Translations under genes and position numbers: made by a program | Source: Desulfobacteraceae bacterium | Lineage (GTDB): Bacteria; Desulfobacterota; DSM-4660; Desulfatiglandales; Desulfatiglandaceae | Length of the DNA: 64,000 nucleotides | Direction: 5' to 3' | NCBI GenBank assembly: GCA_016783065.1 | Contig: JADHXI010000001.1 | Coordinates: 23,610 to 87,609, forward strand | The notes under the pieces: generated by a model | Database searches by the model: none | What the model was told of the DNA's origin: nothing | What the model saw: the letters and a program-made list of their open reading frames with translations, nothing else | In this document: positions 1-64,000 of the stretch, in pieces | How positions within the stretch are numbered: the first letter of the stretch is position 1 | How the letters are laid out: every line of letters starts with the position of its first letter

Positions 1-50
1 TGAATGCCACAAACTGAGTGGTTCAATATTTCTGAGAGAAGGGAGTCATT

Positions 51-1388
51 ATGGATTCGGTTAATGAACGCATACTAGCGGAAATCGATAAGATCTCCTT
101 GGTGGACACCCATGAACACACCATGCCTGAGTCTGATCGGAACGACTACGCTGTAGATTTCAGCTATCTCTTTGGTCATTATAATTCCAGCGATCTCGTG
201 TCAGCCGGAATGCCGTCTCGGCTCATGGAGTCGTTTCGTCTCCCGATGCATCGCTATCGCGAGGCGTATATTAAGCGCACAAAGCTCCACCGAAACCTTC
301 CCGAACCGGAATCTAAGGACCTGACCCTGGCAGAACGGTGGGAGGCCGTGGAACCCTACTGGGAGGCCATCAGAAATACGGCCTATGCAAAGGTAACGTT
401 GATCACGATCCAGAAGCTTTTCGGCATATCGGATTTGAACAAAGACACCTACCGGCAACTGTCCCAGGCCATTTCAGACTCGAGGCGACCTGGATGGTAC
501 CATCATGTGATGATAGAAAAGGCAAATATCGCGATGGCCCTCGTTGACATCATGTCAACAGATATGGACCAGGGCCTGTTTGCTCCGGTCATGCGAATGG
601 ATCCCTATGTGGACGTTCGATCGCGACAGGATCTGAATTATCTGGAGGTTGAAAGCGGAATTTCTATCCACGCACTCGAAGATCTTGTCAAGGCATTGCG
701 TACTGTAATGGAGGAAAATCGAATCAAAGGCGCCGTTGGTGTCAAGAGTTCTCTTGCCTACCTTCGCACGCTGAGATATGATAAGGTAACCCGCCATGAA
801 GCGGAGACCGCCTTCAATCACATTGCAATGCACTTGGGTGAAGGTCCCTCTTTTTCGGAGGCAAAACCACTTCAGGACTACATGATGCATCAGGTCATCC
901 GGACCGCAATCGATATGCGTCTACCGCTTCAGATTCATACGGGACTACAGGAGGGCAATGAAAATATCATCACCAATTCCAACCCCACCCACCTTATCAA
1001 TCTCCTTGTAGAATACCGTGAAGCCAAATTTGACCTGTTCCACGGTGGGTACCCATACGTACATGAGTGGGTGACACTGGCAAAAAATTTTCCAAATGTT
1101 TATGCTGATCTATGTTGGGTGTACATCATATCTCCAACAGTAGGAAGGGGATTGCTTAACGAATTAATAGAAACCGTTCCAGGTAACAAAATCATGGCCT
1201 TTGGGGGCGATTCCATTGCCGTTGAAATCGCCTTCGGACATGCAGTAATGGCAAGACAACAGGTGGCCCGGGTCTTCTCAGAGAAAGTTGAGGAGGGTTA
1301 TATGGGTGAGGAGGAAGCTGTTCTGCTTGCACAGAAAATCCTGCGGGATAACCCGGCAAGACTGTTTAATCTCCCCATCGTGGGATAG
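51..1388 (+). CDS. amidohydrolase-superfamily metal-dependent hydrolase (445 aa)
   Basis: ATG at 51 preceded by AAGGGAG SD. N-terminal LVDTHEHT metal-ligand motif and size fit TIM-barrel amidohydrolases. Substrate not assignable by eye. Confidence 0.7.
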   Translation: MDSVNERILAEIDKISLVDTHEHTMPESDRNDYAVDFSYLFGHYNSSDLVSAGMPSRLMESFRLPMHRYREAYIKRTKLHRNLPEPESKDLTLAERWEAVEPYWEAIRNTAYAKVTLITIQKLFGISDLNKDTYRQLSQAISDSRRPGWYHHVMIEKANIAMALVDIMSTDMDQGLFAPVMRMDPYVDVRSRQDLNYLEVESGISIHALEDLVKALRTVMEENRIKGAVGVKSSLAYLRTLRYDKVTRHEAETAFNHIAMHLGEGPSFSEAKPLQDYMMHQVIRTAIDMRLPLQIHTGLQEGNENIITNSNPTHLINLLVEYREAKFDLFHGGYPYVHEWVTLAKNFPNVYADLCWVYIISPTVGRGLLNELIETVPGNKIMAFGGDSIAVEIAFGHAVMARQQVARVFSEKVEEGYMGEEEAVLLAQKILRDNPARLFNLPIVG

Positions 1389-1425
1389 TGTATGAGCTTT
1401 CAGTGAAAAGGAGGATAGTGATGCC

Positions 1426-2385
1426 ATGAAAAAAATTTCGCGCGACCAGGCAAAAAAATATGCTTTTGATTGGAGGGATCAACCGATCCTGAAAGTACAA
1501 TGCGGTGAGAGCTTTGGGGTGGAAACGTATGATGCCAGCACCGGGTATTTTAGATCCCCGGAGGACACGGCAGATCCCGTTCATCGGCCAGGCTATACCC
1601 GGCACCCCCCCCTGTCCAATCCCATAGCCGGACCGATCTTCTTGGAAGGGGCTCAACCCGGGGATACCCTTGTGGTGGTTGTCGAAGACATCCTGGTGGA
1701 AGACTATTCCTGGATGGCCATTGGACCCCGCCGAGGACCCCTTGGAGAATCCACACGTTGGCCTGAACTTTCCTCCGAATATACCACCAAGATTTTCAGT
1801 CATCTACCGGGGCCCAGTGGTACAACCCGTGATGGAACCTTGCGGTTCAATGACCGCATTTCCTGGCCGATTTCACCGTTCATAGGGACCCTCGGGGTCG
1901 CACCGGAAAGGGAAGTGACCACCAGCATAGACGGTCAAGGGCCGTGGGGCGGAAACCTGGATATTCGAGATGCAGGGCCCGGTCACCGTGTCTATCTGCC
2001 GATTTTTCACGAAGGGGCGCGCTTCTATCTCGGGGATGTCCATGCGAGCCAGGGAGATACCGAATTTACCGGCACCGCCGCTGAGACCATGGCCAGCGTA
2101 AGACTCCATCTCGAGTTGGTTAAAGAAAAAACCATTCCATGGATGAGAATCGAAAAACCGGATTCCATTATCTCTGTCTATGCCTGTCGGCCACTGGAAG
2201 AAGCGGTGGAAACCGCAACAGTGAGTCTTATGGCATGGATGATTGAAGACTACGGGTTCAGCCCCATCGATGCCTATTGTCTGGTGAGCAGCTGTCCGGA
2301 CTTTCGGATCAACATATACCAAATGGTAAGGATGGAAAAACTCAATTGCGTGGCCGGCGCTGAGATTCCGAGACGATATCTTTAG
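1426..2385 (+). CDS. acetamidase/formamidase (FmdA/AmdA) family protein
   Basis: AGGAGG SD upstream. The block GPIFLEGAQPGDTLVVVVEDI and the ~320 aa length are typical of the family. Confidence 0.75.
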   Translation: MKKISRDQAKKYAFDWRDQPILKVQCGESFGVETYDASTGYFRSPEDTADPVHRPGYTRHPPLSNPIAGPIFLEGAQPGDTLVVVVEDILVEDYSWMAIGPRRGPLGESTRWPELSSEYTTKIFSHLPGPSGTTRDGTLRFNDRISWPISPFIGTLGVAPEREVTTSIDGQGPWGGNLDIRDAGPGHRVYLPIFHEGARFYLGDVHASQGDTEFTGTAAETMASVRLHLELVKEKTIPWMRIEKPDSIISVYACRPLEEAVETATVSLMAWMIEDYGFSPIDAYCLVSSCPDFRINIYQMVRMEKLNCVAGAEIPRRYL

Positions 2386-2426
2386 CCTAGCACCTTCAAA
2401 ATCACTTTTTTGAAAGAGGAGGGAAA

Positions 2427-3992
2427 ATGAAATACTTGATGGCGTTGGATGCAGGGTCTGGAAGCTGCCGAAGCATCATCTTCGACATTGATGGGAAAGA
2501 AGTGGGGTCTGGAAGCAGGGAATGGCTTCACCCAACCATCCCTGAATTTCCCGGATCACAAGTATTTGAAACCCAAAAGGACTGGAGACTCATCTGTGAG
2601 AGCATTGGGGAGGCCCTTGAGCATGCTGGCGTTGGCCCGGGGGAGATCGGTGCGGTGAGCGCTACCAGTATGCGGTTTGGTTCCGTCCTCTATGATGGGG
2701 AGGGCAACGAATTGTGGGCAGCGCCAAACACCGATTCGAGATCAAGCGAACAGGTTGTTGACGCAACAGAGAAGGGGTATTTCGACAGGGTTTACGGAAT
2801 AACCGGTGACGGGTTCACACTCTGTGACCTGATGAGGTGGATGTGGGTCAAAGAACACCTTCCCGAAATCTGGGAAAAGGTTAGACATTTTACACTTATC
2901 AGTGACTGGATGCTCTACAAACTGACCGGAAAATTTGTGTCTGACCCATCCATTGCGCCCAGTTCAGGGTTGTTTGACATATCCAAGCGGACCTGGTCTG
3001 AAGAGATTGCACAGCTTTTCTCCATTCCCCTTGAAATTTGTCCCGTCATTCATGAGTCAGGTACCGTCATCGGGGAAGTTCATGCAAAGGCTTCCAAGGA
3101 AACCGGTCTGGCAGCGGGAACCCCAGTCGTCATGGGGGGAGGGGATACCATGGCTGGTCTGGTTGGCACTGGTCATGTGGAAAAAGGTGGCTCAGCGGTG
3201 TTCGGAGGTACTCATTGGCAGCAGACATTTTTGAGTGATAGGCCGGTCATAGATCCATTGTGCCGAATGAGGGTGTCCCCTCATATGGTCCCCAACCTCT
3301 GGATGTTTGAAACAAACGCTGTTTTTATTGGACTCACCATGAGGTGGTTTAGGGATGCCTTCTGTGATGGAGAAAAAATCGTTGCAAAAAATATGGGGGT
3401 TGACGCCTATTATTTGATGGAAAAGATTGCTGAAAAAGCGCCGGTTGGGTCGAATGGTCTCCTGGCGCTGTTTGCCAACCTCTTTAATACGAAAAATTGG
3501 GTTCATGGTCCATCGGCATTTATGGGGTTTGATGTTACGTCACCACAAGGTTTCGGTAAGAAGGAATTTATCCGACGGATTGAGGAGGACGCCACATTCC
3601 AGACCCTCGGAAATTTCAGGAACATCTGGGACGCAGCCGGGTTTGATGCGCCCACCTCTCAGGAGGTGGTTTTTGCCGGGGGCGCGTCTAAAGGCTTTCT
3701 GTGGCCTCAGATACTGGCCGATGTCATGGGTGCAAGGATAAAAGTCCCGGTGGTTAAAGAGGCCACCGCCCTGGGGGCTGCAATCTGTGCAGGGGTCGGT
3801 ATTGGACTGTACTACACCCTATCCAGCGCTGCCAAAGAACTGGTGGCATGGGAGAAGGTATTTGACCCTGATCCAAAGAATCATACGGTTTATCTGGAAC
3901 TCTATGAACGGTGGCAAGTGGTTTACCAGCGTGCGCTTGAGATGGTTGAAAAAGGTGCTGTAGAACCTTTGTGGAGGGTAGCCGGTACCTAG
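2427..3992 (+). CDS. FGGY-family carbohydrate kinase, LsrK-like subfamily
   Basis: GAGGAGGG SD. N-terminus YLMALDAGSGSCRSIIFD, VVKEATALGAAICAGVG and C-terminus LWRVAGT align along the full length with my recollection of E. coli LsrK. Confidence 0.85.
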   Translation: MKYLMALDAGSGSCRSIIFDIDGKEVGSGSREWLHPTIPEFPGSQVFETQKDWRLICESIGEALEHAGVGPGEIGAVSATSMRFGSVLYDGEGNELWAAPNTDSRSSEQVVDATEKGYFDRVYGITGDGFTLCDLMRWMWVKEHLPEIWEKVRHFTLISDWMLYKLTGKFVSDPSIAPSSGLFDISKRTWSEEIAQLFSIPLEICPVIHESGTVIGEVHAKASKETGLAAGTPVVMGGGDTMAGLVGTGHVEKGGSAVFGGTHWQQTFLSDRPVIDPLCRMRVSPHMVPNLWMFETNAVFIGLTMRWFRDAFCDGEKIVAKNMGVDAYYLMEKIAEKAPVGSNGLLALFANLFNTKNWVHGPSAFMGFDVTSPQGFGKKEFIRRIEEDATFQTLGNFRNIWDAAGFDAPTSQEVVFAGGASKGFLWPQILADVMGARIKVPVVKEATALGAAICAGVGIGLYYTLSSAAKELVAWEKVFDPDPKNHTVYLELYERWQVVYQRALEMVEKGAVEPLWRVAGT

Positions 3993-4001
3993 CTAGGCAC
4001 C

Positions 4002-4109
4002 GTTGTTACCTGGTCAAGGCTAGGTCTCGAATGATTAGGGGCTGCCAAGGAACTGGAGAAAGAGGGCATTACTTCGCAGGAAATTGATCTTCTTACGCCA
4101 AAACCGATG
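4002..4109 (+). pseudogene. remnant of a fourth E1-beta (transketolase C-terminal domain) gene
   Basis: One frame reads VVTWSRLGLE*LGAAKELEKEGITSQEIDLLTPKPM with an in-frame TGA. Compare the intact paralogs here (..LEAAELLEKEGISVEVVDLRTLKPLD). It is truncated by the convergent Fe-ADH gene. Confidence 0.45.
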
Positions 4110-4129
4110 GGCACAAGGGCGGTGGTTCT

Positions 4130-5284
4130 TTATCTGGCTTTTTTCAGGATGCTCGTTAACTCATCAACCGTCAATTCCACAGGATTCCCTTTCATGCTGC
4201 TTGCATTTTTGGATTTCTCCACCACCTTTGAGACGTCCTCTTCTTTCATTCCAAACTCAGCCAAGGGGGGGACCACTAAATCCTCACAGAGTTCTTGAAC
4301 CCATCTAAAGCCGTCAGGGGCCTTGGCCTCTGGTGATCCCGTCACAATTCGCGCCACCTCATCATATCGGACCATTGCCGGAGAAACAGGGGAACGGGCC
4401 TGCAGGGCATTTACATTGGCCTCCATGACATAGGGTAATAGCCGGGCGCACACAACGCCGTGCGGGGCAGAGAACATCCCCCCCAAGGGGCCTGCAAACC
4501 CATGGACCGCTCCCAATTTTGCATTTGCCAGACCTAATCCCCCAAAGAGACTTGCCAGTGACATGTCCTCGCGCGCGACCCGGTCACTTCCGTCTTTGTA
4601 TGCCTTTCGCAAAGAACGCGCAGCCCTTTTCAACCCTTCAAGACATATACCGTCTGTCAAGGGATTCGACTTATTGGAAACGTAAACTTCAAGGAGCTGG
4701 GTAAATGCATCTAGGCCGGTACTGGCAGTTATGGATGGCGGCATGGAGTGGGTGAGTACAGGATCGATAAGCGCGAGCCTGGGCAACATGAAGGGGCTCC
4801 GCATACTCACCTTGACTTGGTGTTCAGGTGAATCCAGTACGGCGTTACGTGTTACCTCTGCGCCCGTTCCGGCCGTGGTTGGAACCGCGATATAGGGTGC
4901 TGAGGGCTGGGTCAGTTGGTTCCCTTCACCGATAACCTCGAGATAGTCCATCAATTCACCGCTGTTTGTCAAAAGCGCTGCGATGACTTTTCCCGTATCC
5001 AGGACACTTCCCCCGCCAACGCCAATAACCAGGTTGCACGCTGCCTCGCGGGCGTGTCTCACACCGGAAAGGGCCACGTGTGTTGTGGGCTCGGTGGACA
5101 CATTGAAGGTGACGTAGTCTATGTTGCCCTTTTTCAATTTTTCTAATAAGGGTCTGGCGCGTTCACCCGGATGATCGGTCACGACAAAAGCGCGACTTCC
5201 CAAATCCTGTGCCAATTGTGGAAGCTCACTAACCGTGTCTGATCCGAAAATTATGTTTGTAGCTGTCGCAAATTCAAATCGCAT
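4130..5284 (-). CDS. iron-containing (group III) alcohol dehydrogenase
   Basis: VIGVGGGSVLDTGK NAD/Fe-ADH motif. Start moved to the internal ATG at 5284 (MRFEFATATNIIFG), which has a GGGGGAG SD. The longer 435-aa ORF has no SD and a non-homologous N-terminus. Confidence 0.85.
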   Translation of the reverse strand: MRFEFATATNIIFGSDTVSELPQLAQDLGSRAFVVTDHPGERARPLLEKLKKGNIDYVTFNVSTEPTTHVALSGVRHAREAACNLVIGVGGGSVLDTGKVIAALLTNSGELMDYLEVIGEGNQLTQPSAPYIAVPTTAGTGAEVTRNAVLDSPEHQVKVSMRSPFMLPRLALIDPVLTHSMPPSITASTGLDAFTQLLEVYVSNKSNPLTDGICLEGLKRAARSLRKAYKDGSDRVAREDMSLASLFGGLGLANAKLGAVHGFAGPLGGMFSAPHGVVCARLLPYVMEANVNALQARSPVSPAMVRYDEVARIVTGSPEAKAPDGFRWVQELCEDLVVPPLAEFGMKEEDVSKVVEKSKNASSMKGNPVELTVDELTSILKKAR

Positions 5285-5645
5285 AATTGAAATCTCCCCC
5301 AAGAAAAATGTTCGTCTGTTTGTTTGAAGATGTGTAACATCTATTGTTTGCGCTGACATGCTTGTATCATGAAATTCCTTCAGAGTGAACATTTTTCTTG
5401 AACATCCTGGCAAAAGTATTTTATGGTACGAGTACACCTTCTAACCTGGTTCGCAGGGTAACCACAGACATCCCTGGCTGCACCGTTCTATACGGTGAAG
5501 AATTGACCGAAGGCTGTAACGGATTCTGGGTCCATCCCAGGATGGGATAAACTGCTGAAGCGAGGCGGAACTCCGCGTTGAAAGTGATCTTTCAAAAAGC
5601 AACCGAGCCCCATTCCCGAGACCTTCGGGGATGCTTCACCAGGAC

Positions 5646-5830
5646 TTAGGGCTTGCGCAAAAATAACTTAGCAGAATTGGCGCCCAGATTTGGGTCAGAT
5701 TTGGCTGCGCCGATTGAGCAAAACCACAGAAATAGTAGTACTATTTAGAGGATTTTGCGATTGAGGCGCGGCCGAAGATGACCTGAAGATGGGATGCAAA
5801 AATGTAAAGTTATTTTTGCGTAAGCCCTTA
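5646..5830. repeat. 185-bp imperfect palindrome (hairpin-type element) in a divergent intergenic region
   Basis: Terminal arms 5646-5669 and 5807-5830 are reverse complements (22/24). The exact centre is AAATAGTA-G-TACTATTT at 5730-5746. The arms carry internal direct repeats (CAGATTTGG x2 and GAAGATG x2). Confidence 0.55.
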
Positions 5831-5934
5831 TTGAGAAGTTAGAGGAACTGCTCTTGGCAAAGCGGTTACGGGTTTTAGGTTTTCCTTTTCGGGAATAATA
5901 TTGTAATAATGCGTTGGGATGAAAAGGAGGCAGT

Positions 5935-7500
5935 ATGGATTCAAAACAGTATATCATGACCCTTGATGCAGGCTCAGGGAGTGGGAGGGCGGTCCTGTTT
6001 GACACCGACGGAAAAGAAGTCTCTTTCGCCCAAAAAGAATGGCTCCCGAAGACGATTCCCGAATACCCGGGATCTTATGTCTTTGATACAACCGAGGCAT
6101 GGGAGATTTTAGGGGTTTGCATTCGCGAGAGCCTTAAGAAAGGAAATGTGGATGCCGGTGATGTCATTGGGGTTTCAGCCACAAGCCAGCGGGAAGGCTT
6201 TGTTCTTTACGACAAGGATGGCAAGGAGATATGGGCGTGTCCCAATGTAGATTCTCGTGCGGTAGACGAGGTCGTGGAGATGCTCGAAATGGACATTGTG
6301 GAAAAGATATACGGCATCGGAGGGGATTGGCTCAACATTATAGCACCCCCTCGCTTCAGATGGATTAAGAAACATGAGCCTGAAATCTTCGCGCAGGCGC
6401 AGCATATGAACATGCTCAGTGACTGGGTCCTCTTTAAACTATCGGGCAGATTTGTCACAGACCCTTCGGTGGGATCAAGTTCGGGGATGTTTAATCTGAG
6501 GAAACGGAACTGGTCCGACGAAATCATCGACATGTGTGAACTGCCAAAGGGAATATACCCTGAAGTTTTTGAGTCAGGAACACCCATCGGTGAGGTCACC
6601 AAAGAGGCAGCGGCTTTAACGGGCTTCAGGGAAGGGACCCCCGTTATTGCCGGTGGAGCCGATACACAACTGGCGCTTCTTGGAGTCGGGGACATAACGC
6701 CCGATGTCTGGTCCATTGTTGCGGGCACCTTCTGGTTGACCACCGTGGTGTGGGATGAACCCCTCATAGACCCAAAGTGCCGTCCACGGACGTTGTGCCA
6801 TGCGGTTCCTGGCCAGTGGATGACAGAAGGGGTTGGATTCCTTATTGGACAGCAGGCGCGTTGGTTTAGGGATGGCTTCTGTCAGGAAGAGATACAACGG
6901 GCTGAGAAAGAAAATGTGGATCCCTATTTTTTGATGGAGAAACTGGCGGAACCTGTTCCTCCCGGTGCCAATGGCATTATTGGCCTGTTTTCCGATTACC
7001 ATAATTCCAAATTCTGGAAACATGCCGCACCCTCCCTCTTGAACTTCGATGTCTATAACCCACTCCAATCAGGAAAACCTCAGTCCATTAGGGCCATCTG
7101 GGAAAGCGCGGCCTATACAGCCTACAAGAATTTTCTGGTGCTCACTGAATTAACCGGAAAGAGCCCCAATGAAATTACCTTTTGTGGCGGTTCCTCCAAG
7201 GGTTTTCTGTGGCCACAGATCATAGCAGACGTCTTTGGAGTTGATGTGAAGGTGCCGGTTGTCAAGGAGGCCACATCTTTTGGATGCGCCATGTGTGTGG
7301 GGATTGGTGCCGGGCTCTTCAAGAGTCCTCAGGATGCCGTGGAAAAATGGGTCGAGACGGAAAGGGTGTTCCACCCCGATGCGAAGGCCCACGAGGCGTA
7401 TAAGAAGTGTTTTGAGCGATGGAATGAGGTCTATACAGAGGTTATGAATATCGTGAACAAGGGACTCCTGACGCCCATGTGGAGAGCGCCGGGCACATGA
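5935..7500 (+). CDS. FGGY-family carbohydrate kinase, LsrK-like subfamily (paralog 2)
   Basis: AAGGAGG SD. YIMTLDAGSGSGRAVLFD, VVKEATSFGCAMCVGIG and C-terminal MWRAPGT. Clearly paralogous to 2427..3992. Confidence 0.85.
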   Translation: MDSKQYIMTLDAGSGSGRAVLFDTDGKEVSFAQKEWLPKTIPEYPGSYVFDTTEAWEILGVCIRESLKKGNVDAGDVIGVSATSQREGFVLYDKDGKEIWACPNVDSRAVDEVVEMLEMDIVEKIYGIGGDWLNIIAPPRFRWIKKHEPEIFAQAQHMNMLSDWVLFKLSGRFVTDPSVGSSSGMFNLRKRNWSDEIIDMCELPKGIYPEVFESGTPIGEVTKEAAALTGFREGTPVIAGGADTQLALLGVGDITPDVWSIVAGTFWLTTVVWDEPLIDPKCRPRTLCHAVPGQWMTEGVGFLIGQQARWFRDGFCQEEIQRAEKENVDPYFLMEKLAEPVPPGANGIIGLFSDYHNSKFWKHAAPSLLNFDVYNPLQSGKPQSIRAIWESAAYTAYKNFLVLTELTGKSPNEITFCGGSSKGFLWPQIIADVFGVDVKVPVVKEATSFGCAMCVGIGAGLFKSPQDAVEKWVETERVFHPDAKAHEAYKKCFERWNEVYTEVMNIVNKGLLTPMWRAPGT

Positions 7501-7584
7501 GGGATTTTTCCACCCGGACCTTCTAAAATGTCAGAGGAAGCTTTAAAATTAGAAAATTGGGAAAACCCAAGACACGGGGGTAGG

Positions 7585-8628
7585 ATGAACAAAAACAAAT
7601 GGACCATACTGGTCATCGGAGACCGATTTCTGAGGAACGAGCTCTTTGAAAAGGCTATTAATGAGCAACTGGCTGATCTCCAGATTGATGTCTCCTATAA
7701 ATTCATGGAAAATACCTGGCCAGATGAACCGTTTTATACCATTGAGGAGGTCCATGAGGCTGTTGGTGATGTGGATGAGATTATTCAACGGGTGGGTGAT
7801 GTGGATATTATTGTCACCGACCTTGCACCCATAACCAGACGTGTCATCGAATCTGCTCCGAGATTGAAACTGATTGGGGTGACCCGGGGAGGGCCGGTCA
7901 ACGCCAATGTTGCGTTTGCTGCGGAAAAGGGCATCCCTGTAGTCAACGTACCGGGGCGGAATGCCACTGCGGTTGCAGAATTTACCCTGGCCATGATTCT
8001 TTCACACGTCAAAAAGATTGCAGAATGCCATGCGGATATGAAAAAAGGCATATGGCGCGGTGATTGCTACCGATATGAACGGGCCCCCATGGAAATACGT
8101 GGACAGACGGCGGGTCTGGTTGGGTTCGGAATAATCGGTCAATTGGTGGCACCCATACTCATGTCTTTGAGAATGAGGGTGATCGCATCAGATCCTTACG
8201 TTCCTTCAGACGTCTTTAAAGAACTCAAGGTGGAAATGGTAGATCTTGAGACCCTGTTGAGGGCATCTGATGTGGTGAGTCTTCATGCAAGGGTTACCGA
8301 AGAGACAACAGGCATGATCGGCGAAAAGGAATTGAGAATGATGAAGCCCTCTGCCTGTATCGTCAATTCCGGGCGTGGACCCCTTATGGACTATAAGGCC
8401 CTTTATCGGGCACTTAAAGAAGGCTGGATTGCCGGAGCCGTACTTGATACGTTTGATGTGGAGCCCATTGACAGCAGTTACCCCCTCCTGGAATTGGATA
8501 ACTTGACGCTCACGCCCCACATCGCGGGTTCCAGTAAAGAAACAGCAACCAATTCATGCAAGAGAGTTGCGCAGGAAATCCGGCGATTCATATCAAATGA
8601 GCCCCTGGAATGTTGTATCAGTAAATGA
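7585..8628 (+). CDS. D-isomer-specific 2-hydroxyacid dehydrogenase family (NAD-binding)
   Basis: GLVGFGIIGQ Rossmann motif and LTPHIAGSS catalytic His block. Start chosen at ATG 7585 (MNKNKWTILVIGD, GGGGG-rich SD) rather than 7528, which has no SD. Confidence 0.8.
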   Translation: MNKNKWTILVIGDRFLRNELFEKAINEQLADLQIDVSYKFMENTWPDEPFYTIEEVHEAVGDVDEIIQRVGDVDIIVTDLAPITRRVIESAPRLKLIGVTRGGPVNANVAFAAEKGIPVVNVPGRNATAVAEFTLAMILSHVKKIAECHADMKKGIWRGDCYRYERAPMEIRGQTAGLVGFGIIGQLVAPILMSLRMRVIASDPYVPSDVFKELKVEMVDLETLLRASDVVSLHARVTEETTGMIGEKELRMMKPSACIVNSGRGPLMDYKALYRALKEGWIAGAVLDTFDVEPIDSSYPLLELDNLTLTPHIAGSSKETATNSCKRVAQEIRRFISNEPLECCISK

Positions 8629-9125
8629 AAAGGCCTGAACCCATGACCCTGTCTAAAGATGTCATCATGGAAAACGCAGTGCAATACCTCATTTCCGGGT
8701 ATAACTGCGCCCAAACCACCCTATTATGTTGTCAAGAACTCCTTGAGATTCGTAACGATGATGTTCTAAAAAGCGCCACCGGATTTGGGGGCGGAATGGG
8801 AAATCGTGGGGAAATTTGTGGCGCCGTGTCAGGAGGTGTAATGGCCCTGAGTCAGAAATTTGGCCGCGTTGAGCTTTCTGAAGAAGAAGCAAGGCGTAAG
8901 GAATATACCTATGAATTGGTCTCGGCATATTTGAATAAATTCAAGGAATTTGAAGGATCACTGTATTGCAGAGACATCCTGGGAGTTGATATCTCAGACC
9001 AGGATAAAAGAAAAGCCTATTGGACAGTGGAAAACCGGCGCAAATGCGGTGAAGGACCAGTGGCGAAGGCATTGGAGATACTTTATTTTATATTTGAACA
9101 GGATAAAATTTCAAAAACAAAATAA
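8625..9125 (+). CDS. C_GCAxxG_C_C family redox-active Cys protein
   Basis: YNCAQTT, EICGAVSGG, LYCRD and KCGEG cysteine pattern. ATGA start/stop overlap with the upstream dehydrogenase. Confidence 0.7.
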   Translation: MKRPEPMTLSKDVIMENAVQYLISGYNCAQTTLLCCQELLEIRNDDVLKSATGFGGGMGNRGEICGAVSGGVMALSQKFGRVELSEEEARRKEYTYELVSAYLNKFKEFEGSLYCRDILGVDISDQDKRKAYWTVENRRKCGEGPVAKALEILYFIFEQDKISKTK

Positions 9126-9138
9126 GGAGGATTTATTG

Positions 9139-9660
9139 ATGGATGGACTAGGAATTATTGCAGAACTCATGGCTGTAGCTGCCCGTACCGCTCCCAAGAG
9201 CGGAGGGATTGACGACATTGAAATCAAGATTGTGGACGGCCCTGATTTAGCCAAACTTGGAGATGAGATGGTCGCATACGGTGAGCGCAACGGTTTAAAG
9301 AACTTTGATCGTGATGGGGGAAATGTGAAGGCCTCGGGGGCCGTTGTCCTCATTGGTGTGAAAACTGCCAAACCCGGGGGGCTCAACTGTGGTGCATGCG
9401 GGTATTCCGATTGTAAGGGCTTGACGAGCGCCCCACAGGCCGATGTTCAGTTCGCCGGCCCGAACTGTGCATATAAGCTGCTGGATTTGGGTATTGCCCT
9501 TGGCTCGGCGGTGAAGACAGCTTCTCTTATGAACGCAGACAACCGTATTATGTATCGTATTGGCGCCGTTGCCCGGGAAATGAAACTGATGGATGCCGCC
9601 GTAATCATGGGTATCCCCCTCGCTTCGACGGGAAAAAACATCTTTTTCGATCGCAAGTAA
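9139..9660 (+). CDS. DUF2148 ferredoxin-domain protein
   Basis: AAGGAGG SD before ATG 9139. AARTAPKSGG and the NCGACGYSDC Cys cluster. The upstream part of the 236-aa ORF overlaps the previous gene and is discarded. Confidence 0.7.
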   Translation: MDGLGIIAELMAVAARTAPKSGGIDDIEIKIVDGPDLAKLGDEMVAYGERNGLKNFDRDGGNVKASGAVVLIGVKTAKPGGLNCGACGYSDCKGLTSAPQADVQFAGPNCAYKLLDLGIALGSAVKTASLMNADNRIMYRIGAVAREMKLMDAAVIMGIPLASTGKNIFFDRK

Positions 9661-9727
9661 AGGTACAGCAGGAACAGGGTCTCAAAAATGTGAGGTATGG
9701 CTGGGGCGGCGGGTATCTCTTTCGGAG

Positions 9728-9939
9728 GTCCCCCGGACTGGCCTCAGGACCGTGGATGGGACGTTAAAAAGTGGCGATGCCTTGGGAGTGGACCTGTTTA
9801 CTAATCGGAAGTGTGTTCTTTTTGGAAAACAGGCTTCTGAAGAGGAGAGGTGGCCGAGGCAGCTGTCTGGCTCTGCTCAGAGGCAGGGTCCTATGTTACA
9901 GGTCACAGCATGGTGGTTGATGGTGGTAAGATAGCATAG
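9728..9939 (+). pseudogene. frameshifted C-terminal remnant of a short-chain dehydrogenase (SDR)
   Basis: The terminal frame reads EVAEAAVWLCSEAGSYVTGHSMVVDGGKIA*, the classic SDR C-terminus. The upstream part (..LFGKQASEEE) is in another frame. No N-terminal Rossmann part is present. Confidence 0.45.
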
Positions 9940-10045
9940 TGGTCTGTCTGAAGAGTAGCAGACAAGCCGGGAAAAGGGTCCCATAGTCATACTATAGACC
10001 CTAAGCTAAAGTTTTTGGAAACGATTTGAAAGGAGAAACGGAAAT

Positions 10046-10645
10046 ATGACAGGAACTGACGAGAAAGGCAAGGAATTGATGAACGGATACGTGGGAGTCA
10101 AGTTTGATGCAATCAAACTTGATGAGGAGTTGCCTCATGGCTTTGATGAGATTTTTCCGCTTTTCAAAGAATGTGCGGATCTCGCAAGTAAACACAGCAT
10201 GGTCCCTCAAAATGCCGGCAATTTCAGTATGAGGTTCGCTGATGGGATGGCCATTACGGCCTCGGGTGCAAATCTGGAAGTCCTTGAAGAGGAAGAAGTC
10301 ATATTTGTTAGAGAGTGTTCGGTTGAGGCGTTGAAGGTCACGTATATTGGTGAGAGAAAACCCTCCGCTGAAACACTTCTTCACTACTTGATACTCCAGT
10401 GCAGGCCCGATGCGAATGCATTGGTTCACGTCCACAATATTCCTTCATCAGAGGTGCTGGCTGGGAAAGTCAGGGAAACCCCTAAGGAAGAACCTTACGG
10501 ATCACTGGCTTTGGCAAAAATAACGTGTGATACCCTTGGAAAGGATCAGGGCCCCATCGTGATGAAAAACCATGGGTATGCGGCAGTGGGATCAGATTTG
10601 ATGGAGGCTGCCCAATTGATTGTTGAAACGCACCTGAAGCTTTAG
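10046..10645 (+). CDS. class II aldolase/adducin N-terminal domain protein
   Basis: GAAAGGAG SD. ITASGANL, ALVHVHN metal-His block and MKNHGYAAVG are typical of the fold (aldolase or 4-epimerase type). Confidence 0.7.
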   Translation: MTGTDEKGKELMNGYVGVKFDAIKLDEELPHGFDEIFPLFKECADLASKHSMVPQNAGNFSMRFADGMAITASGANLEVLEEEEVIFVRECSVEALKVTYIGERKPSAETLLHYLILQCRPDANALVHVHNIPSSEVLAGKVRETPKEEPYGSLALAKITCDTLGKDQGPIVMKNHGYAAVGSDLMEAAQLIVETHLKL

Positions 10646-10688
10646 GGCGGGGGCAGAAAAAAGTTTTTCTCTGTATTCGCAACAGTTT

Positions 10689-10727
10689 TATGATGGGAAG
10701 CACGCACTGAGCGCCCTTCCCATCATA
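10689..10727. terminator. bidirectional hairpin between convergent genes
   Basis: Perfect 12-bp stem TATGATGGGAAG / CTTCCCATCATA with a 15-nt loop. It sits between the stop at 10645 (+) and the stop at 10739 (-). A T-rich tail follows on the + strand. Confidence 0.5.
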
Positions 10728-10738
10728 CATTTATTCTA

Positions 10739-12463
10739 CTATTTCCATTTCTCGACTAATTCTTCATATTTCATGGTTTTGGGTTTTTCTCTTTCCTTTA
10801 TTTCAGGCCATGGTGCTCCCGGATTCTTGGATTTGTCCAGCCAGAACTCCTTTGGCATTATAGGATTGAGAACGGGATTGTAGTTGGGAAGTCTCATCTT
10901 GCCCATGAGAACGTCCATGTCCTCGGCCAGGTTGTTCATCGCCTCCTCAGCGGTGATGTCACCGTTAAGGGCCGGCCCAATGTTCTTCCACCATTGTTCC
11001 GCCAGTAGCGGGTAGTGCGGCACATTTACGCCGGAGTCCGTGTACAGTTTTTCATATTTGGATCGGTAAAACTCGATAACACCACCCCATTTTCCCATCC
11101 GCTCTGACACGTAGGGATGGAATATACTGGATTTCCGGATGGGTCCGTTACCATAGAGGAACTTTTTGAGTTGAACGGTTTTGGAGACGCAAAACTGGGC
11201 CCAGAGCCATGCTGCATCACGATTCTTGCCTTTTACGTTCTTGGGAATCGTCCATGCGCCGCAGTCCTGATATCCCACCTTCATTCCTTCCTGCCAGTAC
11301 TTCCCGTGGGGAACAGGGGCTACCCGCCAGTTGAGGTTCCCCGCAGCATCGACCATGGGAGGCTTATGAAATCCAGGGTCCCAGAGCCCAACGATATAGT
11401 AAAAACAGAATTGAGCAATGTCACCGCCCTTGGCATAACCAAGCATCTCCGTGGCGCTTACGGAGTAAACGCTGGGGGGCGCATATTTCTTTGCCCAGGT
11501 GAGATATTTGTCTAAGGCATAAATGGACGCGGGGCTGTTTACGGCCCCACCCCGCTCCACAGAAGCGCCGACGGGAATGCGTTGTTCGTTGACGCGGATT
11601 CCCCAGTCATCAACGGGAAAGCCATTGGGAAGACCTTTGTCAGAAGCGCCTGCAATGGAGAGCCATGCGTCGGTAAAGCGCCAGCCAAGGTCCGGTCCCT
11701 TTTTCGCGAAATCAAAGTGACCCCATCGTTTCTTTCCGTCAATAACCCGGCCTGTAAAAAATTCCGCAATGTCTTCATAGGCAGACCAATTCAGCGGTAC
11801 AGCCAACTCGTAGCCGTACTTTTTCTTGAAGGCTGCCTTCAGGTCCGGCCTGTTGAACCAGTCATGACGGTACCAGTAAAGCGCAGAAAACTGCTGGTCC
11901 GGAAGCTGTAGTTGATTTCCATCGTAATCCTGGCCGAATTCCAGATTTAGAAAATCGTCCAGATCGAGGTAGGGATCGGTAACAGCCTTCCCCTCCCCAG
12001 CCATATATTCGGTCAGATTGACGATAGCACCCGAACGCAAATGCCACCCAACAAGGTCAGCATCATTGATGAAAACGTCATAGAGTTTTCGTCTGGTTTG
12101 CACCTGTCGCGCGATACGGTCGACCACATCACCTTCGCCAATGAGGTCGTGTTTCGCGGTAATGCCCGTAATTTCCTGGAAGGCCTTTGTGAGGATATCA
12201 TGTTCAAAGACATGGGGAGCTATGGTCTCTGAGCAAGAGGTGATTGTCATGCCACGGTAGGGTTTGGCTGCTTCGGCGAACCATTCCAATTCCTTCCTTT
12301 GCTCTTCTTTACTGAAGGCCGACGGCTGGAACTCATTGATCCATTTTTCGATGGCCGCTGCGGTTTTTTCATCAACAGCCGCTTCTACGGGAGAAAGAAA
12401 ACACGCAAAAGCAAGGCCCAAAATGATAAAACACGCACCGACAGATAGCATCTTTTTTGTCAT
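10739..12463 (-). CDS. ABC transporter substrate-binding protein (large CUT1/glycerol-type SBP, Sec signal)
   Basis: AAAGGAGG SD. Signal peptide MTKKMLSVGACFIILGLAFACFLSPVEA. It is the last gene of the ABC operon. Confidence 0.8.
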   Translation of the reverse strand: MTKKMLSVGACFIILGLAFACFLSPVEAAVDEKTAAAIEKWINEFQPSAFSKEEQRKELEWFAEAAKPYRGMTITSCSETIAPHVFEHDILTKAFQEITGITAKHDLIGEGDVVDRIARQVQTRRKLYDVFINDADLVGWHLRSGAIVNLTEYMAGEGKAVTDPYLDLDDFLNLEFGQDYDGNQLQLPDQQFSALYWYRHDWFNRPDLKAAFKKKYGYELAVPLNWSAYEDIAEFFTGRVIDGKKRWGHFDFAKKGPDLGWRFTDAWLSIAGASDKGLPNGFPVDDWGIRVNEQRIPVGASVERGGAVNSPASIYALDKYLTWAKKYAPPSVYSVSATEMLGYAKGGDIAQFCFYYIVGLWDPGFHKPPMVDAAGNLNWRVAPVPHGKYWQEGMKVGYQDCGAWTIPKNVKGKNRDAAWLWAQFCVSKTVQLKKFLYGNGPIRKSSIFHPYVSERMGKWGGVIEFYRSKYEKLYTDSGVNVPHYPLLAEQWWKNIGPALNGDITAEEAMNNLAEDMDVLMGKMRLPNYNPVLNPIMPKEFWLDKSKNPGAPWPEIKEREKPKTMKYEELVEKWK

Positions 12464-12636
12464 CTTTATCCTCCTTTGTTATTTGGCAAGATCGATTAGC
12501 GACGAATACCTTTCACCACACGCTTCATTCGGTACGGACAGCAATCAGTCGTTTTCACCTCCTTTCCTTTAAAAAATAAGCTTTGTCTCGGGCCTGATGT
12601 CTCATTCACCAGTTTGCATTCAAATCCGCTGTTTGG

Positions 12637-12933
12637 TTATCCCCATTTTGCCAGGACAAAAAACCAAACAGCTGCTATGACCAGCGGTAAGATCATGAGG
12701 ACGCCTTTAAACAGGCCGATCCAAAGCATGCAGATGCCTATGGTCGATATAATTCCAAGAAAGAGCCGGTCGCCACGTGTAGTCACCATTGGGAGAAACC
12801 CCTTACGGCGCACACAGGGCCGGTACCCTTCCCAGATACTCATACCAATAAGGGTAAAGAAAAGCGCCAAAAAAAAGATTGCACTCGGAAGGCTCCACTG
12901 CATCCATCTGACTTGTTCTTCCAGCCATTCCAT
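12637..12933 (-). CDS. DUF2160 small integral membrane protein (ABC-transporter accessory)
   Basis: GGGGAGGG SD. 98 aa with predicted TM helices. The TTRGDRLF motif matches my recollection of DUF2160 proteins. It starts 3 nt after the permease stop. Confidence 0.7.
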   Translation of the reverse strand: MEWLEEQVRWMQWSLPSAIFFLALFFTLIGMSIWEGYRPCVRRKGFLPMVTTRGDRLFLGIISTIGICMLWIGLFKGVLMILPLVIAAVWFFVLAKWG

Positions 12934-12936
12934 TGC

Positions 12937-13737
12937 TCACACCCTCCCCAAGGAAAAGCCTTTTGCCAAATAATGTCTCACAAAATAGACAACGAAAATA
13001 CCCGGGAGAATCATCACCACGGTCAGGGCCGACATCAATCCCCAGCGGGTCCCTTCAACGGCCTGCTGGGCCACCGCGATGGTTACCACCATGGGTTTGG
13101 CAAGGGGACCCGTCAGTGTTTTGGCGATGATCATCTCCACCCAGGAGAAGGTGAAGACAAAAAAGGCGGCGACCCCAATCCCGGGGGCGATCAGCGGAAA
13201 GAAAACTTTGCGAAAAAAACGGAAGAAGCTGAAACCGTCGATGAAGGCCGTTTCATCGATCTCTTTTGGAATGGCGGACATGAAGCCTTCAAGGATCCAG
13301 ACGGCCAACGGAATATTAAAAAGGCAGTGGGCGAGGGCCACCCCCAGATGCGTGTCGAAAAGCTTGAGGGTAAAATAGAGTTCTGTAAACGGGATCATGA
13401 ATATCGCTGCAGGCGCCATACGGTTTGTAAGCAGCCAGAAAAAGAGGTGGTTGCTTCCGCGGAATTTCCACCGTGAAAAAGCATAGGCCCCGGGGATTGC
13501 GGCAAGAAGTGTGATGACCACGTTCAGACACACATAAATGATAGAATTGATGAGGCTGTCCGTCCATATGGGATTGGTGAATATTTCGATATAATTAGCA
13601 AATGTGATCTCTTTTGGAAAGAACGTGGTCATGGTAAAGATCTCATTTTCGGTCTTGAGAGAGTTTACGATCATCCAGTAAATGGGGAACATAAGGAGTA
13701 TGTAGAAACAGACAAGGAAGATGATTCTTTTTTTCAT
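12937..13737 (-). CDS. ABC transporter permease (MalG/UgpE-like)
   Basis: EAA-loop ETAFIDGFSFFRFFRKVFFPLIAPG. ATGA overlap with the upstream permease. Confidence 0.85.
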   Translation of the reverse strand: MKKRIIFLVCFYILLMFPIYWMIVNSLKTENEIFTMTTFFPKEITFANYIEIFTNPIWTDSLINSIIYVCLNVVITLLAAIPGAYAFSRWKFRGSNHLFFWLLTNRMAPAAIFMIPFTELYFTLKLFDTHLGVALAHCLFNIPLAVWILEGFMSAIPKEIDETAFIDGFSFFRFFRKVFFPLIAPGIGVAAFFVFTFSWVEMIIAKTLTGPLAKPMVVTIAVAQQAVEGTRWGLMSALTVVMILPGIFVVYFVRHYLAKGFSLGRV

Positions 13738-14594
13738 CGCTTTATTCCTTTCCCCAGGTTGGTCATTATGGTGTAGAAAATAAAACAGCAGACTACCACA
13801 ATGTACAGATAGGCGATTGATGCGGCCCCTGCATAGCCCAATTCGTAAGATTCGGCCTTTCTTGCAACGTATTGATTGAGATAGGTGTTCCAGTTGCCAG
13901 GTCCACCTCCCGATATGATGAAGGGTTCTGCATAGATCATGAAGGAGTCCATAAAGCGCAGCAATAGTGCAATAATCAAGACGGCTCGCAGCTTGGGCAG
14001 GGTGACATACCTGAAGGTCTTCCAGGCCGAAGCGCCATCGATGGCCGCAGCCTGATAGAATTGATCAGGGATTGCCACCAATCCGGCATAGGAAAGCAAA
14101 ACCACCAGTGGAGTCCAGTGCCACACATCCAGGAAAAAAATCGTAAGGACTGCATCCACGGGGTTTTGCGTGACCCGGTATGAATAATCAAATACATAGG
14201 AGAAAATCTTACTTATTATCCCCACCTCGTACACCGTCATGATCCGCCATAGGAGCCCCACCACCGTGTGCGGTATCAGCAGCGGAATTCCCAATAAGAC
14301 CAGGCACACCACTACTGATTTGCCACTCTTTGGCAGTTGCATGGCAATGAGGATTCCCAAGGGAATCTGGACCAGCAGAACACAAAAACTGAATAGGAAC
14401 TGACGTCTGAGAGCGCCCAGGAAGTCAGGATCGGTGAATACTTCAATGTAGTTATTAAGACCCGCGAATTCCGGTGCGGAACCAGCGAAACTGTAATGCA
14501 GCGAATAATTGATGACCGCCATAATGGGGACAAGCGCGTTCAAAGCCACAAGCAACAAGACGGGTGCAACGAAAAGCCAGGCTCTGTTCTTCAT
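13734..14594 (-). CDS. ABC transporter permease (MalF/UgpA-like)
   Basis: EAA-loop QAAAIDGASAWKTFRYVTLP. Multi-TM hydrophobic profile. Confidence 0.85.
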   Translation of the reverse strand: MKNRAWLFVAPVLLLVALNALVPIMAVINYSLHYSFAGSAPEFAGLNNYIEVFTDPDFLGALRRQFLFSFCVLLVQIPLGILIAMQLPKSGKSVVVCLVLLGIPLLIPHTVVGLLWRIMTVYEVGIISKIFSYVFDYSYRVTQNPVDAVLTIFFLDVWHWTPLVVLLSYAGLVAIPDQFYQAAAIDGASAWKTFRYVTLPKLRAVLIIALLLRFMDSFMIYAEPFIISGGGPGNWNTYLNQYVARKAESYELGYAGAASIAYLYIVVVCCFIFYTIMTNLGKGIKR

Positions 14595-14709
14595 TCACGT
14601 TACCTCCTGGAAATCTCCCTGCCCGATTACTCTCACGGTCCTTGAACCGGACAGTCTTTTTAACCCTGAAGCCGTTTGTTGAATCAGGTGTCTGAATTCG
14701 CGCCGTGAA

Positions 14710-15837
14710 TCAGACCAATCTCACATCCTTGTGGAAGATTCTCGACTTGTCTTCCGGAAAATTTACCCAAACGTGATCCTCCTCAGACACGTTCATGTCT
14801 TCTGGAGCGCGGCTCTTTATCTCAACGTCATTTGAGTTCAAGGTCAAGATTTTGTAAGGCCCCAGACTTTCGATGGCTGTTACCGTGAAAGGATGCCACT
14901 TCTCTTTTCTGGGCGCGCTTATTTGAACGAATTCAGGTCGAATTCCAAACTGAAAGCTGGATCCGTGGGTCAGAGCGAGTTTGGATCTGATTGCTTCAGA
15001 AATAGGTATGACAATATTTCCTGACTGCAGCCCTGCATCCGTAAGGACGCAGTCAAACAAATTCATCCCGGGAGTGCCGATAAAATACCCGATGAAAGGG
15101 CTGTTGGGATCAGCGTACAATTGCTCCGGCGACCCCGTTTGAACCAGTTGACCCTCCTTAACAACCGTAACGTGATCGGCAAAGGTCAATGCCTCGTGCT
15201 GATCGTGCGTTACGTAAATCATGGTGATCCTAAGTTCCTTCTGGACTTCCCTGAGTTTCCTTCGAAGCCCCCACTTCTCTTTGGGATCAATGACCGTCAA
15301 AGGCTCATCAAGCAGAATGGCTGCCGTGTCCTCTCTCACGATTCCCCTTCCCAGGGAAACTTTCTGCTTTTCAGCAGGGGTGAGGGATCCTATAGGGGCC
15401 TTTAACTTGTCATCCAGATCCAGCATTTCGGCGATGGTCTCGATTCTTCTGCGGATATCTTTTTTTGATACCCCTCGGTTTTCGAGGGGAAATTCCAGAT
15501 TGCCGTAAACATTCATGGTGTCATAAACCACGGGGAACTGGAAGACCTGTGCCACATGCCTTTCTTTGGGCATATAGCCTGTGACGTTCTTGTCGTTGAA
15601 TAGGACGGTTCCGTTTGTGGGTCTCAGCAGGCCTGAGATGATGTTCAGAATCGTTGTTTTGCCACACCCAGAGGGGCCAAGCAGTGCATTGGCCGTACCA
15701 TCTTCCCATAAAAGGTCCAGGTCTTCGACCACAAAACCCTCTGTTCCCACACACTCGTCCGGAATGGACATTTTCTCCGCATCCTTTTGGGAAAAGGTAT
15801 AGGAGTGGTAAATGGACTTCAATGCTATTCTTGCCAT
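14710..15837 (-). CDS. ABC transporter ATP-binding protein (second NBD of a two-ATPase system)
   Basis: Walker A GPSGCGKTT and a C-terminal MalK-like regulatory domain. Start set to ATG 15837 (MARIALKS) with a GGGAGG SD. Confidence 0.85.
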   Translation of the reverse strand: MARIALKSIYHSYTFSQKDAEKMSIPDECVGTEGFVVEDLDLLWEDGTANALLGPSGCGKTTILNIISGLLRPTNGTVLFNDKNVTGYMPKERHVAQVFQFPVVYDTMNVYGNLEFPLENRGVSKKDIRRRIETIAEMLDLDDKLKAPIGSLTPAEKQKVSLGRGIVREDTAAILLDEPLTVIDPKEKWGLRRKLREVQKELRITMIYVTHDQHEALTFADHVTVVKEGQLVQTGSPEQLYADPNSPFIGYFIGTPGMNLFDCVLTDAGLQSGNIVIPISEAIRSKLALTHGSSFQFGIRPEFVQISAPRKEKWHPFTVTAIESLGPYKILTLNSNDVEIKSRAPEDMNVSEEDHVWVNFPEDKSRIFHKDVRLV

Positions 15838-15882
15838 GATGGCCTCCCGCATGCCCAGGCAGGCTGGGTGTAGTTGCTAATT

Positions 15883-16986
15883 TCAGTCTTGATGCGTCTT
15901 GGCAATTAATCTGCCATCATCTTTGTCATAAACAAAAAACCGACGTGGATTGACATATACCGTTATATCGGTATCAATTGTATAGGTCCCCATCCCCTGG
16001 ACCAGTGCAATCAGGGGAAAACCGTGATGGTGTAAATGTAATTCAGTGTCCGAGCCAACGACCTCCGACAGTTCCACAGTGGCCTGAATGGGAAGGGTGT
16101 AGACACCGCTTTCCACAGTATTGAGCCCATGGGCGCGAATACCTAACAAGTAGCGGTCCTTTATCAAGAGGTCGCGAAATTCATCCACATCTATCATCAA
16201 TTCATCTGAGGCCTTGAAAAAAAGCCTTCCGTCTCGGGTCATTTTTCGGCACTCAAAGATGTTCATGGCTGGATAACTGAAGTAGGCCCCTACCTCGGTG
16301 GAGCAGGGGTTGTGGTAGACGTCGTCCGCCAGCCCGTACTGAATCAATCTCCCCTCATGTAAAAAACCCACGTATGTGGAGAGAGACAAGGCATCCACCG
16401 GTTCGGGTGTTGCAAAGATAACCGCGCCGCGCTGGCGACGTCGGAAAATCTTCTTGAGCTCCAGCCGAAGTTCTTCACGCAATTTATAGTCCAGGTTGGT
16501 CAAAGGTTCATCAAGAAAAATATAATCAGTCTCTTTGACGATGGACCTGGCTATGGCCAGCCGCTGTTGTTGCCCGCCACTGAGTTCTGATGGGTGCTGG
16601 CCGAGAAGCGTCCCAATTTTAAGAAGGTCTGCACACTCCCTGACCCTCTTGTCAATCTCTCCCTTTGTAAGCTTGGCTTTGGATACCCTCAAGGGAGAGG
16701 CAATGTTTTCGTAGACCGTCATGGACGGATAGTTGACAAAATGCTGGTAGACCATGGCGATGTTTCTCTCGCGCACAGTCAGATTTGTCACGTCCTTACC
16801 GTCATAATAGATCTTGCCCTTATCCGGCTTGTCGATTCCGGCCATCACCCGAAGCAAGGTTGTCTTACCATGTCCGGATGCAGCCAGGAAAGTGCAGAAG
16901 TCACCATCTTTAATTTCCAGGGAAACATCATCCAGTGCCGCCTTGCCTTCAAAAAGTCTGGTTACGTTCTCAACGATGATGCCCAT
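15883..16986 (-). CDS. ABC transporter ATP-binding protein (first NBD)
   Basis: Walker A ASGHGKTT, signature LSGGQQQR, Walker B IFLDEP. Start set to ATG 16986 (MGIIVENV) with an AGGAG SD. Confidence 0.85.
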   Translation of the reverse strand: MGIIVENVTRLFEGKAALDDVSLEIKDGDFCTFLAASGHGKTTLLRVMAGIDKPDKGKIYYDGKDVTNLTVRERNIAMVYQHFVNYPSMTVYENIASPLRVSKAKLTKGEIDKRVRECADLLKIGTLLGQHPSELSGGQQQRLAIARSIVKETDYIFLDEPLTNLDYKLREELRLELKKIFRRRQRGAVIFATPEPVDALSLSTYVGFLHEGRLIQYGLADDVYHNPCSTEVGAYFSYPAMNIFECRKMTRDGRLFFKASDELMIDVDEFRDLLIKDRYLLGIRAHGLNTVESGVYTLPIQATVELSEVVGSDTELHLHHHGFPLIALVQGMGTYTIDTDITVYVNPRRFFVYDKDDGRLIAKTHQD

Positions 16987-17199
16987 AAGACCCAACTCCT
17001 GTGGTAACCTTGGAAGAAACTCTCTCGCTTTCGTTTTTGGCAGCCCCCTGACATATGGTATCAGAGCATGTAGTTTATCCGCCTCCACCTCATGATTATG
17101 AAAATGGAAGCGGATTCTTCTGTCAAGCTTTTTTTAGACCACCTATCTTTGGGAAACTGTAACTCCTGGACATGCCTTTTCTATTATTCCATTGATCCA

Positions 17200-17925
17200 C
17201 TAAAAAGGATCGCTGTTTCTCCGCCTGATATAAATCTGGTCTACGGCGACGTGATCGGAAAGAGAGAGCATGAAAATAACGGTCAAAGCTATGTCTTCCG
17301 GTCGAATGAGATCAACCTTCTCAATGTCCGGCCGGGCATATGCAATCAGTTCGGTGTCAACCGATCCAGGAAGAATTGCAGAGACCCGGATATTATGTTT
17401 TTGAGCCTCAATTGAAAGAGCCTTTGTGATCCCCATGATTCCGTGTTTGCTTGCACAGTATGCCGATTGTCTCGGGTATCCTCTGAAGCCTGCGACGCTG
17501 GCGATGTTGATGATATAGCCGTTCTTGTTTGGTATCATTGCCCTCATGGCTCTTTGACAGCAGAGAAATGTCCCGCGCAGATTAACGCTCATGACCTGGT
17601 CAAAATCACCAATTGGGAAATCGACCACCTCTTTGAAAATCCCGGTTCCGGCGTTATTAACAATGATATCCAGTTTATTGAATGTGGTATCAATTTTTTC
17701 GAATAGCAAGTTGACATCCTTTTCATCGGATATGTCCGCCGGTATCAAAATGGCCTTGCCTCCGGCTTGGATAATCTCCTGCTCAACTTCTTCAATCTGT
17801 CTGACAGTTCTCGCACAAACGACGACTTGTGCTCCGGCATCTGCCAGCGCAAGACTAATGCTGCGTCCAATGCCGCGGCCTGCCCCGGTCACAAGGGCTA
17901 TCTTACCATCAAGGCGAGGTGGCAT
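17200..17925 (-). CDS. short-chain dehydrogenase/reductase (SDR), polyol/diol dehydrogenase-like
   Basis: TGAGRGIGR cofactor motif and YCASK catalytic motif. 241 aa. Confidence 0.85.
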   Translation of the reverse strand: MPPRLDGKIALVTGAGRGIGRSISLALADAGAQVVVCARTVRQIEEVEQEIIQAGGKAILIPADISDEKDVNLLFEKIDTTFNKLDIIVNNAGTGIFKEVVDFPIGDFDQVMSVNLRGTFLCCQRAMRAMIPNKNGYIINIASVAGFRGYPRQSAYCASKHGIMGITKALSIEAQKHNIRVSAILPGSVDTELIAYARPDIEKVDLIRPEDIALTVIFMLSLSDHVAVDQIYIRRRNSDPF

Positions 17926-17940
17926 CTTTAACCTACTCAG

Positions 17941-18090
17941 TTAGTGCCTGAACGAAAACCCTGTTCAGGCACGATTTTAGATTTTAGATTTTAGATTAAT
18001 GGAATTAATGGAATCAATTCCAACTAACTAAAACCTCATGATTGATGTTGGGTTCGTTTTCATTTCGAGGTTTTCGTTCGGACACTATTT
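17941..18090. mobile_element. ~150-bp MITE-like element, copy A
   Basis: Left end TTAGTGCCTGAACGAAAAC and right end TTTTCGTTCGGACACTATTTA are imperfect terminal inverted repeats. The same ends and the same 150-bp length recur at 22467-22616. The interior holds a 10-bp perfect hairpin (17944-17972), GATTTTA x3 (17973-17997) and AATGGAAT x2. Confidence 0.5.
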
Positions 18091-18109
18091 ATATGTCCAA
18101 AAGGCCTGA

Positions 18110-19084
18110 TCAATTGCTGGCATAGACTCCCCTCATGATATCTGAGGGATCCGGGTCGTGACACTCATTTTCGCAATAGCGGATGGACTCCTCGATTTCA
18201 TCCGCCACCTGCTTTTCCACGTCCAAACAGCCGTGCTCCGTGAGAATTCCTTCATCGATCAGTTCGTTCTTAAACCTTACAATGGGATCACTTTTCTCCC
18301 CTTCGAGTCTTTCCCCATCCGTCCGATAGATATCCGCATCGCTGATGGAATGGCCCGTCCACCTGTGGACCATACACTCTATGAGGGAGGGGCCTTCCCC
18401 ATTTCTGGTCCTTTCAATTGCCTTTTCGGTCACCTCATAAACGGCGCGTACATCATTTCCATCCACGGTGACACCCGGTATTCCATATGCCTGGGCGCGA
18501 TCCGACAGGGATTGAATTCGGGTGGATTTCTTGGCTGAGACAGACATTGCATAGCCATTGTTTACAAGCTGAAAGATAACAGGCAAGTTCATCACGGCTG
18601 CCATGTTGAGGCCTTCGTGGAAGTCACCTCTATTTGAGGCGCCATCTCCAAAAAAGCATTCCACCACAGCTCCATTTCCGTCCCTATCCAGGGCAAGTCC
18701 AACACCTGCAGCCAGGGGAATCGCAGACCCGATAATTCCGGGACCAGGAATAATGCCCTTTGAAAGATCTCCATACATATGAGACCCTGTGGGTGCTCTT
18801 CCCCCTTCAATGCCCTCCTTCTTTGCGTAATACCCCGCCATCAGATCTTTAAGGCCCATCCCTTTGATCAATTCGGGGAGTTTCCCCCGGTGAATGAGGG
18901 TGATACAATCCTTCTCCTGTAAACCGTAAGCGGCCCCCACATTGGCTGCTTCTTGTCCGATGCCGGGATGATGGTGCCCGCGCAGTCTGCTCTCTCTGAA
19001 AAGAACCGTTATCTTTTCCTCGAGCCTCCTGCCCAACACCATCCAGTAAAGCATTTTCTGTAAATCATTGTTCGAGAGTTCCAT
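18110..19084 (-). CDS. TPP-dependent dehydrogenase E1 alpha subunit (set 1, divergent subtype)
   Basis: TPP motif GDGASNRGDFHEGLNMAAVMNLPVIFQLVNN. It lacks the THRGHGH / CKGKGGSMH blocks shared by sets 2 and 3. Confidence 0.85.
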   Translation of the reverse strand: MELSNNDLQKMLYWMVLGRRLEEKITVLFRESRLRGHHHPGIGQEAANVGAAYGLQEKDCITLIHRGKLPELIKGMGLKDLMAGYYAKKEGIEGGRAPTGSHMYGDLSKGIIPGPGIIGSAIPLAAGVGLALDRDGNGAVVECFFGDGASNRGDFHEGLNMAAVMNLPVIFQLVNNGYAMSVSAKKSTRIQSLSDRAQAYGIPGVTVDGNDVRAVYEVTEKAIERTRNGEGPSLIECMVHRWTGHSISDADIYRTDGERLEGEKSDPIVRFKNELIDEGILTEHGCLDVEKQVADEIEESIRYCENECHDPDPSDIMRGVYASN

Positions 19085-19254
19085 CCCATTTCCTCCAGAA
19101 AACCATCATGTTCATTGTGCTACAGAAATCCCGCCCCATTGAACTCAGATGAGTGTCGCCATGTCCCTTTATAAATAATTCCAGGTCATGAAGGCAGGAC
19201 CATGAATTACATTTTACTCCATCTCATATGGTATATTAATACTTGAAAAGCCCC

Positions 19255-20505
19255 TCAACGCATGCTTACCATGAGCCTGTTTAGATCTTCCAGGTGAGCC
19301 TTCACTTCTCTCATAAATCGGGCACCAGGTCCTCCATTGACCACCCTGTGATCAAAGGAGCATACGATGATCATTTTCTTTCTAATTGCTATTGTCCCAT
19401 CAATCACAGAGGGTACCTCCCGTACAGCCCCTAACGACATAATCGTGGTCTGTGGCTGAAGAATAATGGGAGTGCCATACATGATACCATAAACACCCGC
19501 ATTTGTAATGGTGATAGTCCCTCCGGTTATGTCTTTCGGTTCAAGTTTGTCATTCCTTGCCTTTGATATTATTTTACGTACCTCTTCCCCTAATTGCAGT
19601 ATCGATTTATCCTTGACGTCCTTGACCACAGGAACAAGCAGTTTCTCACCCAGATCCACCGCAACGCCTATGTTCAGGGCATCTTGAACAACAAACCCGT
19701 CTTCATAGCAATATGCATTAACCTCAGGTATCAAGTCGATACCGACCTTTATCGCTTTCATTATAAACGGAAGGTATGTAAGCCGTGGTTGATCTTCCCG
19801 GGACTTGCTGGCCGCAATCATTTGGGATAAATCGGTCACATCGATCTCAACCGCATTATTATAATGGGGAACCTCCCTGACACTCATAGTCATTCTGTCT
19901 GCAATGACTTTTCGCCATCCAACAAACTTGACCTTTTCTCTCCCCTCTGTCTTCCGGGAATCTTTGGCTTTGACACCCGTACCGGGTGTATCCGGTTCAA
20001 CCCGAGATTTCTTCTCAATGAATTTAAGGACATCGGCCTTTACGATTCTTCCTTTTGGTCCGCTGCCTGAGGATATTTCAGCCAGATCTACGCCGTGAGC
20101 CCGCGCAATGGCCTTCGCCGTGGGCGAAACCCTCCTTTTCTTTGCAGGTCTGCCAGCAGAAGGGCCTTCCTCTGCCTTTCCCTCTTGACTCGTGGCAGTT
20201 ACATCAAACTCCCTGGCTTGTCCTGGCCCTTTGGCTCCTCTTATTTCCTCGGGAATAACTTCCCCGTCTTCTCCAATGACACCCAGAACGCCGCCAACGG
20301 GCGCGGTTTCCCCTTCCTGATAAAAAATCCCTCTTAAGACCCCGGAACCTTCGGCAGGGATCTCCACATTTATCTTGTCAGTTTCAACAGTTACGACGGC
20401 TTCACCCAGCTGAATCTCTTCTTCAAGGGACTTGAGCCATTTGGTCACAACGGCCTCCGTTATGTTAAACCCCGCTTCCGGCACCTTTATCTCATACATG
20501 ATCAT
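19255..20505 (-). CDS. dihydrolipoamide acyltransferase E2 (set 1)
   Basis: Lipoyl motif VETDKINVEI, one E3-binding domain (VSPTAKAIARAHGVDL...GPKGRI), catalytic SFDHRVVNGG. ATGA overlap with E1 beta. Confidence 0.9.
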   Translation of the reverse strand: MIMYEIKVPEAGFNITEAVVTKWLKSLEEEIQLGEAVVTVETDKINVEIPAEGSGVLRGIFYQEGETAPVGGVLGVIGEDGEVIPEEIRGAKGPGQAREFDVTATSQEGKAEEGPSAGRPAKKRRVSPTAKAIARAHGVDLAEISSGSGPKGRIVKADVLKFIEKKSRVEPDTPGTGVKAKDSRKTEGREKVKFVGWRKVIADRMTMSVREVPHYNNAVEIDVTDLSQMIAASKSREDQPRLTYLPFIMKAIKVGIDLIPEVNAYCYEDGFVVQDALNIGVAVDLGEKLLVPVVKDVKDKSILQLGEEVRKIISKARNDKLEPKDITGGTITITNAGVYGIMYGTPIILQPQTTIMSLGAVREVPSVIDGTIAIRKKMIIVCSFDHRVVNGGPGARFMREVKAHLEDLNRLMVSMR

Positions 20506-21503
20506 TCTCCTGCCGAAAACGTGAGGATTTCTCTGGCTGCCTTCACGATCTTGTCCGCATTGGGAAGGTAGAATTGCTCCATCTCAGGAGAGGAGGGAAT
20601 CGGGCAAAACAAGGCCCCCACGCGCTTGACAGGACCGTCTAGGAAATCTATCCCCTTGTCCGCCAACAAGGCAGCAATTTCTCCGCCAAATCCGCCGGTC
20701 GTCGGCGCTTCATGTACAATTACCGCTCCCCCTGTTTTCTCAACGGAGTTCAAAATGATCTCCTCATCCAGCGGCAAAATGGTCCTGGGGTCCACCACTT
20801 CGGCACTGATGCCCTCTTTCTCCAAGATCTTGGCTGCCTCAAGGGCTTGCTGGACCATTGCGCCCGTGGCGATGATGGAAATATCTTCTCCCTCCCGTTT
20901 CACGTCGCCCCGGCCGATGGGGGTCAGATATTCCTCTTCAGGGACCGGGCCCTTGAGCCTCTTATAAAGGAACTTATGTTCCATGAACAGCACCGGGTCA
21001 TTGTCCCTTATGGCCGACTTGAGCAGCCCCTTTGCATCCGCCGGTGTTGAAGGCATCACGACTTTCATACCCGGGATATGGGCAAACCATGCTTCCAGAC
21101 TCTGGGAATGGTGCAGTCCTGCTCCAACCCCCGCGCCATAGGCGGTCCGATAAACGATGGGGACATCAGCATGCCCTCCCAGAACCCACCTCATTTTGGA
21201 TGTGATGTTGACCATATGGTCAGCGGTTAGGGGAAGAAAATCGCCGAACATGATTTCTGCAATAGGTCGGTACCCCATCAGGGCAGCCCCACCAGCACAT
21301 CCCGCTATGGCAGACTCAGAAAGAGGGGTGTCAATCACCCGTTTCTCACCAAATTTTTCCAGAAGACCTCGGGTAGCGCCAAACACACCGCCCCCGCCAT
21401 AACCAATTGCAATGTCTTCACCCATGATGAAGACCTTCTCATCACGTTCCATTTCCTCGATCAGTGCCTCGTTAATGGCTTCAATGTATGTTATCTCTCT
21501 CAT
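20502..21503 (-). CDS. TPP-dependent dehydrogenase E1 beta subunit (set 1)
   Basis: ALIEEMERDEKVFIMGEDI, HSQSLEAWFAHIPGMKVVMPSTP, C-terminal transketolase domain. Confidence 0.9.
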   Translation of the reverse strand: MREITYIEAINEALIEEMERDEKVFIMGEDIAIGYGGGGVFGATRGLLEKFGEKRVIDTPLSESAIAGCAGGAALMGYRPIAEIMFGDFLPLTADHMVNITSKMRWVLGGHADVPIVYRTAYGAGVGAGLHHSQSLEAWFAHIPGMKVVMPSTPADAKGLLKSAIRDNDPVLFMEHKFLYKRLKGPVPEEEYLTPIGRGDVKREGEDISIIATGAMVQQALEAAKILEKEGISAEVVDPRTILPLDEEIILNSVEKTGGAVIVHEAPTTGGFGGEIAALLADKGIDFLDGPVKRVGALFCPIPSSPEMEQFYLPNADKIVKAAREILTFSAGE

Positions 21504-21555
21504 GAAAAATCCCTCCCTTTAGAAAAATCTCCCTGGCGGTCCTTGGTGTAATGAT

Positions 21556-22410
21556 TTAGTAGAGTTTGGGCACCGCGGCTTCAAAAATTTTCTTAGAATG
21601 CTCATCTGCCCGCCTCTTGTTTCTTACAGCCATCATGGTATAAAGCACATCAATGACAGAGAGGTGCTCGATCCTTGAGGCCAGAACATCGTTGCGGAAT
21701 CGGGTGTCCTTGGATCTCGCAATCAGTTTAATATCCACCATTTTTGCAAAGTATGAACGCGGATTGTTGGTCACCCCGATGGTTGTGGCTCCCAGGTTTT
21801 TCCCGATTTTGATTACATCGATGAGATCACGGGTGTCGCCTGAGCGGGAAAAACCCAGAAGAACGTCTTTAGGGGTCATCAATGAAGCCTTAATGGCTTG
21901 AAGATGGACATCGATCACATATTGTGCGTCTATGCCAAAAAAGGCAAGCTTTTCCGCGGCGAATATGGCTGTTGACCGTGAAATCGACAGAGCCATCGCG
22001 AGCACCTTTCGAGCATTTTTCAGGGCCGTGAATGCTTTTTCCAGCTCGTCATAATCCAATATCTTCAGCGTATCATCGAGACTTTCGATGGTGATGCTAA
22101 AGACCTTGCTCGCGATGGCCTTGGCATCGTCTGTTTTCTTGATCGGCTCGTAGGGTTTGGTGATATGGGTGACGCTCTGGCGGGCAAAGGCCAGCTTGAA
22201 ATCACGAAATCCGCCATAATCAAGGGTGCGGCATAATTTAAAGATCGTGGTCTCACTCACACCGCTTAGCGAGGCCACATCAGAAATGGTCATGTCCAGA
22301 ACACGTTCCCCGTTGGCCAGGATGAACTCCGCGGCCTTCCTTTCAGCCGTATTCAGGGAGCGACAAACGGATTCTAGCTTTATGAGACAATCGGGCCTTG
22401 CCATTGCCAT
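21556..22410 (-). CDS. RpiR/MurR-family transcriptional regulator (HTH_6 + SIS)
   Basis: N-terminal LNTAERKAAEFILAN...ISDVASLSGVSETTIFKLCRTLDYGGFRDFK followed by a SIS-like domain. Confidence 0.85.
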   Translation of the reverse strand: MAMARPDCLIKLESVCRSLNTAERKAAEFILANGERVLDMTISDVASLSGVSETTIFKLCRTLDYGGFRDFKLAFARQSVTHITKPYEPIKKTDDAKAIASKVFSITIESLDDTLKILDYDELEKAFTALKNARKVLAMALSISRSTAIFAAEKLAFFGIDAQYVIDVHLQAIKASLMTPKDVLLGFSRSGDTRDLIDVIKIGKNLGATTIGVTNNPRSYFAKMVDIKLIARSKDTRFRNDVLASRIEHLSVIDVLYTMMAVRNKRRADEHSKKIFEAAVPKLY

Positions 22411-22466
22411 CCTATTCCTGGGGTTTTTTTAAACTCGATTTCTATGATGAACATATGGCGAATCTA

Positions 22467-22616
22467 TTAGTGTCTGAACGAAAACTGTCTTTTTCGCCCA
22501 TATCTGCGTCAGACTCAAATTTTAATCCTCGAAATACTCAATGTATTCCTGCGGTTAAAATCTTCGTCTTCCTTGATCTGAACGAAAAATCCTAATTTTC
22601 GTTCGGACACTATTTA
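22467..22616. mobile_element. ~150-bp MITE-like element, copy B
   Basis: Ends TTAGTGTCTGAACGAAAAC and TTTTCGTTCGGACACTATTTA match copy A (18/19 and 21/21). The interior is unrelated. A subterminal hairpin TCTGAACGAAAAAT/AATTTTCGTTCGGA is present. Confidence 0.5.
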
Positions 22617-23092
22617 ACCGGCAAACATCATCCTGCCCCTCATGGAGGGCAGAATGACCGCATAGGGTGTTGGGAAATCCGGCTAACGGTATAACCCGTA
22701 TCCGTGCGCCGCGTTCCGGTGACAAGAGGCGTTCGAGGTCTGGGTCCCAGCAAGTTACGCCCCTTTATTGTGAAAAATTGATGGCGGCGAATTGAGAAAT
22801 CTGAGCTGGAGTCTTAGACAAATTATTCAGGGCGAATTTCTTGTTTCAGGGTTGAAGGTGTTCATCTACTTGAACTTTCTAACCGGATAGTAAAAATATT
22901 TTTTTTTGTCAAGGAAAAAAATAAAAAAACGTTGTACAATCCATCATAAGAAAATATGCTGTCATAAACGGCAGCCCGGCAGCCTCACTTTTCGAATGGC
23001 TCCTTGTGTGGGAGTTAAGACTTGGTTTTGCCCGTGCCAATAATTTAGCGACTCTGCGACCCCATTATGAAAGTGTCCATTCATTCACCTCT

Positions 23093-23110
23093 AACCCGGA
23101 TAAACCGGAA
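23093..23110 (+). repeat. 18-bp direct repeat, left copy (AACCCGGATAAACCGGAA)
   Basis: Repeated 17/18 at 23381-23398. The pair brackets a 270-bp segment containing a long hairpin. Confidence 0.5.
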
Positions 23111-23220
23111 GTGCTCAAAGTTGAAAGCTAAAAGCAAAAGAAGACGCATCAATGTGGATTTCGGGGTTGGTTCTAACATGGGCCACTTGGAGATCCCTTG
23201 ATTTTTCACTTCTCTTTTTC

Positions 23221-23289
23221 CTCTCACAGAGCCCACAGAGATCACAGGGTTTTTGTCTTGCTCGGTGTACTCGGTGAACTCTGTGAGAG
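23221..23289. repeat. CACAGAG-type long imperfect hairpin (REP-like)
   Basis: CTCTCACAGAG..CCCACAGAG..ATCACAGGG pairs with CGGTGTACTCGGTGAACTCTGTGAGAG. The outer 11 bp are perfect. It shares the GTGRACTCTGTGA motif with 28490-28505. Confidence 0.5.
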
Positions 23290-23380
23290 ATATCATTCGT
23301 TTTTCGGGCATGGTAAAATATTTTTTGTGCATCTTGTCCGCTTCTGGCGGATGTACACAAGATTGAATTGATAACTGTCA

Positions 23381-23398
23381 AACCCGGATAAACTGGAA
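23381..23398 (+). repeat. 18-bp direct repeat, right copy (AACCCGGATAAACTGGAA)
   Basis: See 23093-23110. It lies 58 bp upstream of the epimerase start. Confidence 0.5.
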
Positions 23399-23455
23399 TT
23401 GGGAATTCGGCACCATAGATAGTTCGCAGTTTGCCCAGGTTAAGGAGGATCCCCC

Positions 23456-24328
23456 ATGAAACGGAATGCTTCGATGCCGGTTGGTATCTATGAGAAGGCG
23501 TTGCCCTCTGGCCTGTCCTGGGAGGGCCGTTTAGAGATGGCCGCGAGAGCGGGATATGACTATGTTGAGATTTCCATAGATGAGAGTGAATCCCGTTTGG
23601 CCCGTCTGGACTGGTCGGCCGGACAACGTTCCCAATTGCGACGGGCCATTGCCAATACCAACATCCCGATCATGAGCATGTGTCTCAGCGCACATCGCAA
23701 ATATCCTCTGGGAAGCGCATCTCAGAAAACTCGTGAGCGAGGACTGGATATTCTTGTAAAAGCCATTGAATTTGCATCGGAAATTGGATTGAGAATCATT
23801 CAGGTCAATGGATATGACGCCTTTTATGAACCGAGCAATGAACAAACTCAAGCCAGATTTCTGGAAGGATTGCATCAAGGCATTCAATGGGCAAGTGCGA
23901 AAGGAGTCATGCTGGGTCTTGAGAATGTGGACACGCCCTTCGTTGAATCGGTAGAAAAGGCTTTGCATGTTGTCAATGAGCTTAACTCACCTTGGTTTCA
24001 CCTGTATCCGGATATGGGGAACCTCTTGGCGGCAGGGTATTCTCCCCCCAAGGAGCTACGATTGGCAAAGAACCATTTGATTTCGCTCCATGTCAAGGAT
24101 GCCAAACACGGGATCGTCCGGGGTGTGCCTTTTGAGAAAGGTGATGTTCCATTTCAGGAAACGTTTCAGGCGCTGGCCGAAATCGGATATGGGGGTCCCC
24201 TTACCGTGGAAATGTGGGCGGATCTTAGGGGGGACGCGGACCCGCTTTCTTCGGTGATGGATGCCCATAAATTCATCAAAAGCCTTGTTGATGTTCATTT
24301 GGATGCTCACGGCGATAGACCTTGCTGA
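23456..24328 (+). CDS. L-ribulose-5-phosphate / L-xylulose-5-phosphate 3-epimerase (UlaE/SgbU family)
   Basis: AGGAGG SD. PVGIYEKALPSGLSW...ISIDESESRLARLDWS...SMCLSAHRKYPLGS...WFHLYPDMGNL aligns with my recollection of E. coli UlaE. Confidence 0.85.
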   Translation: MKRNASMPVGIYEKALPSGLSWEGRLEMAARAGYDYVEISIDESESRLARLDWSAGQRSQLRRAIANTNIPIMSMCLSAHRKYPLGSASQKTRERGLDILVKAIEFASEIGLRIIQVNGYDAFYEPSNEQTQARFLEGLHQGIQWASAKGVMLGLENVDTPFVESVEKALHVVNELNSPWFHLYPDMGNLLAAGYSPPKELRLAKNHLISLHVKDAKHGIVRGVPFEKGDVPFQETFQALAEIGYGGPLTVEMWADLRGDADPLSSVMDAHKFIKSLVDVHLDAHGDRPC

Positions 24329-24381
24329 GCACGCCATGGCATCGCTTCTTTACTTTGAATATGACATAAAGGAGGGGAAAC

Positions 24382-25518
24382 ATGATGAAAATGGATGAAT
24401 TGACATCCAGAGAACGTATCAGGTTGGCCCTGAATCATCAAGAGACAGACCGCATTCCTGTGGATCTGGGGGGGTCTGATTGCACAACGATTACCGTGAA
24501 GGCCTATGACAATTTGAAAGAACATCTGGGCTTCAAAGGCGATACCAGGGTCTTCTCACGGCGTTTCCAGACGGTCCTCGTGGCTGAGGAACTGCAGCGT
24601 ATGCTCCATTGTGACGTTCGCGTCATTCCCTACAGGCCTTCTATCAGGGATCGGGCCAGATCCACCGCTGACATCACCTATACGGACGAATGGGGATTGG
24701 ATTACCAGAGTGACGGTCTTTATTTCAATATTATCAATTCCCCCCTGAAAAATGCGACTCTCGATGATCTGGAAGGTTATGACTGGCCAGACCCTTCTGA
24801 CCCCGAGCGGGTCAAAGGGGTGGCCGAAGAGGCCAGGTATTGGCATGATCACTCAACTTATGCCCTTTTGGGGCCAGGCATCGCATGCAGCTTGTTTGAG
24901 CAGTGCTGGTATCTGCGGGGTTTTGAGCAGTTCTTTCTTGATCTGGTGGTGGATAAGGCGTTCGCTCATGCCTTGCTCAGAAAGGTCCTTGATATTCGAA
25001 AGGTCATGTATGGCCGTTTTCTTGAAGAAGCAGGGAAATACCTCGATGTCATTTATGTGGCCGATGATATTGCCATGCAGTCAGGTCCAATGATGTCCAT
25101 TGAGATGTTCAGAGAAATGATCAAACCCTATTACAAGGAATATTTTACCTTTCTAAAAGAAAAAACCGAGGCGAAATTGTTATATCATTGCTGCGGGGGA
25201 GTTGAGCCTTTTCTTGAGGATCTCATTGAGGCAGGAATTGACATTATCAACCCCGTACAGACGACCGCAGGTGGCATGGACCCCGCCAATTTGAAAGAGA
25301 AATATGGCGACAGAATTGTATTTTGGGGCGGTATTGATACCCAGCGTATCCTCCCCAAAGGAACCCCCGGGGAGGTTCAAGAGGAAACCCAGAAGATGCT
25401 CCGTATTATGGGAAGCGGCGGGGGCTATGTCCTCGCCGCTGTTCATAATGTTCAGCCCGACACCCCGCCCGAGAACATCATGGCCATGCTGGATACGGCT
25501 TTTCAATATCGGAGGTAG
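24382..25518 (+). CDS. uroporphyrinogen decarboxylase (URO-D) family protein, function unclear
   Basis: AAGGAGGGG SD. RIPVDLGG, VADDIAMQSGPMMS and LYHCCGG blocks are typical of URO-D/MtaA-like TIM barrels. Confidence 0.75.
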   Translation: MMKMDELTSRERIRLALNHQETDRIPVDLGGSDCTTITVKAYDNLKEHLGFKGDTRVFSRRFQTVLVAEELQRMLHCDVRVIPYRPSIRDRARSTADITYTDEWGLDYQSDGLYFNIINSPLKNATLDDLEGYDWPDPSDPERVKGVAEEARYWHDHSTYALLGPGIACSLFEQCWYLRGFEQFFLDLVVDKAFAHALLRKVLDIRKVMYGRFLEEAGKYLDVIYVADDIAMQSGPMMSIEMFREMIKPYYKEYFTFLKEKTEAKLLYHCCGGVEPFLEDLIEAGIDIINPVQTTAGGMDPANLKEKYGDRIVFWGGIDTQRILPKGTPGEVQEETQKMLRIMGSGGGYVLAAVHNVQPDTPPENIMAMLDTAFQYRR

Positions 25519-25664
25519 GCGGCGTTCTTTGTCCCATCCGAAGAGGCGGCAACGAAATATGTCTTAGCGACGAAGATGCCCCCTGATCCGGTTTTCTTAC
25601 TTCATGACGATGCCTTGGGATTTTGTGTCTCTTTCTCTCCCCAAACGCTGTTGGGGTTGAGACC

Positions 25665-26699
25665 TCAAGGGGTCAGCAGGATCTTGATCGCCTCCGAACT
25701 CCTGAGAAGCGCGAACGCCTCTTTCCATTCCGTAAGCGGCAGGACTTTGGTAATGAGGGGATCAACATTGATCTTCTGGTTGGAGAGGATTGAGAGCGCC
25801 CTTGTCCAGCTCGTCCAGTTGGAACTGGCGCTGAAGTTCACATCCGCCGCCTTCGCCAGGGCTGCATCCCAAGGGAAGGGAACGGATTTTTGGCCTGTAA
25901 TCCCCAAGGCGCAGACCCTTCCATTGATTCGAACAAGGTCAAAGATCTGTTCGATGGCCGGGGCGGCGCCGCTTGCCTCAACCACCAGATCGGCACCCAG
26001 GCCGTGGGTCCACTGGTTTACCTTCTCTACGATGTCTTCCCTCTCAACGTTAAGCGCGTGGTCTATGCCCATCTTTCGAGCAGCCTGCAATCTGATTTTC
26101 TCATCCGCATCCGTGCCTGTAATGACCACGGTGCCTGCTCCTTCAGCCTTGGCTACCGCAGCTGCAAGCAGGCCAATGGGGCCGCAGCCCAAAACCACGA
26201 CGAAATCCTCCGGTTCGACCCTGCACTTCTCACCCAGCCCCTTCATGACGATAGCGATCGGTTCGGTGAGCGCCGCGTGTTCATTAGACACGTTGTCCGG
26301 TACGATATGGAGGGATGAGGCCGGGAGGGTGAGGTAAGGCACAAAGCAGCCATGAATTCTGTAGCCGATCGCCCTTTTTTTCGTGCATAATTCCACTTCG
26401 CCTCGCTGGCAATTTCGACAGGTGCCGCAACCGCCCTTGTGGGCTTCCGCAACGATTCGATCTCCTACTTTGAAGTCGGTCACATTTTTTCCTGTTTCAG
26501 CGATTTCCCCGAAGAACTCATGTCCAAGGATCACGGGTGGATTGCAGTTGAACCGGCCTTCTTCAATGTGCAGGTCGGTGCCGCATATTCCAGCCATCTT
26601 GATTTGAATAAGTACCTCGTTTGCTTCTACTTTCGGCTTTTCCACCTCAATGATATCAAGAAATCCCTCCCCGCTATGCGTCTTGGCCAATCCTTTCAT
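25665..26699 (-). CDS. Zn-dependent medium-chain alcohol/polyol dehydrogenase (butanediol/sorbitol-DH-like)
   Basis: CGTDLH, GHEFFGEI, structural-Zn CGTCRNCQRGEVELC and GCGPIGLL. Start moved to ATG 26699 (MKGLAKT) with a GGGAGG SD. Confidence 0.85.
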   Translation of the reverse strand: MKGLAKTHSGEGFLDIIEVEKPKVEANEVLIQIKMAGICGTDLHIEEGRFNCNPPVILGHEFFGEIAETGKNVTDFKVGDRIVAEAHKGGCGTCRNCQRGEVELCTKKRAIGYRIHGCFVPYLTLPASSLHIVPDNVSNEHAALTEPIAIVMKGLGEKCRVEPEDFVVVLGCGPIGLLAAAVAKAEGAGTVVITGTDADEKIRLQAARKMGIDHALNVEREDIVEKVNQWTHGLGADLVVEASGAAPAIEQIFDLVRINGRVCALGITGQKSVPFPWDAALAKAADVNFSASSNWTSWTRALSILSNQKINVDPLITKVLPLTEWKEAFALLRSSEAIKILLTP

Positions 26700-27102
26700 A
26701 TTATTACCTCCCAGTATTTTCGGATTTAAGCGTCTTAATTTTAATCCGTGTATCCCCAAAAGACAAGGCACCTTTGTAAGCCCCCAGTCTTTTTCAGGAA
26801 GATCAGGTTAGCTTTGTTTTCAATTCAGGCAATTCCTTGATCTTGGAATCTTTTGAATTCTCACAAATTTTCCAGTTATACGCGACAACAATGAATACCA
26901 TTTTGTGACCTCCTTGACTGTCACTCATCACAAGGATCTTCTTGAAGTTCCCCTCCGTCGGTTTGAAGCCTTTTCAGAACCCCGCTTGCAAGGTACCACC
27001 GCTTACCGAACATGCAAGGAAGTTTGGGGAGCAGTCGATAAGAACTCGCTTTTTCGGGGATGGAAAGGAGGTGAATACCACAGAATCATGGATATCTCCT
27101 GG

Positions 27103-28335
27103 TCACACGAGGCACATCCGATACGGATTTTCGAGGGTCTGCTGGAGATCCTGGATGAATGCCGCGGCCATGGCACCATCCACCACCCGATGATCCGCAG
27201 ATAGCCCAAGGTACAGAATGGGTCGAATAGCCACTTCTCCCTCAAAGACTACCGGCCTGTCCTTCATTTTTGCCACGGAGAGTATCCCGGTTTCGGGCGG
27301 GTTGATGATAGAGGTGAAAAAATCGATATTAAACTGACCAAGATTTGATACGGTGAACGTCCCTCCTTCAAGTTCGTCAAGGGTCAGTTTTTTGGTGCGG
27401 GCCTTTTGCATCAGTTCGTTTCTGTCCGTTGCGATCTGGCCCAGTGTCTTTTTATTCACGTTCCTGATGACCGGGACAATCAAGCCCTCTTCCAGCGCCA
27501 TTGCAAGGCCAATATTTATCTCCTTCTCTATTTTGATCTCCCTGTCTTCGATTACCCCGTTGAACAGGGGGTATTTTTCGATTGTGGTAGCCACCGCCCT
27601 GACGATAATATCATTAAAAGAAAGACGAACACCGGTGGTCGATTCAATGGCATCTATAACGGTTTTTCTAAGCTGGATCATTTGGGTCCCATCCACCTCA
27701 CAGGCAAAATAGACATGCGGGACATCTCTTGAACTGGCCGTGAGTCTCTGGCCGATGATCTCTCGCATCCGGGTCAAAGGGATCGTGGCCCCCAGTTGGA
27801 CTTCACCCTCCCCGGCAGGTTCTTTGTCAGATACGACTTTTTTTTCTGCTGCCTCTGCCGCGGCCAGCACATCCTCCTTTCTGATCCGCCCGTCGGGACG
27901 GGTACTCCTGATTTTGGATATGTCGATTCCCTTCTCTTTGGCGATCTTCCTCGCAACCGGGGTGATCTTAATCCTGGCAGCAGATGTCATTTCCACAGGG
28001 GTATCAACCTGTTTCTCCACAGGGGTTACAACCCCTTCTTTATCCCCATGACCCTCAGGGGTTGACGCCGGGATGGCCGATTCGTCAAATGTTTCACCTT
28101 CTTCCACCATGATGCCAATGGCCTCGCCCACTGCGGCGACCCCTTCTTCGCGGACCAGAACCCTGGCCAGGATACCCGAAATTGGCGCCTCGATTTCATA
28201 ATTGATTTTGTCGGTCTCAATTTCAGCGATAACATCTCCCGCCTCGACCCGGTCTCCTTCTTTGTAATGCCACTTGGTGACCTTTCCCTGCTTCATCGTC
28301 ATGCCAAGTTTCGGCATGATCACATTTTCAGCCAT
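27103..28335 (-). CDS. dihydrolipoamide acyltransferase E2 (set 2)
   Basis: Lipoyl IETDKINYEI, one E3-binding domain (ITPVARKIAKEKGIDI), catalytic SADHRVVDGA. Confidence 0.9.
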   Translation of the reverse strand: MAENVIMPKLGMTMKQGKVTKWHYKEGDRVEAGDVIAEIETDKINYEIEAPISGILARVLVREEGVAAVGEAIGIMVEEGETFDESAIPASTPEGHGDKEGVVTPVEKQVDTPVEMTSAARIKITPVARKIAKEKGIDISKIRSTRPDGRIRKEDVLAAAEAAEKKVVSDKEPAGEGEVQLGATIPLTRMREIIGQRLTASSRDVPHVYFACEVDGTQMIQLRKTVIDAIESTTGVRLSFNDIIVRAVATTIEKYPLFNGVIEDREIKIEKEINIGLAMALEEGLIVPVIRNVNKKTLGQIATDRNELMQKARTKKLTLDELEGGTFTVSNLGQFNIDFFTSIINPPETGILSVAKMKDRPVVFEGEVAIRPILYLGLSADHRVVDGAMAAAFIQDLQQTLENPYRMCLV

Positions 28336-28393
28336 TGAGCAATCTCCTTTTCAACACTAAATTTGATGGTCTCGTAAAAACACTCTTATCTCG

Positions 28394-28505
28394 CGCAAAG
28401 ACGCAAAGAACGCAAAGACAAAATGAATAATATCAATATATTACCTCTGTGTTCTCCCTCCGGGGCGGAGGCCCGCTACGGGCTGGAGTCTGTGGACTCT
28501 GTGAT
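28394..28505. repeat. REP-like intergenic element with tandem octamers
   Basis: CGCAAAGA x3 (28394-28418). Then CTCCCTCCGGGGCGGAGGCCCGCTACGGGCTGGAG, about 80% identical to 47700-47732. Then GTGGACTCTGTGA, shared with 23273-23286. Confidence 0.5.
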
Positions 28506-28578
28506 AAATCTGACTTTTTACATGGGTCCATATTTAGCAACTCAAAACGTCACTTTCTCTGGAAAGAAAAATAGTCTT

Positions 28579-29571
28579 TTAGAATCGAAAGAGGCCTTTT
28601 TCCGTGGCCTGCTTTAGAACTTCATGGACCTCCACAACCCTTGGACCGGACTTATTCAGACGGATAGAGATTTTGTCCCCGGGTTTCAACCTGAACGTTC
28701 TTTCACCATCGAGGGCAAGGATCGACGGAACGAACCGCACGGGGACTGTCTCTCCGATTTCGATGACGCGAGCAGATCTGACGCTGACTTCCTTTATGAG
28801 GCCCGGGGCGATTGGCGCCAATACAGAGCAGCCACCTTCCCCGAGCTCCACACTCAAACCCTGTCCATCATAAAGGTGTATGTGGTGGAGACACCCGCCA
28901 ATTGAGGAGAGCCCAATATCGTTTAGAGAGGCGCAGGTCTGGACGATCTGTTTGATCTGACCCACGTCCCAAATCGCCCTGGAGCCGATATCCCTCGCTT
29001 TCATAACCACCGCGTCGATCAGGGCAATATCGACTACTTCGTCGTTTTTGAGTATGTCGAGCCGCTTGCGCTGAGAGAGGACTTTTTCAGGATCCAGCAG
29101 CTTTCGGGAGATCAATCCGGCTGCCATGCCCGCAACCGTTGCCTCCACAGGTAAAGGAAACACGTTATTCGTACCGGTGGATATGGGGAGGAGGGGAACG
29201 TCCCCGCACCCTTTTGCCACGAGACGATTCGTACCATCTCCCCCGAGCGTAATAATACATCCGACCCCGAGGTCCTTTAACAGGCGTGAAGCCCGGTAGG
29301 AGTCCTCTTCGCTCGCTTTTATCTGCATGTCGAGAAAGGATACGTTCATGGTGGATTCTTTGGCTCGGAAAAACCTCTCTTTGGCTTCCAATCCTATGCC
29401 ATACACATCCGGCATGATGTCCACGCCGTTCACATTGGCAGCTTCCAGGCCGAGGAGCAGTCTCAGCATGATGTTTGTCTTATGCGTGTTGCTGGAGACT
29501 GTTCCACAGGCCACCAACCGTCTTATGTCCTTTCCCGACATCGGGTTAGGGATAATACCGACTTTCCCCAA
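28579..29571 (-). CDS. acoX: AcoX-like ATP-NAD kinase family protein
   Basis: IIPNPMSGKDIRRL N-terminus and ITLGGDGTNRL motif. It lies inside an E1/E2 cluster, as AcoX does in acoXABC operons. TTG start 11 nt after a GGGAGG. Confidence 0.7.
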   Translation of the reverse strand: MGKVGIIPNPMSGKDIRRLVACGTVSSNTHKTNIMLRLLLGLEAANVNGVDIMPDVYGIGLEAKERFFRAKESTMNVSFLDMQIKASEEDSYRASRLLKDLGVGCIITLGGDGTNRLVAKGCGDVPLLPISTGTNNVFPLPVEATVAGMAAGLISRKLLDPEKVLSQRKRLDILKNDEVVDIALIDAVVMKARDIGSRAIWDVGQIKQIVQTCASLNDIGLSSIGGCLHHIHLYDGQGLSVELGEGGCSVLAPIAPGLIKEVSVRSARVIEIGETVPVRFVPSILALDGERTFRLKPGDKISIRLNKSGPRVVEVHEVLKQATEKGLFRF

Positions 29572-29579
29572 GAATATAT

Positions 29580-30551
29580 CTACCTCCCTTCCTCACAAAA
29601 AACGTCATCCAGCGTTTCTGCGGGTTCAGGGAAGGGGCTCGCTTCCGCGAATTTTACCGCCTCTTCGATCTGTGATTCTGTTTCCTGACCGATTCTTTCA
29701 ATCTCTTCCGATGTGAGGACACCCTCGGTGAGGAGCGTGTCAATATATCGAGCCACGGGATCCTTCTCCTGCCAGGCTTCGATCTCCTCTTTTGGTTGGT
29801 AAAGCCGATGGTCCCCTTCGAAATGGCCTTTCATCCGGTAGGTTTTATATTCGATGAGGGTAGGCCCCGAGCCCTCCCTTGCCTTTTTTATGGCCTCGGA
29901 GGCGGCTTCATAGACTGCAATCACATCATTTCCATCGACGGTTATGCCGGGGATCCCATACCCCATGGCCCTCACAGAAATGTCTTGTATCCTAAAATGC
30001 TTGTCCGGCGTCAGCGATATACCGTAAAAGTTGTTTTCGCAGACAAAGATAACTGGCAGGTTCCAGACGGCAGCGAGATTGATACTTTCGTGAAAGGTCG
30101 ACTGGTTAGAGGCTCCGTCTCCAAAAAAACAGACAGCCACCTGATCGGTTCCCTGATACTGAATCGATGTGCCGGCCCCGACCGCGATGGGGAGACCTCC
30201 GCCGACAATCCCGTTGGCACCCAAGATCCCGAGGTCCATGTCGGCAATATGCATGGAGCCGCCCTTTCCCTTGCAATAGCCACCCTTCTTTCCGTAAAGC
30301 TCGGCCATCATCTTGCTGAGATCGCCCCCCTTTCCGATACAGTGTCCATGACCACGGTGGGTGCTGGTGATGTAGTCGGTGGGTCTCAGGTTTGCGCACA
30401 CGCCAGTGGCCACAGCCTCCTCTCCGATATAGAGATGAACGAATCCGGGTATATGGCCTTGCGCAAAGAGCTGTTCTGTCCTGGTTTCAAAATTCCGAAT
30501 GGTCAGGATGGTCCTCAACATTTCTTCCAGTTTGTCCTTCCCGATTTCCAT
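29580..30551 (-). CDS. acoA: acetoin-dehydrogenase-type E1 alpha subunit (set 2)
   Basis: PGFVHLYIGEEAVATGV, STHRGHGHCIGKG, YCKGKGGSMHIAD and GDGASNQ...ENN closely resemble my recollection of Bacillus AcoA. Confidence 0.85.
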   Translation of the reverse strand: MEIGKDKLEEMLRTILTIRNFETRTEQLFAQGHIPGFVHLYIGEEAVATGVCANLRPTDYITSTHRGHGHCIGKGGDLSKMMAELYGKKGGYCKGKGGSMHIADMDLGILGANGIVGGGLPIAVGAGTSIQYQGTDQVAVCFFGDGASNQSTFHESINLAAVWNLPVIFVCENNFYGISLTPDKHFRIQDISVRAMGYGIPGITVDGNDVIAVYEAASEAIKKAREGSGPTLIEYKTYRMKGHFEGDHRLYQPKEEIEAWQEKDPVARYIDTLLTEGVLTSEEIERIGQETESQIEEAVKFAEASPFPEPAETLDDVFCEEGR

Positions 30552-30578
30552 GATTTATCCCTCCTGTCGGCTGATTGT

Positions 30579-31550
30579 TTACACGATTTCCTTGATGGTC
30601 TTTATGATGTCGTCCTCATCCGGGATGTAGAATCCCTCCAATGAAGGACTGAAGGGGACCGGCGTGTCAGGGGCAGTAACCCTTTTAATAGGAGCATCCA
30701 ATGTGTCAAATGCTTCGTCCGCCACCAACGCCGCGATTTCGGCGCCAAATCCACAGGTCTTTGGGGCCTCGTGGACGATAACCAGCTTGTTGGTCTTGGC
30801 GACGGAATCCAGAATCGTCTTTTTGTCAAGCGGGTAAAGCGTTCTGGGGTCCACCACTTCAACACTGATGCCTTCTTTACTCAACTTTTCAGCTGCTGAC
30901 ATGGTCGTGTGCAGCATCATGGAATAAGTCACCACCGTCACATCTGTCCCCTCTCTCTTGATATCGGCCTCGCCCAGCGGTATGACATATTCCTCCTCGG
31001 GAACGTCCCCTGATATTTCGTAAAGCACTTTGTGCTCAACAAAGATGACCGGGTTGTCATCTCGTATGGCGGATTTAAGAAGCCCTTTGGAATCGTAAGG
31101 GGTCGAAGGCATGACAACCTTGAGCCCCGGAACATGGATGAACCATGCCTCCAGGCACTGGGAATGCTGAGCAGCGGCGTTGGCACCTGCTCCTCCTTCG
31201 GCCCTGATGACCAGGGGCAGTTTTGTCTTGCCTCCAAACATATATCTTATCTTGGCGGCTTGGTTTACGATTTGATCCATGCACACCGTAGCAAAATCGA
31301 GCATCATCAACTCGGCCACGGGTCTCAGACCGGTAGCGGCGGCTCCCACAGCAGAACCCACAATGGCGCTTTCCGAAATGGGCGTGTCCTTAACCCGTCT
31401 GCTGCCAAACCTTTCCAAAAGACCTGCCGTGACGCCGAAAATACCGCCATAAGTGCCCACATCTTCTCCTATGACAAAGACCGTCTCGTCGCGTTCCATT
31501 TCCTCAATCAAGGCTTCATTTAGGGCTTCAGATACCGATAGTTGTTTCAT
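30579..31550 (-). CDS. acoB: acetoin-dehydrogenase-type E1 beta subunit (set 2)
   Basis: Start set to ATG 31550 (MKQLSVSEALNEALIEEMERDE) with an AGGAGG SD. HSQCLEAWFIHVPGLKVVMPSTP. Confidence 0.85.
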   Translation of the reverse strand: MKQLSVSEALNEALIEEMERDETVFVIGEDVGTYGGIFGVTAGLLERFGSRRVKDTPISESAIVGSAVGAAATGLRPVAELMMLDFATVCMDQIVNQAAKIRYMFGGKTKLPLVIRAEGGAGANAAAQHSQCLEAWFIHVPGLKVVMPSTPYDSKGLLKSAIRDDNPVIFVEHKVLYEISGDVPEEEYVIPLGEADIKREGTDVTVVTYSMMLHTTMSAAEKLSKEGISVEVVDPRTLYPLDKKTILDSVAKTNKLVIVHEAPKTCGFGAEIAALVADEAFDTLDAPIKRVTAPDTPVPFSPSLEGFYIPDEDDIIKTIKEIV

Positions 31551-31739
31551 TGGCAATTCCTCCTTACAGGATGTTTCCCACATTATAAATTAAGTGCTAT
31601 TTGACCCAGGTTGGCAGCGCATGTATTATCAAATCTTATAGAAGGTCGGGTTTGAAAAAGCAAGCAGATAACCAGAGAAATTCAGCGAACCCAAGGCCTT
31701 GAATCGAATACTGGACTGACCCAGTTTCTGCGTAGGATC

Positions 31740-31768
31740 TTGACATTAACATATTATTGCAATATTAT
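31740..31768 (+). promoter_or_regulatory. candidate sigma70 promoter for the E3 gene
   Basis: TTGACA (31740-45), 17-nt spacer, TATTAT (31763-68), about 100 nt upstream of the lpd ATG. A second candidate is TTGACC-17-TATTAT at 31601-31629. Confidence 0.35.
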
Positions 31769-31789
31769 TGTTTGTCACGTTAAGGTCAA
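31762..31789 (-). promoter_or_regulatory. candidate divergent sigma70 promoter for the E1beta-E1alpha-acoX-E2 operon
   Basis: The minus strand reads TTGACC, 16-nt spacer, TAATAT. Its -10 overlaps the plus-strand -10 in an ATATTATTG x2 tract. Confidence 0.3.
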
Positions 31790-31871
31790 TCTTTTTGGGG
31801 TTTCAGAGAACTAGAACACATCTCCGGCAAAACTCGTAAAATGATACTATAGGGAACAAAGGAGTAAAGAG

Positions 31872-33245
31872 ATGAAAGATGTTGTTGTCATCGGAGGAGG
31901 GGCAGGTGGTGTGCCTGCCGCTATCAGGGCTGCCCAACTGGTCGGTGAGGTCGCCATCGTAGAGAGCAAGGATTTTGGTGGGCTTTGCATGAACAGGGGA
32001 TGCGTACCGTTTGGGCATATGATGGTGGCCTCCGGCATAATCGGCGCCATTTCTTTTGGGAAAAAAGTGGGCCTGTCCGTTAAAGAAGTTTCCAAAGATT
32101 ATCCGATTTTGAAAAAACGGCAGGACGAGCTTATTGACTTTATGAGGATGGGCGTAACTACCACTCTGAAGAAAAACAATGTTGAAATTATTCAAGGGAA
32201 GGGAAAGATTGCCGGAAAAGGCAAATTTGATGTGGACGGAAAAACAGTCTCCTGCAGGAACATCATTTTGGCCACCGGTTCAGGGTGGCTGAAACCGGAC
32301 TTTCCCGGCGGGGACCTGGAGGGAGTTATCAATAGCGACGATCTCTTGAATGCAGACGAGTTACCAAAAAAAGTGCTCCTTTTTGGACGCAGTCCGTGGC
32401 TTTTGGAAATCGCACAGTTTTTGAACAGGTTTGGTTCAGAACCTTTGGTGGCCACACCGGATAAATCGATTATTCCCGAAGAGAGCAAAACAATCAGGTC
32501 CCGTCTGAGAAAGGTGCTAAAAGACGAAGGTATAGATATCAAGAGGGAGGCAAAAATTGCGGGTGCCTCCAAAGCAAAAGGTGGTCTCAGTGTGGAGTTA
32601 AACTCAAAAGAGGGTAGTGAGACCGTCACTGTGGACAAGATATTGTATATTGAAAGGGCTGGTTCTTTAAAGGGTCTTGGGCTGACGAGTATCGGCCTTG
32701 ACGAAAACGGGGAATATCTCGAGGTAAACGATAAGATGGAGACCGGGGCAGAGGGTGTTTACGCCATTGGAGACCTGACAGGGCCGCAATCAAGACATTA
32801 TTCTCATTTTTCCTCCGAAGGGGGAATCGTTGCGGCGGAGAACGCCATGGGGTTGGATTCCTCTATGAACCCAAAGACGTTTACCCGTGTCCTTTTTACA
32901 CAACCGCAGGTGGCCGGTGTCGGGCTGACACCAAAAGAGGCAAAGAAGGCGGGGCATGATGTGGTTGTGGGTGCCGCCCCGTACGGGATGAATCCTTTTG
33001 GAATGCTTATTTCCGAAAACGAGGGCATTGTGGAGGTCGTCGCTGAAAAAAAATATGGTGAAGTGCTGGGTGCTCACTTTATTGGGGCCGGGGCGGCTGA
33101 AATGGTCGGTCAGGCTATCTTAGCCATCCGTATGGAGGCTACCTTGGAAGAACTGGCAACAACCTCTTTTCCCCATCCAACACTGAGCGAATCTCTTGCA
33201 GAGGCTGCAAGGGATGCCTTGGGGAGGCACATTTACCTTCCGTAA
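31872..33245 (+). CDS. lpd: dihydrolipoyl dehydrogenase (E3)
   Basis: FAD motif VIGGGAGGVPAAIRAA and redox disulfide GGLCMNRGCVPFG. 457 aa. It is the only E3 in the window. Confidence 0.9.
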   Translation: MKDVVVIGGGAGGVPAAIRAAQLVGEVAIVESKDFGGLCMNRGCVPFGHMMVASGIIGAISFGKKVGLSVKEVSKDYPILKKRQDELIDFMRMGVTTTLKKNNVEIIQGKGKIAGKGKFDVDGKTVSCRNIILATGSGWLKPDFPGGDLEGVINSDDLLNADELPKKVLLFGRSPWLLEIAQFLNRFGSEPLVATPDKSIIPEESKTIRSRLRKVLKDEGIDIKREAKIAGASKAKGGLSVELNSKEGSETVTVDKILYIERAGSLKGLGLTSIGLDENGEYLEVNDKMETGAEGVYAIGDLTGPQSRHYSHFSSEGGIVAAENAMGLDSSMNPKTFTRVLFTQPQVAGVGLTPKEAKKAGHDVVVGAAPYGMNPFGMLISENEGIVEVVAEKKYGEVLGAHFIGAGAAEMVGQAILAIRMEATLEELATTSFPHPTLSESLAEAARDALGRHIYLP

Positions 33246-33350
33246 TTACGGGCCATTTTCCAACGGCCCAGCTGGTATTTTTTGAATAGGAAATTTGACT
33301 TTTTTTGCAAATTGAGATCTGGTAAGCATAATGGTGAAGGAGGATTAAGG

Positions 33351-34541
33351 ATGTCCATAAAGAGCGTAGTAGAGAGATTTTGGGAAATAAACCCGGAATC
33401 TGAGATATGGTGGGATTCTTCGCCGATCATCTATGACAACTGGCGTAAGAAGATGATCGATCAGGCATCTGATAAGGATGAGATGAAGGAGTGGTTAGAC
33501 CGCCTTTACAGCAAAGACAATAAACCGAAAGAGAACATATTCCGGGGGGTCACAACCAATCCTCCGCTTTCTTATAGTGCCATCAAGGATAACCCTGCCT
33601 ACTGGGCCACCTGGATTGACGATCAGATTGAAAAGGATCGGGGCAAGCCTGCTGAAGTCGTCTTCTGGGATACATATAAGGAGATTGTGAAGCGGGGCGC
33701 CGAGGTATATCTGCCGACTTTTGAGGCGATCGGTTATAAATTTGGATTTATTTCCGGGCAGGTGGACCCAAGGGTCCGGCATGATGTGGATACGATGGTC
33801 GCGCAGGGCGTGGAACTGCATTCCCTCTCACCCAATGTAATGATCAAAGTGCCTGGAACCGCTGAAGGCTATGAAGTAATCAGGCAATTGACGGCCAAGG
33901 GGATTCCCACCAACAACACCCTTTCGTTTATGATCTCCCAATTTGTTGCCTGCATGAACGCCGTGGTAGATGGTATGAAAGAGGCCGAGACGAATAGCGT
34001 GGACTTGAGCAAATGGCGGTCGGTGATCACCTTCATGAGTGGCCGATTTGGGACGTTGGGGGATTTACAAAAGGAGGCCCAGGAACTCAAAATCGAGTTG
34101 AGTGAAGCAGACGAGCGTTGGGCGGAAATTGCCGTCTTCAAGAAGGCCTGCCGCCTGGTAGACGAAAACAGCGAATATCCCGGGAAAATGCTTCTTTGTT
34201 CCATGAAAATGAGTCCCAAGGTGGATGGTGTGGTACGCTCCTGGCACATAGAGAAGGTGGCCGGTGCCAATGCGGTCTATACGTGCCCCCCGCCCTATCT
34301 GGAAGGGCTCCTCTTTAAGGGACAGTATCTTGAATTTAGCGATCAAATCAACGATCCGGTGCCCGGTAATGTGATGGACAAACTGATGAAGATCCCTTAT
34401 TTCGAACGGGGCTACGCAGAAGACGGATACACTGCAGAGGAGTTTAACAGCTATACGCCTTTGCTGGCCACGGCCAAGCAGTTTAGCGGCGCCACACAGG
34501 AAATGGTTGATTTTGTAACCAAACGCGTTACGAAATCCTGA
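33351..34541 (+). CDS. transaldolase-family protein (long, ~396 aa form)
   Basis: GAAGGAGG SD before ATG 33351. FRGVTTNPPL and MIKVPGTAEG (Schiff-base Lys block). Confidence 0.8.
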   Translation: MSIKSVVERFWEINPESEIWWDSSPIIYDNWRKKMIDQASDKDEMKEWLDRLYSKDNKPKENIFRGVTTNPPLSYSAIKDNPAYWATWIDDQIEKDRGKPAEVVFWDTYKEIVKRGAEVYLPTFEAIGYKFGFISGQVDPRVRHDVDTMVAQGVELHSLSPNVMIKVPGTAEGYEVIRQLTAKGIPTNNTLSFMISQFVACMNAVVDGMKEAETNSVDLSKWRSVITFMSGRFGTLGDLQKEAQELKIELSEADERWAEIAVFKKACRLVDENSEYPGKMLLCSMKMSPKVDGVVRSWHIEKVAGANAVYTCPPPYLEGLLFKGQYLEFSDQINDPVPGNVMDKLMKIPYFERGYAEDGYTAEEFNSYTPLLATAKQFSGATQEMVDFVTKRVTKS

Positions 34542-34578
34542 GATTATTAGGAGCCAGCTTATACCTGGAGGCAAGAAC

Positions 34579-35151
34579 ATGAAAACCGTCGGAATTGTCG
34601 GGTCCCCAAGGATCGGGAACACCAGTTTTCTGGTAAAGGAAGCCTTGAACATCCTCGGGCATGAGGGAATTGACACCGAACTGGTGCACCTCAAAGGGAA
34701 AGAAGTCAAGCCCTGCGACGGATGCCTTCGCTGCAAAAAGGAACTGAAGTGTGTGATCCAGGGGGATGACTTCGACGCCTTGTTTGAGACGATGAAGGAG
34801 GCGGACGGAATCATTCTGGGATCACCGGTATATTTTGGGAGTGCTACGCCGCAGATGATGAGCCTGCTGGATCGTGCGGCCTATGTGCAACGACAGACAA
34901 GGGAGTATTTTTCGGGCAAAATAGGGGGGCCGATTGTTGTGGCAAGGCGGGCTGGCCACAATTTTACCCTTGCGCAACTTCTCCTCTGGTATTTCATCAA
35001 TGACATGATTGTTGTCGGGTCCACGTATTGGAATATTGCCGTTGCGGGGTCTGCCGGTAAACACGACATCGAGGATGACAAAGAAGGTATTGAGACGGTT
35101 CGTCACTTTGCCAAATCGATGTCATTTGTGATGAAGAAATTGAATAGCTAA
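34579..35151 (+). CDS. iron-sulfur flavoprotein (Isf)-like NADPH-dependent FMN reductase
   Basis: Flavodoxin-like fold (VGIVGSPRIGNTS, GSPVYFGS) plus the compact Cys motif C-x2-C-x2-C-x5-C (CDGCLRCKKELKC). Confidence 0.75.
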   Translation: MKTVGIVGSPRIGNTSFLVKEALNILGHEGIDTELVHLKGKEVKPCDGCLRCKKELKCVIQGDDFDALFETMKEADGIILGSPVYFGSATPQMMSLLDRAAYVQRQTREYFSGKIGGPIVVARRAGHNFTLAQLLLWYFINDMIVVGSTYWNIAVAGSAGKHDIEDDKEGIETVRHFAKSMSFVMKKLNS

Positions 35152-35169
35152 CAACAAGGGAATGGCTTT

Positions 35170-36720
35170 ATGGCTGACTGCGAAGGGCCATATATAGTCG
35201 GGATCGACGGAGGCACCGAGTCAATCCGAACTGGTCTGTTTGACCTGCAGGGAAACCTTCTCCTCTCCAAAAGCAGGCCATACCAGACCCGTTTTCCCCA
35301 ATCCGGTTGGGCTGAACAGGACCCTCAAGAGTGGTGGGTGGCCCTCAAGCAGGCCGTCAGGGATTTGCTGGACGGCACAGATGCTGCGCCCGAGGAAATC
35401 AAGGGTATCGGTGTGGATGCCACATGCTGTACGGTTGTGCTCCTGGACAGCAACATGAACCCCCTCCGCAATGCCCTTTTATGGATGGACGTCCGAGCGG
35501 GTCGAGAGGCCCGTTTCATTGCGGAAAGCGGCCACCCGGCCCTGAAATATAATGGTTTCGGGAATGTGTCAGCCGAGTGGATGCCTTGTAAGGCCTTATG
35601 GTTGAAAAGGAATGAACCGGAGGTCTATTCAAGGGCCGCCATCGCCTGTGAATATCTCGATTTCATTAACTACAGACTTACGGGACGGAAAACCGCCAGC
35701 ATAAATAATGCCTCTGCAAGATGGTATTACGACGACGACGAAGGCGGATTCCCATCTTCCTTCTACGAGGCCATCGAGCTCGGGGATCTCCTATCCAAAT
35801 TCCCCCCTGATGTACTGGACATGGATCAACCTGTTGGCCGTCTTACTCCTGAAGCCGCCTCCCAACTTGGCCTCAAAGAGGAAACCGTCGTGGCTGAAGG
35901 CGGGGCCGACGCCTTTGTGGGGATGATCGGCCTAAACGTGATCGAACCGGGCCGACTCGCCTTTATTACCGGTTCATCCCATCTCCACCTGGGTATGTCG
36001 CCAATGGCCTTTCACAAAAAAGGGATCTTCGGATCGTATCCAAATGCGGTCATCCGCGGGCAGCATACGGTTGAGGGAGGGCAAATTTCAACGGGCTCCA
36101 TCCTTAAGTGGTTCAAGACCCATTTTCTTGGTCATCAGGCAAGGGAGGCGGAAAACCTTAATGAGGATCTTTACAAACTGATGGACAGGAAGGCCAGAGA
36201 GATCCCTCTCGGTTCTGAAGGTTTGATTGTGCTCGACTCATTCCAGGGGAACCGAACCCCGCTTGTGGACCCCGATCTGAGGGGAGCCATATGGGGCCTC
36301 TCTCTTCGTCACAGACCGGAACATGTCTTTAGGGCAATCTTGGAAGGAGTCGCTTACGGGACCGAATTTATCTTCCGCCAATTCCGGGATGCCGGATACG
36401 AAGCCAAGGAAATCTATGCCTGTGGAGGCGCCGCCAAGAGCCTGTTTTGGATGCAGATTCATGCCGACGTAAGCGGACTCCCCATTCACATACCCGAGGT
36501 TCAGGATGCCCCTCTCCTCGGATCCGCAATCCTCGCGAGCGTCGCTTCAGGACTATATCCGACGGTCAGCGAGGCCGCAACGAACATGGTCAAGATCTCT
36601 CATCGCATTGAGCCCGGTCAAGCCAACCACGAGGCCTACCGCTTCTATGTGGACCAATACATAGAGACGTATTCCCAAATGTCCGAATTGATGCATCGAA
36701 TGACAGATGCCGTAAGGTGA
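35170..36720 (+). CDS. FGGY-family carbohydrate kinase (pentulose/ribulokinase-like)
   Basis: IVGIDGGTESIRTGLFD, GWAEQDPQEWW, ACGGAAKSLFWMQIHADV. Confidence 0.85.
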   Translation: MADCEGPYIVGIDGGTESIRTGLFDLQGNLLLSKSRPYQTRFPQSGWAEQDPQEWWVALKQAVRDLLDGTDAAPEEIKGIGVDATCCTVVLLDSNMNPLRNALLWMDVRAGREARFIAESGHPALKYNGFGNVSAEWMPCKALWLKRNEPEVYSRAAIACEYLDFINYRLTGRKTASINNASARWYYDDDEGGFPSSFYEAIELGDLLSKFPPDVLDMDQPVGRLTPEAASQLGLKEETVVAEGGADAFVGMIGLNVIEPGRLAFITGSSHLHLGMSPMAFHKKGIFGSYPNAVIRGQHTVEGGQISTGSILKWFKTHFLGHQAREAENLNEDLYKLMDRKAREIPLGSEGLIVLDSFQGNRTPLVDPDLRGAIWGLSLRHRPEHVFRAILEGVAYGTEFIFRQFRDAGYEAKEIYACGGAAKSLFWMQIHADVSGLPIHIPEVQDAPLLGSAILASVASGLYPTVSEAATNMVKISHRIEPGQANHEAYRFYVDQYIETYSQMSELMHRMTDAVR

Positions 36721-36746
36721 CTTTGTTCAAGCCGGCGCGGGGTAAC

Positions 36747-37000
36747 TCTCAATAAATTCTGGCACCGTGGGGTTCAGCTGTTTCTCTCCGGCGCTCTCTA
36801 AACCTGTCGTGGTAGCGTGGCTGATATTTGGGGTTTTGACAAAAGTTCGGAGAAGCCAACAAGGGTTCATTGGGAGAAAACCCCAAATATCAGCCACTGC
36901 GAAAGTGAGAAGCAAATCCACTTTGAGAGAGCGCCTTCAAGAAACACCCGAACCCCACTCCATAAATTCTATTATTTCTCCCGGATTTATTGAAGTTACC
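36747..37000. repeat. ~250-bp nested-palindrome repeat, copy 1
   Basis: About 85% identical by eye to 41035-41279. Inner perfect 21-bp stem GTGGCTGATATTTGGGGTTTT (36817-37) / AAAACCCCAAATATCAGCCAC (36877-97). Outer ~37-bp imperfect arms (36767-36803 / 36921-36957). Confidence 0.65.
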
Positions 37001-37043
37001 GCTCAGGATGGGATTGGCTACACAAAACGCTCGAAATGACGCC

Positions 37044-37784
37044 CTACCACTTCCAATCCAGACTTGACTCGTCAATATCGAAAGTGAGAAGCGCTTCGTC
37101 TGTCTCGCCTGCTTCATTGATGACAACACCGTTTGGTCCGACGATAAGGCTGTGGCCCAGGTTGATGTGGCCACGGTATGAACCTACAGCGTTGGCCTTG
37201 CAGACAAAAAGCCCGTTCTCATAAGCCCTGGCAATGGGTAGAGCCCGATTTTTGTCGATTTTTAGACGGGCTTCCATAAGCGGATAATAATGGGCGCAGG
37301 AGATAAAAAGGACGTGTGCCCCCGCTTTCTTGACCTTCCTGGCAAGCGAAGGAAAGCTCTGATCCCGGCAGATGATGGTGCCGAATTTGAGCTTCCCCAT
37401 TTCAAAGATCAGAAGATCCGAACCTGCGGCAAAGTATTCATGCTCGTAGGAAACAAGATTGTTCTTGTGGTAGAGGAGACGTCCTCCGTCGGCTAGGAGT
37501 ATGACCACACTGTTGAAAAGCTGATCATCTGCCCGATAGGGAGTGCCCACCACCAGGCTGATCCCCAGGTCCTTGGCCAGTTTACCGAGTTCATCGATGC
37601 TGTAGATTATTTCTTCCGTTTTGACCTTCAGAAATCCGTCGTAAATATATCCCGTCAGGCTCGTCTCGGGGAAATTCAGGATGTCCACACCCTGTTCCGA
37701 TGCCCTTTTCGTCCACTCGCTGATATTTTTCAGATTCTTTTCAAGGTCATGATAAAGATGAATTTGGGCAGCGCCGATTTTCAC
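37044..37784 (-). CDS. carbon-nitrogen hydrolase (nitrilase superfamily) protein
   Basis: GTG start with an AGAGGG SD. NFPETSL (Glu) and TIICRDQSFP (Cys) triad blocks. Confidence 0.8.
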   Translation of the reverse strand: MKIGAAQIHLYHDLEKNLKNISEWTKRASEQGVDILNFPETSLTGYIYDGFLKVKTEEIIYSIDELGKLAKDLGISLVVGTPYRADDQLFNSVVILLADGGRLLYHKNNLVSYEHEYFAAGSDLLIFEMGKLKFGTIICRDQSFPSLARKVKKAGAHVLFISCAHYYPLMEARLKIDKNRALPIARAYENGLFVCKANAVGSYRGHINLGHSLIVGPNGVVINEAGETDEALLTFDIDESSLDWKW

Positions 37785-37795
37785 AAATAAACCCT

Positions 37796-39358
37796 CTAGC
37801 CCCAGTGTTTGCTCTGAACAGCGGCGATTTTGTCGTAAATATCCGCATCCCGGAGGGCCAGAAATGTGTCTCTGAACACACCAAAGACATCTTGATAAAT
37901 GGCATGGTTTTTCATGTCAGGTTCGATCGAACCAAAAGGATGGACCATATGAGTGACGGCCTCCTCAACGGACCCGAACACTCCGGCTCCGGCGGCACCG
38001 AGGATCGTCGCCCCAAGGGTTGTGCATTCAGATACTTCTAATCTCTCCACGGGTCTTCCATAAACATCCGCCTGGATCTGGTTCCAGAGGGGAGATTTTG
38101 CGCCTCCTCCAGAGAGCCTTATGCTTTCAAATGGTTTTCCCAAGACCGCTTCCATTGCATCAACAATCATCCGGAGTTCATAGGCCCCCCCCTCCATGAT
38201 TGAACGGGCCATCATGGCCCTGTCATGGATGAGAGACAACCCGATCGCGCCGCCGCGGGCATTATCCACATAGTGGGGGGTGACCTGACCTGAAAAAAAG
38301 GGAAAAAAGATGTATCCCTTACAGCCTACAGGTGCTGAAGCCGCCTGGGCGCTGATAATGTCGTAGGAATCCATTTCGAGTTCCTGTGCGGTGTGTCTTT
38401 CAACCTGAGCATAGGTGTCCCGCCACCACCGCAGACACACTCCGGTCGCGAATGCAAGCCCTTCCATATCCCATTTGTTAGGGATGGCCGAGCCTCCCAT
38501 AAGGACCAAATGTTCCGGATCGGGCTTTCTGGAGTCGATGTGGGCTACCATCACCGAGGCGGTTCCGATGGTTATTTCGGCCAACCCTTCCCGGATTACC
38601 CCCGCACCGATAGCTGCGCACTGCTGGTCGCCGCCCCCGAAACAGATGGGCATGCCTTTGGCAAAGCCGGATGCCTCAGAAGCTTCCTTCGAAACAACAC
38701 CCACTTGCCTTGCAGGGGTCTTCATCGGGGGAAGTTTTTCCATGGGGAGGCCGATGAGGTCGCAGAGTTCTTTGGACCAGTCAAGCGTGGCAATGTCCAT
38801 CATTCCGTTCAGTGTGATGGATGCCGGGTCAGAAGAGATATCGTCAGCCCCGAATTTGTGAAGAAAAAATTCCTGCCCGTTCACGATTAGGTGGGTCTTT
38901 TCCAGGAGATCGGGTCTTTTGTCCACGACCCATTTCATCTTGGCATAGGACCAGAGGCCTGAGAGAGGGACTCCCGAAATATCATGATACCGGTCCCCTC
39001 CAAGGTTGTCATTTATCCAGTTGAATTCCTCGCCTGCCCTGCCGCAAGACCAGACAATGGAGTCTGCAAGCGGGGTCATGTCCTTGTCCACGCAAACAAA
39101 AGTACCCCGTTGGCTGGAGAACCCCAGCGAGGCAATCTCCTCGGGATTAACCCCTGTTGAAGCAATGACCTCATTGCTTGCTTCACAAAGCCGGGTCCAC
39201 ATAAGTTCCATATCCTGCTCGACCCATCCCGGATGAGGAAAGGCGCAGGGGTATTCTCGGTAGGCCGAACCGATAATATTCCCATCCGTATCTGCAATCA
39301 TGACAGTGACACCCGTGGTGCCAGCATCAATACCGGCTAATAGCTTCTTACCAGCCAT
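37796..39358 (-). CDS. FGGY-family carbohydrate kinase (xylulokinase-like)
   Basis: GGGAGG SD. LLAGIDAGTTGVTVMIAD, HPGWVEQD, LSGGGAKSPLWNQIQADV. Confidence 0.85.
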   Translation of the reverse strand: MAGKKLLAGIDAGTTGVTVMIADTDGNIIGSAYREYPCAFPHPGWVEQDMELMWTRLCEASNEVIASTGVNPEEIASLGFSSQRGTFVCVDKDMTPLADSIVWSCGRAGEEFNWINDNLGGDRYHDISGVPLSGLWSYAKMKWVVDKRPDLLEKTHLIVNGQEFFLHKFGADDISSDPASITLNGMMDIATLDWSKELCDLIGLPMEKLPPMKTPARQVGVVSKEASEASGFAKGMPICFGGGDQQCAAIGAGVIREGLAEITIGTASVMVAHIDSRKPDPEHLVLMGGSAIPNKWDMEGLAFATGVCLRWWRDTYAQVERHTAQELEMDSYDIISAQAASAPVGCKGYIFFPFFSGQVTPHYVDNARGGAIGLSLIHDRAMMARSIMEGGAYELRMIVDAMEAVLGKPFESIRLSGGGAKSPLWNQIQADVYGRPVERLEVSECTTLGATILGAAGAGVFGSVEEAVTHMVHPFGSIEPDMKNHAIYQDVFGVFRDTFLALRDADIYDKIAAVQSKHWG

Positions 39359-39392
39359 TTTCTTGCACCTCCCTTTGATCGGTTTGTGTTAC

Positions 39393-40955
39393 TTATGTTT
39401 GAGGCCCTGGAGGGACTAGATTGTCGTGGAGCGACTGGATACGGTCAAAGCAGTCAAGAAGGGGACCATTGAGTATTTCATTTCTCGCGTCGGCCATTTT
39501 TTCGTAAAAGGCGGTGAACTCAGGTCTCGGCTGAAAGGTCTCTTTGAATGTCACCCATTCCTTGATCGTTTCTTTCATGTCTTTGATTGCACCGACGCCA
39601 TAGGCCGCAAGCAGGGCATTTCCCATCACCGCGCCTTCCGATTGAGAAGGGATAAGATATTCAAGATCCATCATGTCGGCCTTTATCTGATTCCAGATCC
39701 GGCTGTTGCTCCCCCCGCCTGCCCCGATCATCTGGTTGACCGGAAATCCCTCGTCCCTCAAAACATGGGTCCAGTAAAGATATTCAAAGGCGACGGACTC
39801 CAGCATCGATCGCCAGACATGGCCGGCCTGGTTCGATCCCCTTAGCCCCAACCATGTGCCGCTGGCCGTTGGCCAGAAAGGAGAACTCCTTCCCTGTAAA
39901 AAGGGGAAAAACATGGCAAAATCAGAACCCGCCGGGACTTTTTCCGCCAGCTTGTCCAGTTCACGGTAGACTTCGTCAACACCCGGCTTCCTGTAGACCT
40001 CGTCCCGATACCAGCGCAAGCTGAGCCCTCCGGCGGGGATAAACGCCCACAGGAGGTATTGGTCGTCAAAGGTGTTCATTGCGTTTACAAGGACCTTCTT
40101 TTGGGTAATGGCCGGGTCCACATCGCTGAGCGCAAAGGCAGCGATGGAAGCGGTGCCTGCCACATCAAAAGACATCCCCACATCGGTCAGGCCGCACCCC
40201 AGACAGGATTGCATGATATCGCCCGCGCCTGCAACCAGAGGAATCCCGGGTTTCAGACCTAGGACCGAGGCCTCCTCAGGACAGAGTTCGCCCACCACTT
40301 CCCAGGGTTTTACCACACGGGGCAGAATTTCATAGGGCAGGCCCAGAATTTCGATCTGCTTCTCAGACCAGTCTCGTTTTTTGGCATCAAATCCGATGAC
40401 CCATCCCGACTGATGAGCCCAATCCACAAAGGCGTCTTTGGCCTTGAGAGCCCCGAATTTACCCATCACGTAATGGGCGGCCCCCACGACTTTCTCGGCT
40501 TCTTTGCGGACCTCAGGCATATTGGCCAGAACCCATTTTAAAATTACCGGCGGCATATAGGCGCCAGGTTCGGCATTTCCGCTTTCCTCAGCCCAAAGGG
40601 GATCGGCATCCTTGAGATCCTGGACCTCTTTTTGCGCCCGCCCGTCCAGATAAGGAATATAGGGACCCAGTGCCCTCCAATCAGAATCAATGGGAACGAT
40701 GCCGCAGATGATACCGCTGCAGCTAATGCCGCCCACTTCACCGGGGTCCACCTTTCCGGTCGTGATGCATTCCTTGATTCCTTCTCTCACCACCCGATAA
40801 AACTGCTCAGCCTCCATCTCGGCCCAACCCGGTTTGGGGTAGAGGATTTCATGCTCACGATAGGCATCCGCTACAAGCTCTCCATCAATGGTGTAGATGG
40901 CCACCTTTGTGCCCATGGTTCCGCAATCATAACCGATATAATAGGGTTTTGTCAT
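39393..40955 (-). CDS. FGGY-family carbohydrate kinase (divergent)
   Basis: Start set to ATG 40955 (MTKPYYIGYDCGTMGTK) with a GAGGAGG SD. GAGGGSNSRIWNQIKADM. Confidence 0.8.
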   Translation of the reverse strand: MTKPYYIGYDCGTMGTKVAIYTIDGELVADAYREHEILYPKPGWAEMEAEQFYRVVREGIKECITTGKVDPGEVGGISCSGIICGIVPIDSDWRALGPYIPYLDGRAQKEVQDLKDADPLWAEESGNAEPGAYMPPVILKWVLANMPEVRKEAEKVVGAAHYVMGKFGALKAKDAFVDWAHQSGWVIGFDAKKRDWSEKQIEILGLPYEILPRVVKPWEVVGELCPEEASVLGLKPGIPLVAGAGDIMQSCLGCGLTDVGMSFDVAGTASIAAFALSDVDPAITQKKVLVNAMNTFDDQYLLWAFIPAGGLSLRWYRDEVYRKPGVDEVYRELDKLAEKVPAGSDFAMFFPFLQGRSSPFWPTASGTWLGLRGSNQAGHVWRSMLESVAFEYLYWTHVLRDEGFPVNQMIGAGGGSNSRIWNQIKADMMDLEYLIPSQSEGAVMGNALLAAYGVGAIKDMKETIKEWVTFKETFQPRPEFTAFYEKMADARNEILNGPLLDCFDRIQSLHDNLVPPGPQT

Positions 40956-41034
40956 TGTCTCTGCCTCCTCACGGGTCTTGAGCCTCACCCACTCCTTTTC
41001 TTCTGCAACGGGTCATTTTGTAGGTTCTCAATAA

Positions 41035-41279
41035 TCTCGGGTACCGTGGGGTTCGGCTATTTCTTTCAGGCGCTCTCTAAACCTATAGTCGCAGCGTGGC
41101 TGATATTTGGGGTTTTGCCAAAAGCATGGAGAAGCTAATATGGCTTATCAGGAGAAAACCCCAAATATCAACCACTGCCAACATGGGAAGTAAATTCACT
41201 TTGAGAGAGCGCCTTCAAGAAACACCCGAACCCCACTCCAGAAATTCTATTATTTCTCCCGGACTTATTGAGAAGTTAC
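41035..41279. repeat. ~250-bp nested-palindrome repeat, copy 2
   Basis: Same element as 36747-37000. It lies inside a co-directional gene string between the ABC ATPase stop (41290) and the FGGY kinase start (40955). Confidence 0.65.
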
Positions 41280-41289
41280 AAAAAATGCC

Positions 41290-42405
41290 TCAAAAATAGG
41301 CCTCTTGGGTTTCCCGATTGAACAGATGCATCTTGTTCTTCATTGTTTCGAGCCATACCCTATTGCCCATCCTGATATCCAGATCCACAGAGGTCTTGAG
41401 CTTTAGCTTATTATTGGGAATGGTCACATCCACAATCATATCCTCTCCCAACGGCTCTGTAACATAGACCTCTCCCCAGAAGCCCTCTCCTCTTGCCTTT
41501 TCACCGGAAATCACGAAATTCTCTGGTCTGACACCCAATACCACCTCCAGGGGTCTGGAGGACGGATCTCCGTTTTTTTTCTTGAATTTTTCTATCAAGT
41601 CAGGGGGCAAGTTGATCTTGAACGATTCGTTTATCAAATTCCATGAATCTCCACTGACCTCCAGACCGCAATCAATAAAGTTCATAGGGGGGTCGCCAAC
41701 AAACCCGGCCACAAATTGATTTACAGGCTGGTTAAAGATCTCATCCGGTGTTCCAACCTGCTGAAGAAGTCCGAGATCCATAATTGCGATGCGATCGGCC
41801 ATACTCATGGCCTCCAGTTGGTCATGTGTCACATAGATCATGGTTGATTCGAGGACTTTTTGGAGATGTTTCAACTCCCCTCGCATATGGGTTCGGAGTT
41901 TGGCATCAAGATGGGATATGGGTTCGTCCATGAGAAAGACCTGAGGCTCCCGCACAATTGCCCGTCCAATAGCAACCCGCTGGCGCTGTCCGCCTGAGAG
42001 TTGTTTGGGATAGCGATCAAGGAGTTCTGAGATTTCAAGGATTTTCGCCGCCTTCTGCACCCGTTCCTTTATCTCCGAATGGGAATAGTTGCGTTTTCCC
42101 ACACGGAGAGGAAAAGCCATATTTGCATAGACCGTCTTGTGCGGGTAAAGGGCGTAAGTCTCGAAGACCATGGCGATATCGCGATCCTTTGGTTCCACCT
42201 CATTAATCACGTTGTCTCCGATCAGAATTTCGCCCTCGGAAATCTCCTCCAGGCCTGCAATCATCCTCAAGGTCGAGGATTTTCCGCATCCCGAAGGTCC
42301 GAGAAGGCAGAAAAACTCTTTGTCCTTACATTCAAGAGACAGATCGATGACAGCCTCAATCTTTCCATACAGTTTCCAAACATTGGTGAGTGTCACTTTC
42401 GCCAA
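41290..42405 (-). CDS. ABC transporter ATP-binding protein (MalK/UgpC-like)
   Basis: Walker A GPSGCGKSS, LSGGQRQR, FLMDEP. Start set to TTG 42405 (..AKVTLTNV) 5 nt after AGGAGG. The upstream ATG lies within or before the SD. Confidence 0.85.
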   Translation of the reverse strand: MAKVTLTNVWKLYGKIEAVIDLSLECKDKEFFCLLGPSGCGKSSTLRMIAGLEEISEGEILIGDNVINEVEPKDRDIAMVFETYALYPHKTVYANMAFPLRVGKRNYSHSEIKERVQKAAKILEISELLDRYPKQLSGGQRQRVAIGRAIVREPQVFLMDEPISHLDAKLRTHMRGELKHLQKVLESTMIYVTHDQLEAMSMADRIAIMDLGLLQQVGTPDEIFNQPVNQFVAGFVGDPPMNFIDCGLEVSGDSWNLINESFKINLPPDLIEKFKKKNGDPSSRPLEVVLGVRPENFVISGEKARGEGFWGEVYVTEPLGEDMIVDVTIPNNKLKLKTSVDLDIRMGNRVWLETMKNKMHLFNRETQEAYF

Positions 42406-42463
42406 AACGAACCTCCTAAGACATAAATTCACATATATCCGGCTGAATCATAAATTTCGTTTC

Positions 42464-43363
42464 TTATTGCCGTACAGCCCCCATGGTCATCCCCTGGACC
42501 AAATATTTTTTCACCAGCAGGCCCAGGAACAACATGGGTACCACCAGAAGGGTTCCTGAGGCCAGGATACCGCCCCACTCAATGCTTACCGTACTGTGCA
42601 GTTCTGACGTGGCCACGGGAAGCGTCTTGGCCGCCTGTTGGCCGAAAATGCTGGCAAAGATAAAGTCATTCCACGAAAAGATAAGGCACAGGATCAGCGC
42701 TGCCACTATTCCCGGCATGGCAAGAGGCAAAATGATCTTTCTAAAGGCCTTCAGATTGGAACAACCATCTACTTTGGCTGCCTCTTCAAGTTCGACCGGG
42801 ATATCTTCAAAAAAGCTTCTCATAAACCATACCGCAAACGGTAGATCAAAGGTTGTATAAGCCAGAATGAGACCAAGTAGATTCCGCCACCGGGATGGCT
42901 CCAAGAGACCCAAACCAGTGAAGATGGAATAAAGGGGTACCATTACGGCCACCACAGGGGCCATCCTGGTGGAAAGGATCCAGAATGAAAGATGCTGTTC
43001 CCCCGGGATCTTTCCCCGGGCCAGTCCGTATGCAGCGAGGGATCCTAACGACACAGCAATGATTGATGCACTCCCCGAGGCGATAACACTATTAAGAATA
43101 AACTGCGCAAAATGCTCTTTTGTGAAAAGATCTGTATAATGGTGAAACGTGGGCGAAAAACTGGCTATCTTTAGGGCACCTAACCAGTCTCCCACCTGGG
43201 GGATCTGAAAGGCATCGCGGTGTTCTTTAATAGAGGAAAGGGCCATAATTAGCAGGGGGAGGGTCGTCCAGAGGAAAAAGGCGGCGATCGCAATATACAT
43301 GAGCGTTCGCCAAAAGGCCCTCTTTCTTTTCGCCGCCTTGGAGACCAGTTCTGTCCTAGCCAC
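42464..43363 (-). CDS. ABC transporter permease
   Basis: EAA-loop EAAKVDGCSNLKAFRKIILPLAMPG. 8-nt overlap with the upstream permease. Confidence 0.85.
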   Translation of the reverse strand: MARTELVSKAAKRKRAFWRTLMYIAIAAFFLWTTLPLLIMALSSIKEHRDAFQIPQVGDWLGALKIASFSPTFHHYTDLFTKEHFAQFILNSVIASGSASIIAVSLGSLAAYGLARGKIPGEQHLSFWILSTRMAPVVAVMVPLYSIFTGLGLLEPSRWRNLLGLILAYTTFDLPFAVWFMRSFFEDIPVELEEAAKVDGCSNLKAFRKIILPLAMPGIVAALILCLIFSWNDFIFASIFGQQAAKTLPVATSELHSTVSIEWGGILASGTLLVVPMLFLGLLVKKYLVQGMTMGAVRQ

Positions 43364-44351
43364 TGTTAGACACCTCCTTCTTCTTTTTGAAGACTACATT
43401 CACGAAAAACAGTCCCATAAAAATGGTAAACAGGAGCAGTATAAAACCGATTGCCGCCCCCCGTCCGAACTCAAAATAGCGGAAGGAAACATTGTAAAGG
43501 TAAAAGGGAAGGATCTTGGTGGTGTCGGCCGGTCCGCCTTTTGTGAGCACATAAATGAGATCGATATATCTGACATTGTCCATGAAGCGTACCACAAGGG
43601 CAATGAGCAATACGGATTTGATGTTGGGCAGCGTCACTTCCAGGAATGTTCGAACCGGTCCTGCACCGTCAACCCTGGCGGCCTCCAACTGGTCCTGGGG
43701 TACCGCCTTGAGTCCTGCCAGGACAATCAGGATGATCAAGGGAGTCCACTCCCAGACATCTGCCGCTACCACGGCCATAAACGCAGTGGACGGAAAAAAT
43801 GAGAACAGCCATGGTTTGGCATTTGCCAGGATGGTTTCGCCTGACATCAAACCCGAAGATTTGAGCAGCCAATAACCCCAGCCAAAGGAGACATTATACA
43901 AAAAGCGGAACAGATAACCCACGATAATAGGGGCCACCATCATGGGCATGATAAAGATGATTATGAAGAAATTCTCCCATTTGACGTTGTTTATTAAAAG
44001 CGCCACACTTGTCCCGACAAGCACTTCAATGGACAGGCAGAGGAGGAAGTACCAGAGAAGCAGCTTGACGCCGTTTATAAACGGCTCATCATCAAGAAGA
44101 CGCGTATAGTTGTACAGGCCGACCCAGATATCGCTCTCCCCGGGATTCATGGCGGTCTCTTTGAAGCTCATGACTATCATCCAGATAAAGGGATAGATGG
44201 TGATGGCGGCAAGTACGATAATGGTCGGCAGCATGATCCAGAGATGGAAGGGGAGCATCCCCTTTATCCTGTCAAACAAGCGGGAAAAAGCATTTTCACT
44301 TTGCAGGGGTGATACATTCTGGCTCATTGTCCCATCTTTCAAGTGGGCCAT
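43356..44351 (-). CDS. ABC transporter permease
   Basis: EAA-loop EAARVDGAGPVRTFLEVTLPN. Multi-TM profile. Confidence 0.85.
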   Translation of the reverse strand: MAHLKDGTMSQNVSPLQSENAFSRLFDRIKGMLPFHLWIMLPTIIVLAAITIYPFIWMIVMSFKETAMNPGESDIWVGLYNYTRLLDDEPFINGVKLLLWYFLLCLSIEVLVGTSVALLINNVKWENFFIIIFIMPMMVAPIIVGYLFRFLYNVSFGWGYWLLKSSGLMSGETILANAKPWLFSFFPSTAFMAVVAADVWEWTPLIILIVLAGLKAVPQDQLEAARVDGAGPVRTFLEVTLPNIKSVLLIALVVRFMDNVRYIDLIYVLTKGGPADTTKILPFYLYNVSFRYFEFGRGAAIGFILLLFTIFMGLFFVNVVFKKKKEVSNSG

Positions 44352-44451
44352 AACGTTTCTCTCATTTTATTTATTTATCATTTACCCAAAGCCAAAAAAA
44401 GCTGGGCCGGGGCCTGGCATCTCTCCCCGTCCCAGCTCAAGAAGCCTGGCT

Positions 44452-45987
44452 CTACACACGGAAAAGCCTGTCCGTTTTCTTCTTTATCTCCAGACACGCC
44501 TCTTTTGGTGACTTGAGGCCGGCGACGCATTTCTGGATTTCTGAGGTCTGGATCTGGATATATTCGTTGAATTTGGGAACCTTGGGCCCCACGACGGTGT
44601 CTGGTTTCCAGATCCCTTTCAAGATGGGGCCGTAGGTCAAGGCATTGGGCATCAGGGGAACTTTGTCCACCATTACGCCCTTGTCCATCTCAACAGGCTT
44701 GATCTTTTTCATGGGAGCCGTCGCACGGACAAAGGCCTTTTTCACATCCGGCATCTCAAATACCGATTTTCGGGTCGGGGTGCCGCCCACGTCTTTCAGC
44801 ACCATGTACTGGGTATCGTGAGAAGTGGACCAGAGGGCGAAAAGATAGGCTGCCTTCTGCAGTTCCGGTTTGGCCCAGTGGTTGATGGCGATACCGCCGA
44901 TGCCAAAATTTGTACCGTTAACCGCCTTCCCGTTCCCGACAATCCAGGAAGGATCTCCCTTGGGACACAGGTCATAGACAGTACGTCCTCCGGCGGCCTT
45001 TGACTGCTTGGGGTCTTCCACCACGGCCGCAAACTCGCCGTACTGGGGCTGCATGGCCGCCAGACCGGTGATATAGGCTGTGTTGGCGCCAGACCAGTCG
45101 TTTGTAAGGGAGTCAGGGTGAGCATATTTCATGAGTTCCTTATAATTACCCATTGTCATAATGGACTGCTCATCCCCCCACTTGCAGGGTCCGGGATTTA
45201 CGGCGCCAAAATAGTCGTCAAAATCCCATTCCAGCCACATGCCGTTGGCGTAGGAGACCCTCTGGTAATCAAGTTGGCCGCCCCAGCCCTCTCTGCCCTG
45301 CAGGGCAATTCCGTATTTCACGTCCGGGAACTTCGCCTTCTTGAAGAATTTACAGATTTCCAATACCTCCTTCCAGGTGGTCTTATCGGTGTAAACAAGG
45401 GGTTTCCCGGTCTCTGCCTCGAAATTGGGAGAGTACTTCTCAAACAGGTCCTTACGGTACATCATGACCGCCACTGCGTTGTCGTAAGGATAGGCAGCGA
45501 TTTTGGGATCGTCATAGAAACGCCCGGTTATATCCAGAAAGCGGTGTAACCAGACGTCACTCCCTGTTCCATCCGGGACCTTGGGCAGGGTCGGATCCTT
45601 CTCAAATTTACGCAGGTCTTCGGCATGTTTGTAAAAGGGAGCGCCGATCGGCTTGTCCTGGGAGTAGTAACAGGCATAGGCGCCTTTTCTACCCCTCACA
45701 TCAATGCCCACCTTTTCCGCGACGATATCCAGATGCTCTTCGATAATCTCGATGTCTATACCCGTGAGTTCCAGAAACGGCTTGATCTTTGACTTGATCG
45801 CCGCTGTTGGAGGTGTATCCTCCGACATAAACACAATCTTTGAGCCGGCAAACTGTTTCCATTTCTTGTCGTCTGATGCGTGGGCAAGTTGCGTTAAACC
45901 CAACGGCGATTTAACGATATGCCCGCCTACCAGAACCAAACCTCCGAGACCGATTTTCTTAAGTGCCTCGCGTCGAGTTACGTCCAT
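44452..45987 (-). CDS. ABC transporter substrate-binding protein with Tat-type signal
   Basis: AAGGAGGG SD. N-terminus MDVTRREALKKIGLGGLVLVGG...AHA has a twin-Arg motif. 511 aa, CUT1-type SBP. Confidence 0.8.
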   Translation of the reverse strand: MDVTRREALKKIGLGGLVLVGGHIVKSPLGLTQLAHASDDKKWKQFAGSKIVFMSEDTPPTAAIKSKIKPFLELTGIDIEIIEEHLDIVAEKVGIDVRGRKGAYACYYSQDKPIGAPFYKHAEDLRKFEKDPTLPKVPDGTGSDVWLHRFLDITGRFYDDPKIAAYPYDNAVAVMMYRKDLFEKYSPNFEAETGKPLVYTDKTTWKEVLEICKFFKKAKFPDVKYGIALQGREGWGGQLDYQRVSYANGMWLEWDFDDYFGAVNPGPCKWGDEQSIMTMGNYKELMKYAHPDSLTNDWSGANTAYITGLAAMQPQYGEFAAVVEDPKQSKAAGGRTVYDLCPKGDPSWIVGNGKAVNGTNFGIGGIAINHWAKPELQKAAYLFALWSTSHDTQYMVLKDVGGTPTRKSVFEMPDVKKAFVRATAPMKKIKPVEMDKGVMVDKVPLMPNALTYGPILKGIWKPDTVVGPKVPKFNEYIQIQTSEIQKCVAGLKSPKEACLEIKKKTDRLFRV

Positions 45988-46401
45988 CGCATACCCTCCT
46001 TTTCTAAGTGTTAAAGGTTTAAGAATGTTAAACAGACTCGCCCCAGCTCTAGGCCGGGGCCCCGCCCTCCCTCAAAATCCAAAGACCGCTCATTTCGGAT
46101 TTTGTTGACCATTATGATCAAAATTTCTAGAATGTAGCAGTATTATTATGTTATTAGATTGTCAAGTGATAATTTTTTCCCGAAACACCAAAATCCGCCA
46201 TTGTCCACAGAAAGGCCGTGAGACCCATGGGCGGCGTCAATTTTCTATTCAAATCCTTGGACTTCAGACCTCAAAGGGTATATAAGGCAGAGGTTCCGAG
46301 TCTCGTTTGAACTGATTTGATGAGACACATGCTTTAACTGGCGGCGGTGCCACCTATGGAATGGCACAACACTTTAACAACCTGATTACGGAGAGCGAAC
46401 G

Positions 46402-46836
46402 ATGATAAAAGATTTTCTTCATGTTGGATTAGGTGTAAAGGATCTTGAGAAATCTGTAAAGTTTTACACCGAAGTGATGGGAATGGAAGAGGAATATCGC
46501 ACCCACAACGAAGGTGAGAAGATAAGCCAGATTGTCGGTGTAAAAGATGTAGACATGGACGTCTGTGTCGTCAGGAAAAACAACGTGAGAATCGAGTTAT
46601 TGGATTATAAGAATGATGACCTAAAAAAACATAACAACCCTCTTGGACAGGATGAACCCGGCCTCACGCATTTGGCCTTCCTGGTCGACGATGTGGACAG
46701 GGAATTCGAGCGGATAAAGGCTCTGGGTTTTAAGTTTAATGCGCCGCCAATGGTTGCAAGAGAAAATGGTCCAAAAATCACCTACTTTGAGGGCCCGGAC
46801 AACGTTATCATTGAGATTTTTGAAAAGGTGAGTTAG
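46402..46836 (+). CDS. VOC/glyoxalase-family protein
   Basis: 144 aa. LHVGLGVKDLEKSVKFY...GLTHLAF fits the paired beta-alpha-beta-beta-beta metal-binding pattern. Confidence 0.7.
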   Translation: MIKDFLHVGLGVKDLEKSVKFYTEVMGMEEEYRTHNEGEKISQIVGVKDVDMDVCVVRKNNVRIELLDYKNDDLKKHNNPLGQDEPGLTHLAFLVDDVDREFERIKALGFKFNAPPMVARENGPKITYFEGPDNVIIEIFEKVS

Positions 46837-46893
46837 ACGCCCAAATCCCTCTTTGGCTTATCCTTGAGGAGAGGGTAATGGTTCTGGCACCTG

Positions 46894-47622
46894 TTACTCA
46901 ATGATACCTTCAAATGCCAGGTCATATTTGTCGCTTCGATAAAGAGACTCCTCACATTCGATTGCCTTCCCATTTTCGAGATAGGTCACCCCTTTTATGA
47001 GAAAAACGAGTGAGTCATCTTTAAGCCCGAGCAGGGAAGCGGAACCGCCCGAAATCTTGGCAATTCTCAAGTTTTGAGAATGCCTGTACGGCTTGTACCC
47101 GTATATATGCTCAAACACCTTCCAAAGCGAAGAAGTAAGTTCCTGGTTTTGTATCCCGGGGCAGAGATCAATGCGGATATACCTGGTTTCGAGCATCATG
47201 GGGGTATCATTGGCCAAACGCAACCGGTTAAGCCTGACGATTTTTGTCCCCTTTTTTAGGCCCAGCCTGTCCCTTGCGAAAGCATTTGCCGGAACCACTT
47301 TTTTACTCAAGACCTTTGTTGAAGGGGTCAGGCCCATTTCTGTCATGTTTTGGGTAAACCCCAGAACTTTACGCAGGTCTCTCTTGACCTTTCCCATTCG
47401 CACGAAGGTGCCTTTGCCCGCCTTCCTTTCGAGAAAATTTTCATGAACCAGGTCGTTCAGGGCGCGGCGAATGGTGGTGGATGAAATGTCATATCGTTCA
47501 CTGAATTCGCGCTCTGAAGGAAGAAGATCTCCTTCCTTGAGGTCTCCCCTCAGTATCTTTTGCTTGATATCTTCTTTTAGCTGATAATAAAGGGGGATCT
47601 TTGACTGCTGGTCAATAATCAT
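46894..47622 (-). CDS. GntR-family regulator, HutC subfamily (UTRA effector domain)
   Basis: PLYYQLKEDIKQKI...LPSEREFSERYDISSTTIRRALNDL winged HTH. Start set to ATG 47622 with a GAGAGGTG SD. Confidence 0.85.
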   Translation of the reverse strand: MIIDQQSKIPLYYQLKEDIKQKILRGDLKEGDLLPSEREFSERYDISSTTIRRALNDLVHENFLERKAGKGTFVRMGKVKRDLRKVLGFTQNMTEMGLTPSTKVLSKKVVPANAFARDRLGLKKGTKIVRLNRLRLANDTPMMLETRYIRIDLCPGIQNQELTSSLWKVFEHIYGYKPYRHSQNLRIAKISGGSASLLGLKDDSLVFLIKGVTYLENGKAIECEESLYRSDKYDLAFEGIIE

Positions 47623-47682
47623 TGATATCACCTCTCTCGCCAGCCCGGGCCATGAGATGGTATTGATCAGACCCTTTATTTA

Positions 47683-47797
47683 GGTCCAAAAACCCGGTCC
47701 TCCCTCCGGGCCGTAGGCCCTATGGGCCGGAGGCCAGCACTCCAATACTCCAACACTCCCGGAATCTGAGATCTGGTTTTTGGTCCCCTTTTAGGGG
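47683..47797. repeat. REP-like structured intergenic element with tandem heptamers
   Basis: Outer stem GGTCCAAAAACC / GGTTTTTGGTCC. Core CTCCCTCCGGGCCGTAGGCCCTATGGGCCGGAG is related to 28455-28489. ACTCCAA x2.5 at 47738-47760. Terminal hairpin CCCCT-TTT-AGGGG. Confidence 0.5.
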
Positions 47798-48169
47798 GCA
47801 GATCAAAGTCACGTCCTCCGGGCGTGGATTCTTTACTTGGCGAGGATATATTAACTGTTCATTGGGTTTGCGTAATATTACTATATTACGGTATTGTCAA
47901 GCCAAAACTGGCGATCACAGGAAATCTGGGCCTGGCAACATATAATCCTGCCAGTTCTATCAATGCTGAAGATACTGCTAAACGACCCGTATCGTTGATT
48001 TAAAAGGGAGCATGATTTCTGAAGAGCTTTTTTTCTTGACCAATAAAATAACATTGTAATATTGTACTAAAGATACTGTTTTGACAAGAATTCATTTCCA
48101 GCCTCTCCCGCTAAATGAATCTCTTAACCGTAGGTAGGCCCGAACCAACATCAGTGAGGAGGAAAGAAT

Positions 48170-49168
48170 ATGAGTAAGAAGTCACCGCCAAAAAGTGCCG
48201 CAAAAAGCAAAACTTCTTCGCGAGGTGTGACCGAAAAGATTCTATTGCAGATGTACCGAAGCGTCTATGCGACACGTCAATTTGAGCTAAAATGTATGGA
48301 CCTCTATCGCCAGGGTCTCGTCCGAGGGTACCTTCACCCCTATCTCGGCGAGGAAGCCATCGCAGCCGGTGCCTGTGCGGCCATAGGACACGACGATTTT
48401 ATCGTTAGTACGCACCGCGGTCATGGCCACTGCATCTCCAAGGGTGCCGATCTGAAGCTGATGGTGGCTGAAATTATGGGAAGAGCCACTGGATACTGTA
48501 AGGGCCGGGGAGGCTCCATGCATATTTTCAGCAAAGAGAATCACAATCTTGGGGCCAACGGCATCGTTGGCGCAGGGATTCCCATCGCTACGGGCGCTGC
48601 CATGGGGATCAAGGTCAGGAAGGAAAAACGGGTTGTTTTGGTCTTTTTTAGTGACGGTGCCGCCAACCAGGGGGTGTTCGGCGAATCCATGAACTTTGCA
48701 GCAGCCTTTGAATTGCCGGTCATTTTCATGCTTGAAAACAACCATTATGCTGTCTCAACCCCGGTTGAGTGCTCCTTCGGGAACTGTGATCTGGCGTGCA
48801 AAGGCCCTGCCTTCGGGATGCCGGGTATCTGTATTGATGGAAATGACGCGGTCGAAGTATATCTTACCACAAAGAGTGCGGTTGAAAGGGCTCTCAATGG
48901 GGAAGGGCCGACGCTGATTGAAGCCAAAACCTACCGTCATGGTGGTCATCACCTAAATGATCCTGGGGATTATATGGACCAGAAAGTCCTGGCAGAATGG
49001 AAAGCTAGAGATCCGCTTGATATTCTCAGGGGCAAGATCAGAGGCAAAAAAAAGGTAAAAGAAGTGGAAGACCAAGCGGAATTGGAACTCTCAGAGGCGA
49101 TCGAATTTGCCAAGAACAGCCCTCAACCATCGGTTGATGAGTTTCTGACAAGTATACCCAATTTTTAG
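48170..49168 (+). CDS. acetoin-dehydrogenase-type E1 alpha subunit (set 3)
   Basis: GAGGAGG SD. YLHPYLGEEAIAAG, STHRGHGHCISKG, YCKGRGGSMH. The TPP motif reads SDGAANQ...ENN (Ser in place of the first Gly). Confidence 0.85.
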   Translation: MSKKSPPKSAAKSKTSSRGVTEKILLQMYRSVYATRQFELKCMDLYRQGLVRGYLHPYLGEEAIAAGACAAIGHDDFIVSTHRGHGHCISKGADLKLMVAEIMGRATGYCKGRGGSMHIFSKENHNLGANGIVGAGIPIATGAAMGIKVRKEKRVVLVFFSDGAANQGVFGESMNFAAAFELPVIFMLENNHYAVSTPVECSFGNCDLACKGPAFGMPGICIDGNDAVEVYLTTKSAVERALNGEGPTLIEAKTYRHGGHHLNDPGDYMDQKVLAEWKARDPLDILRGKIRGKKKVKEVEDQAELELSEAIEFAKNSPQPSVDEFLTSIPNF

Positions 49169-49194
49169 TTAATACCCCAGACAGGAGTAATGAC

Positions 49195-50166
49195 ATGGCT
49201 GAGATGATGTATCGGGAGGCTTTGAATCGGGCCCTTTTTGAAGAAATGAGAAAGGACCCGTTGGTTTTTGTTTTGGGAGAAAATATCGGCGAGCGTGGAG
49301 GATCTTATAAGGTCACGGAAGGGTTGATAAAAGAATTCGGTGCCGAGCGTGTCATAGACACGCCCCTGGCCGAAGCAACATTTACCGGCGCAGCGGTGGG
49401 GGCGGCTCTTGCCGGTACACGACCTGTTGTGGATATCCTGTTTGTGGATTTTACCACAGTTCCCATGGACGCAATCGTCAATCAGGCCGCCAAATATGAA
49501 TTCATGTCCGGTGGTCAGGGACAGGTCCCTATGGTTTTGAGGACACAGGGAGGGGCAGGAAATAGTCTTGCAGCGCAACACTCACAGAGCCTTGAAGCCC
49601 TGTTTTACCATATTCCGGGTCTAAAGCTCGTCATGCCCTCTTCACCCTACGATGCCTATGGCCTTCTGGTATCGGCCATACGCGACGACCAACCAACCAT
49701 ATTCATAGAGCACAAGTTGTTATACATGACCAAGGGGGAAGTCCCGGAAGAAGAATATGTGGTCCCCCTTGGAGAGGCTGACGTCAAAAAAGAGGGCTCA
49801 GATGTCACTCTTTTGACCTATTCCTATATGACATTGAAATGCCTTGAAGCTGCTGAGCTTCTGGAGAAAGAAGGCATCAGTGTCGAGGTGGTCGATTTGA
49901 GAACACTGAAACCCCTGGATGAAGAAACCATATTGGCTTCGGCAAGGAAGACGGGCCGGGTTATTATCGTCCACGAGGCGTGCAAGAGGGGCGGGATCGG
50001 TGGAGACATTGCCGCCATGATCATGGAGGAGGCATACGACGATTTGGACGGTCCGGTCATGCGCGTTTGCGGTTTGGACACGCCCATCCCATACAACCTT
50101 GAACTGGAAAAGGTGTGTATTCCCACGACAGAGGATATTGTAGAAGCCATTATCAAGATTACTTGA
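49195..50166 (+). CDS. E1 beta subunit (set 3)
   Basis: AGGAG SD. HSQSLEALFYHIPGLKLVMPSSP. LEAAELLEKEGISVEVVDLRTLKPLD. Confidence 0.9.
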   Translation: MAEMMYREALNRALFEEMRKDPLVFVLGENIGERGGSYKVTEGLIKEFGAERVIDTPLAEATFTGAAVGAALAGTRPVVDILFVDFTTVPMDAIVNQAAKYEFMSGGQGQVPMVLRTQGGAGNSLAAQHSQSLEALFYHIPGLKLVMPSSPYDAYGLLVSAIRDDQPTIFIEHKLLYMTKGEVPEEEYVVPLGEADVKKEGSDVTLLTYSYMTLKCLEAAELLEKEGISVEVVDLRTLKPLDEETILASARKTGRVIIVHEACKRGGIGGDIAAMIMEEAYDDLDGPVMRVCGLDTPIPYNLELEKVCIPTTEDIVEAIIKIT

Positions 50167-50224
50167 TCCGGCGGGTTCTAATATTTTTGACCGCAATTTA
50201 TCTTTTTGAGGATGAGTGAATATT

Positions 50225-51592
50225 ATGTCAACGAAGATCATAATGCCCCAGGCCGGGCAGGATATAACGGAAGGAAGGGTTGTAAAGTGGCTAAAGGCTG
50301 AAGGAGACACCGTCAAACAGGGTGAACCGATCTGCGAAGTGGAGACGGAAAAAGTCGTCTTCGAGGTTGAATCACCGGCAGACGGGGTCCTCTTGAAGAT
50401 CATTGTTCCTGACGGGAAAAAGACCGAGATATTTGCGACCATCGGCGTGGTGGGCGAGCCGGGGGAAGCCATTGATATGACCGAATTTCTCTCAGATGAT
50501 AGAAAGGAAGAAAAAGAGGTCGATGTCGCTGATATTCGGAAGCGTCTGACTCAAAAAGAAACGGGTGATACTGCAAAAATAAAGGTGTCAGGAAGGGCAA
50601 GAAAGCTGGCGGAAAAGAAAGGGGTTGACCTTACCACAATTGAGGGCACCGGGCCCGGTGGCCGCATCGTGGAAAAAGATGTCGAGCGAGCGGCAGCTGA
50701 GGCGGCGGACGTCAAGATAAGAGTGTCTCCCGTGGCCAGAAAGATGGCTGAGGAAAATGGTATCGACCTTGGCATCATGAAAGGCTCAGGACCTGGCGGC
50801 CGTATCATCAAGGAAGATGTACAGAGAGCCATAGAAGAAAAAGCATCTGAAAAAAAGATAACGGAGAAACCCGGCGCAGCAGCACTAAAAGAGGTGAAAG
50901 AGGTTGTGCCCATCAGAGGTGTCAGGCAGGTGATCTTTGAACGGATGCACCAGAGCCTGCAACAGTCCGCACAACTTACCGTCACCATGGAGGTTGATGC
51001 GGCGGAGCTGGTCCGTTTCCGGAGAGTGCTGGGCGAGGGCCCTGAAAATGCGGGCATACGCATTTCCTACAATGCGATCCTGGTGAAGATCTTGGCCCGG
51101 GTCCTCGAGGAGCACCCTCACCTCAATAGCAGTGTTATTGGCGACGAGATCTGGATCTGGGAATCGGTGAATCTTGGGGTGGCCGTGGATGTTGAAGATG
51201 GCTTGGTGGTTCCGGTTGTTCGTGATGCGAACAAAAAAGATCTGATCGCCATACAAGGAGAAATGGACGAACTGGCTGAAAAGGCGAAATCTAAAAAATT
51301 GATTCCGGATGATCTAAGAGGAGGGACCTTTACGCTGACCAATATGGGTTTTCTGGATATCGAGGCCTTTACTCCCATCCTTAACCCGCCCGAGACCGGA
51401 ATCCTGGGCGTGGGAAAGATCGTGGAGAAGCCGGTGGTGGAGAACGGAGATATCAAGGTAGGCCAGAGGATGACGCTGAGCCTGACCTTTGATCACCGCA
51501 TTGTTGATGGAGCGGATGGAGGCCGTTTCCTCAAGAGGGTAAAGGCATATATCGAAGAACCCTATCTTCTTCTGGCAGCCGGAAATAAATAG
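50225..51592 (+). CDS. dihydrolipoamide acyltransferase E2 (set 3) with two E3-binding domains
   Basis: Lipoyl VETEKVVFEV. Two PSBD copies (VSGRARKLAEKKGVDL..GPGGRI and VSPVARKMAEENGIDL..GPGGRI). Catalytic TFDHRIVDGA. ATG 50225 is preferred over GTG 50216 on SD spacing. Confidence 0.9.
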   Translation: MSTKIIMPQAGQDITEGRVVKWLKAEGDTVKQGEPICEVETEKVVFEVESPADGVLLKIIVPDGKKTEIFATIGVVGEPGEAIDMTEFLSDDRKEEKEVDVADIRKRLTQKETGDTAKIKVSGRARKLAEKKGVDLTTIEGTGPGGRIVEKDVERAAAEAADVKIRVSPVARKMAEENGIDLGIMKGSGPGGRIIKEDVQRAIEEKASEKKITEKPGAAALKEVKEVVPIRGVRQVIFERMHQSLQQSAQLTVTMEVDAAELVRFRRVLGEGPENAGIRISYNAILVKILARVLEEHPHLNSSVIGDEIWIWESVNLGVAVDVEDGLVVPVVRDANKKDLIAIQGEMDELAEKAKSKKLIPDDLRGGTFTLTNMGFLDIEAFTPILNPPETGILGVGKIVEKPVVENGDIKVGQRMTLSLTFDHRIVDGADGGRFLKRVKAYIEEPYLLLAAGNK

Positions 51593-52059
51593 GTTCATTG
51601 GATTATTTGAAATAACACCGGTTGAATACTGATAGCAGTTTCCCGGTCGAAATGTGCCGGGCCGTGAAATCTGATATGTCCTCTGGTGACTTCCTTTCAC
51701 TACGCTTTACTACAAGAAACCACGTTCCCCGGAGTTCCGGATAGCTTCCCTCCAAGGCGTAAGCTCCTATGGTATGCAAAGCGGAGATAGCTCGTAAACC
51801 AGGCGATTCCAAACTGACGATGGGGTAACCGTTCTTTAACAGTCATACCCCCATTTCTGAATTTATGTCTTACCACCTTTCGTTCCGGGCGACTATAGAC
51901 TTAATTTGTGATCTCATCGCATTATGGCCATTGTGTTATCATTAGGTCACGGTGGCCAACTCCCATCGAGTTGATCCAGAAATCTATACGATGGCCAACT
52001 TTAGTTTCTCCCGGTAAAAGCGATCAAAGCTAAGGACAATTTGTTTATATGAAGCGGGT

Positions 52060-53676
52060 TTATCCCTTCTCGTCCTTGGAAGCTGGCTGCTCATCACCTT
52101 CATTTGTAACTCCCATTATATTTATGCCCGCCAACCCGAGTTCCCGCAGAAGCGAATCCACGAGTGGCGCCTGGGCGCGGTAACGAAGCGCACTGTCGAA
52201 AACGCGGTCAGACATGGCGATGCCCTCTTTGGTCCGGTCGTTCCCCCAGAGGCCGTCGGCCTGCACTATTTTGATGCTGTCGATTTTCTCGAGCGGTTTG
52301 CCGCTTTCATGTATGATTTCCGCCAGATGATCGATGAGATAGTGGCGAATTTCGGCCGTGATCTGCTCGGGCGACAACAAGTTCTTAGCTTCGTTGAGGG
52401 CTCTCGTGCCAGCCGCCTCCACGCGGAATCGCACTTCGTTCCCTGCCGCCTTGATTTTCTCGGCCTCCGCTTGGTCCACAGCCGCAGCCTTTTCAGCTTC
52501 GGCCATGATCTTGAGGGCCAAGGCCTGCCTCTCGGCCTCGCGCGCCGCCTCGATCAGTTCCACTGCCTTCCGGCGTCCGGCGGCCTCCTTTTCCCGTGCT
52601 GTGAGCACGCGTTCCTCGGCGGTAACCAGATCGGCCCGCGCGGCCTCTGCTTCAGCCTTGGCCTCCGACTGGGCCTTAGAGCCGATGGAAACCTCGACAT
52701 CTCGAGCATGCTCGGCAAGCCGTATCATCTTCTCTTTCTCAATTTCGCGTTCACGGAGTGCCCGCTCTCGGGCAAGCCGCTCCTCCTCGATATCCCGTTC
52801 GGAAAGGATTTTGGCGATCTCAACCTTCTGACGCGCCACAATTTCGGCCTGGTCGGCCCCCTGTGACTGCTCTGCACGGCGCAGGGTGATCTCGGCCGTC
52901 TGCTCTGCCTTGCGGATTTCGATCTCCAATTGCTGCTCCAGGCGAGCGGACTGTTCTTCGAGTTCGAGGGCGAGGTTGAGCTTCTCGGTTTCCAGGTTCT
53001 TATTGCGGATTTGAATCCGTGTGTCTTGCTCGATATCGTTGCGCTTCTTTTTCCGGCTTTCGATCTTCTCGGTAAGATGCGTCAGACCCTCGGCGTCGAA
53101 GGCGTTGGAAGGATTGAAATAACTCATCTCCGTCTGGTCGAGTTGGGTTAGCGAGGCTGCCTCAAGCTCGAGACCGTTTCGGGACAGATCCTCCGCCACG
53201 GCCTCGCGCACCCTGCCTATGAAATTCTTCCGTTGCGCGTGCAGTTCCTCCATTGTCATCTCAGCAGCAATGGAGCGGATGGCATCGATGAACTTGCCCT
53301 CCACGATCTCGTTAAGCGCATCCGGGCGCATGGTGCGAGAGCCAAGCGTGCTGGCAGCGATTGATATGGCATTTAGATCGGGAGCCACATGAACATAGAA
53401 TTCTACCACTATGTCCATACGCATCCGATCCCTGGTGATGACCGATTGCTCATTCTGGCGCTGAACCTCCAGGCGTAAGGTCTTCATGTTGACCTCTATC
53501 ACCTCATGCAACACAGGGATGACCACGGCGCCTCTGTTTTTGACGATTTTTTCACCTCCGAAGCCTGTCCGGACGAAGGCGATCTCCTTGCTGGCGCGCT
53601 TGTAAAAAATAAAGAAGAGCACCACTAGTGCGATGGCCACAAGGATCAAAACAATGATGGTAGCTGACACAGACAT
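52060..53676 (-). CDS. flotillin / SPFH (band 7) domain protein
   Basis: GAGAGGTGG SD. N-terminal TM helix, SPFH core, and a long Ala/Glu-rich coiled-coil (EAEKAAAVDQAEAEKIKAAG). Confidence 0.8.
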   Translation of the reverse strand: MSVSATIIVLILVAIALVVLFFIFYKRASKEIAFVRTGFGGEKIVKNRGAVVIPVLHEVIEVNMKTLRLEVQRQNEQSVITRDRMRMDIVVEFYVHVAPDLNAISIAASTLGSRTMRPDALNEIVEGKFIDAIRSIAAEMTMEELHAQRKNFIGRVREAVAEDLSRNGLELEAASLTQLDQTEMSYFNPSNAFDAEGLTHLTEKIESRKKKRNDIEQDTRIQIRNKNLETEKLNLALELEEQSARLEQQLEIEIRKAEQTAEITLRRAEQSQGADQAEIVARQKVEIAKILSERDIEEERLARERALREREIEKEKMIRLAEHARDVEVSIGSKAQSEAKAEAEAARADLVTAEERVLTAREKEAAGRRKAVELIEAAREAERQALALKIMAEAEKAAAVDQAEAEKIKAAGNEVRFRVEAAGTRALNEAKNLLSPEQITAEIRHYLIDHLAEIIHESGKPLEKIDSIKIVQADGLWGNDRTKEGIAMSDRVFDSALRYRAQAPLVDSLLRELGLAGINIMGVTNEGDEQPASKDEKG

Positions 53677-53721
53677 TTATCCACCTCTCTTTAGTGTTCG
53701 CGTTAGAATGCTTTCCGCACA

Positions 53722-54159
53722 TCAACCCCCTAGATGCTTCTTTAGTCCGTCGAAGCCAGCCTGGAAAACATCACGGCTAATGAAGCTTGCCATTTCTTGC
53801 TCTTTGCCAGGTGTGGTCTCAAACTCCGCATTCCATTCGCCAAAGGTTCGATTGCCGTCGGTCACAGGGGTAAACTTGAGCTTAGCCACGAAGTTGTTCA
53901 GATCAAGCCCTGATTCGATGATCGCATAGGAGAAGCTGTAGTCGTAGTCCGACAGCGATAGCAGTTGCTCGCGTATGCGTGTATCGTCAGCGATATGGTA
54001 GCTGCGAATGCACCCTATTGCGTCGCTGGGCCTGCCGCCTTCGATCGTGCTGCGGGCAACCAGGGGGTGCCAGCTCGGCATGTCGTTGAAGTCCCTCACA
54101 ACCGCCCATACTTCGTCGGCTTTTGCTTCTATCACCGAACTAACGAAAACCTTGCTCAT
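53722..54159 (-). CDS. SRPBCC (START/Bet v1-like) ligand-binding protein
   Basis: GAGGAG SD. 145 aa. VWAVVRDFNDMPSWHP is a typical SRPBCC N-terminal block. Confidence 0.7.
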   Translation of the reverse strand: MSKVFVSSVIEAKADEVWAVVRDFNDMPSWHPLVARSTIEGGRPSDAIGCIRSYHIADDTRIREQLLSLSDYDYSFSYAIIESGLDLNNFVAKLKFTPVTDGNRTFGEWNAEFETTPGKEQEMASFISRDVFQAGFDGLKKHLGG

Positions 54160-54338
54160 TGATCCGTCTCCTCTATCAGCCGGTCACCCCTTGGCGGCAG
54201 CATCGGACCGGCGGGGGTTCTGGCATAGCGCAATCGTCGCCCCTGTGAAAGCCCTGAAAATCCGGGCCCGACATTATCCAGTGCTCAGGGCTCTCCACTT
54301 TCGACCGCACCGTTCCCTCTCGTTTGTCCTTTGGTTCA

Positions 54339-56528
54339 TCAAGTTTCGCGCATGATTTCGTTAAAGTTACTGACCAGGGCATCAGCGAACGTAGGGTCGT
54401 TGATGTGGTAGGGCAGCCGGATCAGCCGGCGCTTGTCCGTTTGTTTGACCGTGCGCTCGATGGCGTCGAATAGGGCAGCGTTGGCCTCAGGATCGTGAAA
54501 CGGTTTGCCCGGCAGGTCCTGGAGGTCAAGTCCCCCTTCCGGTATGAGGAACCGCACAGGCCCGTTCATCTGGTTCAGCTTGCGTCCGACCCATTCTCCG
54601 ATTCGAGCGCTCTCCTCCGCCGTGGTGCGGAACGCCGTCACTTGCGGATTGTGCCGATAGAGGTTTCTTGACCGGTATTTCTCCGGCACCGTATCCGGCG
54701 CTCCGAAGTTCACAATCTCTAACCCACCGCAGGACCCCACATAAGGGATGCCCGTACGGATCATGGCGCCCAATCGGTCCTCGCCGGCGCTCAAGATACC
54801 CCCCATGTGCAGGTCGCAGATCTCCGAAGTGGTCACGTCGATGACGCCCGCCATAATGCCGGATTCCACCAGTTTCTCCATGGAACGGCCGCCCGTGCCG
54901 GTGGCGTGGAAGACCAAGCAGTCATACTTGTGCTCCAGCTTGCGGGTAACCAACTCTACGCATGGCGTGGTCACGCCGAACATGGTCAGGCCGATGGCGG
55001 GCTTGTGGTGCTCGCCCTTGGGTTTTTTGCCCATCATCATGCCCGCTAGGGCGTTGGCGGCGTTGGCCAGCACCCGCTCCGATATCCGGTTTATCCCGGA
55101 GATGTCGGTCACGGAATACAACATGCAGATGTCGGACGCCCCCACGTAGGGCGCGACGTTGCCGCTAGCCACCGTAGAAACCATGATTTTGGGAATCCCC
55201 ACGTTCAGCCCTTGCATGCCCGGTGTGGTTAGGGCCGTGCCTCCGGACCCGCCGAGTCCGATCACCCCGCCGACATCCGTTTGTGAGGCTATATAATGCG
55301 TGAACGCATCGGCCATGGCGGTCACCGCGCTGCCCCGTTCCCCTGTGAACACCGCATCGGCTCCGTCCGGATGGTACTTGGCCACTTCCTGCGGTCGCAC
55401 GTCGGCTGGCGAGGGCTGGCCAGAGGTGCTGAGGTCCACGGTCACCGCACGCACTCCCTGGGAGGCGATGATATTGCGGACGAAGGATAGTTCCCGATTT
55501 TTGGTGTCGAAGGTGCCGGCCACATAGGCCGCGCTGTGAGAGAGCGAGGCCTCAGGGACAGCTGGCGGTGAAACTTCATCGACCGCGCCTCTTAGCCCGC
55601 CTTCGGCCATCAAGTTGGGCACCCGCCCCCATCGCGTAATCTGTTTGGCGATGCCGGCCCGGCTCTGTTCAGACTGGCGCCGTTCAATCAGGGGATTACC
55701 ATAGGACCAACGGTTGGGAAACTTGGGTACGCTCATGTATTTCGCATCGGTGGCGACAACCTCGCTCGTTTCGCGGCGGGGTGGCATCCGCGCGGCATCC
55801 GGCGCGGACTCCTCTTCATCAGATACCGCTTCCTCCGCCTTGGCGCTGATACCGAGCAGGCGTTGCTGCAGGGAACGATCGACTGCCAGGGTTGCGGAGT
55901 CCAGTTCCGTTTCAATTCGACCGTTGACCATGACCGCCAAGCGCTTGGCGACCTTTGTGGCCACACCCAGATTCTGTTCTACAAGAAGGACTGCCAAATC
56001 CTCTTCCTCTGCCAGGCGGAGGAGCAGAGTTTCCATTTGTTCCACGATTAGGGGAGCGAGCCCCTCCGTAGGCTCGTCCATGATCAGAAGTGTTGGATTC
56101 GCCACCAACGCCCGGCCGATGGTCAGCATCTGTTGCTCGCCGCCGGAAATCTGGTTGCCACCGTGGGTCCGACGTTTGGAAAGGGGCGGGAAGACCTCGT
56201 ATATGAGCTCGATGCTCCAGGGACCACCGCCCTTTGCGGCCAGCCTGAGGTGCTCATTAACCGTAAGTGACGGCCAGACACGCCGCCCCTGGGGCACGTA
56301 GCCTACACCGAGATCCGCGATCCGGTAAGGGTGCAGGCCAAGGATCTCCTGTCCATCCAGGCGCACGCTCCCCTCTGCAGTGCGCAACAGACCCATTATG
56401 GCGTTGCAGAGGGTCGTTTTGCCCATGCCATTGCGCCCGACAATACCCAGGACACCATGACGCTTCAAGGTGAAGGACACCCCTTGCAACACATGGATAT
56501 GACCGTAGAAGACGTGAAGGTCCTCCAC
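54339..56528 (-). CDS. fusion protein: LivF-type ABC ATPase domain + Tm-1-like (UPF0261) ATP-binding domain
   Basis: Single 729-aa frame with a GTG start. The N-terminal ~235 aa carry Walker [17 protein letters not shown] and [12 protein letters not shown] ~90-aa linker follows. The C-terminal ~400 aa begin [20 protein letters not shown], with GLGGSGGT and FHATGTGG, as in UPF0261 proteins. Confidence 0.75.
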
Positions 56529-56559
56529 GACTAGAATCTCGTCCGCATTATATTCTGAC

Positions 56560-57342
56560 CTAGCGATGACTTTCCCCCAGATAGATAGCCTGAACGTCGG
56601 GGTCTTCCTGTATCTCGGAGGGTGAGCCCTCCTTGAACACCCTACCGTTTTCCATGATCGTGACGTTTTCGACGACTTTTAGAGCGACATCGAGGTCGTG
56701 CTCGATGATTATAAAGCCGATATGAGACGGAAGTCCATTCAGCATAGACATGAGATCGGTACGTTCCGCTGCGGACAATCCGGCTGCAGGCTCGTCCAGA
56801 AGGAGTAACCGCGGCGCCCCCGCCAGGGCCATGCCGATCTCCAATTGTCGTTGCTGGCCGTGCGACAGCGCGGAAACGATCAGATTCAACACCTCCTCCA
56901 GATGCACGAACCGGGCCATGTTCTCTGTCTGCTCTATAGCGGGGTCGTCGGCTCCGGGCCGGCGGAACGAGAACCGACCGCGGCTCACGCCGCGCTGGGC
57001 CAGATAAAGATTGTCCCGAACCGACAGATTATTGAACAACAGGGAATTCTGATAAGTTCGTCGCAGACCTCGCCGGATCCGCTCGTGGGGAGGAAGCTCT
57101 GTGATATCCTCCCCGAAAAACGTGATTCGGCCGCTGGTGGGCGGAAAGTCGCCGGTGATGGCGTTAAAGAGGGTCGTCTTGCCCGCGCCGTTGGCCCCGA
57201 GCACGGCACGCCGCTCACCGGCCTGGACGTTCATGGACACGTCATTTAGCGCCACCAGTGCACCGAAGGTCCGTCCTACGCCCCGGAGCTCCAGGGCGTA
57301 GGGGGATCCGACAAAGCTTTGGGCCTTTCCACTATCCTTCAC
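56560..57342 (-). CDS. LivG-type ABC transporter ATP-binding protein
   Basis: Walker [10 protein letters not shown] and Walker [15 protein letters not shown] start. Confidence 0.85.
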
Positions 57343-57369
57343 TGCCGACAGCTCTTGACGCCCAATCCT

Positions 57370-58620
57370 CTAATTACAGGGAGGATTGTTGCGACCAACC
57401 GGTCCGAGGGCCAGGAACTCTTTGCGATCCATTCCCAGAGTCTGGTTCACCTGCGGAACGACCTTGACCACCTTGCTGTAGAGAACACCATCTGGGCGTT
57501 CCGCGACTTCCGTGATGAACATATCGGCTATGGCCTGTCGATTCTCGTCAAGCCTTACTACGCCCGAAGGGGTTTGCAGCTCGATTTTGGACAGGGTCTC
57601 CCGGAACGCCTTATGGTTGTTGGACAGGTCGCCGTTCACCTTATCAAGGGCGGTCAGACAGGCCACTGTGCTCACATAGTAGCCCCACGCGAAAACGGAA
57701 GGAGACGGAAAACCCTTCGGAAAGGCGGCCTTATATTCGGCAACGAACTTCTTCCAACTGGGGGTGTCCAGGTTGTCCGCCATGGCGCTCCCCGACGGGG
57801 TGCCGATCATGTACGTCTTGCGTCGGCCCTTGGAGCTCAGAACGCTCTGGTCGATAGTAACAGTGCCGCCGACCATAGGCTTGTCGCCGCCCGCTTGTTC
57901 ATACTGGCTCAGGAAGTTAACCGCATCCGAGCCGCCCAGGGCCACGAAGATGGCGTCGATGTCATCCGGAATGGAGGCCACGATCGTGCTGTAGTCCTTG
58001 TTGCCGACCGGCACCCAGAAGCGCTTGACCACCTTACCCCCGGCCTTACAGTAGCCCAGCAGGAATCCCATGACATTGGTGTATGCAAAAGAGTAATCCT
58101 CTGCGACGGTGACGATCTTCTTGTAGCCCTTGACCTGGACGACATACTCGCCGACCCCAGCCATGAACTGCACCCCGTCGCCGGTGAACCGGAAGAAGTT
58201 AGGGGCCGGGTTTCGCAGGGTGGTGTCCTGGGCCGCAGAGATGCCGTTGAAAAACGTCACCTGAGGCTGGGTATGGGCATAATCTTTCACGGCAATGCCT
58301 TCCGAGCCTGAGAGCGGGCCAATGACGATATCGACTTTATCCTGCTCCACCAGCTTGCGCGCCGCCCGGGTGGCACTGTCGGGGGTGGCGTCCGTCGACA
58401 TGGTGTAGAGCTTGATCTTCTTCCCGGCCACGGTGTAGTTCCACTGCTGCAGGGCAAGCTTGACACCGCGCATGCCATCCTGGCCAAGCACGGCGAAAGG
58501 GCCTTCAAGCGTCGCCATTGCACCGATTTTGATGACACCGTCGGCCTGGGATGTCACGGGCAGACACAGACTCACCGCCAAAGCTGCACAGATAATCAAA
58601 ACTCCTAACGCTTTCTTCAT
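57370..58620 (-). CDS. ABC substrate-binding protein (LivJ/K-like type 1 periplasmic binding fold)
   Basis: Signal peptide MKKALGVLIICAALAVSLCLPVTSQA. IKIGAMATLEGPFAVLG is typical of Peripla_BP_6. Confidence 0.8.
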   Translation of the reverse strand: MKKALGVLIICAALAVSLCLPVTSQADGVIKIGAMATLEGPFAVLGQDGMRGVKLALQQWNYTVAGKKIKLYTMSTDATPDSATRAARKLVEQDKVDIVIGPLSGSEGIAVKDYAHTQPQVTFFNGISAAQDTTLRNPAPNFFRFTGDGVQFMAGVGEYVVQVKGYKKIVTVAEDYSFAYTNVMGFLLGYCKAGGKVVKRFWVPVGNKDYSTIVASIPDDIDAIFVALGGSDAVNFLSQYEQAGGDKPMVGGTVTIDQSVLSSKGRRKTYMIGTPSGSAMADNLDTPSWKKFVAEYKAAFPKGFPSPSVFAWGYYVSTVACLTALDKVNGDLSNNHKAFRETLSKIELQTPSGVVRLDENRQAIADMFITEVAERPDGVLYSKVVKVVPQVNQTLGMDRKEFLALGPVGRNNPPCN

Positions 58621-58792
58621 GGTTTCCCTCCTTTTGAGAATTTGAAAGTTTCAGCCTAACCGGGCGTTGCATTAAAGCTTCTTAGTATCGTTACGCCCGT
58701 ACCTCCCTCATCCACAATTTGCATTGATCTTAGTGGTTTGTCTTCAACTCCATCCTACCAAAAGCCCGTCGTTCCCGCACCTCGATGGCGAT

Positions 58793-59794
58793 TTAATGAG
58801 TCGCAGGTGCGGTCCATTGCCTTAATTTCTGCCAGAGACCGAGAAGCCCGTCGGGTGAGAACAGCACAATGGCCAGGAACACCGCCCCGATCAGCAGGTT
58901 AAACCGTTCGCTGGCGATTAAGTCAATGGCGAAGTTCTCCAGCAGAGTGAACAAGACGGCGCCGATAAAGGCGCCCACCGGGTGGCCCAGACCGCCGATC
59001 ACCGCAATGACCAGGATGTCGATGGTGGGTCCGATACCGATAGAGCCCGGCGAGATGCGTCCGTTGAGCCAGATCATCAGTACGCCGCCAAACGAGGCGA
59101 TGAGGGCGGCGACGGTGTAAGCCAGAATTCGGTGGGCTCTCACGTTGAAGCCGAGAGCCTGCATGCGCCGATCGTTATCCCTGATCCCCTGCAGCGAGAG
59201 ACCGAAGGTGGACCGCCGAAGATAAACCACCACAAAGTAGGCGACGGCCACCACCGCCAGGCTAAGATAATAAAAGGGCACGGGATCTCGCCAATTCACC
59301 CCCCCGATGACCGGTGGTTTGAGGCCCGCGAATCCGTTCCAACCGTTTAGTATGTTGTAGTTTTGGCGGGCGAAATAATAAAAACCCACGGCGATGGCCA
59401 GCGTGATCATGATTGTGTAAATGCCCGTAGTTTGGACCGAAATCGCGCCGATCAGGGTGCCAAAGAGGGTGGCTATGACGATGGCCAGGATGACCGCCGC
59501 CAACCAAGGCCAGCCCAACCCCATGTTGAAGCTGTTGACCCCCAGCACGGCCACCGTGTACCCGGCGCAACCCGCCACACTGACCTGGGCCAGGGAAACC
59601 ATCCCTCCGTATCCGGCCAGGAAGGTCAGGCTCAGGGCGATCATGCCCAGGATCAGCGACTGGGCGCCGATTTGTACGGTCCAGAAGGGCGATGCGATCC
59701 AGGGATAGACCAGCAGGAACACAAAGACGAGTACGTGCCATAGCACGTCAGCCTGGCTTGTGCCACGTATCACCTGTGCGTTGCTTCCCCTCAT
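58793..59794 (-). CDS. LivM-type ABC permease
   Basis: Highly hydrophobic 333 aa. 1-nt TGATG overlap with the upstream permease. Confidence 0.8.
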   Translation of the reverse strand: MRGSNAQVIRGTSQADVLWHVLVFVFLLVYPWIASPFWTVQIGAQSLILGMIALSLTFLAGYGGMVSLAQVSVAGCAGYTVAVLGVNSFNMGLGWPWLAAVILAIVIATLFGTLIGAISVQTTGIYTIMITLAIAVGFYYFARQNYNILNGWNGFAGLKPPVIGGVNWRDPVPFYYLSLAVVAVAYFVVVYLRRSTFGLSLQGIRDNDRRMQALGFNVRAHRILAYTVAALIASFGGVLMIWLNGRISPGSIGIGPTIDILVIAVIGGLGHPVGAFIGAVLFTLLENFAIDLIASERFNLLIGAVFLAIVLFSPDGLLGLWQKLRQWTAPATH

Positions 59795-60654
59795 CAGGCG
59801 CGCCTCCCAAGGAGGCCTTGTGGCCGGAAGGCCAGGGTGAGCACCATGATAATGAAGGTGTACACAACCCCGTATGTGGGCGAGTAGGCTAGACCAAACT
59901 GCTCCGCAAGGCCGATGAGAAGCGCGCCCAGCGCCGCGCCACCCACGCTGCCCATGCCCCCGACGATGACCACGACCAAAGAGGCCAGCAAATATCTCAG
60001 GTCTTCGCCCGGCGCGATGGAAAGGGCGGATCCGCCCACCACCCCTGCAAAACCTGCGAGACCGGCACCAATGGTGAACACGATTGCAAAGACGCGGTGC
60101 ACGTTGACGCCTGTGGCGGCCAGCATGTCGCGATCGTCCACGCCTGCGCGGATCATCATCCCGACCCGTGTCTTGTCGAGAAATAACCAGAGCGCCAACC
60201 CGATCACAACGGCGATAAGGAGGATGAACAAGCGGTAAGTGGTATAGACTTTTATAATGGGAAGGCGGGTGACTCCGTAAAGCGCGTCCGGTATTTCGAA
60301 CTGGTAAGTCACACCTCCCCAGACGGCTAGCATAACATCGGCCAGTATGATCGAAATACCGATAGTCACCAAGGTCTGGCGCAGATCCTGACCTTCCATG
60401 AAGCGAAAAATGCAGACCTGCAATAGCAACCCCAGAATTGCTATCGCAACGAACCCGCCGGCGGCGCCCAGAACCCAGGAGCCGGTGGCCTCCGCCACGT
60501 CGAAACCGACGTAAGCCCCAAGCAGGAAAAGCGAGCCGTGGGCCAAGTTGACGTTGCGCATGACCCCAAACACGAGGGTGAACCCGCTGGCCACCAGGAA
60601 ATAGAGGGCGGCAAGCGTAAGTCCGTTCAAGATGGTCATAATGAAGAGCTTCAT
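59794..60654 (-). CDS. LivH-type ABC permease
   Basis: MKLFIMTILNGLTLAALYFLVASGFTLVFGVMRNVNLAHG is the canonical LivH N-terminus. Confidence 0.85.
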   Translation of the reverse strand: MKLFIMTILNGLTLAALYFLVASGFTLVFGVMRNVNLAHGSLFLLGAYVGFDVAEATGSWVLGAAGGFVAIAILGLLLQVCIFRFMEGQDLRQTLVTIGISIILADVMLAVWGGVTYQFEIPDALYGVTRLPIIKVYTTYRLFILLIAVVIGLALWLFLDKTRVGMMIRAGVDDRDMLAATGVNVHRVFAIVFTIGAGLAGFAGVVGGSALSIAPGEDLRYLLASLVVVIVGGMGSVGGAALGALLIGLAEQFGLAYSPTYGVVYTFIIMVLTLAFRPQGLLGRRA

Positions 60655-60689
60655 TATGGGCTCCCCTAACCTGTTGGGTGGTATTTGTT

Positions 60690-60967
60690 TCAGTCGATCA
60701 TACGTAGGACTTCCAAGGCGTTGTCCGAGTCAGTGATGAGTATGTGAATGACCCCGGTACGCAATGCGCCAAGAATCGCTTTTGACTTTCCCTCTTTACT
60801 AACCGCAGCAATGACCGTAAGGTTCAGAGCAGTCGTTGAAGTTCTTGACGTGAAATGCCCAATTTTCGGGCTACTTCGGCCTGGATCTTCCTTTCTACAG
60901 AATAGAGGGACGCTGGGTGGGTGAGGAAGTCGAAAAAATTAAGTTTTTCACTTGAGGTTTGAGGCAT
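60690..60967 (-). pseudogene. internally deleted SorC/DeoR-type sugar-binding regulator remnant
   Basis: The minus strand reads MPQTSSEKLNFFD...AEVARKLGISRQELQRLL* (HTH fragment). A different frame then reads ..LTVIAAVSKEGKSKAILGALRTGVIHILITDSDNALEVLRMID* (typical SorC C-terminus). About 250 aa of the middle are missing. Confidence 0.5.
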
Positions 60968-61140
60968 GGTCACAGCCCATTAGCGATTAAAGTTGGCAAT
61001 ATCCAAAGCTGCTATAAATATCTTCTAGCCCGTTTGTGAGCCTTTGCTTATACTATAAATATTTTTGATATAATAAGGTGTCTTCTCTGTCAAGGATTAC
61101 TTGCTTGAAAAGCATCTAGCGATTATCTGCGAGGAAGTCA

Positions 61141-61155
61141 TTGACAAACTGTCAA
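61141..61155. promoter_or_regulatory. perfect 6-3-6 palindrome TTGACAAACTGTCAA (possible operator / -35 box)
   Basis: Seen directly. It lies in the ~970-bp divergent region between the liv operon and the PEP-hydrolase-like genes. Confidence 0.3.
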
Positions 61156-61624
61156 AACAAATCCTCATGGCCAAAGCTGGGCGACACCCTTTTCCTGAAT
61201 GATCTTACTTAAGGCTCTCCCGAATTAGGCCTTGACAGGGGTCCTACAACTATTTATTAGAAATGAATAGCTACCATACACTATATGAGCATTTGCTTTC
61301 AATGCATGGAGTGACCCTGCCCATTGCTAGTCGAAACCTGACGGCCACTTTCTTGCGGTGCGGTGGGCTACATGTTTGGACATCATTTAGATAATGAATA
61401 TCTAAAGGCCTTGGATGTGTTGCCCCTGGCCGACGAAATAACCTAGGGTAGCACGGCTGCCATCCCACGCCTAAATTTCGGCATTTCGCCTTGGAATTTA
61501 TCGATATATGTATTAAAGAATAGGATGTTATAGGGCTCCTGGAAGAATGTAAATCAAAATGATTTGCGGGGACTTATGGTGCTTTGACCTAACGGGCACA
61601 GAAAGCAAGTGGAGGAGGGAAAAA

Positions 61625-62491
61625 ATGGCCAAAAAATACGGTCGCGACGAAGTGAACGCTCGGCTTAGGGAAACGCTGAAGGCCGGAAAATCGATCATCC
61701 TCGGTGGAGCAGGGGACGGCTTCACAGCCAAGCTGGAGGAAAAAGGAGGCCTGGACATAATCGGGATATACAACTCCGGACGATTCAGGCACTTTGGCGC
61801 TGGTTCCCTGTCCGGTTTGATGCCGTTGGGACGTAACCAGGATATGGTTATGGACTACGCCGCCGAGGTCCTTTCCATGGTGAAGGAGACCCCGGTGATC
61901 GCCGGATTTTGCGCGCAGGATACCAGGACGCTTTGGGAGCATTGGTTCAATACGCTCGCATCGATGGGTGTCTCAGGCTTCATGAACTTCCCCACCGTGG
62001 GTCTCATCGATGCAGACTCCCGCTACCGGAATAACCTGGAGGAGTCGGGACTCGGCTTCGATAGTGAGGCAGAAGTGCTAAGGATCGCCCATGACTTAGG
62101 ATTCTTCACTGTTGGCTATTGCTTTACTCCTGACGAGGCCAAGATGATCGCCAAAGCCGGAGTTGATATCATTGGGTGTCACGTTGGCCTGACCTCGGGA
62201 GGCCTGATTGGTGCGGGAACGGTCATGACACTGGATGAGAGTGTCAAGGTGACCAACCAACTGATCGCCGCGGCAAAGGAAGTACGTCCGGCCGGGGACT
62301 TCATCGCCATGACCCATGGAGGACCCATGGAGGACCCCGAGAGCACCGCCTATGTCATGGAGCGCACCGAAGCCGTCGGCTACCTGGGGGCCTCCAGCAT
62401 CGAGCGCACCCCCGTGGAGCCCGCAGTTATCAAAGTCTGCCAGGAATTCAAGAATATACCGGTCAACATACCAGACTGGTTGAAGCTGTAA
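61625..62491 (+). CDS. PEP-hydrolase-like TIM-barrel protein (PF09370-type, Tm-1 C-terminal-domain homolog), paralog 1
   Basis: GGAGGAGGG SD before ATG 61625. GGAGDGFTAKLEEKGGLDIIGIYNSGRFRHFGAGSLSGLMPLG, FMNFPTVGLID and HGGPMEDPE match my recollection of this family. Confidence 0.75.
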   Translation: MAKKYGRDEVNARLRETLKAGKSIILGGAGDGFTAKLEEKGGLDIIGIYNSGRFRHFGAGSLSGLMPLGRNQDMVMDYAAEVLSMVKETPVIAGFCAQDTRTLWEHWFNTLASMGVSGFMNFPTVGLIDADSRYRNNLEESGLGFDSEAEVLRIAHDLGFFTVGYCFTPDEAKMIAKAGVDIIGCHVGLTSGGLIGAGTVMTLDESVKVTNQLIAAAKEVRPAGDFIAMTHGGPMEDPESTAYVMERTEAVGYLGASSIERTPVEPAVIKVCQEFKNIPVNIPDWLKL

Positions 62492-62591
62492 GTTCTATCT
62501 GGATTTCAAGGAGGGGCCTTCATCCGAGGCCTGGATGAATCGCAAATGTCAGGCCTCGGGAGGTACCAGTCCAATTTATTAGGGGGATCTC

Positions 62592-63437
62592 ATGGCTAAA
62601 AAATATAGCAGGATAGAGGTGTTGGACCGTCTTCACCGACAACTCGAGGCGAAAAAGCCTTTGCTTATGTTTGGCGCGGGTATCGGTTTGACCGCCAAGT
62701 GCGCCGAATTGGGCGGGGCTGACCTGATCGCAGTCTATTCCACTGCCATGTATCGTATGATGGGACAACACACCCTAATGGCCTTCTTACCGTACTCCAA
62801 CGCCAATGAACACGTAGCCAAGATGGCCTGTGAGATCCTCCCGGCGGTCAAAGAAACTCCCTGTATCGTCGGCATAGGCGCCCATGACCCCAGCCTGAAC
62901 CAGGAAAGGTTCATGGATGAAATGATGGCGCTGGGCTTTTCCGGCGTAACCAACGAGCCCTTTGCGGGCATTTACGGTCCTGATTTCGCGGCCCAATTGG
63001 AATCTGCCGGGCTGGGCTTTTCCAAGGAAGCGGAAATGATTGCGCTGGCTCACAGTAAGGGAATATTTACCGTTGGTTGGGCCTTTAACCCGGAAGAGGC
63101 CCGCAAAATGGCCGAGGCCGGGGCGGATGTGGTTGGTGCCCTGGTGGGCGTAACGGCTGGGGGGCTGAGTGGCCCTAAGGATTCATTGACGTTAGAGAAA
63201 GCTACAGAGGCGGTTCAGGCCATGTACCAGGCAGCCAGGGAGGTGAATCCCGACGTCATCGTCCTCACCCACGGGGGGCCATTCAAGGATCCGGAAACGG
63301 CCGAATATTCCATTTTACATTCCGGCGCAGTTGGCTACGCCGCTGGATCCAGCGGGGAGCGACTGCCCGTTGAAAACGCGATCGTTGAAGTTACGAAATC
63401 TTACAAGAATATGAAACTGGACATGGGGTCCAAATGA
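62592..63437 (+). CDS. PEP-hydrolase-like TIM-barrel protein, paralog 2
   Basis: MAKKYSRIEVLDRLHRQL.., FGAGIGLTAKCAELGGADLIAVYSTAMYRMMG, THGGPFKDPE. Collinear with paralog 1. Confidence 0.75.
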   Translation: MAKKYSRIEVLDRLHRQLEAKKPLLMFGAGIGLTAKCAELGGADLIAVYSTAMYRMMGQHTLMAFLPYSNANEHVAKMACEILPAVKETPCIVGIGAHDPSLNQERFMDEMMALGFSGVTNEPFAGIYGPDFAAQLESAGLGFSKEAEMIALAHSKGIFTVGWAFNPEEARKMAEAGADVVGALVGVTAGGLSGPKDSLTLEKATEAVQAMYQAAREVNPDVIVLTHGGPFKDPETAEYSILHSGAVGYAAGSSGERLPVENAIVEVTKSYKNMKLDMGSK

Positions 63438-63527
63438 GTCTAACCGACCTTTTTCTACCCTTGTGACCGTGCTTTGTCATAACTTGTCAGGAATGTAGGG
63501 TTTTTAAGGAAAGGAGAGTGTTTGCGC

Positions 63528-64000
63528 ATGAAGGTGGTGGCCTTCAGCGGTAGCGCCCGCAAGGATGGCAACACCGCTATTCTGGTGCGGGAGATTTTTA
63601 AAGAGTTAGTGCAGCATGGCCTCGAGACCGAGCTGGTGCAGCTTGCCAGTATAGAAATCAAGGCCTGCCTCGCCTGCTACCGGTGCTTTGAAAACAAAGA
63701 TCAACACTGCTCGGTCGAAGACGACGAGCTTAACCAGTTCATTGATAAGATGCTGGCCGCAGAGGGAATTATCCTGGCCTCGCCCACCTACATCGGAGAC
63801 GTCACCTCTATTATGAAAGCCTTGATTGACAGGGCGGGGATGGTTTCACGTGCCAACGATAACATGCTGAGGCGCAAGGTGGGAGCGGCGGTGGCCGTGG
63901 CCAGCTGGGGCGGGGCCATCCACACCTTCGACTCCCTGAATCATTTTTTTCTAATCGGCGAGATGATAGTCGTGGGGTCGAGTAATTGGAACCTGGGCTT
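63528..64000 (+). CDS. iron-sulfur flavoprotein (Isf)-like FMN reductase, 3'-truncated by the window end
   Basis: AAGGAGAG SD. MKVVAFSGSARKDGNT, Cys motif CLACYRCFENKDQHC (C-x2-C-x2-C-x7-C), ASPTYIGD. The frame is open to base 64000. Not in the ORF track because no stop is reached. Confidence 0.7.
   Translation, partial: MKVVAFSGSARKDGNTAILVREIFKELVQHGLETELVQLASIEIKACLACYRCFENKDQHCSVEDDELNQFIDKMLAAEGIILASPTYIGDVTSIMKALIDRAGMVSRANDNMLRRKVGAAVAVASWGGAIHTFDSLNHFFLIGEMIVVGSSNWNLG

What the first reader, a model, noticed from the sequence alone, without database searches (positions are those of the whole stretch)
54339..56528. ABC importer ATPase (LivF-type) fused in-frame to a Tm-1-like UPF0261 ATP-binding domain
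The livF position of a livH-livM-SBP-livG-livF operon is occupied by a single 729-aa ORF. Residues ~1-235 are a complete NBD ([27 protein letters not shown]). A ~90-aa acidic/Pro-rich linker follows (..[33 protein letters not shown]..). Then come ~400 aa that read as a full UPF0261/Tm-1 N-domain-like protein ([20 protein letters not shown].., [16 protein letters not shown]). Bacterial UPF0261 proteins have no established function. The only studied relative I know is tomato Tm-1, an ATP-binding inhibitor of tobamovirus replication. I know of no characterised transporter with this accessory domain welded to its NBD. The fusion implies that uptake is coupled either to sensing or to chemical processing of the substrate.
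Basis: partly seen in the sequence, partly recalled or inferred. Interest (0 to 1): 0.8.

Follow-up and report, generated by a model that had tools for sequence, protein, structure and literature searches.

The report
ABC importer ATPase tethered to kinase-family domain
One of the two motor subunits of a nutrient-uptake pump carries, on a long floppy tether, a full copy of a poorly understood ATP-binding domain. This domain is the bacterial relative of the tomato antiviral protein Tm-1, and one member of its family was shown in 2025 to be a small-molecule kinase. The arrangement recurs in many bacteria inside one conserved gene cluster, which offers a practical route to finding out what the Tm-1 family normally does.

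Summary
Window 54339-56528, on the minus strand, is one 729-aa ORF. It holds a LivF/UrtE-type ABC ATPase (res 1-226), a disordered ~100-aa linker (227-328) and a complete UPF0261 N+C module (334-726).

It is not an assembly artefact. The identical protein occurs in two independent assemblies and in a Desulfobacteraceae MAG. At least 120 protein clusters at 58-91% identity, from several proteobacterial classes and Desulfobacterota, share the architecture.

The fusion sits in a conserved cassette: livH-livM-SBP-livG-[NBD~UPF0261], one to three PF09370 TIM-barrel genes (the other half of plant Tm-1), a flotillin and an SRPBCC protein. Actinomycetota and one alphaproteobacterium have the same genes unfused.

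The statement that bacterial UPF0261 has no function is outdated. MarK (JBC 2025) is an ATP-dependent aromatic kinase. Its ATP-site and core substrate-site residues are invariant here, but its specificity residues differ.

Best reading (about 0.45): an uptake-and-phosphorylate module, with the kinase tethered at the importer's exit and the product passed to PF09370. The substrate is unknown.

I found no paper on this fusion. I rate it a new variant of a known kind, with moderate to high interest.

The parts
59794..60654 (-). LivH/UrtB-like permease (286 aa)
   Evidence: Pfam BPD_transp_2, E 1.1e-32. The best NCBIfam model is UrtB at 170 bits, below its cutoff of 250. Conserved at 44-82% identity in all related loci.
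58793..59794 (-). LivM/UrtC-like permease (333 aa)
   Evidence: Pfam BPD_transp_2, E 2.9e-35. The best NCBIfam model is UrtC at 118.6 bits, below cutoff.
57370..58620 (-). Periplasmic substrate-binding protein (416 aa, with a signal peptide), which marks the system as an importer
   Evidence: Pfam Peripla_BP_6, E 3.2e-56. It is far below the UrtA and LIV-BP equivalog cutoffs. The nearest PDB sequence is 4zpj (E 2e-39), then 4ey3 and 4evq (E 4e-25 and 9e-20). Urea-binding proteins score about 1e-11 and LIV-BP about 5e-6.
56560..57342 (-). LivG/UrtD-like ATPase (260 aa), the second and unextended NBD
   Evidence: Pfam ABC_tran plus BCA_ABC_TP_C. UrtD scores 212 bits and LivG 181 bits, both below cutoff.
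54339..56528 (-). The fusion ORF (729 aa plus stop): NBD, linker and UPF0261
55851..56528 (-). NBD module, res 1-226. It has Walker [11 protein letters not shown]-loop YVPQGRR, signature SGGEQQ and Walker [11 protein letters not shown].
   Evidence: Pfam ABC_tran. These motifs are invariant in 16 homologues. Foldseek's best NBD hit is 1ji0, with target-normalised TM 0.83. pLDDT is 72-91.
55545..55850 (-). Disordered linker, res 227-328
   Evidence: The AF2 model gives pLDDT below 50 and no secondary structure across 227-328. In 109 close homologues the linker is 92-125 aa and rich in A, P, E, R and S.
55692..55712 (-). Conserved short linear motif RWSYGNP (res 273-279) inside the linker
   Evidence: The regex hits are dominated by (R/L/F)(W/F)-S-x-(G/A/S)-N-P variants (about 70 of 109 from the listed counts). 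A looser W[SG]x[GSA] core is found in 80 of 109 close fusion homologues. Only an 'RW' core survives in the more distant L006-L008.
54342..55544 (-). UPF0261 module, res 329-729 (N and C subdomains). It has the ATP-site triad D341-T342-K343 and the conserved G518, H541 and H626.
   Evidence: Pfam PF06792 plus PF23189. NF002673 scores above cutoff. By sequence, Tm-1 (3wry) gives E 2e-90 and MarK (9mpy) E 2e-55. Residue mapping to MarK is and invariance. Foldseek's top hits are Tm-1 and MarK.
53722..54159 (-). SRPBCC / Polyketide_cyc2 small ligand-binding protein (145 aa), a conserved member of the cassette
   Evidence: Pfam E 9.4e-24. An ortholog lies downstream of the fusion in L003, L004, L005, L007, L008, L086, L087 and L088.
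52060..53676 (-). Membrane-anchored flotillin (Band_7 plus Flot, 538 aa), a conserved member of the cassette in the fused loci
   Evidence: Pfam. Present in all 9 fused loci that have enough flank. Absent from the 5 unfused loci within the DNA held (about 8 kb per side where the contig allows).
61559..62491 (+). PF09370 'PEP hydrolase-like' TIM barrel, paralogue 1. The likely start is Met23 at 61625, giving 288 aa.
   Evidence: Pfam E 1.7e-91. Called as 288 aa in L001. It is 41% identical to paralogue 2.
62592..63437 (+). PF09370 'PEP hydrolase-like' TIM barrel, paralogue 2 (281 aa)
   Evidence: Pfam E 3.3e-96. PDB 2p10 gives E 4e-61. The AF2 model has pLDDT 85.7 and pTM 0.89. After 2p10, Foldseek finds phosphate- or 2-oxoacid-binding TIM barrels: Pdx1, TIM, methylisocitrate lyase, PEP mutase and class II aldolases.
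60693..60967 (-). Remnant of a SorC-family regulator gene. Only the first ~42 and last ~42 codons survive, in different frames.
   Evidence: tblastn with the intact 320-aa SorC gene that precedes livH in L003 matches 60842-60967 (55% identity) and 60693-60818 (81% identity).

Best explanation
The locus encodes a binding-protein-dependent ABC importer of the HAAT (Liv/Urt) family. Its LivF-position ATPase carries an active UPF0261 small-molecule kinase on a ~100-residue disordered tether.

Proposed sequence of events:
1. The periplasmic SBP delivers an unidentified solute to LivH/LivM.
2. The LivG and LivF NBDs hydrolyse ATP to translocate it.
3. The tethered UPF0261 domain uses a further ATP to phosphorylate the solute as it emerges. 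This traps and activates it.
4. The phosphorylated product passes to the one to three PF09370 TIM-barrel proteins encoded alongside, which are the obligate partner of UPF0261 in the Tm-1 family.
5. The co-conserved flotillin and SRPBCC proteins probably organise or assist this membrane-proximal assembly.

Shown: the architecture, its conservation, the cassette, the unfused variants, the conserved catalytic-site residues and the disordered tether.

Inferred: kinase activity of this subfamily, coupling to transport, the order of steps, and the roles of PF09370, flotillin and SRPBCC.
For: 1. The three-domain ORF is real and widespread. NBD fusions extend down to 35% identity in the UPF0261 part (P0256, P0240, P0177).
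2. The synteny livH-livM-SBP-livG-[NBD~UPF0261]-PF09370-flotillin-SRPBCC is constant. It holds in Desulfobacterales, Azospirillum, Burkholderiales, Arenicellales, Reyranella and others.
3. Rosetta-stone evidence: the same importer genes lie next to a free-standing UPF0261 plus PF09370 in L009, L010, L011, L012 and L014. The link is therefore at the pathway level and is not a one-off accident.
4. A UPF0261 protein is a proven ATP->ADP kinase (MarK, PMC12624787). Its ATP-site residues D14/T15/K16 correspond to D341/T342/K343 here. Its substrate-site residues G195, H219 and H304 correspond to G518, H541 and H626. All six are invariant in 16 fusion homologues. The domain carries Lys natively at the position where MarK needed the E16K change for a ~1600-fold rate gain.
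5. The NBD motifs are intact and invariant.
6. The linker is predicted to be disordered. That fits a tether better than a rigid allosteric joint.
7. PF09370 models as a TIM barrel. Its structural neighbours after 2p10 bind phosphorylated sugars or 2-oxo acids, which is consistent with it acting on a phospho-product.
8. The adjacent regulators fit a small-molecule or phospho-metabolite inducer. L003 has a SorC 'Sugar-bind' regulator, and this family typically senses sugar phosphates (established knowledge). L005 and L088 have sigma54 activators whose sensor domain is itself PF09370.
Against: - No catalysis has been shown for the Tm-1-type subfamily (NF002673). This domain is closer to that subfamily (Tm-1 E 2e-90) than to MarK (E 2e-55). 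Tm-1 itself acts by binding.
- MarK works without PF09370.
- MarK's specificity residues T196, F283, I285 and H348 are V519, I605, N607 and Q670 here, so the substrate class cannot be transferred.
- The MarK ATP and substrate sites are ~25 A apart and the phosphotransfer mechanism is unresolved.
- Unfused variants show that covalent coupling is dispensable.
- L086 has no PF09370 gene within 10 kb.
- Only one UPF0261 domain is present per transporter, whereas MarK crystallises as a homodimer.
- Clues to the substrate conflict. The SBP's nearest PDB relatives after 4zpj include aromatic-acid binders (ligand identity recalled from memory). The window, L003 and L009 neighbourhoods point to sugars or polyols. 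Alphaproteobacterial loci carry amidohydrolase, FAA-hydrolase and alpha/beta-hydrolase genes.
Confidence: 0.45

Rival explanations
1. Regulatory or sensor domain. On this view UPF0261, with PF09370, does not transform the imported solute. It binds ATP or a cytoplasmic metabolite and gates the NBD ATPase. That would be trans-inhibition or energy sensing of the MalK, MetN, ModC or OpuA kind. Alternatively it relays substrate status to transcription.
For: - Every well-studied accessory domain on an ABC importer NBD is regulatory (established knowledge: MalK, MetN, ModC, OpuAA).
- PF09370 is used as the N-terminal sensor domain of sigma54 activators placed directly beside this operon in L005 and L088. 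It was named the 'TIM-barrel signal transduction' domain (PMC5028733).
- Tm-1 functions by ATP-bridged binding, not by catalysis.
Against: - The 92-125-aa linker is predicted to be disordered. That makes a poor allosteric connection.
- Only one of the two different NBDs carries the domain, unlike the symmetric regulatory-domain dimers of MalK and MetN.
- The domain is 400 aa and keeps every mapped catalytic-site residue invariant.
- In several lineages it is a separate protein.
Confidence: 0.25
2. Same pathway but no functional coupling. On this view two adjacent operon genes, livF and a UPF0261 enzyme gene, fused. The fusion fixes stoichiometry and co-expression but has no mechanistic effect on transport. 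The enzyme would work equally well when free.
For: - L012 has livF ending in a stop codon, with UPF0261 starting about 6 codons later in the same frame.
- L010 has the two genes overlapping in different frames.
- L011 has another gene inserted between them.
- A rough NJ tree places free forms (L009, L010, P0126) immediately next to the main fused clade.
Against: - The linker is not simple read-through of a short spacer. It is 92-125 aa, is kept in frame in 109 homologues and carries a conserved (R/L)WSx(G/A)NP motif.
- The fused state persists across several classes and down to 35% identity.
- A flotillin gene accompanies all 9 fused loci and none of the 5 unfused ones. This suggests a membrane-organised assembly specific to the fused form. 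The sample is small and phylogenetically confounded.
Confidence: 0.2
3. Artefact: a frameshift, a mis-assembly or a read-through pseudogene that joins two genes.
For: None found. The only oddity is the short N-terminus and the lack of a canonical start upstream of GTG 56528.
Against: - The identical protein occurs in two independent assemblies and in an NCBI MAG.
- At least 120 clusters share the same architecture.
- All domain motifs are intact.
Confidence: 0.01

Closest known systems
LivF / UrtE ATPases of HAAT-family (TC 3.A.1.4-type) ABC importers
   Same: Residues 1-226 have the same fold and motifs. The operon also has two BPD_transp_2 permeases, a Peripla_BP_6 SBP and a LivG/UrtD partner.
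   Different: It scores below the equivalog cutoffs of both UrtE (215.8 against 285.8) and LivF (147.6 against 441). It also carries a ~500-aa C-terminal extension, which canonical LivF and UrtE lack.
MarK (Saro_1862, PDB 9MPY), the UPF0261 multiple-aromatic kinase of Novosphingobium aromaticivorans
   Same: It has the same two-subdomain fold (Foldseek E ~1e-31; sequence E 2e-55). The ATP-site DTK triad and the residues G195, H219 and H304 are conserved.
   Different: Identity is only about 31%. MarK is a free-standing homodimer in an acvCDEF carboxylase operon with no PF09370 or ABC partner. Its pocket residues T196, F283, I285 and H348 are not conserved here.
Tomato Tm-1 / plant Tm-1-like proteins (UPF0261 fused to PF09370)
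   Same: This is the closest solved relative of the C-terminal module (E 2e-90, ~40% identity). Both Tm-1 halves are encoded in this locus.
   Different: In plants UPF0261 is fused to the PF09370 TIM barrel and acts as a viral-replicase inhibitor. Here PF09370 is encoded separately, in two copies, and UPF0261 is fused to a transporter ATPase.
Regulatory C-terminal domains of importer NBDs: MalK TOBE/OB, MetN C2/NIL, ModC TOBE, OpuAA/ProV CBS
   Same: These are also extra domains appended C-terminally to an ABC importer ATPase.
   Different: From established knowledge, those domains are small (<=150 aa), joined rigidly, present on both NBD copies and bind regulators. Here a 400-aa enzyme-family module sits on a disordered tether on only one of two unlike NBDs.
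Uptake coupled to phosphorylation: PTS group translocation, and the metabolic-trapping pairs PnuC/NadR and ECF or Pnu vitamin transporters with their kinases
   Same: This is a functional analogy. The solute would be phosphorylated on arrival, which makes uptake effectively irreversible (own knowledge, not tested here).
   Different: There is no homology. Here the transporter is a primary ABC pump and the putative kinase is covalently attached to its motor. I am not aware of a characterised ABC importer built this way.
PhnK/PhnL ABC ATPases bound to the C-P lyase core
   Same: ABC NBD modules physically associated with a metabolic enzyme complex. They appear among the Foldseek NBD hits 7z15 and 7z18.
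   Different: PhnK and PhnL are not part of a translocating importer. The association is non-covalent and the enzymes are unrelated.

Membership tests
ABC transporter nucleotide-binding domain (PF00005), importer type | Walker A, Q-loop, ABC signature, Walker B with catalytic Glu, and D-loop | tested here: met
   [32 protein letters not shown] and EGLAP are present. All are invariant in 16 homologues.
ABC transporter nucleotide-binding domain (PF00005), importer type | Encoded with cognate permeases and a periplasmic binding protein | tested here: met
   Two BPD_transp_2 genes, one Peripla_BP_6 gene with a signal peptide and a second NBD lie in one minus-strand operon.
LivF (NF008626) or UrtE (TIGR03410) equivalog | Score above NCBIfam's curated cutoff | tested here: not met
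   UrtE scores 215.8 bits against a cutoff of 285.8. LivF scores 147.6 bits against 441. The SBP, the permeases and LivG are likewise below all Urt and Liv cutoffs.
UPF0261 (PF06792 plus PF23189; NCBIfam NF002673) | Both subdomains matched end to end above the gathering or curated cutoffs | tested here: met
   PF06792 scores 201.8 bits and PF23189 296.5 bits, both against a cutoff of 27. NF002673 scores 628.8 bits against a cutoff of 520.
MarK-type aromatic kinase | ATP-site D-T-K triad (MarK D14, T15 and K16 in the active variant) | tested here: met
   D341, T342 and K343 are invariant in the fusion family.
MarK-type aromatic kinase | Residues of the acetovanillone pocket | tested here: inconclusive
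   G195, H219 and H304 are conserved as G518, H541 and H626. T196, F283, I285 and H348 are V519, I605, N607 and Q670. The conserved residues also appear to match in the Tm-1 alignment (FHATG and HN motifs; positions not formally mapped), so they may be family-wide.
MarK-type aromatic kinase | Operon with the acvCDEF/hpeCBAD carboxylase and phosphatase genes | tested here: not met
   No such genes were found in the cassette, either in the window or in 9 related loci.
MarK-type aromatic kinase | ATP-dependent phosphorylation of a phenolic substrate | not testable with these tools
   This needs an enzyme assay.
Tm-1-like protein (UPF0261 plus PF09370 in one polypeptide) | Both domains in a single chain | tested here: not met
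   PF09370 is encoded by two separate, divergently transcribed genes at 61559-63437. Single-chain forms exist elsewhere: P0151, P0160 and P0250.
NBD regulatory-domain class (MalK, MetN, ModC type) | A compact domain directly abutting the NBD and present on both NBDs of the dimer | tested here: not met
   A ~100-aa linker with pLDDT below 50 separates the modules. LivG has only the short BCA_ABC_TP_C tail.
Known anti-phage defence systems (PADLOC-DB) | A match of UPF0261, PF09370, SRPBCC or flotillin to a defence-system model | tested here: not met
   Only generic ABC-ATPase models (mad3, mad8) hit the NBD. There were no hits for the other four proteins.

The most novel reading that the evidence does not exclude
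This may be an ABC-type 'group translocation' machine. A primary active importer would have its motor subunit carry a tethered kinase that phosphorylates the solute on arrival. It would work with the PF09370 TIM barrel inside a dedicated flotillin-scaffolded membrane assembly, and the conserved linker motif would be the docking site. On this reading the importer-linked reaction is the ancestral cellular function of the Tm-1 (UPF0261 plus PF09370) family, whose physiological role in bacteria, fungi and plants is still unknown.
Probability: 0.3. Interest if true: 0.85.

Novelty: new variant of a known kind. Interest (0 to 1): 0.62.

Why it matters
Three reasons.

1. **It would be a new design principle.** ABC importer accessory domains characterised so far are regulatory. 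An enzyme covalently tethered to the motor subunit would add primary transport fused to substrate activation.

2. **It opens a route to the function of the Tm-1 family.** UPF0261/PF09370 is widespread, with about 4,400 UPF0261 clusters at 50% identity. A UPF0261 mutant was attenuated in a Brucella signature-tagged mutagenesis screen (PMC2364660). The family was recruited by plants as the antiviral protein Tm-1. Yet its native substrate is unknown. Here the family is hard-wired to a binding-protein-dependent importer. The soluble SBP can therefore be screened for ligands by thermal shift, and this should identify the substrate of the kinase and TIM-barrel pair directly. Cultured hosts exist, for example Reyranella soli NBRC 108950 (L008).

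3. **It exposes an annotation error.** NCBI names these proteins 'ABC transporter permease', although they have no transmembrane segment. That label hides them from searches.

The conserved flotillin in a transporter operon also offers a genetically tractable case of a bacterial flotillin with a defined client.

Tried and rejected
- **Frameshift or assembly join: rejected.** The identical ORF occurs in two assemblies and one MAG, and there are at least 120 homologous clusters.
- **Conserved internal start at the MAEGG Met: not supported.** That linker stretch shows no column conservation among the 16 aligned homologues, and many of them are gapped there.
- **Rfam scan of the whole window at gathering thresholds.** It gave no hits, so no known riboswitch or leader was detected.
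- **Sigma-54 promoter pattern.** There were 6 one-mismatch hits against 4.5 expected, and none lay near the operon.
- **Sigma-70 and terminator scan of 51.5-61.8 kb.** Terminators were at background, and no promoter call was decisive.
- **PADLOC.** It gave no defence-system assignment.
- **Literature on the SBP's PDB relatives (4ZPJ, 4EY3, 4EVQ, 8TG1).** Nothing usable was in the library. The aromatic-acid ligands of 4EY3 and 4EVQ are therefore cited from memory only. PMC3223731 independently shows that this SBP family binds aromatic acids.
- **The genome-contig scan.** It mostly returned ordinary LivF genes and cannot be used for a census.
- **Substrate inference from neighbouring genes.** Context differs between lineages: sugars or polyols, amidohydrolase and FAA-hydrolase genes, or purine catabolism. 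I do not commit to a substrate.
- **Fusion in L010, L011 and L012.** The scan table reported residues 1-725 matched at these loci. In-frame translation shows stop codons or a frame change, so they are unfused.
- **The AF2 model.** It returns no inter-domain error map, so docking of the linker or the UPF0261 domain onto the NBD could not be assessed.
Full report
**1. The observation**

The ORF at 54339-56528 exists exactly as described, but on the minus strand. It is 729 aa and the first canonical start is GTG.

Pfam finds three domains:
- ABC_tran, res 14-154, E 2.6e-28.
- UPF0261 N-terminal domain, res 334-501, E 1.1e-59.
- UPF0261 C-terminal domain, res 509-726, E 1.1e-88.

NCBIfam places the C-terminal half in the UPF0261 equivalog NF002673, at 628.8 bits against a cutoff of 520. 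The N-terminal half is nearest to UrtE (215.8 bits) and LivF (147.6 bits), both below cutoff.

The upstream genes on the same strand are two BPD_transp_2 permeases, a Peripla_BP_6 binding protein with a signal peptide, and a LivG/UrtD-like ATPase. This is a binding-protein-dependent importer of the Liv/Urt (HAAT) family, but not an equivalog of either named system.

**2. Not an artefact**

- The identical 729-aa product is encoded on contigs of two independent ENA metagenome assemblies with the same neighbours.
- Its 90% cluster contains NCBI MBL7210808.1 from a Desulfobacteraceae MAG. That sequence is identical apart from a start three codons upstream, MLVVEDL.... The window therefore most likely comes from a Desulfobacteraceae bacterium.
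- A search of 5.8 billion proteins returns at least 120 clusters at 58-91% identity with the same three Pfam domains over 95-100% of the length. Where a source named them, they come from Desulfobacterales, Desulfobacula, Azospirillum, Dongiaceae and other Pseudomonadota.
- In a library clustered at 50% identity, UPF0261 has about 4,400 clusters at E<=1e-3 and 1,027 at E<=1e-30. NBD-UPF0261 fusions recur down to 35-40% identity in the UPF0261 part: P0177, P0240 and P0256.
- NCBI's product name, 'ABC transporter permease', is wrong. The protein has no hydrophobic segment; the maximum 19-residue Kyte-Doolittle mean is 1.23.

**3. Anatomy of the fusion**

- An AF2 model built on 16 homologues gives two confidently folded modules. 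They are joined by residues 227-328 at pLDDT below 50 with no secondary structure.
- Foldseek matches the C-terminal module to Tm-1 and MarK, and the N-terminal module to the LivF-like 1ji0 (target-normalised TM 0.83). Among the hits listed, none covers both modules (aligned columns never exceed about 420).
- In 109 close homologues the linker is 92-125 aa, rich in A, P, E, R and S, and always in frame. It carries a short conserved motif, (R/L)WSx(G/A)NP. A looser W[SG]x[GSA] core is found in 80 of 109. In the window it is RWSYGNP, res 273-279 (55692-55712). More distant fusions keep only an 'RW' core.
- The NBD motifs are all invariant.

**4.

Two paralogous PF09370 'PEP hydrolase-like' TIM-barrel genes are transcribed divergently from the operon, at 61559-62491 and 62592-63437. 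They are 41% identical to each other. PF09370 is the C-terminal half of plant Tm-1, and its co-evolution with UPF0261 has been described (PMC5028733). Downstream of the fusion lie an SRPBCC/Polyketide_cyc2 protein and a membrane-anchored flotillin.

These genes form a conserved cassette:

livH - livM - SBP - livG - [NBD~UPF0261] - PF09370 (1-3 copies, sometimes divergent) - flotillin - SRPBCC (1-2 copies)

The order of flotillin and SRPBCC varies between loci. The cassette is found in L003 (Desulfobacterales), L004 (Azospirillum), L005, L006 (Burkholderiales, a short contig), L007 (Arenicellales), L008 (Reyranella soli NBRC 108950), L086, L087 and L088.

Only the regulators and outer flanks differ:
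- L003 has an intact SorC-family regulator.
- L005 and L088 have sigma54 activators whose sensor domain is itself PF09370.
- The alphaproteobacterial loci have GntR/FCD with FAA-hydrolase, alpha/beta-hydrolase and amidohydrolase genes.
- In the window, the SorC gene is reduced to its first and last ~42 codons.

**5. Fused and unfused forms**

The same system occurs with separate genes:

| Locus | Organism | Arrangement |
|---|---|---|
| L012 | Actinomycetes | livF ends in a stop; UPF0261 starts about 6 codons later, followed by PF09370 |
| L011 | Actinomycetes | a PD40-repeat gene sits between livF and UPF0261 |
| L010 | Falsiroseomonas | the two ORFs overlap in different frames |
| L009 | Ilumatobacteraceae | SBP-livG-livF, then an oxidoreductase and a xylose-isomerase-like TIM gene, then UPF0261-PF09370 |
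| L014 | Acidimicrobiales | SBP-UPF0261-PF09370, divergent from livFGMH |

A rough NJ tree of UPF0261 domains shows:
- one main fused clade, with importer-linked free forms (L009, L010) as immediate neighbours;
- a second, deep fused group;
- other importer-linked free forms (L011, L012, L014) far away among ordinary free UPF0261 proteins.

The importer-UPF0261-PF09370 association is therefore older and broader than the fusion. The fusion is a stabilised state of that association.

Flotillin accompanies all nine fused loci that have enough flank. It accompanies none of the five unfused loci. The sample is small and not phylogenetically independent.

**6. What UPF0261 does**

MarK (Saro_1862) is an ATP-dependent, ADP-forming kinase of phenolic aromatics with a 1.57 A structure, 9MPY (PMC12624787).

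Mapping the HMMER alignment onto the window protein:

| MarK residue | Role | Residue here | Status |
|---|---|---|---|
| D14, T15, K16 | ATP site | D341, T342, K343 | invariant in the fusion family |
| G195, H219, H304 | substrate contacts | G518, H541, H626 | invariant in the fusion family |
| T196, F283, I285, H348 | specificity | V519, I605, N607, Q670 | differ |

The Lys of the triad is native here. MarK needed the E16K change at this position for a ~1600-fold rate gain.

The module is nearer to Tm-1 (E 2e-90) than to MarK (E 2e-55). It therefore belongs to the PF09370-partnered subfamily, for which no catalysis has yet been shown.

PF09370 paralogue 2 models confidently as a TIM barrel (pLDDT 85.7). 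After 2p10, its structural neighbours are barrels that bind phosphate or 2-oxo acids: Pdx1, triose-phosphate isomerase, methylisocitrate lyase, PEP mutase and class II aldolases. This is compatible with action on a phosphorylated product.

**7. Mechanism**

I favour, at about 0.45, an uptake-and-phosphorylate module. The SBP and LivHM/LivG/LivF import a solute. The tethered UPF0261 phosphorylates it at the cytoplasmic exit. PF09370 then processes the phospho-product. Flotillin and SRPBCC would organise or assist the assembly, and the linker motif is a candidate docking site.

Supporting points:
- conserved catalytic residues;
- the flexible tether;
- the Rosetta-stone pattern of fused and unfused forms;
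- the phosphate-type TIM-barrel partner;
- regulators of kinds that sense phospho-metabolites or contain PF09370 itself.

Rivals:
- A regulatory or sensor domain in the manner of MalK or MetN (0.25). The PF09370-sensor activators and all precedent for NBD accessory domains favour it. The disordered linker, the single-NBD asymmetry and the unfused forms count against it.
- A fusion with no mechanistic consequence beyond co-expression (0.2). The unfused forms favour it. The long, motif-bearing, deeply conserved linker and the flotillin correlation count against it.
- An artefact, which is excluded.

**8. Substrate**

The substrate is unresolved.
- The SBP is nearest to 4zpj (E 2e-39), then to 4ey3 and 4evq. 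From memory these are R. palustris aromatic-acid binders. PMC3223731 confirms that this SBP family binds benzoate-type aromatics. The SBP is far from urea and LIV binders.
- The window itself is a sugar and polyol island. It has five FGGY kinases, two CUT1-type sugar ABC systems, three acetoin-dehydrogenase-like E1/E2 sets, a transaldolase and an RpiR regulator.
- L003 carries a SorC sugar-phosphate-type regulator.
- L009 carries inositol-like oxidoreductase and isomerase genes.
- Alphaproteobacterial loci carry amidohydrolase-type genes.

**9. Comparison with known systems and novelty**

The protein is a member of the ABC NBD and UPF0261 families; those tests were met. It is not a LivF or UrtE equivalog, not a single-chain Tm-1-like protein, not demonstrably a MarK-type aromatic kinase, and not a MalK/MetN-type regulated NBD.

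Functionally the nearest analogies are PTS group translocation and kinase-driven trapping such as PnuC/NadR. There is no homology to either. PADLOC finds no defence-system signature.

The architecture is visible in databases. JGI labels it by its two domains. No paper in the searchable library describes it.

I class it as a new variant of a known kind. Its interest, about 0.6, comes mainly from two points. A tethered enzyme on an importer motor would be unusual for the field. The SBP also gives a direct experimental handle on the long-unknown native function of the Tm-1 family.

Noticed in passing
window 60693-60967 (-): Immediately upstream of livH lies the wreck of a SorC-family regulator gene. 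The first ~42 codons (60842-60967) and the last ~42 codons (60693-60818) survive in different frames, and about 236 internal codons are deleted. The intact 320-aa gene occupies this position in the Desulfobacterales locus L003 (4967-5929). The operon may therefore be deregulated in this organism.
   Followed up: yes
window 56526-56540 (-): The start site of the fusion is ambiguous. The reading frame stays open upstream and reads ..[15 protein letters not shown], which matches the conserved 'ILxVxDL' first strand of homologues. There is no ATG, GTG or TTG before GTG 56528. The N-terminus of NCBI MBL7210808.1 (MLVVEDL...) corresponds to a start at the ATT at 56537. Other gene callers start 20-26 codons further in. 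In the AF2 model, residues 1-12 have pLDDT below 50.
   Followed up: partly
window 54339-56528; homologues P0011, P0027, P0052, P0082, P0101, P0114, P0117, P0392: NCBI names these soluble two-module proteins 'ABC transporter permease'. The window protein has no hydrophobic segment (maximum 19-residue Kyte-Doolittle mean 1.23). This is a propagated misannotation.
   Followed up: yes
window 52060-53676 (-); L003, L004, L005, L007, L008, L086, L087, L088: A flotillin gene (Band_7 plus Flot, 528-566 aa) lies in all nine fused loci with enough flank. None lies within the DNA held (about 8 kb per side where the contig allows) in the five unfused loci (L009-L012, L014). A bacterial flotillin with a fixed transporter partner is unusual. 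The correlation is not corrected for phylogeny.
   Followed up: partly
L005 3422-5146; L088 3561-5312: Sigma54 enhancer-binding proteins whose N-terminal sensor domain is PF09370 sit directly beside the cassette. A short (206-221 aa) PF09370 gene lies on the opposite strand. This suggests that PF09370 binds the pathway's substrate or product.
   Followed up: partly
window 2427-3992, 5935-7500, 35170-36720, 37796-39358, 39393-40988: Five FGGY-family carbohydrate kinase genes lie in one 64-kb window. Alongside them are two CUT1-type sugar ABC systems (10739-17088 and 41290-45987), a transaldolase-like gene, an RpiR regulator, a xylose-isomerase-like TIM gene, and Fe- and Zn-type alcohol dehydrogenases. 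This is a dense sugar or polyol catabolic island.
   Followed up: partly
window 18110-21503, 27103-31583, 48170-51592: There are three separate sets of 2-oxoacid/acetoin-dehydrogenase-type E1-alpha, E1-beta and E2 genes, plus one E3-like Pyr_redox_2 gene at 31872-33245. That is an unusual multiplicity for one region. The second set includes a NAD-kinase-like gene at 28579-29571.
   Followed up: no
L011 8700-9629: In one Actinomycetes genome a PD40/TolB-like beta-propeller lipoprotein gene is inserted between livF and the free-standing UPF0261 gene.
   Followed up: no
L004 15322-16824; L086 14513-15991; L087 15259-16731: Alphaproteobacterial versions of the cassette end with a ~490-500-aa gene that fuses an SRPBCC (Polyketide_cyc2) domain to a Zn-dependent alcohol dehydrogenase or quinone oxidoreductase. 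These versions begin with FAA_hydrolase, alpha/beta-hydrolase and Amidohydro_1 genes.
   Followed up: no
proteins P0137, P0250, P0128: Other UPF0261 architectures appear among the closest representatives. They are UPF0261-Cupin_5 (626 aa), a reversed-order PF09370-UPF0261 (684 aa), and a protein with three UPF0261_C stretches (689 aa).
   Followed up: no
L001 372-2849 (beyond the window's right end): In the contig that extends past the window, the two PF09370 genes are followed by an FMN_red/Flavodoxin_2 gene, a GCV_H-like gene and an acetoacetate-decarboxylase-family gene. An FMN_red gene also follows the PF09370 genes in L003, and there a RuBisCO-like protein comes next.
   Followed up: no

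What the first reader, a model, noticed from the sequence alone, without database searches (positions are those of the whole stretch)
61625..63437. Tandem pair of PEP-hydrolase-like TIM barrels completes a split 'Tm-1' architecture around a Liv-type transporter
Tomato Tm-1 is an N-terminal UPF0261 domain plus a C-terminal PF09370 TIM barrel. In bacteria, as far as I recall, the two halves are usually neighbouring genes of unknown function. Here the N-half is fused to the transporter ATPase at 54339-56528. The C-half is present twice in tandem: 61625-62491 and 62592-63437, collinear paralogs both starting MAKKY.R.EV..RL. The pair is transcribed divergently from the liv operon and is followed by an Isf-type flavoprotein. 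An SRPBCC ligand-binding protein and a flotillin are co-directional downstream of the fusion gene. Together this looks like a self-contained uptake-plus-unknown-chemistry module. PF09370 is related to the PEP mutase/isocitrate lyase-type barrels, so the chemistry may involve C-C/C-P or enol-phosphate steps.
Basis: partly seen in the sequence, partly recalled or inferred. Interest (0 to 1): 0.7.

Follow-up and report, generated by a model that had tools for sequence, protein, structure and literature searches.

The report
Transporter-tethered kinase module with paired barrels
The two adjacent barrel-enzyme genes are real, ancient and non-redundant, and they belong to a widespread but undescribed bacterial gene module in which a nutrient-import pump carries a kinase-like domain on a flexible tether; the substrate is still unknown.

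Summary
Both ORFs (61625-62491, 62592-63437) are full-length PF09370 barrels, 41% identical. The LivF-like ATPase at 54339-56528 is fused to a complete UPF0261 (Tm-1 N-half) domain.

In 83 related loci the operon livH-livM-SBP-livG-livF::UPF0261-PF09370-flotillin-SRPBCC is strongly conserved: fusion 67/75, PF09370 next door 74/76, flotillin 59/64, SRPBCC 61/64.

Two corrections:
1. The pair is not a local duplication. A and B are ancient, distinct clades with 70-80% identical orthologs in other phyla. Elsewhere they accompany RuBisCO-like proteins, a stand-alone UPF0261, a ComB-like phosphatase and a SorC regulator. The window has lost the canonical operon-type barrel, so the locus is a hybrid of the two cluster types.
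2. Kinship with PEP-mutase/ICL barrels is not specific.

UPF0261 now has one demonstrated activity: MarK, an ATP-dependent phenol kinase (2025). Its ATP-site Lys and substrate-site His residues are invariant in the fusion family.

Best reading: import, then phosphorylation by the tethered domain, then processing by the barrels. This is inference from context only. The substrate is unknown; hints point to phenolic or enolic compounds. Nothing in the searchable literature describes the module.

The parts
61625..62491 (+). PF09370 TIM barrel, paralog A (288 aa)
   Evidence: PF09370 E 1.3e-91. 100% identical to a Desulfobacteraceae MAG protein. Orthologs are 82-87% identical in L001/L084/L085 and 81% in L090. 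Forms its own deep clade. Keeps 87 of 145 canonical conserved positions, including R53, D129, R135, H186 and H231. AF2 model pTM 0.82, with 2P10 as the only specific fold match.
62592..63437 (+). PF09370 TIM barrel, paralog B (281 aa)
   Evidence: PF09370 E 3.3e-96. 41% identical to A. PDB 2P10 E 4e-61. Orthologs are 66-97% identical and include Spirochaetota and Syntrophomonadaceae. Separate deep clade. Has lost the canonical R53, D129, R135 and H186.
63528..64000 (+). FMN_red-family flavoprotein with CxxCxxCx7C motif (Isf-like); cut by the window end
   Evidence: PF03358 E 8e-33. 69-87% identical to the 191-aa gene that follows barrel B in L001/L084/L085/L093/L094/L097, where an IV-Photo-type RuBisCO-like protein comes next.
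60693..60973 (-). Relic of a SorC/DeoR-type regulator (internal deletion of about 690 bp; pseudogene)
   Evidence: tblastn finds only aa 1-42 and 279-320 of the L001 regulator, in different frames. blastn against L084 shows that L084 4960-5649 is missing at the window 60822/60828 junction. The gene is intact (320/345 aa) in L084/L085.
59794..60654 (-). LivH-type permease
   Evidence: PF02653 E 1e-32; conserved in position in 50/60 loci together with LivM, SBP and LivG.
58793..59794 (-). LivM-type permease
   Evidence: PF02653 E 3e-35; conserved.
57370..58620 (-). Periplasmic substrate-binding protein (Peripla_BP_6)
   Evidence: PF13458 E 3e-56. Nearest structures are 4ZPJ (2e-39), then 4EY3 and 4EVQ (4e-25, 9e-20). 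Classical LIV-binding protein scores only 5e-6 and UrtA sits far below its cut-off.
56560..57342 (-). LivG-type ATPase
   Evidence: ABC_tran + BCA_ABC_TP_C.
55848..56528 (-). LivF/UrtE-type ATPase domain of the fusion protein (residues 1-227)
   Evidence: ABC_tran E 2.6e-28 and PDB 1JI0 E 5e-45. Walker A, Q-loop, signature and Walker B motifs are invariant in 62 fusion homologs. The true start may lie slightly upstream.
55545..55847 (-). Disordered linker of about 100 residues (228-328) with a conserved P.RW..GNP motif
   Evidence: pLDDT 25-30 and no secondary structure. Length 81-114 aa, poorly conserved apart from the RW/GNP motif in 121 homologs.
54339..55544 (-). UPF0261 domain (N + C subdomains; Tm-1 N-half / MarK-like) of the fusion protein
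   Evidence: PF06792 E 1e-59 and PF23189 E 1e-88. Tm-1 3WRY E 2e-90 and MarK 9MPY E 2e-55. NCBIfam NF002673 scores 629 bits against a cut-off of 520. GTFDTK and FHATGTGG are invariant.
53722..54159 (-). SRPBCC (Polyketide_cyc2) ligand-binding protein
   Evidence: PF10604 E 9e-24; present in 61/64 related loci.
52060..53676 (-). Flotillin (SPFH/Band 7 + Flot)
   Evidence: PF01145 + PF15975; present in 59/64 related loci.

Best explanation
**What it is (well supported).** The locus is a two-unit metabolic module on a GC-rich island of a Desulfobacteraceae genome.
- **Unit 1 (- strand).** A HAAT-family ABC importer (LivH, LivM, SBP, LivG, LivF). Its LivF ATPase carries a complete UPF0261 domain on a disordered tether of about 100 residues. 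An SRPBCC ligand-binding protein and a flotillin follow.
- **Unit 2 (+ strand, divergent).** Two ancient, non-redundant PF09370 TIM barrels (A and B) and an Fe-S/FMN-type flavoprotein. By synteny with the closest relatives, an IV-Photo-type RuBisCO-like protein lies just beyond the window edge.
- **Origin.** The module merges two recurrent cluster types. One is the widespread livHM-SBP-livG-livF::UPF0261-PF09370-flotillin-SRPBCC operon. The other is an 'RLP + UPF0261 + two PF09370 barrels + SorC (± ComB-like phosphatase)' cluster.
- **Losses here.** The window has lost the canonical single barrel. Its SorC regulator is destroyed by an internal deletion.

**How it most likely works (inferred).**
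1. The SBP-dependent importer brings in a small organic compound bearing a phenolic or enolisable hydroxyl.
2. The tethered UPF0261 domain phosphorylates it with ATP, by analogy with MarK. Uptake is thereby coupled to chemical capture.
3. Barrels A and B, then the flavoprotein and the RLP, act on the phospho-intermediate. The invariant HGGP and G-x-S-S-x-E-R loops of the barrels sit at β7/β8, where many TIM barrels bind a substrate phosphate. All RLPs characterised so far use phosphorylated substrates.
4. A keeps the canonical polar residues and is the likelier catalyst. B has lost four of them and may have a changed specificity or serve as a partner subunit.
5. SRPBCC and flotillin suggest a hydrophobic ligand and a membrane-organised assembly.
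For: **Domain assignments:**

**The fusion is real and conserved**
- More than 120 full-length homolog clusters at 58-91% identity.
- NBD and UPF0261 lie in one ORF in 67/75 loci.
- Unfused but adjacent livF | UPF0261 | PF09370 in L107, L124, L136 and L149, and an unfused arrangement in L074. This is a Rosetta-stone pattern.

**Module conservation**
- PF09370 immediately downstream 74/76; flotillin 59/64; SRPBCC 61/64; all four liv genes 50/60.

**Kinase plausibility**
- MarK is an ATP→ADP kinase of phenolics (PMC12624787).
- MarK K16 (Tm-1 K20), H219, H304 and G195 align to identical residues in the fusion. These sit in motifs that are invariant across the fusion family.
- The NBD motifs are also intact.

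**Tether**
- Linker pLDDT below 30 and pTM 0.53.

**A and B are ancient and non-redundant**
- Tree. Cross-phylum orthologs at 66-90% identity, against 41% between A and B. Different retention of conserved polar residues.

**Link to RLP clusters**
- L090: SorC-ComB-RLP-UPF0261-A-B.
- L089: RLP-barrel-ComB-UPF0261-barrel.
- Also L098-L100, L102 and L148.
- Relatives sharing the window's layout carry B-FMN_red-RLP (L001, L084, L085, L093, L094, L097).
- That RLP is IV-Photo type: 1TEL E 7e-184.

**PF09370 binds a pathway ligand**
- Sigma-54 activators with a PF09370 sensor domain sit next to the module in 7 loci.

**Substrate hints**
- After 4ZPJ (2e-39), the SBP's next-nearest solved relatives are 4EY3 and 4EVQ (4e-25, 9e-20). 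From memory, these are R. palustris aromatic-acid-binding SBPs; RPA0668 binding of benzoate and 4-hydroxybenzoate is shown in PMC3223731.
- Canonical operons are flanked by PcaD-like, HpaG-like, quinone-reductase-like and VOC genes.
Against: - No biochemical data exist for any member of this fusion family or for any PF09370 protein.
- The fused domain is much closer to Tm-1 (no known catalysis) than to MarK. Wild-type MarK itself is nearly inactive without the E16K change (PMC12624787).
- MarK works without a PF09370 partner, and its specificity residues H348, F283 and I285 are not conserved here.
- In MarK the ATP and substrate sites are about 25 Å apart and the phosphotransfer mechanism is unresolved (PMC12624787).
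- Substrate hints conflict. The canonical operon has an aromatic-catabolism flavour. The window lineage has a sugar-phosphate flavour: a SorC regulator, an RLP and FGGY kinases nearby.
- Units 1 and 2 are divergently transcribed, so co-regulation here is unproven, and the shared regulator is a pseudogene.
- The RLP is inferred from relatives and is not in the window.
- The IV-Photo association is seen in only one lineage.
- The PF09370 phosphate-binding idea rests on generic TIM-barrel resemblance.
Confidence: 0.5

Rival explanations
1. Regulatory rather than catalytic. The UPF0261 domain is an ATP- or metabolite-sensing module that gates the transporter, as in trans-inhibition by the C-terminal domains of MalK, MetN, ModC or OpuA. 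The PF09370 proteins would then be ligand-binding signal-transduction partners and not enzymes.
For: - PF09370 serves as the sensor domain of sigma-54 activators beside the same module. It was originally named a 'TIM-barrel signal transduction' domain (PMC5028733).
- Tm-1, the closest solved relative, binds ATP without known catalysis.
- C-terminal regulatory domains on ABC ATPases are a well-known theme (established knowledge).
- Barrel B has lost several conserved polar residues.
Against: - The sensor-domain copies have lost the two canonical histidines (H186 to N, H231 to E) that stand-alone barrels keep. This suggests the stand-alone forms need them for chemistry.
- A 100-residue disordered tether with no predicted packing on the NBD is unlike the compact regulatory domains of MalK and MetN.
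- MarK shows the fold can catalyse phosphotransfer, and the corresponding residues are invariant here.
- The cluster partners are enzymes: RLP, ComB-like phosphatase and flavoprotein.
Confidence: 0.25
2. Two independent systems that are merely neighbours. The A-B-flavoprotein-RLP unit is a self-contained pathway unrelated to the Liv::UPF0261 operon, and their adjacency reflects joint carriage on a mobile island.
For: - The units are divergently transcribed.
- The canonical barrel partner of the fusion operon has been lost here.
- L094 has an additional stand-alone UPF0261 and a ComB-like gene beyond the RLP.
- The whole region is a compositional island.
Against: - The divergent arrangement around one SorC regulator is kept across relatives spanning 70-91% identity (L001, L084, L085, L091-L094).
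- Outside this lineage, in the loci with enough flanking sequence to judge, A/B-type barrels sit with a UPF0261 gene (L089, L090, L099, L100, L102, L148) or with a Liv transporter (L088).
- In the window, L084 and L085 the fused domain is the only UPF0261 in reach.
- 97% of genomes with PF09370 also encode UPF0261, and the two co-evolve (PMC5028733).
Confidence: 0.15
3. The pair is a recent tandem duplication of one barrel gene, giving redundant paralogs attached to an ordinary branched-chain amino-acid or urea importer.
For: Adjacent, collinear, same-length genes with similar N-termini. The NBD and SBP have their best, though sub-threshold, NCBIfam hits to UrtE and UrtA.
Against: - A and B are 41% identical to each other but 70-90% identical to their own orthologs in other phyla. 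They form separate deep clades.
- The SBP scores far below the UrtA and LivJ cut-offs: 72 bits against 493, and E 5e-6 to LIV-binding protein.
- The conserved extra genes (UPF0261, PF09370, SRPBCC, flotillin) are not part of Liv or Urt systems.
Confidence: 0.03

Closest known systems
Tomato Tm-1 / plant Tm-1-like proteins (UPF0261 + PF09370 'TBST' in one chain; PDB 3WRV-3WRY)
   Same: The same two families are combined. The fused UPF0261 domain is the closest sequence relative of the Tm-1 N-half (E 2e-90), with the ATP-contacting Lys conserved. The bacterial split, co-evolving gene pair is documented (PMC5028733).
   Different: Here the UPF0261 half is fused to an ABC-transporter ATPase and not to the barrel. 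The barrels are separate, duplicated and divergent, and lie on the other strand. Tm-1's known role (binding a viral replicase) is a plant-specific exaptation that says nothing about the bacterial function.
MarK (Saro_1862), Novosphingobium aromaticivorans multiple aromatic kinase (PDB 9MPY; PMC12624787)
   Same: UPF0261 fold with both subdomains (E 2e-55). The positions of the ATP-site Lys16, the phenol-oxygen ligands His219 and Gly195, and the stacking His304 hold identical residues. This gives a precedent for ATP→ADP phosphorylation of a small-molecule hydroxyl.
   Different: MarK is a stand-alone homodimer in an acetovanillone carboxylase (acvCDEF) operon, with no PF09370 partner and no transporter. 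Its specificity residues H348, F283 and I285 differ here (Q, I, N). Sequence identity is only moderate. Wild-type MarK needs E16K for good activity.
Mll9387 (PDB 2P10), structural-genomics PF09370 barrel labelled 'putative phosphonopyruvate hydrolase'
   Same: Clear homolog of both A and B (B: E 4e-61; A model: TM 0.77-0.83, 41% identity).
   Different: No function or ligand is established for 2P10. It belongs to the canonical type, whereas A and B are separate clades.
ABC importers with C-terminal accessory domains on the ATPase (MalK, MetN, ModC, OpuA)
   Same: An extra domain follows the nucleotide-binding domain of an SBP-dependent importer.
   Different: Those domains are compact, pack against the NBD dimer and act as sensors. 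Here the appendage is a 400-residue kinase-like two-domain enzyme fold on a disordered tether of about 100 residues. It comes with dedicated partner genes.
RLP-containing catabolic clusters with a small-molecule kinase (DUF1537 acid-sugar kinases with OiaX/OiaT-type RLPs in D-apiose pathways; MtnK/MtnW in methionine salvage). The DUF1537 and apiose details are from memory; the D-apiose role of RLPs is mentioned in PMC6389311.
   Same: The same logic of kinase + RLP acting on the phospho-intermediate + phosphatase + SorC/DeoR-type regulator, as in L089 and L090. The L090 RLP is nearest to the MtnW enolase, and the L084 RLP has its best (sub-threshold) NCBIfam hit to OiaX.
   Different: The kinase family is UPF0261, not DUF1537 or MtnK. 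Two PF09370 barrels are added. The RLPs fall below the curated cut-offs of all characterised RLP families. The RLP in the window's lineage is IV-Photo type, whose reaction is unknown (PMC5893883).

Membership tests
PF09370 (PEP_hydrolase / 'TIM-barrel signal transduction') | Full-length match to the Pfam model above the gathering score | tested here: met
   A scores 306.9 bits and B 322 bits against a cut-off of 33.8, covering model positions 1-267.
PF09370 (PEP_hydrolase / 'TIM-barrel signal transduction') | Fold of the only solved member (2P10) | tested here: met
   The AF2 model of A (pTM 0.82) superposes on 2P10 at TM 0.77-0.83, E 2.5e-22. B matches the 2P10 sequence at E 4e-61.
PF09370, canonical operon-linked clade (partner encoded directly after UPF0261) | Groups with the copies that lie immediately downstream of UPF0261 | tested here: not met
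   A and B branch outside the canonical clade. They keep only 87 and 77 of its 145 conserved positions. The canonical copy is present in L001 and L091-L094 but absent from the window.
Split Tm-1-like pair (UPF0261 + PF09370 encoded together) | Both UPF0261 subdomains (PF06792, PF23189) and PF09370 in one locus | tested here: met
   All lie within 9 kb. The same association is seen in 74/76 related loci and in 24/37 generic PF09370 loci.
MarK-type aromatic kinase | ATP-site Lys (K16) and phenol-binding His219, Gly195 and His304 | tested here: met
   The alignment to 9MPY shows K, H, G and H at these positions. GTFDTK and FHATGTGG are invariant in the fusion family.
MarK-type aromatic kinase | Acetovanillone-specific pocket (His348, Phe283, Ile285) and an acvCDEF carboxylase operon context | tested here: not met
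   Q, I and N occupy these positions. No acv-like carboxylase genes occur in the window or in any module locus inspected.
MarK-type aromatic kinase | ATP-dependent phosphorylation of a small-molecule hydroxyl | not testable with these tools
   Requires an enzyme assay.
HAAT-family (Liv/Urt-type) ABC importer | Two BPD_transp_2 permeases, two ATPases (LivG-like and LivF-like) and a Peripla_BP_6 SBP in one operon, with intact NBD motifs | tested here: met
   Walker A, Q-loop, signature and Walker B are invariant.
LivJ/LivK or UrtA substrate specificity | SBP reaches the curated equivalog score | tested here: not met
   UrtA scores 72 bits against a cut-off of 493, and LivJ-type 45 bits against 477. 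PDB LIV-binding protein scores E 5e-6, against 4e-25 for 4EY3.
PEP mutase / isocitrate lyase barrel superfamily | Specific structural or sequence affinity to ICL/PEPM members over other TIM barrels | tested here: inconclusive
   Methylisocitrate lyase, PanB and CPEP mutase appear at TM 0.49-0.54. IGPS, ThiG, TIM, ThiE and Pdx1 score equally well. The only extra Pfam hit is a sub-threshold NMO match.
Compact regulatory C-terminal domain of ABC ATPases (MalK/MetN type) | The extra domain packs directly on the NBD | tested here: not met
   Linker residues 228-328 have pLDDT below 30, and pTM is 0.53 with no confident inter-domain geometry. This is a prediction only.
IV-Photo RLP gene cluster | A RuBisCO-like protein of the C. 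tepidum / R. palustris RLP2 clade encoded in the same unit | not testable with these tools
   The window ends inside the flavoprotein gene. In all syntenic relatives with sequence beyond it (L001, L084, L085, L093, L094, L097) an RLP follows. The L084 protein matches 1TEL at E 7e-184.
Iron-sulfur flavoprotein (Isf) | FMN_red fold plus a compact N-terminal Cys motif | tested here: inconclusive
   PF03358 E 8e-33. A CLACYRCFENKDQHC motif is read in the sequence. The full-length L084 ortholog has no close solved homolog (best hit 7D38, E 6e-10). The Isf motif definition is from memory.

The most novel reading that the evidence does not exclude
The LivF::UPF0261 fusion defines an ABC-type 'group translocation' system. 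A small-molecule kinase tethered to the importer phosphorylates the substrate as it enters, and UPF0261 dimerisation and flotillin organise the complex in the membrane. In this Desulfobacteraceae lineage the phospho-product would feed a pathway of two specialised PF09370 barrels, an Fe-S flavoprotein and an IV-Photo RuBisCO-like protein. That would give the first concrete biochemical handle on PF09370 and on the long-unassigned IV-Photo RLP clade.
Probability: 0.22. Interest if true: 0.85.

Novelty: new variant of a known kind. Interest (0 to 1): 0.66.

Why it matters
- **Large families with almost no known function.** UPF0261 and PF09370 span bacteria, archaea, fungi and plants (Tm-1). Only one catalytic activity is known for UPF0261 (MarK, 2025) and none for PF09370.
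- **A defined context for experiments.** This work sets out a widespread eight-gene module (at least hundreds of species) in which UPF0261 is covalently tied to an ABC importer and always accompanied by PF09370, an SRPBCC protein and a flotillin. A dedicated SBP can be screened for the ligand. The module also occurs in cultured hosts such as Variovorax paradoxus, Azospirillum rugosum, Pseudorhodoferax sp. Leaf267, Billgrantia kenyensis, Rubrivivax sp. RP6-9 and Fodinicurvata.
- **A possible new transport mode.** If the tethered domain is a kinase, this would be an ABC counterpart of the vectorial phosphorylation seen in the phosphotransferase system (PTS).
- **A lead on RuBisCO-like proteins.** Paired PF09370 barrels and UPF0261 recur beside RuBisCO-like proteins of at least two clades, one of them IV-Photo. 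This offers a new, testable lead on an RLP clade whose reaction has been unknown for over twenty years.
- **An annotation error.** NCBI pipelines name the fusion proteins 'ABC transporter permease'.

Tried and rejected
- **Recent tandem duplication.** Rejected by the tree and by cross-phylum orthologs.
- **Relic of a sigma-54 activator.** I first read the 49-aa ORF at 60824-60973 as the HTH_8 remnant of a PF09370-sigma-54 activator. tblastn showed it is instead the N-terminus of a SorC/DeoR-type regulator with an internal deletion.
- **Regulatory signals.** A promoter/terminator scan of 60600-64000 found nothing above shuffled expectation. An Rfam scan of 60600-63600 found no riboswitch or sRNA.
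- **PEP-mutase/ICL affinity of PF09370.** The fold search could not separate it from generic TIM barrels.
- **DdaR/PA1196.** My recollection that it carries a PF09370 sensor was not supported by the literature search, where it appears in a PAS-domain survey. I dropped it.
- **Literature on the module.** Searches for UPF0261/PF09370/PF06792, and for RLP with phosphosulfolactate phosphatase and Tm-1, returned nothing on this module.
- **Finer names for accessory proteins.** NCBIfam has no model for A, B or the SRPBCC protein. PDB sequence searches for the SRPBCC and the flavoprotein were uninformative.
- **Docking of the two fusion domains.** The AF2 model of the full fusion gave no confident inter-domain geometry.
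- **My own ORF clustering.** In high-GC loci it produced spurious antisense clusters, which I ignored.


Full report
**1. Observation**

The ORFs are as described.
- 61625-62491 (288 aa, 'A') and 62592-63437 (281 aa, 'B') both match Pfam PF09370 over the whole model: E 1.3e-91 and 3.3e-96.
- They are collinear and 41% identical, E 3e-77.
- B matches the only solved family member, Mll9387 (2P10), at E 4e-61.
- The 61625 start is supported by a 100% identical 288-aa protein from a Desulfobacteraceae MAG and by uniformly 288-aa orthologs.
- 54339-56528(-) is one ORF of 729 aa: an ABC ATPase domain, then a linker of about 100 residues, then both UPF0261 subdomains, PF06792 and PF23189. It matches Tm-1 (3WRY, E 8e-90), MarK (9MPY, E 7e-55) and the LivF-like 1JI0.
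- LivG, a Peripla_BP_6 SBP, LivM and LivH lie upstream on the same strand. An SRPBCC protein and a flotillin lie downstream.
- After B comes an FMN_red flavoprotein (63528 to the window end) with a CxxCxxCx7C motif.

**2. The fusion and its operon are a widespread, conserved module**

- A protein search with the fusion returned more than 120 full-length clusters at 58-91% identity, all with the same three domains. They come from Desulfobacterales, Desulfobacula, Dongiaceae and Azospirillum among others. NCBI calls them 'ABC transporter permease'.
- A scan of species-representative genomes with a UPF0261-domain alignment found at least 589 relatives. The best 80 span Alpha-, Beta- and Gammaproteobacteria, Rokubacteria/Methylomirabilota, Desulfobacterales and Desulfuromonadales.
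- I scored neighbours by tblastn in 83 loci:

| Feature | Loci with it / loci with enough sequence |
|---|---|
| NBD and UPF0261 in one ORF | 67/75 |
| PF09370 immediately downstream, same strand | 74/76 |
| Flotillin | 59/64 |
| At least one SRPBCC | 61/64 |
| A second SRPBCC (usually fused to an MDR/quinone-reductase-like dehydrogenase) | 55/64 |
| All four other liv genes | 50/60 |

- Unfused forms keep the same order: livF | UPF0261 | PF09370 in L107, L124, L136 and L149, and a rearranged unfused version in Billgrantia (L074). This is the classic Rosetta-stone signature of a functional link.
- In a less biased sample of PF09370 genes from metagenomes, UPF0261 lies directly upstream in 24 of 37 loci with enough sequence. 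Five of those 37 loci carry Liv-type genes.
- The bacterial split, co-evolving pair itself was already documented (PMC5028733). The transporter fusion and the flotillin/SRPBCC company were not found in any paper I could search.

**3. The tandem pair is not a simple duplication**

- In a tree of 96 PF09370 copies, the operon-linked copies form one clade. A and B each form a separate deep branch, shared only with L001, L084 and L085. Sigma-54 sensor-domain copies lie further out.
- A and B each have orthologs at 66-90% identity in other phyla (Spirochaetota, Syntrophomonadaceae, Nitrospinaceae), while being only 41% identical to each other.
- Of 145 positions that are at least 93% conserved in the canonical clade, A keeps 87 and B keeps 77. 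B has lost R53, D129, R135 and H186. The sensor domains keep 43 and lack both H186 and H231.
- The ancestral layout in this Desulfobacterales group is [canonical barrel, A, B, FMN_red, RLP], divergent from [SorC, LivH, LivM, SBP, LivG, fusion, SRPBCC, flotillin]. This is seen in L001 and L091-L094, and partly in L097.
- The window, L084 and L085 have lost the canonical barrel.

**4. A second cluster type explains A and B**

- Outside this lineage, A/B-type barrels sit in clusters of another kind:
  - SorC - ComB-like phosphatase - RuBisCO-like protein - stand-alone UPF0261 - A - B (L090)
  - RLP - barrel - ComB-like - UPF0261 - barrel (L089, Syntrophomonadaceae)
  - variants in L098-L100, L102 and L148
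  - in one Spirochaetota genome, directly before a Liv transporter (L088)
- The RLP next to the flavoprotein in the window's syntenic relatives is of the IV-Photo clade: C. tepidum RLP 1TEL E 7e-184, and R. palustris RLP2 2QYG E 4e-171.
- The L089 and L090 RLPs are a different, MtnW/YkrW-like clade. They are 34-37% identical to the former and fall just below the NCBIfam cut-off.
- The reaction of Photo-clade RLPs is still unknown (PMC5893883; PMC6389311).
- The window locus is thus a hybrid of the transporter-fusion module and an RLP-type UPF0261/two-barrel cluster.
- It is a compositional island: its genes are 53-61% GC, against 50% for the rest of the window.

**5. Regulation**

- Relatives have an intact 320-345-aa SorC/DeoR-type regulator between the units.
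- In the window only its two ends remain (aa 1-42 and 279-320, in different frames). About 690 bp are deleted.
- Other lineages instead use a sigma-54 activator whose sensor is a PF09370 domain (L003, L019, L069, L073, L077, L086, L087). This implies that PF09370 binds a pathway metabolite.
- No promoter, terminator or Rfam signal stands out in 60600-64000.

**6. Mechanism**

- *Shown elsewhere.* UPF0261 can be an ATP→ADP kinase of phenolic hydroxyls (MarK, PMC12624787).
- *Shown here.*
  - The residues MarK uses are identical in the fusion: Lys16 at the ATP site (= Tm-1 K20), His219 and Gly195 on the phenol oxygen, and His304 stacking. They lie in motifs invariant across the family, GTFDTK and FHATGTGG.
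  - The MarK specificity residues H348, F283 and I285 differ, so a different substrate is expected.
  - The NBD motifs are intact.
  - The AF2 model shows two well-folded domains joined by residues 228-328 at pLDDT 25-30, with no confident packing and pTM 0.53. This is a tether and not a compact MalK/MetN-type regulatory domain.
- *Inferred.* The importer delivers a compound with a phenolic or enolisable hydroxyl. The tethered domain phosphorylates it. The barrels, flavoprotein and RLP then process the phospho-intermediate. The barrels' invariant HGGP and GxSSxER loops sit at β7/β8, where many TIM barrels bind a phosphate.
- *Speculative.* MarK and Tm-1 are homodimers, and a LivG/LivF transporter carries only one UPF0261 domain. 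Dimerisation would therefore bridge two transporters, which may relate to the conserved flotillin.

**7. Substrate hints (weak)**

- After 4ZPJ, the SBP's nearest solved relatives are 4EY3 and 4EVQ (E 4e-25 and 9e-20), ahead of LIV- or urea-binding proteins. As far as I recall, these are the R. palustris benzoate-derivative binding proteins. RPA0668 binding of benzoate and 4-hydroxybenzoate is documented in PMC3223731.
- Canonical operons are often preceded by GntR, an HpaG-like FAA-hydrolase, a PcaD-like α/β-hydrolase and an amidohydrolase. They are often followed by an SRPBCC::quinone-reductase-like fusion and a VOC protein. All score below curated cut-offs.
- The window lineage has instead a sugar-phosphate flavour: a SorC regulator, the RLP, and FGGY kinases, transaldolase and a sugar ABC system nearby.
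- The substrate class is therefore open.

**8. PEP-mutase/ICL claim**

The model of A (pTM 0.82) matches 2P10 at TM about 0.8. All other hits are generic TIM barrels at TM 0.45-0.56. IGPS, ThiG, TIM, ThiE and Pdx1 are interleaved with methylisocitrate lyase, PanB and CPEP mutase.

**9. Verdict**

- The finding is real, and its core interpretation is right and generalisable.
- The refinements are these. A and B are an ancient heteropair of RLP-cluster type, and the canonical barrel is lost. The regulator is dead. UPF0261 now has a kinase precedent.
- The module is a new variant built from known families. It is undescribed in the searchable literature and is directly testable in cultured bacteria.
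- The mechanism is inference, at confidence about 0.5. The architecture and conservation are solid.

Noticed in passing
window 60693-60973 (-): Pseudogene relic of a SorC/DeoR-type regulator. About 690 bp of the interior are deleted relative to the intact 320-aa gene in L084 and L085. Only aa 1-42 (as a 49-aa ORF) and aa 279-320 (in another frame) remain. The module may be deregulated in this organism.
   Followed up: yes
window 52060-64000: Compositional island. Module genes are 53-61% GC, against 50% for positions 1-52000. The livH/barrel-A intergenic region is 44% GC. This is consistent with horizontal acquisition.
   Followed up: partly
window 56526-56570 (-): The fusion ORF as listed starts at GTG 56528. 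However, the conserved first β-strand residues (EILVV) are encoded in frame just upstream, with no ATG/GTG/TTG before the previous stop, and homologs have about 11 more N-terminal residues. The true start may be a non-canonical codon (ATT at 56537 or ATC at 56567, which overlaps the livG stop).
   Followed up: partly
window 55545-55847 (-), fusion residues 228-328: The disordered linker is poorly conserved and varies in length (81-114 aa). It contains a short conserved P.RW..GNP motif (about residues 271-279), possibly a docking motif.
   Followed up: no
window 34579-35151 (+): A second FMN_red flavoprotein, 38-40% identical to the one after barrel B, lies immediately upstream of an FGGY-family kinase (35170-36720).
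   Followed up: no
window 27103-31583 (-) and 48170-51592 (+): Two separate sets of acetoin/2-oxoacid-dehydrogenase-type E1α, E1β and E2 genes. Also present: three FGGY kinases (35170-36720, 37796-39358, 39393-40988), a transaldolase-family gene, a CN-hydrolase and a sugar-type ABC system (41290-45987). The surroundings are a carbohydrate/polyol catabolic region.
   Followed up: partly
L003 3422-5146; L086 3032-4816; L087 160-1944; also L019, L069, L073, L077: Sigma-54 enhancer-binding proteins whose N-terminal sensor is a PF09370 domain sit beside the transporter-fusion module in several lineages. These sensor copies lack the two histidines that are conserved in stand-alone barrels.
   Followed up: partly
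L084 504-1799; L085 384-1679; L093, L094, L097, L001: An IV-Photo-clade RuBisCO-like protein (close to the C. tepidum RLP and R. palustris RLP2, whose reaction is unknown) follows barrel B and the flavoprotein in all syntenic relatives. It is probably just beyond the window's right end.
   Followed up: partly
L089 5649-10834; L090 5428-11773; L102; L148: A recurrent cluster holds SorC, a ComB-like (2-phosphosulfolactate phosphatase family) protein, an MtnW/YkrW-like RLP just below the curated MtnW cut-off, a stand-alone UPF0261 and two PF09370 barrels. It appears to be an undescribed RLP pathway.
   Followed up: partly
database entries P0011, P0027, P0052, P0082, P0101, P0114, P0117: NCBI annotation names the LivF::UPF0261 fusion proteins 'ABC transporter permease', although they have no membrane domain. 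This is a systematic misannotation.
   Followed up: no
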